A stretch of 64,000 nt of DNA from Octopus vulgaris. Its lineage: Eukaryota. Numbering within the stretch: position 1 is the stretch's first letter; each line of letters opens with the position of its first letter. Positions 1-64,000 of the stretch are shown in pieces. The translations under genes and the position numbers were made by a program. The stretch is taken from contig OX597819.1 in assembly GCA_951406725.2 (NCBI GenBank), forward strand, positions 115,444,001 to 115,508,000. The letters run 5' to 3'. Below the pieces are notes generated by a model. The model was not told the origin of the DNA. It did not search any database and saw only the letters and a program-made list of their open reading frames with translations.

Positions 1-188
1 AAGAATCTTTTACCTATATATATATTGTTAACAATTAGAGAACACCTGTCATGTCTACAGGAAATTGTGGGTTCAAATTCCATCATTAGCCTTCAACTTT
101 TTCTGTCCAAAAGGGTTTATCAGCCCAATGTTTAAATGCTATTATTCATAGCATTATATGAATTTCAAGAACCAATTCTGAAAAAGAA

Positions 189-230
<42 letters not shown>

Positions 231-249
231 TGCATGTGTGTGTGTGTGA

Positions 250-800
250 AGGAATAAGTACTAAGAGCACAGGGGACTTAGATTCTCTTAAATGCCCAGG
301 AGGCTCTCTTGAGGTTGTAGATAGTTTCTGTTACCTAGGTGACCAAATTAGCAATGGTGGAGGATGCTCTGAAAGTATTGTTTCTAGAATAAGAATAGGG
401 TAGGGAAAGTTCAGAGAGATATTACCTCTGTTGCCAACAAAAGCACTCTCTCTCTCAGAGTGAAAAGTAGACTGTATGATGCTTGTATGTGAATGGCTAT
501 ACTCTGTGGTAATGAGGCATGGGCTCTGAATGCAGAAGACATGCGTAGACTGTAGAGAAATGAAGGCAATATGCTCTGCTGGATGTGCAACATCAGTGTG
601 CATGTACGACAAAGTACAAATGTATTGAGAGATAAGTTGGGCATAAGAGGAATCAAATGTAGCATGCAAGAGCGAAGACTAGATTGGTTTAGACATTTAA
701 TGTGTATGAATGAGGACAGCTGCATAAAGGAGCGCCAATCACTGAAAGTGGATGGTACTCGTAGAAGAGGGAGACCCAGGAAGACATGGGATGACTGTCT
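250..800 (+). mobile_element. Decayed RTE-like LINE C-terminal fragment
   Basis: LEVVDSFCYLGD..RIRIG, ERRLDWFRH..RRRGRPRKTW with stops and frameshifts. Confidence 0.8.
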
Positions 801-2938
801 CACTGTATCATTGCCATCTGCTAGCACCCACCTCCACTGATCTGTGTGTTCCACCCACAATTAACAAGAAAACTTTTCACACACCCTACTTCAACAAACC
901 ATTTTACATCTCTGCATCTTTTCTCTTCCTCACATTTACTCCTTCATGTACTATACCTACCTCTTACTCTACAATTCTGTCCTCACAGCCCTATTTCTCT
1001 GTATCATTGCTATCCAGTAGCCCTCTCCCCCATCACCACTCTATATACCCAGGTTTTCACCTCTCACTTCCCCTCTCCTCTCTCTAATCATGCTTCTTTG
1101 GCAATATGCTACCACTTATAGTATGACTTTTGAACCTCAAGGGTATGCCCTGGCATTTGCTACTATCTATATCTCTCTCTGCCATCCCATTTATATTCTG
1201 ATTCCTGTCCCTTGTGAGTATGCCTGGCACTTTGCCACCATCTCTATCCTGAGGTCTCCCACTCTCTCTCACCTTGTCCTGCGATTCACTCAGGTTGGGT
1301 GACCATTATCTTTGCAGTAGCACACCTGTTTCTGTCCTCATTCCTGATCTCTCTCTCTTTCTCCGTCCAGGTAACTTTGTACCTCCTCTACAGCAAGACA
1401 CCTGTTTCTGTCTGTGTCTCACAGAGCCTTTCATTATCTGACACAAAATCATCTCCTTCACTGCTCTCTCCCCTCTCAAAGGAGTTTTCTTTTGCAGGTT
1501 ACTTGGTGGCCCTGTCAGTGAAGGTTCCACTTAAAAAGCATGCAGTCCACACTGTAAAGTGGTTGGCATTTGGAAGGGCATCCAACTGTTAAAACCTTTC
1601 CAAAACTGACCTTGCCTGGGCTTGTGTCATGAAAAAAGCATTAAGTCCACTCTGCTGAGTGGTTGGTATTAGGAAGAGCATCCAGCTGTAAAAATCCTGC
1701 TAAAACAGTCACAGAAGTCTGGTGCAGTCTTTTGCCTGGCTGGCTCTTGTCTAATTGTCCCACCCATGCCAGCACAGAAGGCAGAATTTAAACGATGATG
1801 ATGATGATGATGATGTTATATATATGCTTCTTTCAGTTTCTGTCTGTTAAATCCAAGGCTTTGATCAGACTGGGGCTATAATAGAAATACAGTATTTCTA
1901 ATACCACACTAAGACCACATGGTTGGGAAGCAAACTTTTTAACCACAGAGCCATGCCTGAACCAATACACTCCATGCATTTAGTATGTTAACACTGATTA
2001 ACCTATTGTTTTTGAAGCCAAACTTTGACCCATTTAATTACTAAACATTTCTGTTCTCCCCCCCATCAACAAATATAGTGAGATGTCAGAATTAGTTGAA
2101 AATGCCTAGAGTTTTTTTTATTTTATTTGGTATACAGAGATTCTTGATGTAAAATTGCATGTTAGAACCAATTTTGCTGTATCTTGGGAGGGTCATTAGG
2201 CCATTAATAAACACATGCACTGGTTCTATTTCTCTAGGTAGGTCTGCAGTACAGAGGACATATCATTGATGGGTTGTGAATGATGATAGAATGACTTTGA
2301 CAAATTTGATTGATTAGTTGACTGGACAGTTAATCAAACAATTGATTAGTTAATTGGTTTAAATAATTAATCAACTGGCAAAAATAAAGAAGTGAAAGAG
2401 AATCAGTGCATGTCTTTTACTCTCTTTTACTTGTTTCAGTCATTTGACTGTGACCATGCTGGAGCACTGCCTTTAGTCGAGCAAATCGACCCCAGGACTT
2501 ATTCTTTGTAAGCCTAGTACTTATTCTCTCAGTCTCTTTTACTGAACTGCTATGTTACGGGGACGTAAACACACCAGCATCGGTTGTCACGCAATGTTGG
2601 AGGGACAAACACAGACACACAAGCATATACACACAAACATACATATATACAACGGGCTTCTTTCAGTTTCTGTCTACCAAATCCATTCACAAGGCTTTGG
2701 TTGGCCTGAGGCTATAGCAGAAGACACATGCCCAAGGTGCCACGCAGTGGGACTGAACCCGGAACCATGTGGTTGGTAAGCAAGCTACTTACCACAGCTG
2801 CCACTCCTTGGCATAATCACCCTCCTGAGATGTAACAAAACATTGCCCAGAGTTGTTTTCTGTGTTTATTGGCTTAATGGAAATAGTGTTAATCATTGAT
2901 TAATACAGTCATCTCTCTCTCTCTAAATATATATATAC

Positions 2939-2969
<31 letters not shown>

Positions 2970-4980
2970 AACAGAAAAGATTGCAATTGTTTAAAATTAT
3001 GCAGATTGGAAAACAAGTTGCACTTTGACCTAGAGTTATTTTTTATAGTGGCAAATAGCTGTTATTTATTTTTTATAATCTTGAAAGATAAAATGATCAA
3101 GTACTATCAGCAACGATAAACTATTCTACTTTTGCTTCAATGCAACAGTTGTATAACAGTTACTATTTTTATACTGAAAACATCATTACTATGCCAGACA
3201 AAATGCTAAGTAGCATTTCTTCCACCTTTACATTCATCATCATCATCATCATCATTATCGTTTAACGTTCGCTTTTCATGCTGGCAGGGGTTGGATGGTT
3301 TGACTAAGGACTGGGAGGCTGCTCCAGGCTCCAATCTGATTTGGCAAGGTTTTTACTGTTGGATGCCCTTCCTAATGTCAACCACTCTGAGAGTGTAGTC
3401 CATTCTGAGTTTAAATTCCACGAGGGTTGACTTTGCCTTTCATCCTTTCAGTGTCAATAAAATTAGTACCAGCTGAGCACTGGGGTTCATGTAATCGATT
3501 TGCCTCTTTTCCAAAATTGCTGGCATTGTGCCAAATTTTGAATCTATTATTATACTAAAAAACAAGTTGGCAAGCTGGGTAAAATGCTTAAAACCTTGCT
3601 AAAACTGACCGTGCCTGGGCTTGTGTCATGAAAAGAGCACTAAGTCCACTCTGCTGAGTGGTTGGTGTTAGGAAGGGCATCCAGCTGTAAAAATCCTGCC
3701 CAAACAGTCACAGAAGTCTGGTGCAGTCCTTTGCCTGGCCGGTTCCCGTCTAATTGTCCCACCCATGCCAGCATGGAAGACAGAATTTAAACGATGATGA
3801 TGTTGATGTTATATATATGCTTCTTTCAGTTTCTGTCTGTTAAATCCAAGGCTTTGATCAGACTGGGTCTATCTTTACATCCTGAGTTGACATTTCACTT
3901 GACTTAGCTTTTCATGTTGATAAAAGAAGTTTTAGTTGAGCACAGTTCTCAACTGGGTCGATATAATTGATTAGCTCCCTCCCCTAATGTTGTACAAAAT
4001 CTCAAAATTATTATGATACTAAAAACAGACAGGAAACAGGCAGCATTGTGACTGCGCCAGATAAAATGCTTAGTGGTATTTCATCAAAAGGCGGCAAGCT
4101 GGCAGAAACGTTAGCACGATGGGCGAAATGCGTAGACGTATTTTGTCTGTCGTTACGTTGTGAGTTCAAATTCTGTCGAGGTCGACTTTGCCGTTCATCC
4201 TTTCGGGGTCGATAAACTAAGCACCAGTTACGCACTGGGGTCGATATGATCGGCTTAATCTGTTTGTCTGTCCTTGTTTGTCCCCCTTGTGGGTAGTAAA
4301 GAAATAGGTATTTCATCTAGTTCTTTGAGTCCAAATTCTGCTGAGATCAACTTTGCCTTTCATCCTTTTGGAGTCTATAAGTACCAGTCAGGTATTGGGG
4401 TCAATGTAATTGAAACATCCTTTTCCCAAAATGTCAAGCCTTGTGGCAATAGTAGAGTGAATTATTATTATACTAAAAACAAAGAGCACTGCAAATACCT
4501 TGTGGTATTTGTTCCGGCTATTTACAATTTGAGTTCAAGTCTCACCGAGGTCAACTTTTCCATTCTTTCTTTCTAGGGTAGCTAAATCAAAGTACCAAAT
4601 AAATTGAAGTATTGGTAAGAATTCAATTGATTAAATTCTCCCCACTGAAATTTCTTTCCTTGTGCCTAAGTTAGAAACGATTAATACATATCATCATCAT
4701 CATTACTGTTTTAATGTTCTCTTTTCCATGCTTATATGAGCTGTTGAAGATCCTGCTGTCCAGTGATGGTTTAGAAATTCTTCTATTTATACCTGCGACT
4801 AAGCTTCTTATTACAGCTTCATCTAAAGACTGCGATTTTCATAACATCTCCAACATCAAATGGAGTATCAACAGGGATTCTCTTACTCACCTGGAACTTG
4901 CAACTGCCAACTTTGAATCTGTAAAAGACTATAAAAATTCCAGCAACCTTCATTGTCTATCAGTAGGAAGAATGAACTAT

Positions 4981-5482
4981 ATACAGGGTTATTCAAAAAG
5001 AATGAACCAATTTCATTATGCAATATTTTAATAAGGAAAAGCAACAGAAAACTCCAGCTAAGTCACAAGTATTTACTAACAATCAACTTTTATTTTCTGT
5101 CTTACAAGTGTTCAATGTGGCCACCACCTGCAGCACAGACAACATCAATGCACTAAGATATTTCCTCCCAGATGCATATGAGCATATCAAAAGCAAGTTC
5201 ATTATGGAACTAAAGAATAAATTTGCTTTGAGGCGATTCCAGAAGATATTGACATAGAAGGGAAATGGAAAAACTTTGATAAAACACTCAACTAGACATC
5301 CAAGGAAGTACTCAGTGGATCGTGATATGCTGATATCTGTCTGGGAGGAATTCTCTTATTGCATTGATGTTACCTGTGCTGCAGGTGGTGACCACATCGA
5401 ACACTTGTAAGACAGGAAATTAAAGTTGATTGTGAGTAAATACTTGTGACTTAGCTGGAGTTTTCTTTTGCTTTTCCTTACT
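4981..5482. mobile_element. Tc1/mariner-derived MITE with about 120-bp inverted arms
   Basis: TACAGGGT start; 5030-5152 is the inverted copy of 5360-5481; the arm encodes IDVTCAAGGDHIEHL* like a transposase C-terminus. Confidence 0.75.
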
Positions 5483-8400
5483 AATATGTCAACAGCTCCC
5501 TGCCAACATCCTATGTGAGCCTGTGGGCTTAAGACTAAAGAAAAGAACTGGCATCACTTCCACAGCATTAACACATTGTGACCTGAGATGACCAGTAGTG
5601 GTCTAACATTTAGAAACACTCTTGAATTTGTCTTAAATCCATCACTCTTTTTCCGATATCAGGTGCAATGGGTTCGTCTTATGTGTCCACAAAACTTATT
5701 TGGAGCTGAGTCAAACTGTTATTTAAAAATATATGTAACTCCTATCAAATGTGTTGAGTGCCACTTCCTTTCTTTAGTCCACTCACTTGTATATGACATT
5801 TCTTTCAGTTTTTGTTTACCAGCCAACGGTCACTCTCCTCTCCTATGAACTTACCTGTCACACCTCCTAATCCACTATCTATATTAATTCTTATCTCACC
5901 TCTTGTACCATGAGAGTACTCTCTGACATCGTATCACCAACATTTATTCAGAACATTTTTCATCCAATGCCCAGTACTCTTTCATTTTTGTTGTTAAATC
6001 ACCTTTGTATAATATCAAAATAAATCTACATAAAATTAGATTTCACAAGTTATTATTTCATAGTCTTATAATTTCAAGTTTTAGGGGTGGGCATCACTGA
6101 GTACTTGCATGACAGCATTGAGGTTTCATATCTGATCTCATTATAAGACACCTGGAGCAATTATCTTCTGCTATCATCTTAGTTTGAATGATGCTTTGGG
6201 GGTGAAATTTGGTGAACAGAAAGTCTGACATATCTAACTATCTATATAGATCGATAAATCATCATCATATTAATGTCCAATTCTCCATGTTTTCATGAGT
6301 TAGATGAAGTTTGAGGTAGATTTTTTATGGCCAAATGCCTTTCCTGTTACTAACATCATCATCATTTAATGTCCGTGTTCCATACTAGCACAGGTGGGAC
6401 AGTACCACAAGAACCAGGCAGGCTGAAGCCTGCACCAGACTTCTCTGATTGTTAAGTAATATTTATTTCTCCATGACCAGACACGTTTTAGAAATCAATA
6501 ACACCACCTGTATTACTGATATTCATTTACAACTATCATGTGATGTCAAAAGAAAGTGACAATACACACACATAAATACATGTTTTTATATACTCATTAT
6601 ATATATATATATATAAAAACACACACATAGACATTTTATATATATATAATGGGTTTCTTTCAGTTTCCACCAACATATCCACTAACAAGCCTGAGGCTAT
6701 ACTAGAAGATACTCGTTGTAGGTGCCACACAATGGGATTGAACCAGAAACCATGTGGCTGGAAAACAAACTTATTACTGTACTTATTTCTTTATTACCCA
6801 CAAGAGGCTAAACATAGAGGGGACAAACAAAGGAATTAAGTTGATTACATTGACCTTAGTGCGTAACTGGTACTTAATTTATCGGCCCTGAAAGGATGAA
6901 AGGCTAAGTCAACCTTGGCGGAATTTGAACTCAGAACGTAAAGGCAGATGAAATACCTATTTCTTTACTACCCACAAGGGGCTAAACACAGAGAGGACAA
7001 ACAAGGACAGACAAACGGATTAAGTCGATTATATTGACCCCAGGCATAACTGGTACTTATTTAATTGACCCTGAAAGGATGAAAGGCAAAGTTGACCTCG
7101 GCGGAATTTGAACTCAGAACGTAGCAGCAGACGAAATATCGCTAAGCATTTCTGCCAGCTTGCTGCCTTTTTATTATTTTTTACTATACTACCATGCCTG
7201 CACCTATACAAATCTCAAAAATGTATACCTGTACATGAGCACAAGGTAGATATAAAAGCTAGCAACAATAGTTGTAATATGTATAACTTTTAAAGCTATT
7301 TTCTGCATTTATAAGATAAGTATTTAAAAAATTTTAATAGTTAAATCTATAGACCATACAAATTATACCTTGACTGATCTCTCAATAGAATAAGGTCATT
7401 GATCACAGGGTTGGGAAATAGAAGAGTAGACTTAACAATCCTAAGAAATAATTAAATAAATTTAGGTTTGGCTTAAAAAGAAACATAAGAGGTAGCTTAT
7501 CTAACTGCTTTGTACCCAAATAATAAATCTATTAGTCACTATACCTGGTTCTATGAAACAACCTTCCACTTTTAAAGTGATATAAACAAAACTCTTCAAT
7601 CAATATTTCATGATTTATGTTCTAAATCTCAGTTTAATAATGACAAAGTTATTTTAATGCATTCTTCTTTCTTTTAAAAATTAATTTAAATAAAATTGTG
7701 TTTCAACTGAAATATAGTAACGAAATGGTAAAGTAATTGCCACTTCAAATACAACTAATGAAAAGGTGAAAATACTTAAAAAGAAAATTTTGAAGAAAGT
7801 TTTTAATTCAGTGTCACCCCACAGCATCTTTGGTGTCTTCCATGAGATATGAGCTCACCAAAGCCTTACGACTCGATTTGATAGAAAGAAACCTGTTGTA
7901 TATCATCACAATTTTTTTTATATTATATGTACATACAGGCGCAGGAGTGGCTGTGTGGTAAGTAGCTTGTTTATCAACCACATGGTTCTGGGTTTAGTCC
8001 CACTGCGTAGCACCTTGGGCAAGTGTCTTCTACTATAGCCTCGGGTCGACCAAAGCCTTGTGAGTGGATTTGGTAGACGGAAACTGAAAGAAGCCCGTCG
8101 TATATATATGTGCGTGTTTGTGTTTGTCCCCCTAGCATTGCTTGACAACCGATGCTGGTGTGTTCATGTCCCCATTACTTAGCGGTTCGGCAAAAGAGAC
8201 CGATAGAATAAGTACTGGGCTTACAAAACAATAAGTCCCGGGGTCAAGTTGCTCGATTAAAGGCGTTGCTCCAGCATGGCCGCAGTCAAATGACTGAAAC
8301 AAGTAAAAGAGAAATACAAACACACACCCACTTTTGTCCCTCCAGATCAACTGTCCACGTTCCTTCTTATATTCATCTTCTTGTATCTTGACATGTTCTG

Positions 8401-9849
8401 TTACCTTGTTACCACCATCTCTTTCCAGCAACTCTCACTTACCCTAATATAACTTGGGGTGGTCATGTATCTCCTCTCCAGCAATATACCTGTGCTTGTC
8501 CCTTTATGAGATCAGATATGAAACCTCAAAGCTGTCATGCAAGCACTCAGTCATGCACCCCCACTAAAACTTGAAATTATAAGACTATTGATCTTTCTCA
8601 ATGAAATAATAACTGGTGAAATCTAATTTTAAGTCGATTTATTTTGGTATCATACAAGGGTGATTTAACAACAGAAATGAAAGAGTACTGGGCATTGGTC
8701 TTTTCCTTCTGTTGTCTTGCAAGTCGATTGGTGACCTCACAAGTGCTGGTGGCATGAGAGAAAAAGAACCCAGTACACACTGTAATGATGTTGGCATCAG
8801 GAGGAGCATCCAAGCACAGAACCATGGCACTCAGCTGCAGTCAGGCAGCTCACTCAATTCAGTCAAATAATCCAAACTCTTTTACTTGCTTCAGTCATTT
8901 GATTGTGGCCATGCTGGAGCACCACCTTTTAGTTGAGCAAATCGACCGCAGGACTTATTCTTTGTAAGCCTAGTACCTATTCTATCGGTTCTTTTTTGCC
9001 GAACCGCTAAGTTACGGGGACGTAAACACAACAGCATCGGTTGTCAAGCGATGTTGGGGGGGACAAACACGCACACACATATATATATATACGACGGGCT
9101 TCTTTCAGTTTCCGTCTACCAAATCCACTCACAAGGCTTTGGTCGGCCCGAGGCTATAGTAGAAGACACTTGCCCAAGGTGCCACGCAGTGGGACTGAAC
9201 CCGGAACCATGTGGTTGGTAAGCAAGCTACTTACCACACAGCCACTCCTACGCCTATGGAAAATGGACATTATATGTCGATGACATATGTATGTATCATC
9301 ATCATTTTAACATCCACTTTTCCATTCTGTTGAGTCATGCTTTCTATGGCTGGATGCCCTTCCTGTTGCTAATTCTCATCTGCTTTCAACCAAGGTCATA
9401 TTTCACAAGTCTATTGCAAAACTAACATTCCAGACATAGTTATGCAGTGAACTGGAAACATATGACACCATTCTGAACGAGTCTTTTTGTTTACAAAGAG
9501 CATGCAACACGTCCAGATATGCTTGTGCAGTGACTGCAAGCAAATGACAGCCTGTAATGATTGCAAAGCTGTTGTCTACACTGAGTGGACACACAAGATG
9601 AGAAGAAATACACACACAATCACTAGCACCGATATATAGTTCTTTACTACCCACAAGGGGCTAAACACAGAAGGGACAAACAAGGACAGACAAACGGATT
9701 AAGTCGATTACATCGACCCCAGTGCGTAACTGGTACTTAATTTATCAACCCATGAAAGGATGAAAGGCAAAAATCGACCTCGGCGGAATTTGAACTCAGA
9801 ACGTAACGGCAGACGAAATACGGCCACGCATTTCACCCGGCGTGCTAAC

Positions 9850-10540
9850 CAAGAAGCTGATCAAGAAGTTGAAACACCGGTTGGAGCCAGATATACTGGC
9901 TCTGACAAGATCAACACCCAGAACAAGTGGCTCAATCTCACTCAAGGAGATGCCCAGTGTGATGCAGACGAAATTTCCAGCAGTAATCATGGTCTTTGGT
10001 GTTGTCAGCAGTGATAATGATGTCATGGCACACAACTTCTTCCTCGAGAGCCTCAGGCTGGATACTGGTAGCTACAATTGTGTTTTGAGCAACGAGGTGA
10101 AACCCTGGATTGATTGCATAGCTGCAGAGAGGCTGCATACGTGGAAAGACTGTGCTCTGCCACACCTGCCAAAAGACCCAGGCCTGGCTGTTGGAGAATT
10201 TCTTCAATCACATTGCACCTGACATTTGACCTCCCTCTCAAATCACTTGACTGCAACTCCTCAACTTCTTTGTGCAAGGCACAGTGGAATAAGAGTCCAA
10301 CAGATGCAGCTGCAACATGAAGGATGAGCTGAGGGCCAGGATTATCAGGGCCTTTAGGGACCTAAAACAGGAAGTAGTGATGAAGGTATGTGGCTGGTTC
10401 CAAAGTTACCTGGAGGCTATCATTGAGGCCCAAAGCGGGTTCAAGTGAGATTAACAGAACATGTCATGAAGACAAACTGACCCTAGTTTGACATATATCA
10501 CAAAAAAATGAAGTTTTATCTTTTTTTTCCTGAGACAGTC
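9850..10540 (+). mobile_element. Decayed Tc1/mariner-superfamily transposase C-terminal part
   Basis: TKFPAVIMVFGVVSSD..VKPWI..; degenerate PP-S-DCN.L.F; ELRARI..LEAIIEA.G. Confidence 0.72.
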
Positions 10541-11044
10541 ATTATGCAAACAGATATACACAAACACATAGGTGCAGGTATAGCTGTGTGGTTAAGAAGC
10601 TCACTTTGTAACCATGTGGTTTCAGGTTCAAACCTACTGTATGGCACCTAGGGCAAGTGTCTTCCACTACAGCTCCAGGCTCCAATCTTGATCTGGCAGA
10701 GTTTCTACAGCTGGATGCTCTTCCTAACGCCAACCTTCCGAGAGTGTAGTGGGTGCTTTTTATGTGCCACTGGCATGGAAGCCGGTTAGCCACTCTGTCA
10801 ATGATCACACTTGTATGGTGGTCTTTGCTACTATGGATGCCAGTCATCAAATTGATTTTGGTTTTGATTTCATTTGCCTCAACAGGTCTTCGCAAGCAGA
10901 GTATAGTGACCAAAGAAGGAAAAGGTACGCATAAGCGGGCTGTTCTGTTATAAAATAAAATATGTTCACCTCAATCAAAAATACAATAAACACAAATAAA
11001 AAAAAATTAAATCTCTTTATTACTCTCCTCAAACATCAATATTC

Positions 11045-11305
11045 TTATTCTGAAGTTTTGTTTTTCTTTGAAGACTTTGATTCATTATTTGACTTTCGCT
11101 TCTTCTTAGCATTTCCACTCGGAGTTTCCGTTGTGCTTTCAGTTTGTAAGACTGGCATTTTATCCCACAGGTCATCAGGAGCATTTTCATCTTCGTTTTG
11201 GTCTACTGTTGAGTTTTCATTATTCGGACAGCTGCTGGCGCTTTCCCCAGCTGATGGCCACTTTTTGGCAAACAACAAGCAGTTTAAACGCGACTTCAAA
11301 TAAAA
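11045..11305 (-). CDS. WDR74: WDR74 coding exon 10 (stop)
   Basis: ttctag acceptor; FYLKSRLNCLLF matches VYLKSQLNCLLL; acidic DDLWDKM segment and Lys-rich NLS-like tail; TAA ends at 11045; AATAAA on minus strand at 11016-11021. Confidence 0.92.
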   Translation of the reverse strand, partial: FYLKSRLNCLLFAKKWPSAGESASSCPNNENSTVDQNEDENAPDDLWDKMPVLQTESTTETPSGNAKKKRKSNNESKSSKKNKTSE

Positions 11306-12232
11306 CTAGAACGAAGTAAAGAACATCAAGGAATAATCAAATTACTGAGACTAAAAGACATTTCAAGAATAACAGCTAAATTATAATAATAATAATAATA
11401 ATCCTTTCTACTATAGACAAAAGGCCTGAAATTTTGGTGGAGGGGATAAGTCGATTACATCACCCCCAGTACTTGATTGGTACTTATATTATTGACCCCA
11501 CCAAAAAGATGAAAGGCAAAGTCAGTAACAACAGAATTTGAACTTAGAACATAAGGAAGGATGGAATCCTGCTGAGGATGCTAACGATTCTGCCAGCTCA
11601 CTGCCTTAATAATAATAATCCTTTTGGCTATAGGCACAAGGCCTGAAATTTTGCGGGAAGGAATTAGTCAATTACATCAACCCCAGTGCTTCACTGGTAC
11701 TTGAGTTATCGACCCTGAAAGGATGAAAGGTAAAGTCAACCTTGGTGGAATCTGAACACCAAATGTAAAGTTAGACAAAATGCTGCTAAGCATTTTGCCA
11801 AGCGTGCTGAGTCTGCCAGCTCGCTGTCTTAATACTCTTTACTCTTTTACTTGCTTCAGTCATTTGACTGTGGCCATGCTGGAGCACCGCCTTTAATCGA
11901 GCAACTCGACCCAGGACTTATTCTTTATAAGTCCAGTACTTATTCTATCGGTCTCTTTTTGCCGAACCGCTAAGTGACGGGGACATAAACACACCAGCAT
12001 TGGTTGTCAAGCGATGCTAGGGGGACAAACACAGACACACACACATATATATATATATACACATATATACGACGGGCTTCTTTCAGTTTCCGTCTACCAA
12101 ATCCACTCACAAGGCTTTGGTCGGCCTGAGGCTACAGTAGAAGACACTTGCCCAAGGTGCCACACAGTGGGACTGAACCCAGAACCATGTGGTTGGTAAA
12201 CAAGCTACTTACCACACAGCCACTCCTGCGCC

Positions 12233-12274
<42 letters not shown>

Positions 12275-12511
12275 TCCTTTCTACTAAAGGCACAAGGCCG
12301 TAAATTTGGGGTAGGGTTACCTATCTTATCGAACCCAAAAGGATGAAAGGCAAAAGAATGGGATGATCACAGCTGAAATGCGTTTGATCATAGATCTATT
12401 TAGAATCGGTCTGTATGGTGCTAAGCATCATCATCATCAGCAACATTACTCAGATCAGATAAAGACATTTTTTTTGTTGTAACAAGCACTGACAGGTAAA
12501 AAGATACTCAC

Positions 12512-12654
12512 ACTGTAGATCATTTCTCTTGATACCAAATTATAAACACGGAGGTAACGATCAAGCCCACAAGTAGCAACATATGGTAGAGTTGGATGAC
12601 ATTGGATACCGCGAATTCCACCACTAAAACCTTTGAATTTACCAGTTATTTTTC
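12512..12654 (-). CDS. WDR74: WDR74 coding exon 9
   Basis: GKITGKFKGFSGGIRGIQCHPTLPYVATCGLDRYLRVYNLVSREMIYS matches GSVRGLQCHPSKPLLASCGLDRVLR; cag/gtgagt. Confidence 0.95.
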
Positions 12655-14029
12655 CTGGAATATTTAGAAAATTAACACTTTTGTTCAATAAACAGTTATG
12701 TTGGCTTTAATTCAATTTCTATTTTATTTTGAGTATTAAATTTTCTACCTCCATTTAATATCTTCATCTTGCACATTTTTGACTGGAATTGTTTATTTAA
12801 ATGCTACAAATCATTTAATGTCCACTTTCCATGCTGACATGGGCTGGACAGTTTTACAGGAGCTGGGCAGCTGCCCAGGATCCATATTCTGTTTTGCCAT
12901 AGTTTCTATGGCTGGATGCCCTTCCTAACGCCAATCACTGTACTGGAAGCTTTTATGTGGAACCAGTATGGGCGTTTTTATGTGACATAGGCATGGGCAC
13001 TTTTATGAGGTACCACCACCCATGAGTCCTTAGCTGAAAGAGGGGCATAGGTCCTCATTAGATGTGTGCTATAGGACTACAAGATCATAGCTGATCTGGG
13101 TCTATACAATAGGCTTCAACAAATGGTGCAGCTGTCCCTCCCACTGTTTCACAGCCCAGGTATCTTCATCTTCAGAACCTCCATCTGTATGTTTATGCCC
13201 TAGACTGTGCCTGCCACTTATGTATCCAGTCCCACAAGGAGAAAAGGATGGATGGAATCCTGCTAAGCATTCTGCCAGCTCACTACCTTAATAATAATAA
13301 TCCTTTCGGCTATAGGCACAAGGCCTGAAATTTGGGGGGAGGGGACTGGTTGATTACATCAACCCCAGTGACATAAACATAGGTAGATACTGCAACATAT
13401 TTTGCTTGTTGCTCTACTAATTCTACCAATCAGACAAACTTAACCCTTCGAACCCTGGATGTTACTGCTACCACCACTGTCAACATTGGAATTGTGAGTC
13501 AGTGGATTAAAAGGATTGAAACTATTACTTTTAGGTACCACTAAAAAATATTATCAATACATCAAAAACCTAAATATTAGCTCCTCTTCAACAAAAAAAC
13601 CCTGCTCCATTTGGCCCCTTCTTTCATACTTAAACCTCTCATCTCATAGCATAAAGTGCCCCTGCCTCTAGTTGAAAGGGATCTTTGCTTTGCAAGCTCT
13701 AAGGCAACCTCACTAGTGCTGGTACCATGAAAACAGCTCTCAGTAAAGTGGTTGGCATTAGAAAGGGCCTTTTGCAGCAGAAACCATGCCAAAGTAGACA
13801 TTGATGCACAAGACATTCCACAGATACATTATTTCCTTTCAAACCATCCAACCCATACCAGTATGGAATGTAGACATTAAAGGATAAGGATAAGGATGAC
13901 TGAGGTGTAATTTATGTTAAAAAAAGCTTGTTTGCTTTTGAGAGGAGTATAGAGCACAACAGAAACATCTAGATCCACAAGAACCTTGACATACAAATCA
14001 TATCTCAGGGTGGTATTGATGATGTTTGT

Positions 14030-14310
14030 GAAGGCACGTGGCTCAGTGGTCAGAGCGTCGAGCTTACGATTGTGAGGTTGTGAGCTCGAATCCCGGACCG
14101 GACTGCATGTTGTGTTCTTGAGCAAGACACTTTATTTCACGTTGCTCCAGTCCACTCAGCTGTAGAAATGAGTTGCGACGTGGAGAGGGGAGGCCAGTAT
14201 GCATGGGCAACTGCTGGTCTTCCATAAAACAACCTTGCCCAGACTTGTGCCTCAGAGGGTAACTCCCTAGGTGCAAACCCATGGTCAGTGTCTGACCGAA
14301 GGGGGTCACC
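14030..14310 (+). mobile_element. tRNA-derived SINE family E
   Basis: gtggctcagtggtcagagcg..ctcgaatcccgg head followed by gtgttcttgagcaagacacttt core. Confidence 0.7.
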
Positions 14311-14467
14311 ACCATTGATGATGTTTGATTAAGATCTATATTATAAATATTGATCTGTATTGTTTTGGCTGCTGTTAAAAAAAAAGAAAAATGGGTAAAA
14401 ATAGTTCTTTTCAATACAAGAAAAGAAACTTAATATTTTACAAGAAAAAAACTTAATATTATTTTAC

Positions 14468-14523
14468 CTTTACGAATATCCATGCTGACCATATCACCTT
14501 TCGAAGAACCAACTATAATTTGG
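14468..14523 (-). CDS. WDR74: WDR74 coding exon 8
   Basis: (N)QIIVGSSKGDMVSMDIRK(G); cag/gtaaaa; phase 2->1. Confidence 0.9.
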
Positions 14524-15041
14524 CTGGGAAAAAAAAAAAAAATATATATACACACACAGTGATATACACAAGACTTGTAAATGTCACATTCTAAACAATT
14601 TATTGAAAGGCAATTAGGGGAAAATGTCAGAAAGAAAGAAATAATATGGAATTAAAGAGCTGAATGTATCTCAAATCACAACCTGCCATCTTAAAAAACA
14701 AATGGTGCAAACAGTGTAGTTCTAGACAGAAGGTGACGTGGGGGTGGAGAAAAATGATGGAAGGGTTACAACTGGAAAAACCTGTGACAGGAAACCTGCT
14801 TGACCTGAACCACCCAGGCTAAATAAACATGTTTTAAAGTTTCTAAGTGATAGTCATTTGACATTTATATTTCAGTTCACTGTCTGCCTCCTTAACAAAC
14901 AAACAAACAAGAAAAAAAAGGGAAACTACTCTAAAAGAGATGAAACTTTATAAAATTACTTTCTAGATATTGAAATGAAAAAACAGTAGTAGTAATTGAG
15001 CAATAAACAACCCCGACAGCACTATCAAAACAAGAACAAGA

Positions 15042-15275
15042 AGGCAGCGAGCTGGCAGAACCGTTAGCACGCCGGGCGAAATGCTTAGCGGTATTTCGTC
15101 TGCTCTTTCGTTCTGAGTTCAAATTCCGCCGAGGTCGACTTTGCCTTTCATCCTTTCGGGGTCGATTAAATAAGTACCAGTTACGCACTGGTGGCGATGT
15201 AATCGACTTAATCTGTTTGTCTGTCCTTCTTTGTCCCCTCTGTGTGTAGCCCCTTGTGGGAAGTAAAGAAATAAG
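15042..15275 (+). mobile_element. SINE family B with Nin/Deu-like core (representative copy)
   Basis: ggcagcgagctggcagaa..gagttcaaattcc..gcctttcatcctttcggggtcgat..gtaccag. Other copies about 4090-4310, 6780-7170, 9638-9850, 11400-11832, 35749-35982, 48445-48662, 51660-51867, 52033-52223. Confidence 0.85.
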
Positions 15276-16304
15276 AACAAGAACAGCAGCCACCACCACC
15301 ACCATTTTAATGTCCCCTTTTTCATACTTGTATGGGTGACGGGATTCTTTGATGCATATTTACTATGACTGGATGCCCTTCCTGTTGATAGCCTTCACCT
15401 GCTTCCACGCAATGTAATATATCCCCAGGGTCAGACATGATTTCCACAGAAAAATGGAAATGAAGAACACTGCTTGTATAACAGTGACACTCATTTACAA
15501 CTATCACATGGTGTCAAGACAAGAAAACCCTAACACACATTACACACAATGAGCTTCCGGTTTTTACATATCAAATTCACTCACAAGCTAATGGTTGGCC
15601 AAGAGTCGTAGTGAAAAACACTTGCCCAAAGTGCCACACAGCCAGGCTTGCATCATCATCATCATCGTTTAACGTCTGTTTTCCATGCTAGCATGGGTTG
15701 GACGGTTCGACTGGGATCTGGGAAGCCAGGAGGCTGCACCAGGTTCCAATCTGATCTGGCAAGGTTTCCACAGCTGGATGCCCTTCCTAATGCCAACTAC
15801 TCCATGAGTGTAGTGGGTGCTTTTTTGCGTGCCACCGGCACAGTTGCCAGGGGAGGCTGGCAACGGTCATGTTTGGTTGGTACTTTTTACATGCCACCGG
15901 CATGGAAGCCAGTCAAGGCGGCACTGGCATCGAGCATGTTTGGATGGTGCTTTTTACGTGCCACCAGCACAGGTATCACAACTACAATTTCCATTTGATT
16001 TTTATTTTGATGTTGATGTACTTGACTCAATAGGTTTCCTCAAGCAGAGCAGGTCGCCCTACGATCCAAGGTAAGCACAGCAGGCCGTCCTGCGATCCAA
16101 GGTACTTTGGATGGGCTGGGGCTGCTATGTGAAGCTGGTGCATCATGTGTGTAAAAAAAAAAACAGAACAGAAATAAGAACAGATATACAAAACAAAAGA
16201 GCAATGCATTTACATAACAGAGTTAGCAACAATGTACAAAAGAGCAAATACAAGCAGATACACAAAACTGCAGCAGTAAATAGGGGTACAGAGCAATGAC
16301 AATG

Positions 16305-16532
16305 TTAACCCTTTCATTAACGTATTTATTTTGAGATGCTCTGTGTTTGTTTAAATTATTTTGAATATAACAAACAATTTAATAAAATAACTCAGTTATC
16401 TTTCAGCTAGTGTTAGGAACATAAATTGTGACTAAGGTTTGGTGGAAGATTTTAATTCAAAACTTATGAAAACAAGACATTTGTACTCAGAGCCAGAGCC
16501 GGTTTCAGCCAGGTTGGTAACGAAAGGGTTAA
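16305..16532. mobile_element. piggyBac-type MITE (TTAA-CCC..GGG-TTAA)
   Basis: TTAA TSD and CCCTTTC/GAAAGGG ends; same family as 21264-21476 and 21493-21720. Confidence 0.85.
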
Positions 16533-17300
16533 TAGGAAGCAATACAAGCTACAGAGAACTTAGTCTAGCTGTACAACACCAGCATAGAGGTGAGAACAAT
16601 CCTGTCACTCTGTATGCTACACTGTAGAATCATTGGAAAGAGTAATCTACTGTTCTTGTGTTGATGACTTCAGGTCAAAGACATTCCTGCTGTGAACGTC
16701 CCAACTTTATTTCAACAGTGTGTCAAATAATGCAAAACCTATGACGTACTTCCTAAACCTCAGGTTTGTATTTGCTGGAGAAGAACCTGACAAGAGACCC
16801 TCAGCAACAACAACAAAAAGAACAGCAGCCACAAGCTTGAAAACCTGAAACAAAGGAGTTCCTATGGTGTAACTCAACCTGTTAGAAATAGCAGTCAAAT
16901 ATCCCACATTACATATCCTACCCTCTTCAAAAACAGGCACATCGGACAATATACTCTTAGGTACACTACATTATAGGTTTACTCAATCAAGGCAAATTTG
17001 AAATTAAACAACTGCAAAACAATAGGAGCCAAAGAGTGAACCTCTATGCGATAGCATGACCTGGTAGAAATAGCAGCTAAATTGTAATCAAATCATACAC
17101 TTCTGTCCTTTAAAAAACATACACATTGTAATAATGTAGTCCTAGATACATTATGCTGAAATAATATTGGGATGGTCACAGTCAGAGCAACAAAAGAACA
17201 GTGATAGATATATAAAGAACAGTGGATATACCCACCACAAATGTAACAAAAACAAAAGGAATAAGTAACACACATTTCTCAAGAGAGTTGAATGACTTAC

Positions 17301-17401
17301 TTGCCAGAAGGATTGACAGCCAGAGCTGTTACTGGAGAATCACCACACTGGACATCAAGGACAGGTTTTCTTTTATTTGCACTTGGATCATACAGCCGTA
17401 T
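17301..17401 (-). CDS. WDR74: WDR74 coding exon 7
   Basis: IRLYDPSANKRKPVLDVQCGDSPVTALAVNPSG matches VRVYDP..QRRPV; tag/gtaagt; phase 0->2. Confidence 0.93.
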
Positions 17402-17629
17402 CTATGAAGTTAACATATAACAACCTGATGTTAGGAATCATGCTCTGTGATGTATGTCTGTATATATGGTAAAGAAAATGGATTCTCTATCAGGAGTGGC
17501 TGTGTGGTAAGTAGCTTGCTTACCAACCACACGGTTCTGGGTTCAGTTCCACTGCGTGGCACCTTGGGCAAGTGTCTACTACTATAGCCTCAGGCTGACC
17601 ACTGCGTGGCACCTTGGGCACATATTCTG

Positions 17630-18434
17630 GGGCCATTTCAAAGAATTTATGCTTCTGAGTTTTTAACTTTTACTTCAGTGCATATTCAGATTCAGGAGGA
17701 GGTTGATGTCATTTTAGAACCGTCTCATTTGATTTTCTATTATTTATACAAATTAGAGAATTATTTACGCATTTTTTTTTCCCTCAAAATTTAGATATAT
17801 TCAGCAATCATGAAAGCGATTTTTCATTTCACGATCTGGAAAGCTCTGGGGATGAATTAAACACGTGTGCAAAATGCGCAGAGAAGAGAGACACTAAAGG
17901 AAAGAAGATTCGAAGAGAAAGCAGATACATGTGTGATGTCTGCAAGATAACTGTATGTAACTCCTTGTTTTAAAAATAATCATTTTAAATAAACTGTCTT
18001 TCTCATTTAAAAAAATTTTCCTTTGATTTAAAAGCAATACATCTTATAAAAAATCGAAGACAGGTAAGTTTTAAGTATGTTTTCAATGTCTGAGTTAACT
18101 CGTTTAAATCCAAATGAGTAAAAGTACATTTTAATTTCTATAATAAAAAATAAAAGAAACAAGATAAAAAATTTTTTTTTTTGTAATTAACACAGTGTAT
18201 CATCATCATCATCATTTAGTGTCCGCTTTCCATGCTAGCATGGGTTGGACGGTTCAACTGGGGTCTGGGAAGCCGGAAGGCTGCACCAGGCCCAGCCTGA
18301 TCTGGCAATGTTTCTACGGCTGGATGCCCTTCCTAACGCCAACCACTCCGTGAGTGTAATAATTCAAAAAGGATAAAAAAATATGCTCTGAAATGAAATG
18401 CTATGTCAAAATAATTGCTCCATTAAGGGGTTAA
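17630..18434 (+). mobile_element. piggyBac deletion derivative retaining the C-terminal Cys-rich domain
   Basis: 17866-17983 reads CAKC..KKIRRESRYMCDVC..VC/VTPCFK..H (PGBD zinc-ribbon pattern); ends AAGGGG-TTAA; left boundary approximate. Confidence 0.65.
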
Positions 18435-18747
18435 TAGTGAGTTAGTGAGGACAGGTAAAATCAGTATCTGACACGTGTGTGTGTGTGTGTGTAAGAGGCC
18501 TTTCTTAAGGCAAGGTACATAATCCTGTTCGCTTTAGTTTGCTTCTGTGCCAATAAGTTCTTGGGGAGGGATTGGTATTAGAAAGGACAATTTAATTAAA
18601 ACCAAACTTGTTATTATGATGATATGCAAATTGAGCCAAATATATAAAAGTCATTCAAGTTTAACACGAAGACTACATTTAAATCAAAACCTTTGAAATA
18701 AAGGGGAGAAAAAAAAACCAAACAAAACAAAACGATTTTACACATAC

Positions 18748-18849
18748 CTTACATAAATCAGTACCAGTAACGATTTTGCTAGACTGTGGAATGAAGTTAA
18801 TTGTAGATATCATAATGGGGACCCGCAAACGTAACCAATCCTCAGACAC
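18748..18849 (-). CDS. WDR74: WDR74 coding exon 6
   Basis: VSEDWLRLRVPIMISTINFIPQSSKIVTGTDLCK matches the Nsa1/WDR74 DWLDLRVP motif; aag/gtatgt. Confidence 0.93.
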
Positions 18850-18964
18850 CTTTAGAAAGGAGGAAAAATAAAACAAAAATATTAAGGAATATACACATGG
18901 ACACAAAAAGGTGCAATGAGTGCATGCAGGGTTAAGATGTTTGACCCTTAAGCACAAACACAAT

Positions 18965-19037
18965 TCACTCATTGAAGACAAAAGGAAAGGTCAATAGGAG
19001 TAGTGTGAGAGCTGCAATACTGTATGGGAGTGAGACA

Positions 19038-19089
<52 letters not shown>

Positions 19090-19510
19090 TGGCAATTTTG
19101 AGAATGATTGACAGAGCAATGGTGAGAGAAATGTGTGGTGTGAGGCTGTTTGATAAGAGGAGGACTGAGGACTTGAAGGAGATGCTGGGGTTGGAGGAAT
19201 CAGTGGAATGGCTGGCAAGGGTGGTTGGAGTGCAGTGGTATGGGTATGTGTTGAGGAAGGATGAGGAGCATGTTCTGAAGAGGGTGCTAGAGTCTGAGGT
19301 AAATGGACAGCGAAAGCGAGTTAGATGGAGGAAGATGTAGAGGGGACAGGTGGAGGAAGAGATTGGGAGGGTTGGCTAGAGAAAGAAGGAAACCCAGAAT
19401 CAGGCAAGATGGTGAGATGGTATGAGGGTGGTTGCTATGGCATTGAGGTAGATCTGGCCACCCCCCGTTAACAGGGATAAAACCCAGATTCAAAATTGTG
19501 GATGATGATG
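18965..19510 (+). mobile_element. Decayed RTE-like LINE 3' fragment interrupted by (GT)(GA)n
   Basis: KGKVNRSSVRAAILYGSET..MVREMCGV..WYGYVLR..GQRKR, GAT-repeat tail. Confidence 0.75.
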
Positions 19511-19899
19511 ATGACTGCCTAACACTTTGGACCAATGCCTTCCACAATAGGCTTGTGAAGGAAATTCAACTGATGAACACAAGAAGCTTATATACTGAAG
19601 AGATCTAATAAAACTGAAACATGTTCATTGCTTTCTTTACAGGTTTAGCCCTTTAGCATTCAGATTACTCTGTCATTGCTTTAAATGAAACAGGAATTAT
19701 CTCGAAGCTTTAAGATTCTGATTATGTGACTATTTTATTTATTTTTAAAACAATATAGTAGATATGGATAGTATCTTGCCTGGCACGCTAACGTTTCTGC
19801 CAGCCCACCACCATCGCCGATGACAACAACAACAACAACAACAATAATGACGACAATGATAATAATATTAATAATAATAATTATGAAGTAGCTACTTAC

Positions 19900-20043
19900 A
19901 TTTTTTGATACAAAGATAGGACTTGTAGGAGAATTAATGTCCCATAATTTCAAAGGGTTCTCGTTGCCTCCACTGGCAATTAAATGCGTTTGTACTGGAT
20001 CCTGTTGCACACAAGCTAAGTCAACGCCTCCAGACATTTTTAA
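19900..20043 (-). CDS. WDR74: WDR74 coding exon 5
   Basis: LKMSGGVDLACVQQDPVQTHLIASGGNENPLKLWDINSPTSPIFVSKN matches the WDR74 ATGGKENALKIWD..P.F.AKN motif; cag/gtaagt. Confidence 0.93.
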
Positions 20044-20276
20044 CTGTTGAAGAAAATTAATACAGAGAAATTTGCCATTAAATTCAGAGAGGGAGAGAGA
20101 GAGAGAGAGAAATTCATTCCCAAGTGACATGGATTTCATTTGATAAGCAAAACAAAGGTATCAGAAGAATAAACCAAATCAAATTTATTTAAAATCAGAA
20201 ATATTAAATTTCTAAATATCTTCATAGAGACATGAGCGGTGGTGGTGGAGCGATAGAGTGGTTGTATACTGTCAAC

Positions 20277-20536
20277 TTAACGTGACAGTCCCATAAGGGA
20301 ATTACACCACCGCTATTTAGCCCTAGGAAGCATCGACGCTTCCTGTTGGCCTTCACACATTTCCTGTGTCCTTATATATGCATGTCTCTAGATGCTGGCC
20401 TAGCTGTTGGGGGTGTTTGTCTCCCCTTCGTAAATATATAAGGACACAGGAAATGTGTCAAAGCTGACAGGAAGCATCGATGCTTCTTAGGGCTAAATAG
20501 CGGTGGTGTAATTCCCTTACGGGACTGTCACGTTAA
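20277..20536. mobile_element. Fold-back MITE, about 100-bp inverted arms
   Basis: ttaacgtgacagtccc..ctgtgtccttatata / tatataaggacacag..gggactgtcacgttaa. Confidence 0.8.
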
Positions 20537-21263
20537 ATTTATTTAAATAATCACAGAAAGATGAAGGGTAAAGCCAGCTCTACTAGACATGCTGGGGCAG
20601 CACGCCTTAAAGGGTTTAGTTAAACAAATCGACGCCAGTACTTATTTTATTAGTCTCTTTTGGTTATGGGAATGTAAACAAACCAACACTGGTTGTTCAA
20701 TGGAGGAGGGGACAAATAAAGAGAAAGACACACATGTCCTGATCATATGGGTATTTCCCATCAAGCTGCACCTCCACCTCTGTTCACCACCCACTACATC
20801 CACCTCTACCCTCATTTCTGATCAGCTGTTACTCTACTCTCACTCTTATAACCCTTCACTCCCTCCTTCCAACTCCTGATCCACTGTCTGCATTCCATCT
20901 GATGGTCACCTTGTTCCTTGAGGGATTTCTTCTGGCACCCCATCATTACCATCTTAATATCCTTCTAGCTACTCCCTATCACTTATATAATGCAGAATAG
21001 CCATGTATATCTTCTCTATAGCAAGACACTTGTGTTTCTCCCTCTATCATACATCAATGTCCCAACACGTGGCATAAAGCCACCTCCCCACACCATTTAA
21101 CCAAGGGGGCATTTTCCTTTTCTTGTTCTTTTCCTGAGCTGCAAGTTACTTAGCAACCTCAATAGTGTTTCTGGTACATAAAAAAAAAAGTACACACTGC
21201 AAGGTTGTTAGTGTTAGAAACAGTGTCCAGCCAGGAAAACCATGCTGAAGTTTACAACGAAGC

Positions 21264-21720
21264 TTAACCCTTTCGTTACTGTATTTATTTTGAGATGCTC
21301 TGTGTTTCTTTCAATTACTTTAAATATAACAAAGAATTTAGTAAAATAACTTAGTTATCATTCAGCTAGTGTTAGGAACATAAATTGTGACTAAAGTCTG
21401 GTGCAAGATTTTAATTTAAAACTTATGAAAACAAGACATTTGTACTCAGAGCTAGGGCTGGTAACGAAAGGGTTAAAAATATCATGGTGACTTTAACCCT
21501 TTTGTTACCATATTTCTGTTGAGATGCTCTCTGTTTCTTTCAATTAATTTTAAATATAACAAAGCATTTAGTAAAATAACTTGTTATCATTCAGCTAGTG
21601 TTAGGAACATAAATTGTGACTAAGGTTTGGTGGAAGATTTTAATTTAAAACTTATGAAAACAAGACATTTGTACTCAGAGTCAGAGCCAGTTTTAGCCGG
21701 GTTGGTAGCGAAAGGGTTAA
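21264..21720. mobile_element. Two adjacent piggyBac-type MITE copies
   Basis: 21264-21476 and 21493-21720, each TTAA-flanked, 16 bp apart. Confidence 0.85.
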
Positions 21721-23006
21721 TGTAGCCCAGCTGCTTGCTGGATCATGTTGAACTAGCCAACTCATGCAAGCATGAAAAACAGACAGTAAATAATGTTGAT
21801 GATGATAATACGGCAGGCTTCCACACAGTTTCAGTCTATCAAATCCACTCACAAGGCATCGGTTGGCCGAATGCTAGAATAGAAACACCCAAAGTGTCAG
21901 ACAATGAGACTGAACTGAAACCCATGTGGCCAGGAAGCAAGTTTTTTAACCAGACAGCCATATATAATATATAGGCACAGGAGTGGCTGTGTGGTAAGTA
22001 GCTTGCTTAATGATCACATGGTTCCGGGTTCAGTCCCACTATGTGGCACCTTGGACAAGTGTCTTCTACTATAGCCTTGGGCCGATCAAAGACTTGTGAG
22101 TGGATTTGGTAGATGGAAACTAAAAGAAGCCTGTTGTCATCATCATCATCATCATCGTTTAATGTCCGTTTTCCGCGCTAGCATGGGTTGGACGGTTCGA
22201 CCGGGGATCTGGGAAGCCAGAAGGCTGCACCAGGCTCCAGTCTAATCTGGCAATGTTTCTACAGCTGGATGCCCTTCCTAACGCCAACCACTCCGTGAGT
22301 GTAGTGGGTGCTTTTACGTGCCACCTGCACAGGTGCCAGGCGAGGCTGGCAACGGCCACGGTCAGATTGGTGTATTTTATGTGCCACCGGCACGGAAGCC
22401 AGTCGAGGCGGTGCTGGCATTGGCCACGAGTCGGATAGTGCTTTTTACGTACCACCAGACCAGGGATCCTGGCTGGTTCAATTCGATTTCGATTTTGCTT
22501 GCCCCAACATGTCTTCACAAGCAAAGGGGGTTGGCATGGGTGCCTGTCGTACGGTCGCATTGGAGTATTTTACGTGCCATATATATATATATATATATAT
22601 ATGTATATGTTTGTGTGTCTGTGATTGTCCCCCACCATTGCTTGACAACAGATGTTGGTGTGTTTATGTCTCTGTAACTTAGCAGTTTGGCAAAAGAGAC
22701 CAATAAAATAAGTACTAAGCTTACAAAGAATAAGCCGTGGGGTCGATTTGTTTGCTGAAAGGCAGTGCTCCAGCATGGCTACAGTCAAATGACTGAAAAG
22801 AATAAAAGAATACATGAGGGTTGGCAACAGGAAGGGCATCTGTTCACAGAAATCTGTTTCAATGAATTCTGTCCAACCCATGCAAGCATGGAAAAATAGA
22901 CCGACGATGATAAACAAATGAGGAAAAAAAAAACTAACAAATAACCCAGTTATTCGATGAAAATATTAGCCAATTACCTAAATAAATTAAAACTTTTCGT
23001 ACTCAC

Positions 23007-23070
23007 CACATTTTTTCCTTTTTTGGTCCATAACTTAATATCACCACTGCTTACCGCTGTTAAAATTTTT
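23007..23070 (-). CDS. WDR74: WDR74 coding exon 4
   Basis: tttgtag acceptor, KILTAVSSGDIKLWTKKGKNV (WD-repeat end), gtgagt donor; phase 2->0. Confidence 0.87.
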
Positions 23071-23322
23071 CTACAAAGAGAGAAGATAAAATCAAAAATT
23101 TATAAGCAAAATAACTGTGTCGAAGTAAATAGTTTGATATTGGGAAGTAGTGCCACACAATGACAGATTGATAATTAAGAAAAATGCATTGAAGTTTATG
23201 TCAGTTGTATTCAAAAACATTTTGAAATATAATTTTAAGCTTTAAAACATTCCATACTAATGCTTGATTGTCTTAAAGAACATTGATAATTTTGTAATTC
23301 AAAGTAATCATACATAGAATGA

Positions 23323-23548
23323 TTAAACCTTTAGCATTTCAACAGGCCATATCTGGCCAAAATAGTATCTCTGTTATATACTTAAACTAGGCAGATTCAA
23401 CCTCTCACACCTACCCTACAATGTTAGTCTAAAATAATACAACCACATAATCAAAATTTCAAGGCTACATGATAATGCAGGAAAACTTCAAAGCAATGTA
23501 AATATATATGTTACATTTGATAGAGTAATATGAATGCTAAAGGGTTAA
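23323..23548. mobile_element. piggyBac-type MITE, second family
   Basis: ttaaacctttagcatt ... gaatgctaaagggttaa. Confidence 0.65.
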
Positions 23549-23945
23549 TAAAACAAAATAATAGTTTTCTATATTTTTCAATCTATTTCACTGTGGAAGA
23601 GTCATTTTTTTAAAAAACTTTCTAAGCAAAGTGTATCAGTCATTTTAATTTAGCCTCCAATGCATGACAAAGTCAAAAAGATTAACACATCCTGGTTTCT
23701 GTACTCAAAGCATTCATGAAAGAACACCTGGAAACAAACAGTTAAGACAAACTTGATAACATTAGCTGCCAGTGAACAGGTAGCATAATACAAAATCAGG
23801 TTGGTTTGATGTACTGCAAGCCTATGCATGAATAGAAAAAGGCCTTTTATGGCAGCCATAGTCTTACTACAACATTTTATCACCTTTTTCTCACTGTGCA
23901 TAAATATCAATATTGAGAGAGTTATTGGGGGAACAAATCAAATAA

Positions 23946-24352
23946 GGATCTTTTCGGTTTGAACGGCAGTTTTTTCTCGCGGTGTCATATGAAATTGTCA
24001 CCCATAATTATGACCCTAGTATCGATCTATTGCATTTCAATCTGTTTTAGGGTTAGGGGGAAGGGTATCTTTTTTTCTTCACAAATGCAAATAAACCCAA
24101 TCTGTTTCTTAAACGAGGGACATATTCATACAGCATAGAATGTTTTTTTACCTCAATAGACGTCAGTGATTGGTTGAAATTGCAGAAATTGAAGAAAAAA
24201 AACCAACAAATATCTTACAAACTATAGAATTTTCTCAATAAAGCCAAGAGAAAAAGATGTTTTATAAACACATTCTACCAGTATACGAAGTTTAACATTT
24301 TTTAGTTACCTAGAAATTATGTTAAAAACTGCTGTTCAAACCGAAAAGATCC
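23946..24352. mobile_element. MITE with GGATCTTTTCGGTTTGAAC TIRs, 8-bp TSD, internal TTAGGG (copy 1)
   Basis: About 28-bp TIRs; flanks tcaaataa/tcaaatag; (TTAGGG)2 at 24047-24058. Confidence 0.85.
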
Positions 24353-24503
24353 TCAAATAGTTATAAGTTTATTGATCTCTCCCTTTTATATAAAGCCACA
24401 AGAAAGAAGGGGGGAGGGGGTAAGAAAATAAAATGTCATGAATAACAACAATGGTGAACCAAACATACCATAAAAGTTACTTGCATTATTATTTTTTACT
24501 TAC

Positions 24504-24625
24504 TTTTGGTATGGATGTATATTTTTAAATTTTCCCTCTCCAATATTCATCTTGACTTGCCGAGATATTTTACTAGCTTCTACATCAAAAGTTGTTATAA
24601 TGTTGTTCTGTTGTCCATAATAGAA
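24504..24625 (-). CDS. WDR74: WDR74 coding exon 3
   Basis: ttcccag acceptor, FYYGQQNNIITTFDVEASKISRQVKMNIGEGKFKNIHPYQ, gtaagt donor; phase 0->2. Confidence 0.85.
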
Positions 24626-26054
24626 CTGGGAAGAGGGAGAAATGAAGCATTACCAGTGATTTCACAGTAAACACCAAAGTAACTATTTAATAGTGAAGCT
24701 AGTGTTACAATATTTATTTCAGAGAGCATTAAAAAGAACAACTAAAAACGAAATGTGCTAAGGAAAAACGTAATATTGGTCAATGATCAGTTTTATTTTT
24801 ATTGTGCTGGTAAATATTGGGAGACAACTCTGGACATGTTTGTTTATATTATGACCTCGTCAGTGATGAATAACTTTCAAGTGACAGTGAAAGAATCAGT
24901 AAGTAAATATTTGAGATCATGCATCGTTGAAAACAAAAAGTTAGAATGTAGAAATATAAAATTACTTAGAGAATAAATAATCAGTTATTTAATGCCACCT
25001 CCCACCCTTTTTGTCACATGCTATATTCCCATCTATGTGTCGTTGACCTGTCTTGTGAATGTGAATCTTCTCTGCTTCCAACACTTTACTTCATCTCCTT
25101 ATTTTTCAACCCATGCCAGCACGGAAGATGGATATTAAATGATAATGAATTTCACCTTTTGGTATACAGCTTAAAAAAAAATTAAGAAAATGACATCTCA
25201 AAGGTTTCAAAATTGTAACTAATATATTGGTGTCTGCATGTTGTAAGAGGCAACTGAAAGGTTATTGATAGGAAGAGCATGAGGCCATCAAATATTGCCC
25301 CAGAAAACCAATTCAATCAATGCCAGGGTGGTAAAAATAAAGGTAAAAAGAAATGATGATGAGTTTAAAAGTAACTGAAATTAAAACCGTCCATCAATAT
25401 TTCATATTTTGTTCCTAACATCAACTTAATAATGACAAAGCTATTTTTAAAAAAAATTCTTCAATATTTTCAAAATGAAGTGAGACAAAAGCTGTGTATA
25501 TCAACAGAAACGAGTTAAACAATATTTGAATAGTCAATAATCATCATCATCGTTTAACGTCCGTTTTCCATGGGTTGGACAGTTCATCTGGGGTCTAGGA
25601 AGCCAGGAGGCTGCATCAGGCTCCAGTCTGATCTGGCAGTGTGTCTACAGCTGGATGCCCTTCCTAACACCAACCACTCCGTGAGTGTAGTGAGTGCTTT
25701 TTACATGCCACCAGCACAGGTGCCAGAGGAGGCTGGCAACGGCCACGGTCGGTTGCTGCCTTTTACGTGCCACCGGCACGGAAGCCAGTCAAGGCGGCGC
25801 TGGCATCGACCCAATCTTTCTACTAAAGGCACAAGGCCTGAAATTTTGGGAGAGGGGACTAGTTGATTACACTGATCCCAGTGTTTCACAGGTACTGAAT
25901 CCCTGAAAGGATGAAAGGCAAAGCCTACCTCTGTGGAATTTGACTTCACCTTTCATCCTTTTGGGGTCAATAATAATTTAATGTTTACAGTAATTTTGAA
26001 TACATGAATAATACACACATGCGTATTTAATAAATGTTAAACAGTAACACTTAC

Positions 26055-26161
26055 TTTAGTCTGTTTACGATTAAGCCAACACATGCAGGTAATTTCATTC
26101 TCCCTCTTCACCTCATTAAGCTCATTTAAGTTCCCCCATGCCCGCTCTTCGCAGTTTGCAC
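26055..26161 (-). CDS. WDR74: WDR74 coding exon 2
   Basis: ttttcag acceptor, (G)ANCEERAWGNLNELNEVKRENEITCMCWLNRKQTK, gtaagt donor; phase 1->0. Confidence 0.88.
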
Positions 26162-26364
26162 CTGAAAATTAACAAAATGAAAAATCAGCAAATATAAATA
26201 ACAAAAAGAAAGAAAGTGTCCATGTTTGTGTACAAAAAACATTTTACTGAGGCTTGGAACCATTGAAGAAACAAGCAACACACAACAGTGCTTTGACTTG
26301 ACCAGAAATTCATAAGATTTGAGGTCAACTGCTGTATATTACAAAATAATCTTGAAATTCTAAC

Positions 26365-28474
26365 CGAGGCTTCCGCGCTTTTGGACTGGCGATCCCTGAT
26401 GACGTTGTCCTCAGTTGACGAACTATGGTCATCCCTCAAAGCATATGTAATCTGTTTGACTGACCAGGCAGTTCCCGTTGGGCTTCCCAAGAGGAAGAAA
26501 CACAAGCCCTGGGTGACGAAGAGGGTTAAACGAGAACGTCGACTCAGAGATATTGCTTGGGCTGAATTCAAAAATCTGGATCGACTGCAGCTTTTGAGGT
26601 GTACAAAACTCAACGAGACCGAGCCGTGAAAATTGAAAAGAAAGAACGCTTCAGTTACGAATACAAAATTGCAGCAAATGCCAGTAGCAATCCAAAAACC
26701 TTCTTTGCCCATGTCCAGCGGAATTCCCACTTGAACAACCAGATTGCAACGTTGGTAGACTCAACAGGCGTATCGATTGAGGACCCTTATCAACAGAGTC
26801 AATTATTTGCCGAGGCTTTTTCAACTATTTTCAAACAAGATGATGGTCGTGAACCCCCTCCATTTGATAGATCGGTACCTCCAATGCTTCGATTGGTCAT
26901 CACGCGGGACGAAGTCAAACGTGTTATTCAAGGCCTCGATGTCAACAAAGGTCACGGCCCTGACAGCATACACCCACGGGTTATCAAAGCGTTGGCTCCG
27001 GTCATCTGCGAGCCCTTAACACGACTATTCAATATGTCATTGGCGACGGGTGTTATACCTGCAGACTGGAGAACAGCGATAATCTGCCCAATTTTCAAGA
27101 AAGGGAGCCGCGAAGACCCGCTTAACTACCGACCGGTTTCCCTTACATCAATTATCAGCAAGATGTTCGAAACCATCCTTAAGAAAAGTATGATGCTCCA
27201 CCTCCTAAACACAGCCTCTATCTCTGATTCCCAACACGGCTTCGTGCCAAAGAGATCATGCTTGACCAACCTACTAGTAATGGAAGAATTGGTGACGCGC
27301 ATCCTCGATGATAGTGATGCTGTTGACATCGTTTTACTGGACTTTGCCAAAGCTTTTGACTCGGTAAACCACCGCCTATTGCTTGTCAAGCTTCAAGCAT
27401 ATAGTTTCCATCCAGATATTGTACGATGGTTTGGTGCCTTCCTCTCAGATCGCTCCTTCCAAGTCCAAGTTAATGGTTCGCGGTCCGACGTCTCCAGTGC
27501 GAGCAGTGGTGTGCCTCAAGGTTCAGTGCTTGGGCCCTTGTTGTTCTTAGTCTTCATAAATGACTTGCCCGACGACCTCACGCAACACACCCTTCTATTT
27601 GCCGACGATATCAAACTGGTCGCTCCTCGCGGTAATATAGAGGATCTTCGTCGATGCCTCCACCAAATTTGGAAGTGGTCTAACAATTGGGACCTGTGTC
27701 TGAACGTGTCAAAGTGCTGTCATCTGCCTGTCGGCTCTACTCCTGCAACTCAACTTGATTTCGAGCCGGGTCGTCTGCTGCTGGAGAGGACCGATCAGGT
27801 GAAGGACCTAGGTATCTTGGTGGATTCCTCCTTTTCGCCTTCGGCCCAGTGCGTCCATGCTGCCAACAAAGCACGTGGAATTCTGTTCTTGATTCGACGG
27901 TCATTCGGAATGCTCACAGCAGCCATATTCCTACCACTCTATGTCACGCTGGTGAGACCCATATTAGAGTATGGGATTCAAGCCTCTTCTCCTTATCTCC
28001 TCAAAGACATACAGCATCTCGAAAGAGTCCAGAAGCTGGCTACCCGCATGGTTCATGGTCTCAAAAATTTGTCCTACGAAGAAAGGCTGAGGACGCTCGA
28101 CCATTATTCTCTTGAAAAATGCCGCCGCCGTGGTGATCTCATTCTCACCCACAACATCATAAGCGGAAAGTGTAACCTCTCGAAAGAGCTGTTCTTCACT
28201 CCTGCTCCAGAGCGTCGGCTGCGGGGTCATTCCAAAAAGCTCTACCTGCGACGATTTCATCTCAATCGAAGGAGAGGAGCTTTCTCCGTCCGGGTTGCGG
28301 ATCCGTGGAACAAGCTGCCAGACGAGATGGTGAAGATGCCGACGACCGCTTCGTTCAAAGCCTCCCTTGACCTCAAGTGGCCTGAACTCTTTACATGAAC
28401 ACCACCCTGTACCTAACTCCATGTCCCCCTACATGGCCTTGCTATTTGCTTTTGAGCCAAATTAACTAACTAAC
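26365..28474 (+). mobile_element. 5'-truncated CR1-clade LINE with open RT/C-terminal ORF (26599-28398)
   Basis: RT motifs NYRPVSLTS, QHGF, DFAKAFDSV, GVPQGSVLGP, LFADD; CR1-type C-terminus YEERL..RRRGDL..RGH..FSVRV..WNKLP; short 3' UTR ending in (TAAC)3; one frameshift in the A-run at 26570-26574; antisense in WDR74 intron 1. Confidence 0.92.
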
Positions 28475-28725
28475 ATAACATGTCAAAAACATTCACTCAA
28501 AAAGTCTTCTAATAAAAACCACAGCTTTCTTTCATCCAAGCCTAGGACAACTTAGGACAAACTCTCTCAATACTCTTTTACTTGTTTCAGTCATCTGACT
28601 GCGGCCATGCTGGAGCACTGCCTTTAGTCGAGCAAATCGACCCCAGGACTTATTCTTTGTAAACCTAGTACTTATTCTATTGGTGTCTTTTGCCAAACCG
28701 CTGAGTTACGGGGACAAACACAAAT

Positions 28726-28758
<33 letters not shown>

Positions 28759-30358
28759 CGACGGGCTTCTTTCAGTTTCTGTCTACCAAATCCCCTCACA
28801 AGGCTTTGGTCGGCCTGAGGCTATAGTAGAAGACACTTGCCCAAGGTGCCACGCAGTGGGACTGAACCCTGAACCATGTGGGTGGTAAGCAAGCTACTAA
28901 CCACACAGCCACTCCTACTTGACCATTCTTGCATATAATCTTCAGCAACTTCCTCCATGATGAATGGATGGATATTTTCTTCACCATTTGTCTAGTCATA
29001 GAATATTGGGAGTATTTGATAGCACATCTCCAATTGTCTGAGACTGCTGTTGGTTCTATGATCCAAACTTCCGGTTTTAAAGTGATCTAAATTGAAGTCC
29101 TCCAACAAAATTAATGTCCCAAATACCAGTTAATTAACAACTAAGTTAGATTCACTTCAGATGCAGCATGGAATTTTGTCAGTGAACAGGTCACGGTTTC
29201 AAAGCAATGAAAATATTTTGACAAATTAAATTTAAATGTTGAAGTGAATCTAACAGTTTTTGTGTGTATTTAAATGGCTTATAAACACCTTCCATGCTGC
29301 AATCGTTTTTGTTTCAGCACACAATCTAAGACCAAGTCACTTGCTATGTAAGCACATCTCTGTAACAACTAAGTTGTTATTAATTAAATGAAACAAAGGC
29401 AGTTTATTTCAGTAGAAATATGGTAATGAAAAATCTAAAATAATTACTATCACAATACAAAAACCGAGTGACTGCAGTGTCATTGTGTTTTAACTGGATG
29501 AATGTTCCATCTTCTGAGTCCTCAGAGTGAGTAAAAAGCTACTTTGATCATTTCCCTTCGTTTGAAATGATGATTTTTGTCAACCAGCATCCCAGTTCCA
29601 CCTAGCTAACATATTCAAACACTAGATATCTACACCCCGAGTTCAAATACTGTCGATGCCTTATATCCCATTGCGGTTGAAATGTAATGTACCATTCAAA
29701 TACTCGAGATTTTCATCAGTAATTTTTTACTATTACACACCCATCTCATGAGACAGGTGTAATAGTAAATACTTACCAGAAAAGGGCACGGAAACAGGGA
29801 GGTAGTGATAGCTATTCCTAAAGTTGGCTGATCAAAATTTACACCCGTCTAAAAATTTGGTAAATTTCTAGTTTCACATCACACTCGATTTCAGTACTTA
29901 GATTTTTTTCTCCCTGTTTTTTTTTTTTTTTGGTGCAATCGTTGTAGTTAACCACGTAAGCTGTTAGAAATGCATTTTTTCCACGGAAAACGGAGGGATG
30001 GGGAGGAATCTCGGGAATTTATCCTTCCGATCCCATCTGCGTTTTTTTTTTTTCGTTGCAATTGTCTTAACTGACCTCATAAAATGTGGGAACTGCATTT
30101 TGTCCTTGAAAAACGGTGGGGTGGGGCGGAACCAAGGGCAGTCCTGTATATCTTCTGTGTCCGGATGTGCTGGAATCGATCTTTTACTGGCAATCCGAGA
30201 GGGGTGCCTCAATAGAAAAACCGATGCAGCAGAGATAAATACCTGGTCAGGTAGTGGTGTAGTTTGAACGAATACCCAGCCTTTTCACCCTTTCTTTTAA
30301 ATCTCGCCAAAAACGTTGGAGGTTTTGTGTGTGTATGTGTCGTGTCAACAAAATTTTC

Positions 30359-31116
30359 GGATCTTTTCGGTTTGAACGACAGTTTTTTTTCTCGCGGTGT
30401 CATATGAAATTGTCACCCATAATTATGACACTAGTATCGATCTATTGCATTTCAATCTGTTTTAGGGTTAGGGTTAGGGTATCTTTTTTTCTTCACAAAT
30501 GTAAATAAACCGCAGGAGTGGCTGTGTGGTAAGTAGCTTGTTTACCAACCGCATAGTTCCGGGTTCAGTCCCACTGCGTAGCACCTTGGGCAAGTGTCTT
30601 CTACTATAGCCTCGGGCCGACCAAAGCCTTGTGAGTGGATTTGGTAGACGGAAACTGAAAGAAGCCTGTCGTATATATGTATATGTGTGTGTTTGTGTGT
30701 CTGTGTTTGTCCCCCTAGCATTGCTTGACAACCGATGCTGGTGTGTTTACGCCCCCGTTACTTAGCGGTTCGGCAAAAAGAGTCCGATAGAATAAGTACT
30801 GGGCTTACAAAGAATAAGTCCTGGGTCGATTTGCTCGACTAAAGGCGGTGCTCCAGCATGGCCGCAGTCAAATGACTGAAGTAAAAGAGTAAACCCAATC
30901 TGTTTCTTAAACGAGGAACATATTCATACGGCACATAATGTTGTTTACCTCAATGGACGTCATCGATTGGTTGAAATCTCACAAACTATAGAATTTTCTC
31001 AATAAAGCCAAGAGAAAATGATGTTTTATAAACACATTCTACCAGTATACGAAGTTTAAAATGTTTTAGTTACCTAGAAATTATGTTAAAAACTGCCGTT
31101 CAAACCGAAAAGATCC
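30359..31116. mobile_element. Same MITE family (copy 2) with nested SINE
   Basis: Same TIRs; perfect TSD aaattttc (30351-30358 / 31117-31124); (TTAGGG)3 at 30462-30479; SINE inserted at 30511-30890. Confidence 0.88.
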
Positions 31117-32043
31117 AAATTTTCTTTTTGTTTTCCCAGTGCTAATCTTTGTAAGCTGCCCAAGAATCACAGTAGATAACCGAACCAGGTTTGATGTATT
31201 TTTGAATTAGTGGAAGCAATATCGCTTTATTACGCTTCTGACCAGAGGAACAGCAATGCGAAGTTTGCTAATCAGCACAATTCAAAATTTGTAAAATCTA
31301 GAAAGAAATCTCTAAAGAACTAGAATGGTATAAAACGTGGTGTAATCACGAACACGTGGTACGAAAAGTTTTAGAGATATCCAACGTGTTGTTTTGATAT
31401 TTACGAGTTTTAGAACTTCACTTAATTAAGAAGTGCAACGTTTATAGAATCAAAGAACACCAAAATTTCTTCTGGATAATTTAAGAACTCGAATTAATTT
31501 GCTAATTAAATATACCGCGCTTTTATAATTGACTTTTAATGTTCACAGAATGGCTGTCTTTAATTCGCGACTGTCGAAGTATGAAGGAACTTCCATAATG
31601 TTGACAATATTCTTGAAAAATTAATTAATATTACAAGATGCCATTCCCTCGCTTCATTTACCCCTCTAAAAAAAACGCAATAAGTGAATACGTTGATAAT
31701 TAACAATTAATTAAATCAATTCAAGAATTTTAATGAAAGTGGAAAATTAAAGAAACAAAAGAGTTTAGTTGAGACTTTTATATTAGTTTATGAATAAAAA
31801 GAAAACTACACGAGTCGTAATAATATACTCATTGCCAGAGTGTTAATTAATAACGACGGGTATTTTATTAATTAAAAAAACTATGAGTTGTAATAAGATA
31901 TTTATTGTCAGCGTGTTGACAAATAACACGTTCTTTCATACCAATTATCAAATTCCAAGCACGAATTAAATTACAAAGGTATTATTAAATAAATTCGGAG
32001 GGAAACACCAAACTGTAGTTATAGCATAAATAAAACTGCTTAC

Positions 32044-32098
32044 CCTTTAATAAGCCAATCTCTGCCCCAACAAATATGCTGTAGACGGGTTCAGCCAT
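32044..32098 (-). CDS. WDR74: WDR74/NSA1 coding exon 1 (start)
   Basis: ATG at 32098; MAEPVYSIFVGAEIGLLK-G resembles the WDR74 N-terminus (VWVGTETGILKG); GTAAG donor, phase 1. Ten exons sum to 1155 nt = 384 aa + stop with consistent phases. Confidence 0.9.
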
Positions 32099-33470
32099 TT
32101 TCGATCTTAATTTAATAATTAGTAGTTATCTCCCTTGAATACATAACTCAGTTATTTAACCCCAGGTCAATTGTGATCGAACCAATTCATCGCGAGATGC
32201 GCTAAAACTGTGATCACACCCGTTTCATTTAATTTGATTTAATCTAAATTAAATTTAAATTTTTAAGGTCAATCTAGACCTACATTATCTAATATAATAC
32301 CTGAACTGAAATGTGATTTCATGGAGGTTTGATAGGCTATTTAACTTCTTTATTATAGGTAACGCTGTTTTACTGGGCTATTGTCATTTGGTTAAGAAGT
32401 TTATTTCGCTACAACCTGATTTCAGGTTCGATTCCAGTGCGTGGCACCTTGGGCAAAGTTTCTTTTACTATAGTTTCTGGTTAGTCAAAGTCCAGGAAAC
32501 GTTGAAGGGCTGTCTTGTTATTTAGTTGTAAACAATCCCAGTTTAGCATAATCACCTGGCTCTCAGGCGCGGATTCCTCTCTAATGCAAACATTCTGGTC
32601 AGGTTCCCTATATGTAGTAGGATAACTTACTTCTTCCAGCCAGTCTCTAACGTCTTATAAAAGTTCTTGGGTGTTGCCTTTTCTACGCTGGCTAAATCAT
32701 TAAACAAACACAAAAGTTACCTGCTCAAAGTGTCACACAGTGGAACGAACTCGTAACTGTGTGGGTGGAAAGTGTTGCACAAATATACGTGAAGAACTTA
32801 ATCTACAGTTGGGCATTTTTGAAATTTTTCCCACCAAAAGGTGCTCAAAATGTTATATTGTCTTTATTTAATGTATCCAAGACTATTCGTAAAATCGATC
32901 GACTGAATGTTGGGTACATGCCTCTTCTTGTGTCTCCATAATTACCCCGACGTCGCGGAGTTTGTTAGCTTCTTCATCTACCTGTGCTCCACAGTTCTAT
33001 TCACATGCTAGAAATAACAGCCAAATCTCACAAAACTGCGATAACATAATGAAAGAAATGTGTAATCAATCCCCGCGGAATTTGAACTCAGAACTTGCCG
33101 CTAAGCATTAAGTCCGGCGCGGTAATGATTCTGCTGGCTCGCCGCCTTAAATCAGAGAAGCATATTAAAAATGAATAGTTTACTTTCGTTTTAACAGAGA
33201 TAACGTGTTATACGCAAAGGGACATAACTTTGGTTCACCCTCCCTCCTTCCGCCAATCACTTCTTTGTCACCATTCTTATATATTATTTATTTTTGCTGC
33301 TTTTATACATTGTATACATATATTTTGGAGGTGTCATTAATTTTTTCCTGAGCCTAGTTCATTTATCACAGACAGACAGACAAACACACACACACACACA
33401 CAATACATCAAAACTCTGGTTTCGTTTCGTTTCGTCATTTCAAGTTTTAGACGAAACCAAATCCGTCAGC
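32099..33470. promoter_or_regulatory. Candidate bidirectional promoter between WDR74 and MRPS22
   Basis: Divergent start codons at 32098(-) and 33471(+); CCAAT near 32182 and 33253; TCGCGAGA near 32190. TSSs are not determinable from sequence. Confidence 0.55.
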
Positions 33471-33591
33471 ATGGCTTCTCTCGTCAAGCCAGTGTTTCTA
33501 TTGAGATGTCAACAGTCAATATCTCGGTGTTCGAAGACGCTTATTCTGTCTCAAAAATTACCAGCCGTATGCTGTTCTACTTCCACTGATG
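33471..33591 (+). CDS. MRPS22: MRPS22 (mitochondrial ribosomal protein mS22) coding exon 1, transit-peptide-like
   Basis: MASLVKPVFLLRCQQSISRCSKTLILSQKLPAVCCSTSTD is basic/Ser-rich and acid-poor like a mitochondrial presequence; G|gtaagt donor phase 1 fits exon 2. Eight exons sum to 1068 nt = 355 aa + stop. Confidence 0.82.
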
Positions 33592-33957
33592 GTAAGTGAG
33601 AACATTCATATACTTATTCATTTTAAAGCATACGATCATTGTTTCTTTGTCATGATGAAGGACAAATTCACCTGCAGCGGTCACGTTGCTTAGCTTTTGG
33701 TGATGTTAAGTGTTAATTGTTTACTACAGACAATGGATCAATTTTTCATAGAGGAGATATATTTATTTATATACAGTTGACTGAACTGATCTTCGAAATA
33801 TTATACCTATTTAATTAACCACTTCCAAAGGATTGTTGTTGCTTAGTCCTATATTAGTCCTCATCGATCAACCTAACCATCATATTTTTCCTGTGTTCAG
33901 GGAACCCAGCACCTCATTATTGAACGTGTCCCCCTTTTTTTTTAAATTTAAAGTTAG

Positions 33958-34229
33958 GGTATTCCTTCGATATGACTCGACAAAATCAAAACATTTCACT
34001 TCGGGTATTCCGTGGGTCGTGGAGTATAGATATAACGAAATTATGCCAGCAATATCTCGTTTTAAACTTGAAGAAAAAAAGCCTTGCATATTTGTTCTTC
34101 CCTACTTCATGTATGTATGTAAAATCCGCAAATTTCCAAGCAGAAAACAGAATCGAACTGTCATTTGCTTCCACGGAAATACCCGAAGTGAAATGTTTTG
34201 ATTTTGTCGAGTTATATCGAAGGAATGCC
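33958..34229. mobile_element. MITE with about 55-bp TIRs, GG..CC ends, 8-bp TSD
   Basis: ggtattccttcgatatgactcgacaaaatc.. / ..gattttgtcgagttatatcgaaggaatgcc; TSD aaagttag on both sides. Confidence 0.85.
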
Positions 34230-34710
34230 AAAGTTAGAATGGTATGATTTGAAGGAGTTCTGGTTACTACATCTAACTTCTATATTTTTGATAGTTTGTC
34301 CCCAAACGGAGGTAAATTCTGTGCGCAGATAAAATAATGTTATACAACTAAACGTGGATACGTTCTTACTTTTTAATCTTTATCATATTGCTTTGGTAAT
34401 ACATAAGTTGGCGATGAAACGTTGCCAAGTTTTGCTTAGAAAAATTTCAAAAATGCTCAACTCTAGATTAAGTTCTTCACGTATCTTTGTGCAACACTTT
34501 CCAACCACACAGTTACGAGTTCGGTTCCACTGTGTGACACTTTGAGCAAGTACCTTTTATTTATTATGATTGGCATCTTTCAGTTTCCATTTACCAAATC
34601 TACTTAAAGGGTTATGGTTGGCTTAAGGTGATAGTAGAAGACTCTTATCCAAAGTGCCATGCAATAGGACAGAACCTGAAATTATGTGGTTGGGAAGCAA
34701 GTTCCATGTA

Positions 34711-35214
34711 CCGTAAATCCTCGAGTATAATACGCAGGTGATTTTTAGAGGGCTGTACCTCTGAAAAACCTAAACCTTGTGTATAATACGCACTCCTTCT
34801 CTAACTTGAGTTGTGCGTAATTAAGCCAGCAGCACCTAGTCGAACAAACACTTCCGCGCATGCGTGATACAATAATGGTGATGTTCTTAACTGTTATATG
34901 GGAATGTAAATATGTTTGCAAATTGTTTTTGTTACATGTTATTCTGTGTTCTGAATACTGTTATTACAATAAATGTTGCTTACTGAAAGTTATGGATGAT
35001 TCTTTTATGACTTCATTGCTTTCAGGCTTAGCTTAAGGTATTTTAGCGCCCGACATCACAAAATCGTCTGAATAAACATTGCCAGACAGCAAATAGAGAC
35101 TCGGACATTACTTAGAAAATATTTTTCATTTTTAACCTCGTATATAGTATGCACTAGGGATTTTGACCTTTAAATTTTGGGAAAAGAATGCGGATTATAC
35201 TCGAGGATTTACAG
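34711..35214. mobile_element. pogo/Tigger-type MITE, TA TSD
   Basis: TA-CCGTAAATCCTCGAGTATAA ... TTATACTCGAGGATTTACAG-TA. Confidence 0.8.
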
Positions 35215-35382
35215 TAAACTTAACAATGTCCATCACCAGTCACGATATCTGACGGAATATTTTGATACTTTATAACGTACAGTACTATCACAAAACAAAA
35301 TGCAACTGAAATTAGCAGTATATGTTATTTTAGTGGTTATTGTGATGTTTCTAGTTCTGATTAATATTTTATTTGTTTTCAG

Positions 35383-35573
35383 ATCCCATTAAACTCAATC
35401 AAAATGAATCTACCTTATTGTCAAAAGATCCACTACCTGTCTTTCTTAATGAAAAAACACAAGCAATATTACAGAAAATTACAGGCTTTGAGTTAGAGAA
35501 GATCTTCAGAACAACGAAAATGCCACTGAGAAATCCTAAATATAAACTAATGGTCCAAGAGGAACTTGAAAAG
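35383..35573 (+). CDS. MRPS22: MRPS22 coding exon 2
   Basis: DPLPVFLNEKTQAILQKITGFELEKIFR..PKYKLMVQEELEK matches mS22 [34 protein letters not shown]. Confidence 0.93.
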
Positions 35574-36959
35574 GTAAATTGTATGGCTTTATGATATGTA
35601 GGGTGAGAGGTCCAATACACTGTCCAGTATAACCAGACCCTTGAGTACTTTAGTGGAGTTTACTCTGTTGCAATTATCTAATACAATCTCTCAAGACACC
35701 GATTCCTACTGCACTTTCCTCTCCATAGTGTCTCTATTAGAAGGTACAAGGCAGCGAGCTAGCAGAAACGTTAGCATGCCGGGCGAAGTGCTTTGTGGTA
35801 TTTCGTCTGCCTCTACGTTCTGAGTTCAAATTCCGCCGAGGTCGACTTTGCCTTTCATCCTTTCGGGGTCAATTAAATAAGTACCAGTTACACACTGGGG
35901 TCGATATAATCGACTTAATCCGTTTGTCTGTCCTTGTTTGTCCTCTCTGTGTTTAGCCCATTGTGGGTAGTAAAGAAATAGGTACTGATAGAAATTACCT
36001 TCCTTTGCAGTCACTTCACCAAATATGTCAGGGGTCCAACACTGTGTTAAATACCTCTTGAGGTTATTCTCAGGGCTGATATCCAGCAAGCACAGGATTT
36101 CAGGAGGCCTATTCATGTTTACTGGACTACATAAAGGCATCAATATAGTGGTTAGGACCAACTGATAAGTTATAATTTCCACTTCTTTTGACCTACAAAT
36201 CAAGTCTATGAACTACATGAATAAAGTGAATGATAAAACAAAACAAGATAGCTAGTAAGCCTGTTGGACAATTGCCCTCCTTTGTGGAGCATTCATGGAT
36301 TTTGATTAATCTGGAACAAACCTATCACTTTTTACTGAGATGCAAACTAGACATCTCCCTTTTTTTTTTTTTTTCGAGACATATCTCATCACTTATTTCT
36401 CTCCCAATGGATACATATTATATTCCAGCTTGACATTTAATGGTGTTGACTGCATGTTGATTCTATTCTTTCCACCTCTCATTTCTCGTATCTAAATGTC
36501 AGCAACAAAGCTTTACAGTTACTTTGCTTAAATCTCCTTTCCTTAGTCCTAAAAATTCACCTGATGCCTTTACCACTCTGTGAATTCATACTACGATCAG
36601 CTGCTATTTGCCTACATCATGTCTTGTAGACATCTGTCTCGCATTATCCTTCTTTGAAGTCACCATCCTCAGTCATTTCAATATCCACAACTCCCCTATG
36701 CTGTTACACTGACCAATGCTGCTGGTGCAGAAGCTAAATCTTTTGCTAGTGTGAAGTCAGTTCATCAATTATTATGATCATCTATTTATTCCTGCCTAGC
36801 TTCTGCCAAATTATTACCATCCCTTCACCTATCTGATCATCTGACTCCTACCTTATCATGCACAACACTTTAACACATAATACCCTTTGATACTTCAAGT
36901 TTGTTAACTGATTAGAGTTCTACCAATTTTATGTGAGGGTATCCAGCTATAGTTTGTTT

Positions 36960-37250
36960 CTTCTCGAGCCATGCCTGGCTCATAGGTCCGGTTTCCTTGG
37001 TGTATAGGTTCCCCACCTGGACGGGACACCGGTCCATCGCAGGTGAGCTGCAAGATGCAGGAGGAAAGAGTGAGAGCAAGTTGTGGCGAAAGAGTCAGCA
37101 GAAGTTTGTCATTATGCCATTACTTTCTGCCGGAGACGCGTGGAGCTTAGGTGTTTCGCTCATAAACGCACACGTTGCCCAGTCTGAGATTCGAACCTGC
37201 GATCCCTCGACTGCGAGTCCACTGCTCTAACCACTAGGCCATGTGCTTCC
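36960..37250 (-). mobile_element. tRNA-derived SINE family D
   Basis: Minus-strand head tggcctagtggttagagc..ggttcgaatc; second copy at 41845-42115. Confidence 0.78.
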
Positions 37251-37689
37251 ACTATAGACACCATGCCAAATCAGATTGAAACCTGGTGCAGCCCTCCAGC
37301 TTACCAGTTTCAATCAAACCATCTAAACCATGCTAGCATTGAAAGCAGATACTAAATAATGATGATGATGATATCACTGGTTATGAAAGCATATAGTCTA
37401 GAGGCTAAGGTGGTGTACAAACAATTGCAAGAACATGTTTCAATTCCTTGACAGAGCAGTGTGTTGTACTATAGAGAGAAACACTTCATTTCACATCGCT
37501 CTGCGATCACTTCAACATCTGACATTTGGCATGTCATCAAAATCTTCAGTCTTTATCTCTCTACCAGGTTCTGTTCCATTGTTTGAAAACATGTAACACT
37601 GTTAATGGACAAACGTTCTGACCTGATGAACTATCAGCTTGCCATACTGGCTTCCAATATCTCAAAAGTTATTAGTTGGATAGCTCGAA

Positions 37690-37925
37690 CCGATCGTGGC
37701 CGATGCCGGACCCCCCTGGCACCTGTGCAGGTGGCACGTAAAAAGCACCCACTACACTCGTGGAGTGGTTGGCGTTAGGGAGGGCATCCAGCTGTAGAAA
37801 CTCTGCCAGATCAGACTGGAGCTTGGTGCAGCCCCTGGCTTCCCAGACCCCGGTCGAACCGTCCAACCCGTGCTAGCGCGGAAAACGGACGTTAAACGAT
37901 GATGATGATGATGATGATGATGATG
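37690..37925 (+). mobile_element. Short retroposon family C with Meta-like core and (GAT)n tail (representative copy)
   Basis: gagtggttggcgttagggagggcatccagctgtagaaa..ggacgttaaacgatgatgat. Other copies about 15651-16000, 18200-18358, 22138-22580, 25541-25810, 38715-39095, 45015-45250 (minus strand). Confidence 0.85.
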
Positions 37926-38408
37926 AGCTAGAGGACTGTTTAAAATATTCTTCAAAACCTTAATTCTCTTCGCCACCTCAGTGACCACCAGGATGGCTTC
38001 TGTAGAGATAGACCCACTGGAGAGTTGCACTTTTATGTCATTTACAATTTGTGAAAGCCATGTTGCTGGCTATCTGGCATGAAAACCTCTTGGTTAAGCT
38101 GCCTCCTTTTAAACCTCATCCATCTCTCGTCTCTTGGATTGGAAGATATCTGTGAGACTGCTCTGTGTCTTTCTTTGATTTGTGCTCTGTTAGCTCTGAT
38201 GTTCACTCTTCAGTTTTAAAGTTCTAGCCATGCTTTCATGACTGCCACTAACAGTGTATAAGTTACTGATGCCCTCAGTATTCTTCCTCATGGAGATTAA
38301 CTATCTACCCATTGTCATTCTAACTGCTTACTCTTATGCAGGCATTATTACCCTTTATTTATATAATAATATTACTCTTTTATCACTTTTTCTTCTTTTA
38401 TCTTCTAG

Positions 38409-38576
38409 GAACAAGCAAAAGCAGTTGCACTGGGAAAAGCTCGACTTCAGATGCCTCCTGTAATGAAAGCACAAAAAGATTTGTCAGATGTGGTGTTATC
38501 CAATGATACTTGTCTTGATAAACTGAACAAAAAAAAGCTGGTGTTTACTGATATTTCACTTAATGTTTCTCACAAG
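38409..38576 (+). CDS. MRPS22: MRPS22 coding exon 3
   Basis: EQAKAVALGKARLQMPPVM..KLVFTDISLNVSHK matches RLKMPPVL..YVFTDIS; tag/gtac. Confidence 0.93.
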
Positions 38577-40803
38577 GTACATAAAATCCAATTCTAATTT
38601 TTCTTTCTATTTATTATTGCAATCATCATCAATGTTCCATGCTGGGATGGGTTGGATGGTTTGACCAAATCTGAAGGGTCTGTAGTTTGTTGGCATGATT
38701 TCTACACCAGAATCATCATCATCATCATTGTCGTTTAATGTCCACTTTCCATGCTGGCATGGTTTGACTGAGGACTGGTGAGCCAGAGGCTGCACTAGGT
38801 TCAATCTGATCTGGCAGAGTTTCTACAGCTGGATGCCCTTCCTAATGCCAACCACTCCGAAAGTGTAGTGGGTGCTTTTACGTGCCACTGGCATGAGGGC
38901 CAGACAGGCAGTTCCAGCAACGACCATGCTCAAAAGGTGTTTTTTATGTGCTACCTGCACAGGAGCCAGTCCGGCAGCACTGGCAACGACCATGCTTGAA
39001 TGTTGTTTTTCACGTGCCACCGGTACATGTGCCAGTAAGGCGACGCTAGCAACGATGACGCTTGAATGGTCCTTTTCACAAGACACTGGCACGGGACCCA
39101 ATGTTCTTTCTAATATTAACCACTTTACAGTTTGTACTGAGTACTTTTGCTTTTTGTGGCACCAGCACTAGTGAGGTTGATATATAGCATGGTGTGAATA
39201 GATCTACAGCAGAGAATGAGATGGCTTTATGCTGTGGGATCAGGTGTTAATGTGTGAAAGAGAAGGGGCCAGAGCTGAACAATTTCTTGCTGTAGAGGAG
39301 ATATGTAATTACTCATGCATATGTATTTGTGTACAAACAAATGAATGTGAGTAAAAAAAACGGTGATATTGTTTACTTTCTTCAGTGAACAAATACTCTA
39401 TAGTTTAGGGGATTTGAAAAACAAGGAAGAGTTGATGACTGGAAGAACATCTGGCCATAGAAATCTGCCTTGATAACATTCTGTAAATTTGCCTGTATGG
39501 AATAAAGATCTAAAAATGGTAGATCAATAATCAATAAGTTCAAACGTGTGCAGTGTATTGCAGTTTGTCTTATATATTCAACATTCATCCAACTATAGGA
39601 AGTTCATAAGTTGCTACAGAAGTCAAGATGTACAGAAAAAATGCTTAGATGCATCCAGTCTGTAACTGTTTCATAAAGTAGGCTGAGGAAAGAAGCTTAG
39701 TGGATATCATCATCATCCCTCTCTCTCTCTTTCGGAGAGCCACAAGCACCTACACGCACATATACACACACGGCAGTAACTTCCGCCTGCCGAATTCAAT
39801 CACAAAGCTTCGGTCGGCTCGGGGCTATAGCAGAAGACACCTACCCAAAGTGCCACGCAGTGGGACTGAACCCGAAACCATAATCATCAAATGTCTATTT
39901 ACTATGGACACACAAACATATACATACATGCATATATATCCCTAGTTTCCGTATTGCCCACTAGATGAGGGATTGGGGTCCCTGTCAAAGGCTTTCTCCA
40001 AGTCAACAAAAGCCAAGTATAGGGCTTTATCTTTGGTTAGGTATTTCTCCTGCAGTTGCCTTACCAGGAATATAGCATCAGTGGTGCTTCTACTTGGCAC
40101 AAATCCAAACTGCATCACATCTAAGCAGACTCTCTCTCAGCAGTTTGAAAGCCCTGTAGTTATTTCTTTCTAAAGAATCACCTTTGCAAGAATAGATTGG
40201 AGCCTGGTGCGGCCTCCTGGCTTGCCAGTCCCCAGTCAAACCGTCCAACCCATGCCAGCATGGAAAACGGATGTTAAATGATGATGATGATATATATATA
40301 TATATATATATATCACAGTGACTGACCAGGCAATCAGATGTTGCTACACATCGCTGGTGACAATGCGCTTCGCATTGTTTTTGCCTTCAAATCACGCCAC
40401 CCCGCTGGCTAAGCGAGCAGGCCAATATATATATATATATATATATACACAATGGGCTTCTTTCAGCTTCTGTCTACCAAATCCACTCTCAAAGCTTTGG
40501 TTGGCCCAAGGCTATAGTAGAAGACATTTGCCCAAGGTGCCATGCAGTGGGACTGAACCTGGAACCATGTGGTTGGTAATCAAGCTACTTACCACACGGC
40601 CACTCCTGTGCTGATTGTGTGTATGTGTATATCTTGTGTTTGTGTTTGCTTTTCACTGCTTGGCAACCAATGTTAGTTTGTTTATATTCCTGTAACTTAG
40701 TGGTTCAGCAAAACTATATGGATACAATAAGTACAAGATGAAAGATAAGTACAGGGTTGATTCGACAAACTGAAACAATTTATTTTTTTATTTCATCTAA
40801 CAG

Positions 40804-40947
40804 AAAAGATTTATTGTGGTTCGAGAACCAGATGGCAAACTACGGCATGCATCAGTTGATGAACGTGCAAGACTTATACAGACTTATTTTCCTTTTGAAG
40901 GGCGTAAGATATTGAGTCCCAAAATGTTTCAAGGGGAACAATTAGAG
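40804..40947 (+). CDS. MRPS22: MRPS22 coding exon 4
   Basis: [36 protein letters not shown] matches [35 protein letters not shown]; cag/gtaagt. Confidence 0.96.
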
Positions 40948-41416
40948 GTAAGTTTCCTTGGCACAAAAAAACCCCCCAGAAAGACCCAATTATTTTTCAG
41001 TTTAATTATAAAACAACAGAGTAATCTTCATTATTTATATTATTAAATTCGACAGATATATGTCCTCATCTTGTTTATTGTTTGTTTCCCCAAGACACCA
41101 GATGAAGGCTGGAGGGTATATCAGCCAAAACATGTTAACAACAAACAAGATGAGGACAAATATCCGTCGAATGTAAATAATGTACATAATGCCTCATCTC
41201 TTAACTATAAAACTGTATAGTAATCTTCTTTAATCAAGGCTACTCTGTTTCTGTTATTGTTTATTTATTTATACCTTTGATGTCTTGGTGGAATCAGTAG
41301 AACATCAGACAAAATGCCTTGCTATATTTAGAGATGTTCTTTTATGTTCTGTGTTCAAATTCTGTTGAGGTCAACTTTTGCTTTTCATCCTTGAAGAGGT
41401 CAATATACAGTTTGAG

Positions 41417-41828
41417 ACCTGTTAACGAAAACAAAACAAAAAGAACCAGCCTACTAGGTGTGAAAAAAATGTGTAGAAAACGAATATAAAAAAAATATTT
41501 GTGCAAACGAAGAGGACTTTTGGAAAATTCACAAGATCTGATATTTTCTTAATAACTTTCAGAAAAACGGATATCTTTCGATGAAATTTTATAGAAATAT
41601 CGTTCAAATGGCACAAATTACGATTATAAAGAAATTTCTAGTGAAAATGTTCTCCAAAGGGGTGGGGAGAGAGGCAGCCAAATTATACCTTCTTCTCGCA
41701 AATACTTGCCAACAAAGACGAAGATATGTGCATGTATGTTTGCACAAATTTTTGTTTTCATATTCGTTTTCTACACGTTTTTTTTTACAACTATTAGACT
41801 GTTTTTTTTTCCTTTTGGTGACCGGGCG
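41417..41828. mobile_element. MITE with long imperfect TIRs
   Basis: gtagaaaacgaatat..atttgtgcaaac vs gtttgcacaaat..atattcgttttctacac. Confidence 0.6.
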
Positions 41829-42366
41829 CTAAACTTTTGGTGACCTGGCTCATAAGAGCTGGTTTCCTTGCTGTATAGGTTCCCCATCTGGACGGGACGT
41901 CGGTCTGTCACAGGTGAGCTGCAAGATTCAGGAGGAAAGAGTGAGAGAAAGTTGTGGCGAAAGAGTCAGCAGAAGTTCGCCATCACTTTCTGCGGGAGCC
42001 GCGTGGAGCTTAGGTGTTTTTTCTCTCATAAACACATCACCCAGTTTGAGATTCGAACCCATGATTCCTCAACCGCGAGTCCGCTGCCCTAACCACTAGG
42101 CCATGTGCATCCACAAATGTTGTCATTGTTTAACCTCAGGTCAGTCCTGACAGAGCAAGCCTATGATCAATGGCTTCTAGTTATGACAGTTTCATTTTAT
42201 TCTCAAGCATTGTGTACTCTGAGCTACATTATTGAATGCATTTCTTTTTTTTGAAGGAGATGAAGCTTTATTTCTAGCAGGTTAAGCGACCACATACAAA
42301 CTTTCTAACTGGCTTGAGATTAAATGTATTTTCTTTCTTATGTAATTTTATAATTTTGTTTTTCAG

Positions 42367-42450
42367 AAATTACTTGAGAAAGGTTCCTTTCAGTACATCT
42401 TGGATAAAGCTTGTATCCAGTTTGAACCAGACCATCCTGACTACATTCAG
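42367..42450 (+). CDS. MRPS22: MRPS22 coding exon 5
   Basis: KLLEKGSFQYILDKACIQFEPDHPDYIQ (QFEPD motif); cag/gtaatt. Confidence 0.94.
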
Positions 42451-43081
42451 GTAATTGAATTTTATATATTCTTTTCTACTCTAGGCATAAGGCCTGAAAT
42501 TTTTGGGGAGGACCCCAGTACGCAACTGGTACTTAATTTATCAACCCTGAAAAGATGAAAGGCAAAGTTGACCTCGGTGGAATTTGAACTCAGAACACAA
42601 AGACAGACGAATTTTATATATTAAAACAGAAATAAGAAGGGCTTCCAGCTGTAGAAACTTTGCCAGATCAGATTGAGCCTGGTGCAGCCTCTGGCTTGCC
42701 AGTCTTCAGTTAAACCGTCCAACCCATGCCTGCATGGAAAGTGGACGTTAAACGAGGATGATGATTTAGTGGGAAAAGACAACATCTATGACCTCTACAG
42801 GGTTTTTGAGATGGGTGGGAGGAAAGTGAAGAAGAAACTATAACTTATAGGCTACAGTGATAAAAAAAACAAAAAAACGCATATTAAGGTTTTGATTTAT
42901 CTTCAGAACAGTTACCTGATTTACATACTTTCAACTGTGTGGGCTCTGTTAAAAGCACCCAAAGCCCAGATGATGGGGTTAATTGGGTGATAGATAAGGT
43001 CTGTCTCATAAGTGTGTGTGTGTGCGTGCATAGGTATTTTAATATTTTTTATATTTATCCTTATGCAATTTTATTTTCCAG

Positions 43082-43227
43082 ATAACACAAAGGACATATG
43101 AATTTATTCGACAAGTTGGTGCTTTTGATACACTGCGATCTACACGTCACTTTGGTCCAATGGTATTCTACTATATATGGTATAACAAAGTTGACCGGTT
43201 GCTGATGGACATGATTGAACGGAACCA
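43082..43227 (+). CDS. MRPS22: MRPS22 coding exon 6
   Basis: ITQRTYEFIRQVGAFDTLRSTRHFGPMVFYYIWYNKVDRLLMDMIERN matches LRSTRYFGGMVWY; phase 0->2. Confidence 0.95.
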
Positions 43228-43476
43228 GTAAATATTTGATTATAATTATTTCTTTCTCTCAATTCAGCACTAAGCCCTCCAGTAACTGTTTTCAAACTTT
43301 TTCATCATCATTGTTGAAATGTCCACATTTTCATGTTCTGAAGTCATTGCAACAGATTTTCTATGGTTAGAACCTCTTCCCAAACCTCACCAGTTTTCAA
43401 GCAAAGTGAAATTACCCCATGGCTAAGCATATTTCCACAGAATATTTGAAATGGAGGACACGGATTATATAAAATC

Positions 43477-44765
43477 GATTTTAGAATTCGACTAGATGAA
43501 ATAAAGTTTGGCTTTGTCCTGGGGAGAAGCACCATGGATGCTATTTTCATAGTCAGGCAACTGCAAGGAAAGTATTTAGCTAAGAACAAACTATTGTACT
43601 TGGCATTTGTTGATCTAGAGAAAGCCCTCAACAGAGTACCTCACTCTGTGATATAGTGATCTCTGAGGAAGCTAGGGATAGATAAATGGTTTGTGAAAGT
43701 TTTACAGGCCATGTACAGGGATGAATTTAGTGTACAGATAGGTGCTCATCATGGGTCGGTTCTCAGCCCTCTCTTATTCATCATTGTCCTCCAGGCCATA
43801 ACAGAAGAATTTAAGAATGGAAGCCCATGGGAACTACCATATGCTGTTGATCTTGCCCTCATAGCAGAATCTGTCAAAATTAGAAAAGAAATTCCAGGTA
43901 TGGAAACAGAACCTAGAATCAAAGAGTCTTAAAGTAAACTCAAGCAAGAACCAAGGTCCTACCTAGTAAGCAAGAAGTCAGATAGGACCCTTCATCCTTC
44001 TGGTAAATGGCCCTGCTTGATATGTAGGAAGGGTGTAGTCAAAAATCCCTCTCGGGGTACCAAGTGCAAGCTATGAACACACAAGAGGTGCAGTGAAATA
44101 GTAGGAAGGTAAACAGAGAAAGAAATGTTTTTATGCGGAAGTTGTACTGGAGCTATAAAGATCACATCATGGGAAACTGATTTCCTCAAATGCCCCTTTG
44201 GCTCTCTGGAAGTTGTAGATAATTTTTGCTTCTTAGGTGACCTAATTAGCAGAGGAGAAGGTTGTAGAGAAAGTTTAATTGCTAGAATTAAAATAGGATG
44301 ATGAAAGTTCAGAAACCTCTGTTAGCAACCAAAGGACTCCCACTTTGAATGAAGGAAAAATTGTTTGATGCATGTGTATGAATGTTGTATGGTTGTGAGA
44401 TGTGGGCCCTGAATGTGGAGGACATGTGATGGCTGGAGAGGAACAAAACTGGTATGCTCCACTAGATGTGCGATTGTCAGTGTGTATGTATGACAGAGCA
44501 GTGATGTATTGAGAGAGAAATTGACCATCAGAGGAATTATATGCAGTGTGCAAGAGAAGTGACTGCTGGTTTGATCATGTGATGCAGATGGATGAGGATA
44601 GCTACATAGAGAAATGCTGATCACTTGGAAGGAAGTTATGGAAGAGGGAAACCCAGGAAGACATGGGATGAATTACTGAAGGCAGATCTCAAAACACTGA
44701 ACCTTATGAAGGAGATGACAAACAACTGAGATATGTGGTGCATTGCTTTATTTGAGAAGACCTGC
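43477..44765 (+). mobile_element. Decayed RTE-like LINE RT fragment
   Basis: FGFVLGRSTMDAIFIVRQLQGKY..LAFVDLEKA, GSVLSPLLFIIV, ELPYAVDL, Cys-rich insert, GKPRKTW; many stops. A related fragment lies on the minus strand at about 39960-40190. Confidence 0.82.
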
Positions 44766-45061
44766 CTGCTACAACAACTGAGATCCTAATACCAAGGTGC
44801 CATGTAAAAAGCATTGGTGTGGGTGCTGGTGCCACATAAAATGTACCCAGTATGTTCTCTAAAGTGGTTGGTGTTAGGAAGGGCATCCAACTGTAGAAGC
44901 CAATTCAAAACAGACTATGGAGCCTTGGTGTGGCTCCTGGCCTTGCCTGTTTCTGTCAAGCTGTCTGACCCATGTCAGCTGGAGAATGAACGTTAAATGA
45001 TGACGATGACTGTAATCATCATCATCGTTTAACGTCCGCTTTCCATGCTAGCATGGGTTGG

Positions 45062-45199
45062 ACGATTTTGACTGAGGGCTGGTGAACCAGATGGCTGCAC
45101 CAGGCTCACAATTTTGACTGAGGGCTGGTGAACCAAATGGCTGCACCAGGCTCACGATTTTGACTGAGGGCTGGCGAACCAGATGGCTGCACCAGGCTC
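45062..45199. repeat. 46-bp tandem triplication inside a family C retroposon
   Basis: acgattttgactgagggctggtgaaccagatggctgcaccaggctc x3, 1-2 mismatches. Confidence 0.9.
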
Positions 45200-45451
45200 C
45201 AATCTTGATTTGGCAGAGTTTCTAGAGCTGGATGCCCTTCCTAACGCCAAAGTAAGATAGTAACAATATGCCATTTATGGATTTATGGATTTGATTTGAT
45301 TAATTGCTGAGGTCAGAATTTTAAAAGAGACAATATTTTATAAAGTTATTTATTTCATTGTTGTTGAGTGCTGATCAGTTGAGTGTTATTTAACTTCACT
45401 AGTTACAATCACCAACACAAAACATTCTCACAGTTTATCTTCACCTTACAG

Positions 45452-45557
45452 AATATCTGATGCTGCTGATGTGGTCCGACTTTATAATTTAGTTCATACT
45501 GATTCACCTTGTGCTGAGACTTGTCAGGATGTTGACAATGATCTTGACCTATTAAAG
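45452..45557 (+). CDS. MRPS22: MRPS22 coding exon 7
   Basis: ISDAADVVRLYNLVHTDSPCAETCQDVDNDLDLLK matches IDDATNLVQLYHVLHPD; cag/gtgagt; phase 2->0. Confidence 0.92.
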
Positions 45558-45894
45558 GTGAGTTAATTCTTTGTCCAGTTAATGTGTTCTTAATTTCTTT
45601 GTTTGGTCATCTAAAGAAAAAAAATTAAAGAGCTGCTGTGTGGTTTTTGATATGTCAGCCTTGTTACTAGTTACGGTGGTCCATTGAAAAGTGAGTACAT
45701 TCTAGCTGTACTTTTCGTAGGAATTCAGACATTGTAGAAGAGTCACCACCACTGCAACAACAAGACTTTGGCTGGCCTGAAGCTATAGTAGAAGATACTT
45801 GCCCAAGTTGCCACACTCTGGAATTGAATCCCAAACTATGTGGTAGTGAAGGACCACACAGACATACTTTTGCCTTTACATATATATATATATA

Positions 45895-46058
45895 TAAAAT
45901 TATAATTTAGGGGATGTAAGAGATATCACCACACCGGAAATAACAGCCTAAATTTGACTCTAAAACCACATTAAACATTTAATGTGGGTTTAGAGTCAAG
46001 TTTAGGCTGCTATTTCCAGCGTGGCAGTATCTCTTAGATACCCTAAATTATAATTTTA
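45895..46058. repeat. Near-perfect about 160-bp palindrome
   Basis: taaaattataatttaggg..cacattaaa-ca-tttaatgtg..ccctaaattataatttta. Confidence 0.85.
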
Positions 46059-46138
46059 ATAAAAATTATTACCTTTGAAGGCTTTTATATTCCCATGCTG
46101 GCCACTTGATAAAATCGATATATAAATAATGATCTTAT

Positions 46139-46173
<35 letters not shown>

Positions 46174-47187
46174 AATGTAAATAGTGTACACTTATTTTTA
46201 ATATGTTCCTGCATTCACTGCAAGATTTTGTTTTTGAGAACAAAATTCTTCCTATAGACTAAGTGAGTAAAAACATGTGGTTCAAGTGTCATTGACAGAC
46301 TGCCAAACATGGAGCTCTTGGCATGATTGTACTTTCTCATTAAGAGATATCATCTCAGTCATTTACGAGTTTCATGCTTCGGATAAACAGGTGATATAAT
46401 ATTACTGTATTTATTCATATAAAAGTAACATTACTTTACTCTTGATTTTTAACGGAGTAAAAAAAATTGGGTGGAACCTAAAACTACGACGGAAAATATT
46501 TTGTACCCACAGTTAACACCTATACGCAAGTAAGTAGTGTATTCACTTCACATGAAAGGGACGCAACTTGCTAACTGACCGTCTGTGTGTAGGGTTGTCT
46601 CCCTTATAGCTGCACATGGGGTCATATGGTGTGAAATACTAGTTAAGAAAGTTTCATGAATAAACAGAAGAAAAGTCTGAATATCAGAAAAGTCACTTGT
46701 ACAACTAGCTGAATTAAAGTGATGAATCAGATCATGGAATAATATGAAATAGGGTGAATTAATAAGGAAGATGGAATTTGGTGGAGTGAAAAGTTTGAGA
46801 GTTTAAATAAACTATAAATAGTAAAAATTAAAGAAAGTGCAACTGTTTGGTTTATGCTTACGTGATAAACATTGACTGGATATATCTACATGAACTGTGC
46901 TTCTGTCTGAGATAGATATAATTTTATAACGTTTGTAAACTGTACAGTGTTAAATTCATGGCATGAAACATAAGTATCAATGTTTTATCTTATACAAGGA
47001 CTATATTTACTGTAGCTCCAGGCTAACCAAAGCCTTGTAAGTGGATTTGCAAGATGGAAACTGAAAGGTCATCTTTACGTGTGTGTGTATACACACATAG
47101 TTATGGTATATTCTGTAAAGAACGTAGTAGAGTGTTGCATGGAAACAATTGTAGTGATTAAAAAATAAATGTCCAACTTTTTCAATG

Positions 47188-47249
<62 letters not shown>

Positions 47250-47662
47250 GGAGGTGCTGAAAAGTTTCTGGCTTGAAGGAAAGACCTGGTTGGAGACTCA
47301 ATCTTCCAAGATCATCATCATCATCATTTTTAAATGTCCGTTTTTCATGCTGGCATAGGTTGGACAGTTTGATTGAGGTCTGGCAAGCCAGTTGGCTGCA
47401 CCAGTATGATTTGGTAAGGATTCTCCAGCTGGATGCCCTTCCTAACACCAACCACTCTGAGTGTGTAGTGGGTGCTTTTTACATACCACCTGCATGGGAG
47501 CCAAGGCTTAGAAAAACTGAAGTACTACTGCAATATGTGTGTGAATCTGAGAGAGGTATATGTTCAATAAAATCATAATCAACTGATCCTTCTGTAATTT
47601 TCTTTAACCCAAAGCCAGGAACTCTTCCCTGATATGTGTGTGTGTATGTGTATATATATATG

Positions 47663-47694
<32 letters not shown>

Positions 47695-49087
47695 TATGAG
47701 AGGGATGACCCTTATGCTAGAAGTAGATCTGCTATGGTCTTACCACTAAGAAATGTTCTCAAGAAAAATTTAGTAAACAACAGAACGTAATTGAGCAAGA
47801 CAAAAGAAAAGCAACAAAAATATGGATTATTCACATACATGTTTCGCTATTAACATAATATGCAATTTTACTCACGCAATTTGTAGATCTTTGGTGTGAC
47901 CGTCCAAACAAATATAATTTGCAGAACTATATACTAGGATGTCTGCACAAAGTTGGACTTGTATATAGTGCTACCTATTACACTCATGGTTACTATTCAA
48001 ATATATATAGATATGTGAATGTTTCTCCTTGTCCTAACATCACATAATAGTTGTAAATGCATATCACTATTATATAAGCAGTCATTCATTTTCAGTAATC
48101 TGTGAGAATATGGCAGGCCATAGGGAAATACTCCCTTGTTTGGAAATAGGTTGGTGACAAGAATAGCATCTGTCCCTCAAAAATCTGCCTCAGTAAATTC
48201 TGATCAACTCATGCAAGTATGGAAAAGTGAATGTTCAATACAATCATGATGATTGTGACTCTGCTTAGCCATAGTGATGCTATAAAGCAGTTGTTGGAAG
48301 CCAATATACTTACATTTCAATATGGCTCTGACGAAGCTATAAGATGTCACACGAGTACTCAGTTCTGTAAATGAGTGTTACTGTTACACAAAGCAATGTC
48401 ATTCATTTCTTGTATTCTGTGAAACATGTTGGTCATGTAGAAATATTCTTTACTACTCTAGGCACAAGGCCTGAAATTTTGGGGGAGGGGGCCAGTCGAT
48501 TAGATTGACCCCAGTATGCAACTGGTATTTAATTTATTCACCCCGAAAAGATGAAAGGCAAAGTTGACCTCGGCAGAATTTGAACTCAGAATGTAAAGAC
48601 AGGTGAAATACTGCTAAGCATTTCGCCCGGTGTGCTAACATTTCTGCTATCTCGCCACCTTGGTCACATAGAAATATTACCTTGCTTGGACTCAGATGAG
48701 TATTGACAACAGAATGAGAAATCTGGCTGTAGAAAATCTCTCAATAAACTCTATCTGATGATGATGATGATAGATGAATGGAAAGCAGAATTGGTAGAGC
48801 AATGGATAAAATATACTATGGTTTTTGCTTACGTCCTTCCTTTCTCAGGTTGATACTGCCTCTCTGCCTTCCAAGAGCAATAAAATCAGTATCAAAAGTG
48901 GGGGTTTTGACTAAAACCCTTGAGGCTATTGTTCCAGTGTGACCATGGTCAGATGACTGAAACCAGTTAAAGAATAAAGGATCTGAAGTATCGAATTCTG
49001 ATAAACCATTGTAAAATTCCCAACCCTTGAAATTCCTGTGGCATTTTAAAAATTTGTTCTCTTCATGTTTATTTTCTTTTTTCACAG

Positions 49088-49195
49088 ATCTTTTGTGTTA
49101 CCAGTTCCACAGAGAAGCCTCGCCTAGAGTTGACTCTGCAAGTGCATGAAGACAAACTAAATGGTGAAGAATATCAAGAATCCAGTGTATCATAA
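49088..49195 (+). CDS. MRPS22: MRPS22 coding exon 8 (stop)
   Basis: Long pyrimidine tract + cag; IFCVTSSTEKPRLELTLQVHED..SVS* (ELTLQ motif); AATAAA at 49214-49219 and 49285-49290. Confidence 0.9.
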   Translation: MFCVTSSTEKPRLELTLQVHEDKLNGEEYQESSVS

Positions 49196-50369
49196 TGAAT
49201 TTAAAAATGAAAAAATAAAAAGAACAATTATTTGCAGTTATCTAAAATAGATATTTTTTATCAATGAACTTTACGTAGAAATCAAATAAAAATCATCTTT
49301 AAAAAACATTTTGTTTATTTACTTATGTATTTTGATGTTATATATTTCTTTTTATACATTATATATTTACGCATTGAAAATTTATATTTTCACATATATA
49401 TTTTTGACGTGATCGGACTGAGGATGCATCCAGCTGGTCTTGAGATCATCTTTCTCCCGGAAAAGAGACTGTTGATGATAATTAGATGCAGTTCCATGCA
49501 AAAACTCCAACTGAAGCCGCTCATGGTCTTTGCAATTTCCAACATCATGTTTTCCAAGAACTCCTTTCTAGGCTTTTGAATCTTAGCCTACTGTGGTGTT
49601 GATGCCACCAAGGATGATGACCTTGTCATCCACTGGAGTGTCTTGTGGTAGGTTGTGAAGGTCAGTATAGTACTTTTTTTTAACAGGCTAAAATTTGCCT
49701 TTGCAGAAGAAAACCTCCCAGAATCTTAGCTTGGTTTTAAAGCGAACAGGAGCCCCACCAACTTGGTCTTTATTCTCAGACAGCTCCAAGAGAAATGCAG
49801 AGAGCAGAACAAAGGACTGTATATTACTACTGTCGACTTCTAATAAAATAATGCCTTGCCATGAGAGTTGTGTTTACTCTTGCAGTTTCTCTTACATACT
49901 AGTTTCTCTTGGCCAAGTAGCTTCTGCGCAGCAAGAAGTGATGCATTGCAGGGTTGTCTCTGTGTGTGCAACAAAAGCAACATCATCTGCAGAGAGCATG
50001 GCTGGCTTGTTCTAGTGTTTTCGTGTGAAATTACTCGAGCTTCAGATATCACGGATGTTTTGTTTTAGCTTCTGGGAAATTAACGAATAGCTTTTTGGTC
50101 CGTTGTGCCAAATTCAGATGGCACTTTGGGCAGTTACCTCTAATAAAATAGCGCCTTACCATAAGAGCTGTGTTTACTCTTGCAGTTTCTCTTGCGTACT
50201 GTCATTTTTCTTGTTCCACTGTTTTCATCGCCACTGGCATATCCGCCATAACAACAGCCCTTTCAACAACAAACTGTTAAAGATTTGTTGATAGACATTG
50301 CAAAGCTTAAGAAATATTTGAACTTGGAATCTCTTGAAGTAAAATGGTATATCAGGCAGTGATATTGTA

Positions 50370-50840
50370 ATAAGAAATCTTTTCATTGTGAAGTGTTTTG
50401 CGTTTAACCGAAGACGATAATTACACAGAAATATCCATGTAAAGTTTGTAAGAAACACACTATTTGGAAAATGAAATCGTCATAGTATTTGAATTGGGAT
50501 ATGAAATCGTCATACAACATAGGAAAGACCTACCACTGTGAAATATGTAGAAAATATTTGTCTACGAGTTTTTAGCATAACACAAATGAATACGAACTCG
50601 AGTGAAATAAGTTTACTATGAAATACATAGGAAAGTTTTCATTAAGACACTCGTTATCTACAAATGTTATCATACCCGAGAAAAGACCTGTCGTTGTGAA
50701 ATACTTGGAAAATCTTGTCTCCGACAATTAACAGTATACAAGAAAATATAGGCTAAACAGACTATCACTGTGAGATATGTCGGAAATAATTTTTGATAAA
50801 CAGCGTCTTAACACACAAAGGAATGCAAAATGGAAAACGC
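50370..50840 (+). pseudogene. Decayed C2H2 zinc-finger array
   Basis: About 80-bp periodic units: KSFHCEV, KYPCKVCKK, GKTYHCEICRKYL, HK*IRTRVK*VYYEIHRKVF, HTREKTCRCEILGKS, YHCEICRK*F..LTHK. Confidence 0.72.
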
Positions 50841-52254
50841 ATGCACACTGAGCATGTACGCATGCACACCAGTGTGCGTGCACACATGCATGCGCGAGCA
50901 CATTTGCATGCACATGCACGCGTCTGCAAGTATACATGCGCAAAACAAGCGTTGGAGATTGGTAATCTTTGAGAATTGGTAAGCGTTGGAGATTGGTAAA
51001 CGGATGTCCTGTTCATGGGGTTGGTTGGTAGCAGTGACCTTGGTGCAGGTGGTGCAGTGTAGCAGCTGGTGCTAAGGTGCATATCCGGGTTGTTGGCAGT
51101 CAGAGGATTGAAATTTGTTTTTGAAGAAATTAAACTAAAGGAGTTACGATACTCTTTTAAATTTCAGTTAGTCAGATGCGGCCAGATTTAACACGTTCAC
51201 TCATCATTTAAAAAAATAATGCTGATTTATTATTTTGTGTGAATAATAAACAAGTTACGCAACTTTTTATTAATGAAGGTAAAATGAAACAAAGGAACTT
51301 ATAGAGATAGAATTTCTTCATAAAATTCTCTTTTGTCAGTGTCTTATCAAAGTTCCTTTGTTTCATTTTACATAAGTATGCTAAGGTAAGAGACAATCAA
51401 CCATCATTTATATATATTGTTGACCTCAAGTTGTAGTTTGCGAATGTCAAACAACTAGAAATGTTACAGCAAGCAGTACTTGGATGTACCAAAGTAATTA
51501 ATATGATATTTAGATTAGAGAAATGTTTCAAAAGGAAAACTCATTAAGGATACTGATATTGTGCTAGATAATGAAACTGAGATAGGATATAGAATTAATT
51601 AAGAATTAAGGACACAATGTACAGCACACAACTAAGGAAAGTTAAGATAAGGAAGGAATATTGATTTCAAATTTTGGTACAAGGCCAGCAATTTCGGGCG
51701 AGGAGGTAAATCGATTACATCGACCCCAGTGTTCAACTGGTATTTATTTTATTGACCCTGGAAGGATGAAAGGCAAAGTCGGAATTTGAACTCAGTACGT
51801 AAAGGCGGACGAAATACCGCTAAGCATTTTGGCCTGCGTGATAACGATTCTGCTAGCTCACCGCCTAAGATAAGGAAGGAGTATTAAAGACATTATATTA
51901 ATGCTTAAAACAGAGCTAAATAAAGTGATATACATCACTACTCCAGTTGTTCTAGTAATGAGTTTAAGTTATGATATTTTTGATTGGACGCTAAATGAAC
52001 TTGCGACACTAGACAGAAAAAAATGAGAAAAATAATCCTTTCTGCTATAGGCACAAGGCCTGACATTTTGAAGGAGGGAGATAGTCTATTACATCGACCC
52101 CAGTGCGTAACTGGTACTTATTTCATCGACCCCGAAAGGATGAAAGGCAAAGTCGACCTCGGCGGAATTTGAACTCAGAACGTAAAGACTTACGAAATGC
52201 CGCTAAGCATTTTGCCCGGCGTGAGGGCAGACGAGAAAAATAATGATTGCATTT

Positions 52255-52505
52255 AGTCTACACTGATGTTGATAGCCTGTCGCATGAGTCCGTGCAGGCA
52301 ATCCTAACGTCTGAATCGAACAAGCAGCGTACCCCTGTCAAGTTTGTCCCCCGCCTGCTGGACCACTGAGCAGAAAAAATATCGCGTCGAAATCTGTCAA
52401 GATCTCCGTCAGCGTACCGCTGATGACCCGTCCTTCATGTCGAGAATCATCACCAGTGACGTTTACGGGGACGACTCTGAGACGAAGCATCAGTCGCCAC
52501 AATGG
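52255..52505 (+). mobile_element. Second fragment of the same mariner family, opposite orientation
   Basis: Reverse-complement match to about 53740-53975 (KFVPRLL..EICQDL..DDPSFMSRIIT). Confidence 0.8.
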
Positions 52506-52559
52506 AAGAAAATATTTACCGTGAATGGTAGAGATCTAACGCGATCAGAAAACTATTAT

Positions 52560-53325
52560 AAAATATCCACTGTAGGACTATAAAAGTATCTTGTTTAAAA
52601 ATTATTGAAAATTTGTATCAACGACTACAAATCGCATACAAAAGAAAAAGAGCTCTCTGTTTTCTGTGAAGGAAGCTACAAAATAGAGTTAAAAAAAAGA
52701 TACCGCAATGGCCGATAGATATGGAGAAAAAAAGAAAATCAATAATTGCTAAAATGTTAAAATCTAAGCTAAAAATGGAGCCTTGATGAAACGATGACCA
52801 TCAAGTCGGCCAATAGCTGAAAATCCCCCCAAATAAAGAAAAGAACAAGCAAAAATAAACAAAAAATGAATATAGAGGAAGTAGATAAAACCAATTTGCA
52901 ACAGCGATAGAGAGGCACAGGACTCAGAACAGAAACTTGAAGGGTTCTTCATTACAACTTAAGAGCAAAACTCAAAACAGAAACCATAAAAAAAAAAACA
53001 TAATGCAGCAAAATAATGTAACTATAGAATCCGTGGCGTTGAGGAAGAAACAACCATATTGTATTTTGCTGCCCAGGGTAAACTAAGAAAGAATATACTC
53101 ACAGACATGACAGAGCTAGGACTTAAATACTCTGGAAGTTATGCATTATAGATACCAGTAGAAAAGAGGTAGCATAAACAGATATCGCAAAAAGTCGGAG
53201 AATGAGAATGCCACTATACTCTGGGATATGCCAATATGCATACACAAAAAGAAAATAATCAAGATCAAACTACCTGATATTGCTCAAGGGCCACAAGGAA
53301 AACTATGCTTTCTAATCCGTAAGTT
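52560..53325 (+). mobile_element. Decayed R4/Dong-like (restriction-like endonuclease) LINE 3' fragment
   Basis: Broken frames give ET..HIV.CCP..KEYTHRHD and ENENATILWDMPI..PDI motifs. Confidence 0.6.
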
Positions 53326-54350
53326 TGTCGAAAACCTTCTGCGATTCGCTCTGAATCTCGGCAACAGTGTTAAAACGGCGACCTTTGAGCTGCATTTTCA
53401 TCTTGGGAAAGAAACGGAAGTCTGCAGGTGCTAAATCTGGCGAATAGGGCGGGTCCGAAGTGATACCATGAATGGGGAGAGCTCGGTGTACTGATGTTGC
53501 AACGAATCCTATTCTTCATGCTCCAGAGATCCGACTGTTTTCACCGAATGTCCTCCCTCAAACGCTTTAAAACGTCGTGGTGGAATTCTCAATTGACAGT
53601 CTAGCTCTGGAGGATGAATTCTCGATGCACAATAACATGATGTCAAAAAAAGAAAAAGCCAAAAAAAAAACTATTAGCATGCTCTTGATTGAGCTGCGGC
53701 TCTGTCGTGCTGTCTTTGGTCGAAGAGATGAAGACCTCATCGTCTCAGAATCGTCTCCGTAAACCCAACTCTCGTCACCAGTAATGATTCCCGACATGAA
53801 GGATGGGTCATCAGCGGCACGCTGACAGAGATCTTGACAGATTTCGATGCGATGTTCGTTCTGCTCAGTGGGTTAGCAGGCGGGGGACAAACTTGTCACA
53901 GGCACGCCGCATGTTCAATTCAGACGTTAGGATTTCCTGCACGGACCCGTACAACAGACTATCAACATCAGCAATGTCGTTGATTGTCCTCCTATGCGCA
54001 AGTTGATGAATTTTTTCCCACATTTCCGGGGTTGCCGCTCGTGGTGGGTCTTCCAGATCGCTCATCGTCTTCCAGGGACGTTCTTCTGCGTTTGAAGCAG
54101 CTGTGCCTCTCGAAACATTGCCTACGATACAATGCCTCGTCGCCGTAAGCTTGCCGAAGCATGCTCAATGTCTCTGTAACAGACTTCTCAAGTTTAACGC
54201 AAAATTTTATGGTGGACCTTTGTTCCAACTTCCTGTCCATGACAAAATCGCAGACTACAGCAAAAACGTGATCAGAAAGACAGAAATTCCATAAGTTGTG
54301 AAGTAAAAACAGCGATGTCACTCGGCACACCGTTTCATGAGGGTCACTAC
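53320..54350 (-). mobile_element. Mariner transposase pseudogene (Mos1/SETMAR-like)
   Basis: EQRSTIKFCVKL..QAYGDEAL..LEDDERSGRP; KFVPRLLT; IITGDESWVY; PPYSPDLAPADF; frameshifted. Confidence 0.9.
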
Positions 54351-54768
54351 TAGCTCTTACTGCCCATTTATATTAATGAATCGAGTGTGCTATCAATAAA
54401 CATCTTCTAAAAAGTGGTGTTCTCCGAAGACGAAATACAACAGTGATTGACGTATTCACTTTCGAATCCACTGAAACGTATTGAAAGTGAATTTATACGT
54501 TCAATATCTAAATGTAAAGAAGTGGAAATAGAAAAAAGCTATATGAGAGCTGGACATATAAAAATCCCTATACTTCCCTTAAAAACCGTACACATCTTGC
54601 GTAGAGAACTGTCAATAGTGTAAAAATAACAAAATGCAAACAAGACACATCGCAAACTCAAGGCACAAACACCTACTCTCGGCAGTGCAGTGAAAACACA
54701 CACAAAAGAAAAATAATAATAATAAAACTAGTGAAAATGATAATAATATAGCGAGTTTATACTCCTGG

Positions 54769-55189
54769 AGGCGCAGGAGTGGCTGTGTGGTAAGTAGCTT
54801 GTTTACCAACCACATGGTTCCGGGTTCAGTCCCACTGCGTGGCACCTTGGGCAAGTGTCATCTACTATAGCCTCGGGCCGACCAAAGCCTTGTGAGTGGA
54901 TTTGGTAGACGGAAACTGAAAAAAGCCCGTCATATATATGTATATATATATATGCGTGTGTGTGTTTGTGTGTCTGTGTTTGTCCCCCCAGCATCTCTTG
55001 ACAACCGATGCTGGTGTGTTTATGTCCCCGTTACTTAGCGGTTCGGCAAAAGACAACCGATAGAATAAGTACTGGGCTTACAAAAGAATAAGTCCCGGGG
55101 TCGAGTTGCTCGATTAAAGGCGGTGCTCCAGCATGGCCGCAGTCAAATGACTGAAACAAGTAAAAGAGTAAAGAGAGAGAGAAAGAGAG
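54769..55189 (+). mobile_element. tRNA-derived SINE family A, full-length young copy
   Basis: ggcgcaggagtggctgtgtggtaag (A box)..gggttcagtccc (B box)..(AT/GT)n..gtaaaagag tail; 19-bp TSD taatatagcgagtttatac (54744-54762 / 55190-55208). Other copies about 2415-2810(-), 7938-8312(+), 8876-9254(-), 11834-12233(-), 21974-22800(+, interrupted), 28510-28918(-), 30511-30890(+), 57875-58236(-), 60730-61160(+). Confidence 0.9.
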
Positions 55190-55547
55190 TAATATAGCGA
55201 GTTTATACACAAAACTTCATTTTAAAACCATTGTTTCCCAATATTAGGATCCGTAGTTAAACTTTTGTTGCTCATGTATTGAACAATTTTAGCCTCTGCT
55301 CTACTTACATAAGCATAGAAAGCAACTACTGGTCCAGATCACGTTTCATATCTTCACTTTGTTAAAGGTACCATGCGTAAATGGTACAAATTGCACGTAA
55401 TTAATAGATAAGGATGGTGTGAGAAAGGCCTGAGATGAGACAGGAACAGCAGAGTGGCAGAGAGAATGGAGAGAGTGTGAGGGTGAGAAGTGGAAAATTG
55501 GGGCAAAGAATGGATCGTAGTTAGGTTGAATTATTTATTGCCCTTTA

Positions 55548-55931
55548 CACATACATACGTACATACATACATGCATAAATACATACATACATATATACAT
55601 ACATACATACATACATACATACATACATACATACGAACACACACACATACGTACATACATACATACATACACACACATACATATATACATACATACATAC
55701 ATACATACATACATACATACATGCATACATACATACAAACTCATACACATACATATATACATACATACATACATACATACAAACACACACATACATACAT
55801 ACATATACATATACATACATGCACACATACGTACATAGAAACACATGCAACACAGGCATTTAGACCTTTTAAGCTTTGTTAAAATACACACTTATACGTA
55901 CAACCGTTTACGCACACACACATACACATAG

Positions 55932-55967
<36 letters not shown>

Positions 55968-56021
55968 GCACACACACACACCACACACACTCACACAGAC
56001 ACACACACATACACACACACA
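55548..56021. repeat. (TACA)n and (CA)n microsatellite block
   Basis: Seen directly; produces the spurious HTYI/MYVC ORFs. Confidence 0.95.
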
Positions 56022-56202
56022 CGGACGTAAGCAAATACGTCGATGTCGCTGTGCTTGTGATAATAATATATCAGAGAGACATAGCCATATATAGAAAGAA
56101 ATCCGTCATCGCTGGTATAAAAACGAATTTACTGAAACTGCCCTGTCAGTACATTTCATACACTTTTTAGGCATCATTTGTCCCACTATATCACCAGTGA
56201 AA

Positions 56203-56307
56203 ATGTCAATGTCTTTAAAGAAATTTATGTTCTCCATAAATCTTGTATCTTTGGGATTTTTCTTGCTGATATCGTTTCAATGTATAGTCACGTTGGCAGA
56301 AGCTAAG
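56203..56307 (+). CDS. iGluR-like gene, putative first coding exon (signal peptide)
   Basis: MSMSLKKFMFSINLVSLGFFLLISFQCIVTLAEAK: basic n-region, hydrophobic core, A-E-A cleavage motif; AAG|gtaggt phase-0 donor; upstream ttttag acceptor at 56170 suggests a 5' UTR exon. Confidence 0.68.
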
Positions 56308-56707
56308 GTAGGTTGATTCTAAGTTCATATATTACATTTCAAATATATAGATAAAACAATTTTTCTCACTCCATAATACTCTATTAACCTTCATCCCCCA
56401 CCCCAGCATTCCATGAGGATATTACATTTTTTTGTCAGTCTTTATATCTTAATTTCAGTTTGTAAGATGGAGCCTTTTCTCAGAATATAGTTCCCCTAAA
56501 ATTAGGTGTTTTAAAATTCCTTCATCATACTAGCTACGTCACTTGTTCACTTCATTTTGCTACATCGTAAGAGAACTCCTAAGTTCACAAAATTCGCTAA
56601 GTCTAAAATCTCAACACCACTCCGATTGTCTCAACAAGACATATACAAAATTTGTTAAAGAAACTTTCCAGATACTCTTAAAGCCAGGAACTTTTCAGCA
56701 TCCCCCC

Positions 56708-56759
<52 letters not shown>

Positions 56760-56831
56760 CATATTACTCTACCTCTGGTATTTGAGTACTCTTTTTTTCC
56801 ACCTTGTTTCTCATTTATGTGTTTACTCCGG

Positions 56832-56900
<69 letters not shown>

Positions 56901-57105
56901 ATATTGAGAACGGGAGAAGAGCAGTTAAAAAACCCCAACTCCATGCGTATTGAATGGCCTTTTTTAAAAAATTAAAACAAGGGGGTACGAAAATGATGTA
57001 AGGCGAGCGAGATAAATGAAGTCTATTTTAAGGTTAGCGTGGCTAATACAAAACTAGTTTCACGTCCAACTATGAACGAAGACGCATGGCTTCTCTCTCT
57101 TTTAC

Positions 57106-57155
<50 letters not shown>

Positions 57156-59269
57156 ACATGCATGTGTGCACAGATATGAATATGTATGTGTGTATGTGCG
57201 TAAGTTATATATAGGAATCCACTTCGACACCGAAGTGTTGCGTTCTTGAAAAGATTGTTGTGATGCGAAATTCCGTAGCGCAAGAGTCTTTCCCACCCCT
57301 AATTTGCGTAATATATATATCATAGTGCATTGTGACAATTTCCCTTCCCCACAAAATGTCAAGTAAAAAATAATAAGAGAAGTAATACAAGCATATTCGC
57401 CCTTGAAAATATCAAATAACAGGCAACGGTCATATAAACATTTGAAGAAAATTGCATTCCGGAATAAATAAGATTACAGTGATGTAGGAAAAGTATTTAC
57501 CACAGAAGAAGTTGGTTACTGGGTTGTCAAAAACATTAAGGCAACTGGCAAAAGTAATTGATGTGGAAGTTAAACCTACAGTAAGAGACTTTTGGTAAAA
57601 AATATTAAAAAATATAGGCGCCCTGAGAAATATAATAGTGTCACAGGTTAGAGTTAAACTCTCGTTTGTTTACATGATATGTATTATAGCATCAATCAGT
57701 CACTGAAATTTGAAACAGCTGTAAAGATCTATCTTTATGTGGTCATATTGAATCCGTGACGAAGGGTTTCCACCAGTAGAAAGCCTGCTTCATATTGGCA
57801 AATGGTGTAGATTGAATTGTTAGTGTCGCATAAAGGAATTTCATCAAATAAGGAAGTGAAGTTGTAAGAAGAAGCTTTTACTTGTTTCCGTCATTTGACT
57901 GCGGCCATGCTGGAGCACCGCCTTTAATCGAGCAACTCGACCCCGGGACTTATTCTTTGTAAGCCCAGTACTTATTCTATCGGTCTCTTTTGCCGAAACG
58001 CTAAGTGATGGGGACGTAAACACACCAGCATCGGCTGTCAAGCAATGCTAGGGGGACAAACACAGACACACATACATACACGCACACACATATACGACTA
58101 CCAAATCCACTCACAAGGCTTTGGTCGGCCCGAGGCTATAGCAGAAGACACTTACCCAAGGTGCCACGCAGTGGGACTGAACCCGCACCATGTGGTTGGT
58201 AAACCAGCTACTTACCACACAGCCACTCCTGCGCCTCATTAATTTTGTCATTATTTTCGTATATTGTTACCACTGTAAAAGTTACTAAGTTTTGATACTC
58301 TTAGCAATATTGTTAAATTCTTTCTGCGTGTTAAGCCTTTGTGAAGCATGAATTCTGACATCTAACGTAATTCGTTTGCAATTCCATTATTCTTCATTTT
58401 CACTTGATTTCCTTTTTCCAGTCATCGAGATTAGGAGTAATCAAGGTACCAGATGTATTTGATGGAAATTCTAGCTGTGATTGCCGTAGACAAGAACATT
58501 CTATAGAAAGTAAAACGGTAGAATCCATAAAAAACAATGTTCTTTGCCTACAAAAAATAGTGGTCTCATTACTTCGGATGTCAGAATGGAAACGAGGAAA
58601 TAAAAGGTAGAAAAGTGATGTCAAAGGATGATAAGATGTGGAATGAAGAACCGTATGATTAAAGTTAGTTGCTACGTTTCTGTCAGTTGAACTGCTGCAT
58701 GCATAAACAAAGTAGAAACCGAAGAGGGAATGAATGTCGAAAATATGGAAAAGCAAGGTCAGTTGACTTGAAGCAAGGACAATAGAAGGTTGGGGTGAAG
58801 TGGGTGAGAGGGTGGAAAAGAATGTTGCGCAGTTGTAGCAATAACTGAAATCACACCTTACAGTCCTAAAAAATGAAAGATATTTTAGATTGTGTAGTTT
58901 TAGATACACTAAATTTAGGAAAGAGACGGGATAGAGCAAATGGAAAAATTTTGAGTATAATTTTGCTGGATCTTTCTTCTACATAACGGTAACATTAAAA
59001 AGGGGATGAAATAGGTACCAACAGCAGCAGTAGCAGCAACAGCAGCAGCAACAACAACAATAACAAGGTAGATACAACTTCAATAAAAGTGATGTTACAT
59101 GTTAAATTGTCGCTTCCATGTCTGACAAGCAGTATAACTTCAATTCCGTAACCAAGGCAACACAAAACCTCCAAGACCAGTTTTCAGAATATGTATGTTT
59201 GTTGTCAGTTATCTAATATTTCAAAATTTAATATTTTTGTGAAATATTTTATGAGATAATTATGAAGCA

Positions 59270-59433
59270 ATATTAATAGTTATCGCCAAGCTAACATGGC
59301 AGTCCATTATAATGGACATAGGTTCGTGTGTCACATAGCCAGCTAGATGCGATGGCCTCTTGAAGCTAATCAACCGCAGCATTCGTCCTATATTTCTGGA
59401 GTGTCATATTAGCTTGGCGATAACTATTAATAT
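59270..59433. mobile_element. Small MITE / inverted repeat
   Basis: atattaatagttatcgccaagctaa ... ttagcttggcgataactattaatat. Confidence 0.75.
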
Positions 59434-59521
59434 CCAGTACCGCTGCCGTACTCTCCTTTAGAGAGACTTAGAAATATTAATATTTCTATTTATGAAGCAA
59501 TGATTTCTTTTTATTTTCTAG

Positions 59522-59560
59522 AATCCCGCGAAAAAGGTTATCAAGGTTTCTACGTTCCAA
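59522..59560 (+). CDS. iGluR-like gene, 39-nt exon (start of S1)
   Basis: Pyrimidine tract + tag; NPAKKVIKVSTFQ resembles the first S1 strand (KTVVVTT/LRVTT); gtaagt donor; phase 0->0. Confidence 0.75.
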
Positions 59561-60894
59561 GTAAGTGTTTTTTATTGTCTCTTGTCCGGGTTCTAAAAGA
59601 ATTTATAATTTCTGATGAATCGCCTACCTAATTAAGAATATTATCTCTATTCATACTGACGTCTATTAATACTCAAATTAATATAAAATGTTTGTTATTT
59701 ACATCAGAAGCTTTTGATAAATATCTGAAACCAATATAAAAGTCTTTCATTCTATAAGATTTATACGAAGCAGAAAACTTAGTGACTTAATAAATCTTAA
59801 AGACGAATACATCTGGCTGGAGATGGTTGATTATTATTGTTGCTGTTTATTTCCAGGTCAACCCTGATCAAGCGGACCTTGGATCGAAGGCATTCTAACC
59901 CTGATCATCCAGATTTTTCTCTAATATCTTATATATAGGGAGTACCTTGTCTAATACTTCCTCTTATCAAGACGGTATAATATGATATGAAGATTTCATA
60001 GTTATTTCTAATAGATCGGGCGAACGAGGTGTGAATCCCTTGTTAGCAACCGACATTCATGGCCTGGAAGTGAAAGGTTTATAAAATCGTAGAAACAGAA
60101 GCAGCTTTTCAAATATAAGCCATCTCAATTATTACTTGTATTAAGGACGATATAAAGTAGCAAGATTATAGTACTATCTGCACTAAAGTATTTAGCTTTA
60201 TTCATATTACTTCCTAGTATAAAATCTGTCTGAATCATTGTAATAAATTGTATGCTAATTACTTTTACTCATTAACAACTTTTCTGGTATCTAAATCGGA
60301 AACCATTATAATTTTAACAAAGAGAGAGTGAGAGAGGAGAAATGAACGACTTACGTATTCTGCTCTGCATGAGAAAAGAAGGGTTGCTGTCAACGTACTT
60401 AAAATAGTGAACTAAAATACTTCATTTAAAATGTTTATATGTCTGTTATCAAGGGCTTGATAAATACTGATAAAAAATATAGCGAGAAGGCCTAATAAGA
60501 CAGAAGCATGTCTAGGTTGTTACCATACTTCATATCTACAGCTTGCCCTCTGGTTAAATTTCTAATTCAATATAATTTAATATAAATACCAGAATTTGAA
60601 ATTAAACTAATACATAATTTGAAAATAATTTTCAATCATTATCTTTAATGCAGTGTGCGGCACAGAGCGTTTAACTTCGAATCAGAAGGTTGCGTTTTCG
60701 CGTCTCGGCGTGGTTGATTATCTTTTATGGGTTTGGGCATGCCCTTGCGGTAAGAAGCTCGCTTCTCAACGAAATGGTTCTGGGTTCAATCCTACTGCGT
60801 GGTGTCTTGGGCAATTGTTGTCTACTGAAGCCCGAGACTGATGAAAGACTTATGAGTGGATTTGGTAGGTGGAAACCGAAAGGAACCTGCCTTA

Positions 60895-60976
<82 letters not shown>

Positions 60977-61429
60977 AGTGTGTGTCTGGCTTTGTGTCTG
61001 TGTTTGTACCCCTCCCGCGCTTGACAACCGGTGTTGGTTTCTTTACATCTCCGTGACTTAACAGTTTGGAAAAAAGAGACTGATAGGTTAAGCACCAAAC
61101 TTATTCTATTCTTTCAAATAAAAACCCTTCAGGACGGTGTCCAATAATTAAAACAAGTAAGTATGACGCTTATGAATTTAAGTAATAATGGCGCCTTCAT
61201 GCTGCTAATGTTTCGTTATAATTTTCAGTTACCAATAGGGTTTAAATCAATGCACACTGTGAGTTTGTTAATGAAACGTTTACCAAGACTATAAATCTGA
61301 AGCTATCTGCTGCTTTCTATACATTATCACCCATGTAACTGACAAATTAGGTGACGGTTACATAGTTCTGTGTCTTTTTACTCGACAGCTTTATATCCTT
61401 GCTTAATGGGTTGTTTTTGTTTTCTCTAG

Positions 61430-61621
61430 ATACACCCCTTTTACATGGAAGAAAAGCATGAAAGCGGAAGAGAACAGCATGGCTACATAGTTGACATGTT
61501 AGCTGAGATGGCTCCATTAATGAATGTGACCTTTGAGATAAACTTAGTGAAAGACGGACACTTTGGACAAATTCGTGAAGATGGAAACTGGACCGGAATG
61601 ATTGGAGAAGTTATATCAGGG
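61430..61621 (+). CDS. iGluR-like gene, S1 ligand-binding exon
   Basis: IHPFYM..GYIVDMLAEMA..FEINLVKDGHFG..GNWTGMIGEVISG is a classic non-NMDA S1; tag/gtaagg. Confidence 0.93.
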
Positions 61622-61749
61622 GTAAGGCGACTTGAAACTACTTTGAAAATATATCCTTATCAACTGAGAAAGATATTGATAAACACGATAAAGCTCTGAA
61701 GCTAATCTCTCTAGCGTATATATATAACCTCTCTCTACTCCTTTAAAAA

Positions 61750-62435
61750 AAAAACCCGCTTCTCTAGCCACGCCTCTTTTCTCAGCCGCTGCTTACATCA
61801 CCGCCTCATCCCTAAATGTTTCCGCCTCCATTTCCACCCCGCTCTCCACTCTGCTTCATCCATCCTACCCATACACCATACCACATCTTACCGCCTTATG
61901 TGTGCCACCATTCGCTCCAATCTCTCTAAAATACATACCATCGACCGCCTTCTCCTTCCTGCTTTTTCCATCTTTTTCTCCTCTCTGCCGCCCTTCCATG
62001 CTCACAACATGTTGCGCTATATAATTAATTTACATCATCTCTTTCATCAATTTCTTGCCAACACCAAACTTCGTAAACTCCACTCACTCCTCCATTCCAT
62101 CACACCCGACGCCACTACCCCAACTCCTCCACTACCCTTCTCCCCCCTGATAGGCTCCACCCACCCACACCTAACTCTACCTTCCCTCCAAACAACCCCC
62201 CACACATCCTCACCCCCTCTCCCCAGACTTCCACCAGCCCTGACGCCATGATAGATCGTTAGCTACTACACACATTTTTTTTCTCTCCTTGTTTTTTCTG
62301 TGTACCTTTCTGTAGAAGAGCGTAGGCTCGAAACGTAAAATACTTTTTCTATTCCTGAGCGCTATACTAATACATCTATTTGTTTGTACACCACCTGCTT
62401 TCGTCTTTGTTTATTTTCGAAAACTTTCCCTTTAT
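61750..62435 (+). mobile_element. Penelope-like element remnant (C-rich segment + pLTR-like end)
   Basis: C-rich low-complexity segment followed by ctgtagaagagcgtaggctcgaaacg hammerhead-like motif and T-rich end. Confidence 0.5.
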
Positions 62436-63608
62436 ATATATAAATGAGTAACAGTAGAGGTACAGGTCTAAATCCATTAAGGTCGTTTTTAACGATTCCT
62501 TTAATTGATTAATGAAAACATTACATCATTATAAAGAAACTGTTTTGGCTGCTGAATTCATGAACTTCAAAATTATGGACATTCAAAATGATTTAACACA
62601 GTTTAAAATCCACGGAGCAAAACGTTGTCAGTGATCCTGCTTCTATTTCAGTAGACAGAATCTAATTGTCTTCATTCACTGCATGAATATCATTCGGCCG
62701 GTAAAATATATTTTGTTGAGATTAACGGTTCAACATGACGAAATAGCCAGAAGAAAGAGGCTGAATGAAAGTGGGATAATGACAATGACCCGGTCAAACG
62801 AATGTATTCTCTTGCACGCGTGTGTATGTGAGAGTGGTTTGTGTGAGTGTGTATGCATGAATGGGGGCGAGTGTGTGAGTATGTATGTGTGGGTGAGCTG
62901 AAATATATATATTAATAAATAAAATAAAACATATGCATATATATAAACATATATGTACGTACCTACTTCTACATGTACATATACACGCATATATGAGTAC
63001 AGGACACCAAAAGGACGTCGAACACAATGAGAAACGAAAACATAGACACAAACCAAAGGAACTGGACATTTTTTAAAAACAACAAAAAAATAGAGTACAG
63101 GACAATTAACACAAAGAAAAAACCCCTTCTTCAGTCGCTATGGTTTCATCTACTCTACGTTTCGAAGGATAAAAGCGAGACTTATCTTCGACAAGAAACT
63201 TTCCTTCCTGCGAAAAGCAAATCAATTAAAATTCTTGGATTTGAGATGCAAGATTCCTGATGTGAAATCGTGTGTTGAAACAGATATTGTTGTATGGCCA
63301 TATTTTTTTGGTCAAATAAACACACGCACTTTATATTTGTCATTCACTCGTTTATCACCGTTCTTATTCTAACTCATGTCCATTGTTCGGAAATCTTTCG
63401 TCACACATCTGTGACCTCTTCAGTGACACTTTCCGTCTCCGTGTGTTCTCTTCTTTCACTTATCTTGTGCGATTTCGGTTTCAAATACAAGAAACTGTAC
63501 TCATTCTTATTTTCTTAAAATTAATAACCTCTAACGTCCTCTTTGAAGTTAGAACAAACGATATTGGTCTAGTTTCCATTCTAAAGGAAGTAATTATTTC
63601 ATTTTCAG

Positions 63609-63954
63609 CATGCTGATATTGCTGCCGCTCCACTCACCCTCACTTTAGACCGTTTGAAACATGTGGATATGTCTTTTCCATTTCTAAGTTCTGGATATAA
63701 AATCGTTATTAAAAAACCAGATTTGACACAAGTGACACGTGGACTTTTCATTGTTTTAAAACCATTCACAACTCCTGTTTGGTGTTTCATCATATTAGCT
63801 TATGTACTGACCGGTAGCTTTCTGGCAATAATCGGTCGAATTAGTCCGTATGAATGGACAAACGCGTCGGACGTGGATGTTGATTCGGAAAAACGTAGCA
63901 GTTTTAATTGTATGAATAGCTTTTGGTTCACCTTCAGTACATTCATGTGGCAAG
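63609..63954 (+). CDS. iGluR-like gene, S1 end + M1 + M2 pore-loop exon (gene continues beyond window)
   Basis: HADIAAAPLTLTLDRLKHVDMSFPF..IVIKKP..PFTTPVW..RISPYEW..NSFWFTFSTFMWQG; cag/gtaagt, phase 0->1. Confidence 0.95.
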
Positions 63955-64000
63955 GTAAGTGATGCTGTGTCACAATGATGGCACTTACCTTTCATTTTTG

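Follow-up and report, generated by a model that had tools for sequence, protein, structure and literature searches.

A spliced ionotropic glutamate receptor gene without an amino-terminal domain in Octopus vulgaris and its likely place in the Phi (GluF) class

The locus examined here lies near the end of a 64,000-nucleotide stretch of Octopus vulgaris DNA (contig OX597819.1, positions 115,444,001 to 115,508,000; henceforth the window), in which a first-pass annotation had noticed an ionotropic glutamate receptor (iGluR)-like gene that passes from a signal peptide directly into the S1 segment of the ligand-binding domain (LBD), with the whole amino-terminal domain (ATD) apparently missing. It raises three linked questions: Is this a true receptor subunit or an artefact of the gene model; to which class of iGluRs does it belong; and what might a subunit of this kind do?

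The octopus gene and the absence of an ATD

The gene is a real spliced iGluR subunit gene without an ATD. Six exons (Table 1) encode a 494-aa subunit that is identical at 494/494 positions to the public octopus protein P0007, and both the sequence and this six-exon model bear out the exon coordinates, canonical splice sites and phase-0 joins of the first-pass annotation: the coding part of exon 1 comprises 105 nt in phase 0 with a GT donor, and canonical splice sites flank all exons of the window. Splicing is evident as spliced joints in run contigs and not as read depth; 20 of the 24 runs listed, with 10 studies represented, contain the stretch, and none is recorded as RNA or bears a tissue label. 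The joint 56307^59522 is seen in contigs of at least two of four runs in the first set and in 4/4 further runs (at least 6/8 overall), and 59560^61430 and 61621^63609 are each seen in contigs of 4/4 runs, so that both junctions foreseen in the first-pass annotation were recovered in 4/4 runs. A tandem paralog on contig C6 is identical to this gene at 105/105 positions of exon 1 and 38/39 of exon 2; hence, contigs joining these two exons cannot by themselves separate the two genes. A single contig (X13) covers exons 1 to 3 with 0 mismatches, including the exon 3 bases that distinguish the gene from its paralog.

Table 1. Features of the octopus gene (window coordinates, except for exons 5 and 6)
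Feature	Position	Strand	Evidence
In-frame TAG 5′ of the start codon	56092..56094	+	sequence; within X2 contig 56036-56198
Exon 1, coding portion: ATG plus predicted signal peptide (residues 1-35)	56203..56307	+	contig joint to exon 2
Intron 1, 3214 nt, GT..AG	56308..59521	+	contig skips of 3214
Exon 2, 39 nt, 13 aa, AG/GT: first S1 strand, immediately behind the signal peptide	59522..59560	+	contig joints; PF10613 start at residue 41
Intron 2, 1869 nt, GT..AG	59561..61429	+	contig skips of 1869 in 4/4 runs
Exon 3, 192 nt, 64 aa: LBD S1, F93 at the Y450 position	61430..61621	+	PF10613, E 1.4e-14
Intron 3, 1987 nt, GT..AG	61622..63608	+	contig joints in 4/4 runs
Exon 4, 346 nt, phase 1: S1 end (P120, T122, R127), M1, M2 pore loop	63609..63954	+	PF00060, PF10613; GluA2 alignment
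Exon 5, 749 nt: M3, S2, M4	G000:C6:115513824-115514572	+	six-exon model; 5.8 kb past the window end
Exon 6, 54 nt	G000:C6:115517852-115517905	+	six-exon model; 9.9 kb past the window end

The reported lack of the entire ATD withstood several searches. The protein itself displays no PF01094 match, with PF10613 and PF00060 both above the cut-off. A PF01094 profile search of the whole genome yielded 82 matches, 0 of them on contig C6; as a control this search is partial, in that an ATD match lies no more than 0.5 Mb upstream of 5 of 10 other iGluR loci, with none at the loci on C3, C13:17.2M and C7:46.3M and the two loci on C24. A custom profile of 20 ATD sequences, run against 11,016 ORF pieces (244 kb around the gene plus 90 kb) with no internal positive control, gave a best E-value of 1.6, and tblastn with two ATD queries over 224 kb gave a best E-value of 2.2. 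Within intron 1 there are simple repeats, along with a high-copy element near 57875-58236, and no ATD-like coding sequence.

Could the ATD-less form nevertheless stem from faulty annotation, or be a minor isoform belonging to some longer gene? A candidate acceptor AG at 56169-56170, from which the frame is open through to the ATG, would permit this, and the contig joints and loose ends are those listed, for which reason a rare upstream 5′ exon is still conceivable. Such a reading is contradicted by the spliced contigs, by in-frame stops upstream in both tandem paralogs, by MRPS22, which splices into an exon some 6.9 kb upstream (49086-49279), and by the 0 ATD matches across the 244 kb. Moreover, 30 of the 44 relatives in the clade described below open with a signal-like segment right before S1, an ATD is present in 0/44 of them, and all 16 longer proteins found are ordinary ATD-bearing iGluRs of 28-35% identity. 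We hence accord the artefact or minor isoform a negligible probability.

Fold, ligand site, pore and gate

The superfamily architecture S1-M1-M2-M3-S2-M4 is present, as indicated by PF10613 and PF00060, an AF2 model and Foldseek. The predicted signal peptide shows a hydrophobic stretch at residues 8-26 and a helix at 13-33 in the model, and Ala32-Glu33-Ala34 is compatible with the −3/−1 rule of signal peptide cleavage. In the AF2 model (mean pLDDT 80.1) the S1 strands begin at residue 40; its best PDB fold matches are LBD-TMD chains of AMPA receptors (E 1e-37, 33% identity), and the best match by sequence to a solved structure is GluA2 (E 8e-80). Beyond the fold, the octopus protein shares with GluA2 the residues that contact glutamate: in the alignment R127, G296-S297-T298 and E347 correspond to R485, G653-S654-T655 and E705, and P478 and T480 are also conserved, with G653 and T655 constituting the glutamate signature (PMC6307864). 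The alpha-carboxyl-binding Arg noted at first sight in the motif APLTLTLDR (R127) is thus indeed kept, RISPYEW is likewise present, and so are the disulfide cysteines C360 and C412.

It is in the remaining elements that the two proteins differ: whereas GluA2 has an ATD, Q586 at the Q/R site, D590 at the +4 site and the M3 motif SYTANLAAF, the octopus protein has no ATD, a Trp (W226), an Arg and LYIGSMAAH, respectively. The pore loop encoded by exon 4 finishes in W226-Q227-G, and the drifted M3 segment carries I257 and H263 while retaining the alanines A621 and lurcher A622. At the dimer interface the alignment places L128 and F135 at the GluA2 positions E486 and K493. The pore and the M3 gate fall partly outside the window.

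Relationship to the Phi class and to other minimal receptors

The gene likely belongs to the old, already named Phi branch, with members in molluscs and related worms. Its Octopus bimaculoides counterpart, XP_014783750.1 (P0010), is listed as GluFIV_Obi of the Phi class (Table S10, PMC8437780); it shares a 90% cluster with P0007 and is 90% identical to the gene and 92% to the tandem paralog. The octopus gene is orthologous to this Phi subclass IV receptor (Zeng et al. 2021), whose 405-aa model differs in missing exons 1 and 3. In the text of PMC8437780 considered here, ligand residues and TM domains are discussed, whereas the loss of the ATD, the filter Trp and the gate do not figure. Of the other sequences in our set, P0041 is GluFI_Aca, and P0100 matches the founding member GluF_Apl (PMC6307864) at the N-terminus, the only part compared.

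In the 37-row tree the lophotrochozoan ATD-less set is supported at 99/99, and it groups with echinoderm and hemichordate Phi receptors at 95/98 (quick trees: SH 98 and 96) and separates from AMPA, kainate and delta. Trees with half-length NMDA rows are less decisive: a 39-row mixture tree that includes two such fragments supports the lophotrochozoan set at 80/67 and leaves its join with Phi open, and in the 69-row tree (LG+G4), whose bootstrap had not settled (0.980), the backbone is likewise open. Row labels such as AMPA-like, kainate-like and delta-like were assigned by motif, helped by a handful of database names, and the label of the IR25-like rows rests on their motifs. Left out of the trees were near-duplicate cluster members, P0001, P0009 and P0038, three multi-domain models, two fragments and the divergent tuning IRs; no cephalochordate GluF was identified among the tree rows.

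Several other affiliations were considered. An AMPA assignment fails on the absence of an ATD and of the Q/R Gln, the +4 Asp and SYTANLAAF, and a kainate assignment on the absence of an ATD and on a kainate plus IR25 clade (100/99) that excludes the gene. AU tests, whose p-values are weakened because the groups were drawn up from an initial FastTree, reject the AMPA grouping (p 2.3e-5) and the grouping with two IR25-like rows (p 3.6e-4), and they mildly reject that all ATD-less forms share one origin (p 0.029 and 0.037); a separate AU set, in which three cephalopod rows alone are moved, is near-trivial and is set aside. In the 69-row tree the IR25-like rows nest inside the kainate group. The description of the protein as AMPA/kainate-like thus stands for its S1 and M1 motifs and falls for the receptor as a whole, its pore and M3 gate being unlike those of AMPA receptors; the accompanying judgment that it is not a divergent IR agrees with the rejection of the IR25 grouping, the tuning IRs lying outside the sampling.

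In the founding deuterostome GluF receptors the Q/R site lacks Gln and SYTANLAAF is conserved more weakly (Ramos-Vicente et al. 2018, PMC6307864), and the octopus gene shares both traits, with W226 at position 586. Those receptors differ from it in possessing an ATD, which spans 331-422 aa in 10 of 14 models (the remaining four look partial, with no predicted signal peptide), and in a filter of the form L/F-Q-S as against W-Q-G; the founding-type Phi rows P0100, P0119 and P0067 carry PF01094, unlike the octopus protein. The founding-type ATD is typical of Phi and not class-defining; given its absence we regard the octopus gene as a Phi variant. A related grouping, AKDF group II (Singh 2025), is a clade made up of receptors, as yet uncharacterized, found in molluscs, annelids, cephalochordates and Ptychodera; the accompanying sequence file includes ATD-less relatives and not the accession of this gene.

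The ATD-less design is shared by the whole sampled lophotrochozoan Phi branch of 44 members, with named representatives in molluscs (bivalves, gastropods and a chiton, all of the same architecture), nemerteans, an annelid and a brachiopod. R485 and an acidic residue at 705 are each kept in 42/44 members and both disulfide cysteines in 44/44. The Q/R site is Trp in 32, Leu in 11 and Gln in a single member, followed by a Gln in 43/44, a conservation of the filter that argues at the level of sequence for a pore that still matters. In contrast, the exact SYTANLAAF is found in 0/44 members (on average 3.75 of 9 positions match) versus 81/99 in the AMPA/kainate group. The suggestion of a possibly lineage-specific receptor is therefore not upheld: this is no cephalopod novelty but an old molluscan gene, already annotated and classed as GluFIV. 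In the portions of the literature that our search covered, we found no statement that molluscan Phi/GluF receptors, or the clade at large, are without an ATD.

The vertebrate kainate-binding proteins (KBPs; chick KBP/GLRK and the fish and frog U1-type) are alike in that a signal peptide leads straight into S1 in a protein of 450-490 aa, with a hydrophobic Q/R residue (L-Q-G) and an altered M3. They differ in being only about 31-32% identical and in forming their own clade (100/100, 69-row tree), outside which the octopus gene falls. This clade adjoins Phi with moderate support (92/96 in the 37-row tree, SH 87 in a quick tree), which supplies a concrete hypothesis on the origin of KBPs. It is quite possible, though on balance doubtful, that Phi has given rise to minimal iGluRs across the Bilateria, and that the ATD was shed in this lineage independently at least three times (in the lophotrochozoan ancestor, in a hemichordate paralog group and in the vertebrate KBPs) along with acquisition of a bulky Q/R residue and erosion of the gate. 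If so, a class presumed lost would live on among vertebrates in the orphan KBPs, and an undescribed glutamate channel that needs no ATD would have tractable subunits in the octopus GluF genes. The ATD-less Phi branch, with its Trp filter and drifted gate, provides natural test cases for assembly and gating of iGluRs without ATDs.

Possible modes of action

Among the named AKDF classes of bilaterians, Phi alone is without a reported functional test in the literature covered here: Rosano et al. describe much of the Phi-containing branch as uncharacterized (PMC10861852), and in the part of a 2026 survey considered here no Phi gene is among those expressed (PMC13648236). We lean, by a modest degree, toward a heteromeric, non-synaptic cation channel of the Phi class in which the octopus protein, built from a predicted signal peptide, an LBD and a channel domain, would be the subunit that senses glutamate. 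Glutamate would be bound via R127, G296-S297-T298 and E347, and assembly would proceed through LBD and TMD contacts alone, for which the tandem paralog, GluFI (on C3) or some other AKDF subunit is the most likely partner; duplicated invertebrate AMPA subunits are often functional only as heteromers (PMC13520880). Closure of the clamshell would then pull on the drifted M3 gate through its retained A621 and lurcher A622. The Trp at the Q/R site and the Arg at +4 are expected to lower Ca2+ flux and to remove the acidic site for polyamine block, the +4 Asp being needed for that block in GluA2 and GluE1aA (PMC12226733); the predicted channel is thus likely to be weakly Ca2+-permeable. Lacking an ATD, it would also lack ATD-based synaptic anchoring, and may act extrasynaptically or in non-neural settings.

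The eroded gate is, as far as its residues go, equally well compatible with a protein that does not gate. The chief alternative, which we regard as unlikely yet deserving of attention, is accordingly a KBP-like, non-conducting membrane protein that binds glutamate and serves as a buffer for it, or that dampens other iGluRs by co-assembling with them. KBPs bind kainate and are not known to give current on their own; to the shared architecture and the adjacency in trees can be added that the top two Atlas feature matches are KBP-type clusters (0.98) and that the ligand site is kept while the gate is eroded and variable. A precedent for dampening exists in a Lingula AMPA paralog that lowers the currents of other subunits (PMC13520880). 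Against this reading stand the W/L-Q-G filter residues, conserved across phyla. KBPs, too, reportedly possess functional pore domains, going by the title of a 1997 study by Villmann. Insect tuning IRs in heteromers gate via their own M3 equivalent (bioRxiv 10.64898/2026.09.30.755715), which likewise disfavors a silent protein.

That the protein is a minimal iGluR, able to form a glutamate-gated channel by itself as a homomer, appears improbable. Every LBD and TMD element is in place, including the C360-C412 disulfide, A621 and A622, and AMPA receptors from which the ATD has been deleted still gate. Among the AKDF, delta and epsilon receptors of invertebrates, several function as homomers (PMC13520880, PMC13648236). 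Yet four Trp residues in the filter, together with I257 and H263 of M3, would be hard to square with a normal homomeric pore, and the dimer-interface residues E486 and K493 have been replaced. Less probable by far is a chemosensory role as a tuning IR, with IR25a as its partner in the suckers or the olfactory organ. Gate drift and ATD loss are IR traits, the reduced ATD and divergent M3 of protostome IRs (IR25a and tuning IRs) offer a parallel, and the fifth Atlas match is an IR cluster (0.96); the rejected grouping with the IR25-like rows, the nesting of those rows in the kainate group and the full set of glutamate contacts speak against it, and tuning IR75b differs in retaining half an ATD, where the octopus protein has none. 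Since the trees were sampled without divergent tuning IRs, a convergent sensory role is still conceivable. As regards the tandem paralogs, which under the favored heteromeric channel are candidate partners, the dN/dS between them is 0.49, which suggests a constraint that is moderate at most.

A receptor gene lacking the amino-terminal domain

The gene is real and truly devoid of an amino-terminal domain (ATD). The three exons proposed in the first-pass annotation are all present with canonical splice sites, and both joints connecting them were found when contigs were checked: the intron at 56308-59521 is skipped by contigs in two of four runs and in 4/4 of a second run set, that at 59561-61429 in 4/4 of the second set, and intron 3 in 4/4 of the first. 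The second set comprises four runs from four studies under three coded organism labels; the runs are not recorded as RNA, and the transcript evidence consists of the spliced joints. In this set, one contig covers exons 1-3 with zero mismatches and another begins at 56184 and continues through exon 3. An in-frame TAG (56092-56094) sits inside a first-set contig spanning 56036-56198. Thus, these contigs join the first exon to the gene, rather than splicing exons 2 or 3 to upstream ATD-coding exons.

The window occupies G000:C6:115444001-115508000, and a search of 160 kb downstream of it supplied two further exons that complete a 494-aa frame, with GT..AG boundaries in all five introns. The product is identical (494/494) to an Octopus vulgaris protein, P0007, listed as “glutamate receptor 2”, and matches the O. 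sinensis protein P0001 at 483/494 positions. Its AF2 model (pLDDT 80.1), which matches LBD-TMD chains of AMPA receptors, has an N-terminal helix (13-33) running directly to S1 at residue 40. The absence of an ATD claimed at first pass is likewise borne out by profile searches: none of the 82 genomic matches to PF01094 lies on this contig (as a control, 5/10 other iGluR-like loci have an upstream match), and a profile from 20 ATD-bearing relatives, Phi included, gave a best E of 1.6 over 244 kb around the gene. In the S1-M1 linker, the codons at 63722-63753 differ from the genome in contigs of two runs (X2 and X12), likely reflecting alleles or the paralog.

An old lophotrochozoan Phi subunit

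When 1.84 billion representatives were searched by profile without a length filter, the best 150 hits plus earlier hits gave 165 aligned proteins; a FastTree of 163 of these places the gene in a clade of 44 members. A signal-like segment directly precedes S1 in 30 of them, 13 have an N-terminus that is short or truncated and one has a 111-aa leader; none has an N-terminal region of at least 300 aa, versus 65/99 in the AMPA/kainate group. The named members, many of the 44 being nameless, belong to Octopus, Argonauta, Sepia, Babylonia, Aplysia, Batillaria, Potamilus, Ylistrum, Ostrea, Liolophura, Tubulanus and Owenia. Pfam detects an ATD in 0/16 ATD-less candidates and in 4/4 long controls, and the N-terminus of P0051 is shared with Lingula A0A1S3HBC4.

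In a 37-row tree, 15 lophotrochozoan rows form one clade (99/99), which groups with ATD-bearing echinoderm and hemichordate Phi and hemichordate short forms (95/98) and then with vertebrate kainate-binding proteins (KBPs; 92/96), separate from AMPA (100/97) and kainate plus IR25 (100/99). Quick trees are consistent with this; careful searches that include two half-length NMDA fragments leave the backbone open, and the deep joins to Phi and KBPs are therefore moderate. Placement with AMPA is rejected by an AU test (p 2.3e-5). The ATD-less hemichordate proteins (Ptychodera, Glandiceps) stand apart from the lophotrochozoan clade, and the Phi-like P0025, P0027 and P0058 group with ATD-bearing hemichordate-type Phi (92/95), suggesting that they lost the ATD separately. 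A single origin of all ATD-less forms is mildly rejected in two AU tests (p 0.029 and p 0.037), and a 39-row tree requires three changes of ATD state, a count blind to loss versus gain; loss is the natural reading since AMPA, kainate, NMDA and Phi receptors have ATDs.

Where the first-pass annotation envisaged a possibly lineage-specific class, the gene is an old lophotrochozoan Phi subunit, previously annotated and named. The following points come from the portions of the literature consulted. Ramos-Vicente et al. 2018 define Phi, with Q586 in none, a weaker SYTANLAAF and an ATD of 331-422 aa in 10/14 founding models (PMC6307864). Zeng et al. 2021 report Phi in 7/7 of their molluscs and assign the names GluFIV_Obi to XP_014783750.1 and GluFI_Aca to XP_005107294.2 (PMC8437780), both in our protein set as P0010 and P0041, respectively. 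Singh et al. 2025 recover a lophotrochozoan Phi clade and also an uncharacterized “group II” (PMC12226733). Two mollusc papers (among PMC11682238, PMC12837371, PMC10642201 and PMC5225553) describe mollusc-specific “GluR-m” clades, which may be the same genes. In these portions and those of further iGluR sources (PMC10861852, PMC13648236, PMC13520880, PMC5384001, bioRxiv 10.64898/2026.09.30.755715), loss of the ATD throughout the clade, together with a Trp filter and gate erosion, seems unreported, as does the possible link to KBPs.

Further signal-peptide-plus-S1 iGluRs (P0087, P0123, P0090 and the Logan protein P0145) fall outside the 44-member clade, and the ATD may have been lost even more often. 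P0039 (Lineus longissimus, 989 aa) is a single chain with two ATD-less units, which is either a natural fusion of two subunits or the result of tandem genes being merged into one gene model.

Ligand site, pore and proposed role

Aligned to GluA2, the protein keeps P478, T480, R485 (the alpha-carboxyl-binding Arg noted at first pass), G653-S654-T655, E705 and the C718-C773 pair, with F93 preserving the aromatic at Y450; these retained residues are the glutamate signature in the available part of PMC6307864. Across the clade, R485 and an acidic 705 each occur in 42/44, and 32 members carry Trp at the Q/R site, 11 carry Leu and one carries Gln. Four positions beyond the Q/R site, Arg occupies the site in our protein and 15/44 of the clade (Asp in 2/44), versus an acidic residue in 93/99 AMPA/kainate rows; as excerpted, PMC12226733 has loss of this Asp abolishing polyamine block in GluA2 and GluE1aA. 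The M3 motif is LYIGSMAAH, and exact SYTANLAAF occurs in 0/44 versus 81/99 AMPA/kainate rows. Conservation across phyla thus extends to the ligand site and the filter, but not to the gate, which drifts.

We somewhat favor a subunit that senses glutamate within a heteromeric cation channel, which would assemble without an ATD, pass little Ca2+ and act apart from ATD-scaffolded synapses; ATDs contribute to synaptic anchoring. KBPs are not known to give homomeric current, and a KBP-like, non-conducting binder or modulator is a less probable but serious alternative. A minimal homomeric channel is rather unlikely. A tuning IR is most improbable: as the first-pass annotation held, this is no divergent IR, and an AU test rejects grouping with IR25 (p 3.6e-4). 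An artefact is scarcely credible beside the spliced joints and the 44-member clade.

Octopus paralogs and genomic neighborhood

Features of the locus and related octopus genes (plain coordinates are window positions)
Feature	Location	Strand	Description
Fourth exon	63609-63954	+	S1 end, M1, pore loop
Tandem ATD-less paralog	G000:C6:115554945-115579127 (L005-L008)		496 aa
Third WQG-pore octopus gene	G000:C3:23966551-23972665 (L028, L029)		WQG pore, shared exon breaks
MRPS22	40801-49279	+	PF10245; same-strand upstream neighbor

Located 54.7 kb downstream, the tandem paralog matches the gene in its six-exon structure and at 451/494 positions (dN/dS 0.49). Among the 43 differing sites is a cluster just ahead of R485 (T124D, L125S, D126N, K129R), and further ones fall in S2, suggesting that the two proteins are tuned to ligands differently. 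Exon 1 (56203-56307) is identical in both genes (105/105). At residue 15 the two paralogs of a species agree, with Val in the pair here and Ala in the O. sinensis pair, whereas 39 sites sort by paralog; exon identity and the residue 15 pattern hint at local gene conversion. Such a pair, with adjacent accessions, occurs in Argonauta as well.

Around S1, the pore and M3-M4, the third gene has its exon breaks in the same places. The three exons found share 50-66% identity with ATD-less P0042, which clusters with a cuttlefish protein, and the gene is likely GluFI; the ATD profile has no match within 90 kb, and its first exon was not located. Two divergent iGluR/IR-like genes with long single exons spanning M1-S2 (G000:C13:17155417-17156238 and C6:2477868-2478653) served as near-outgroups.

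Spliced MRPS22 contigs extend to 49279, with a joint at 45557^49088. Broken ORFs at 52300-54372 resemble a mariner-type transposase in their motifs, although Pfam gave no match for the single piece submitted to it. A high-copy interspersed repeat, which we take to be SINE-like, has copies with very high contig depth at 54770-55190, 57875-58236 and 60760-61200.
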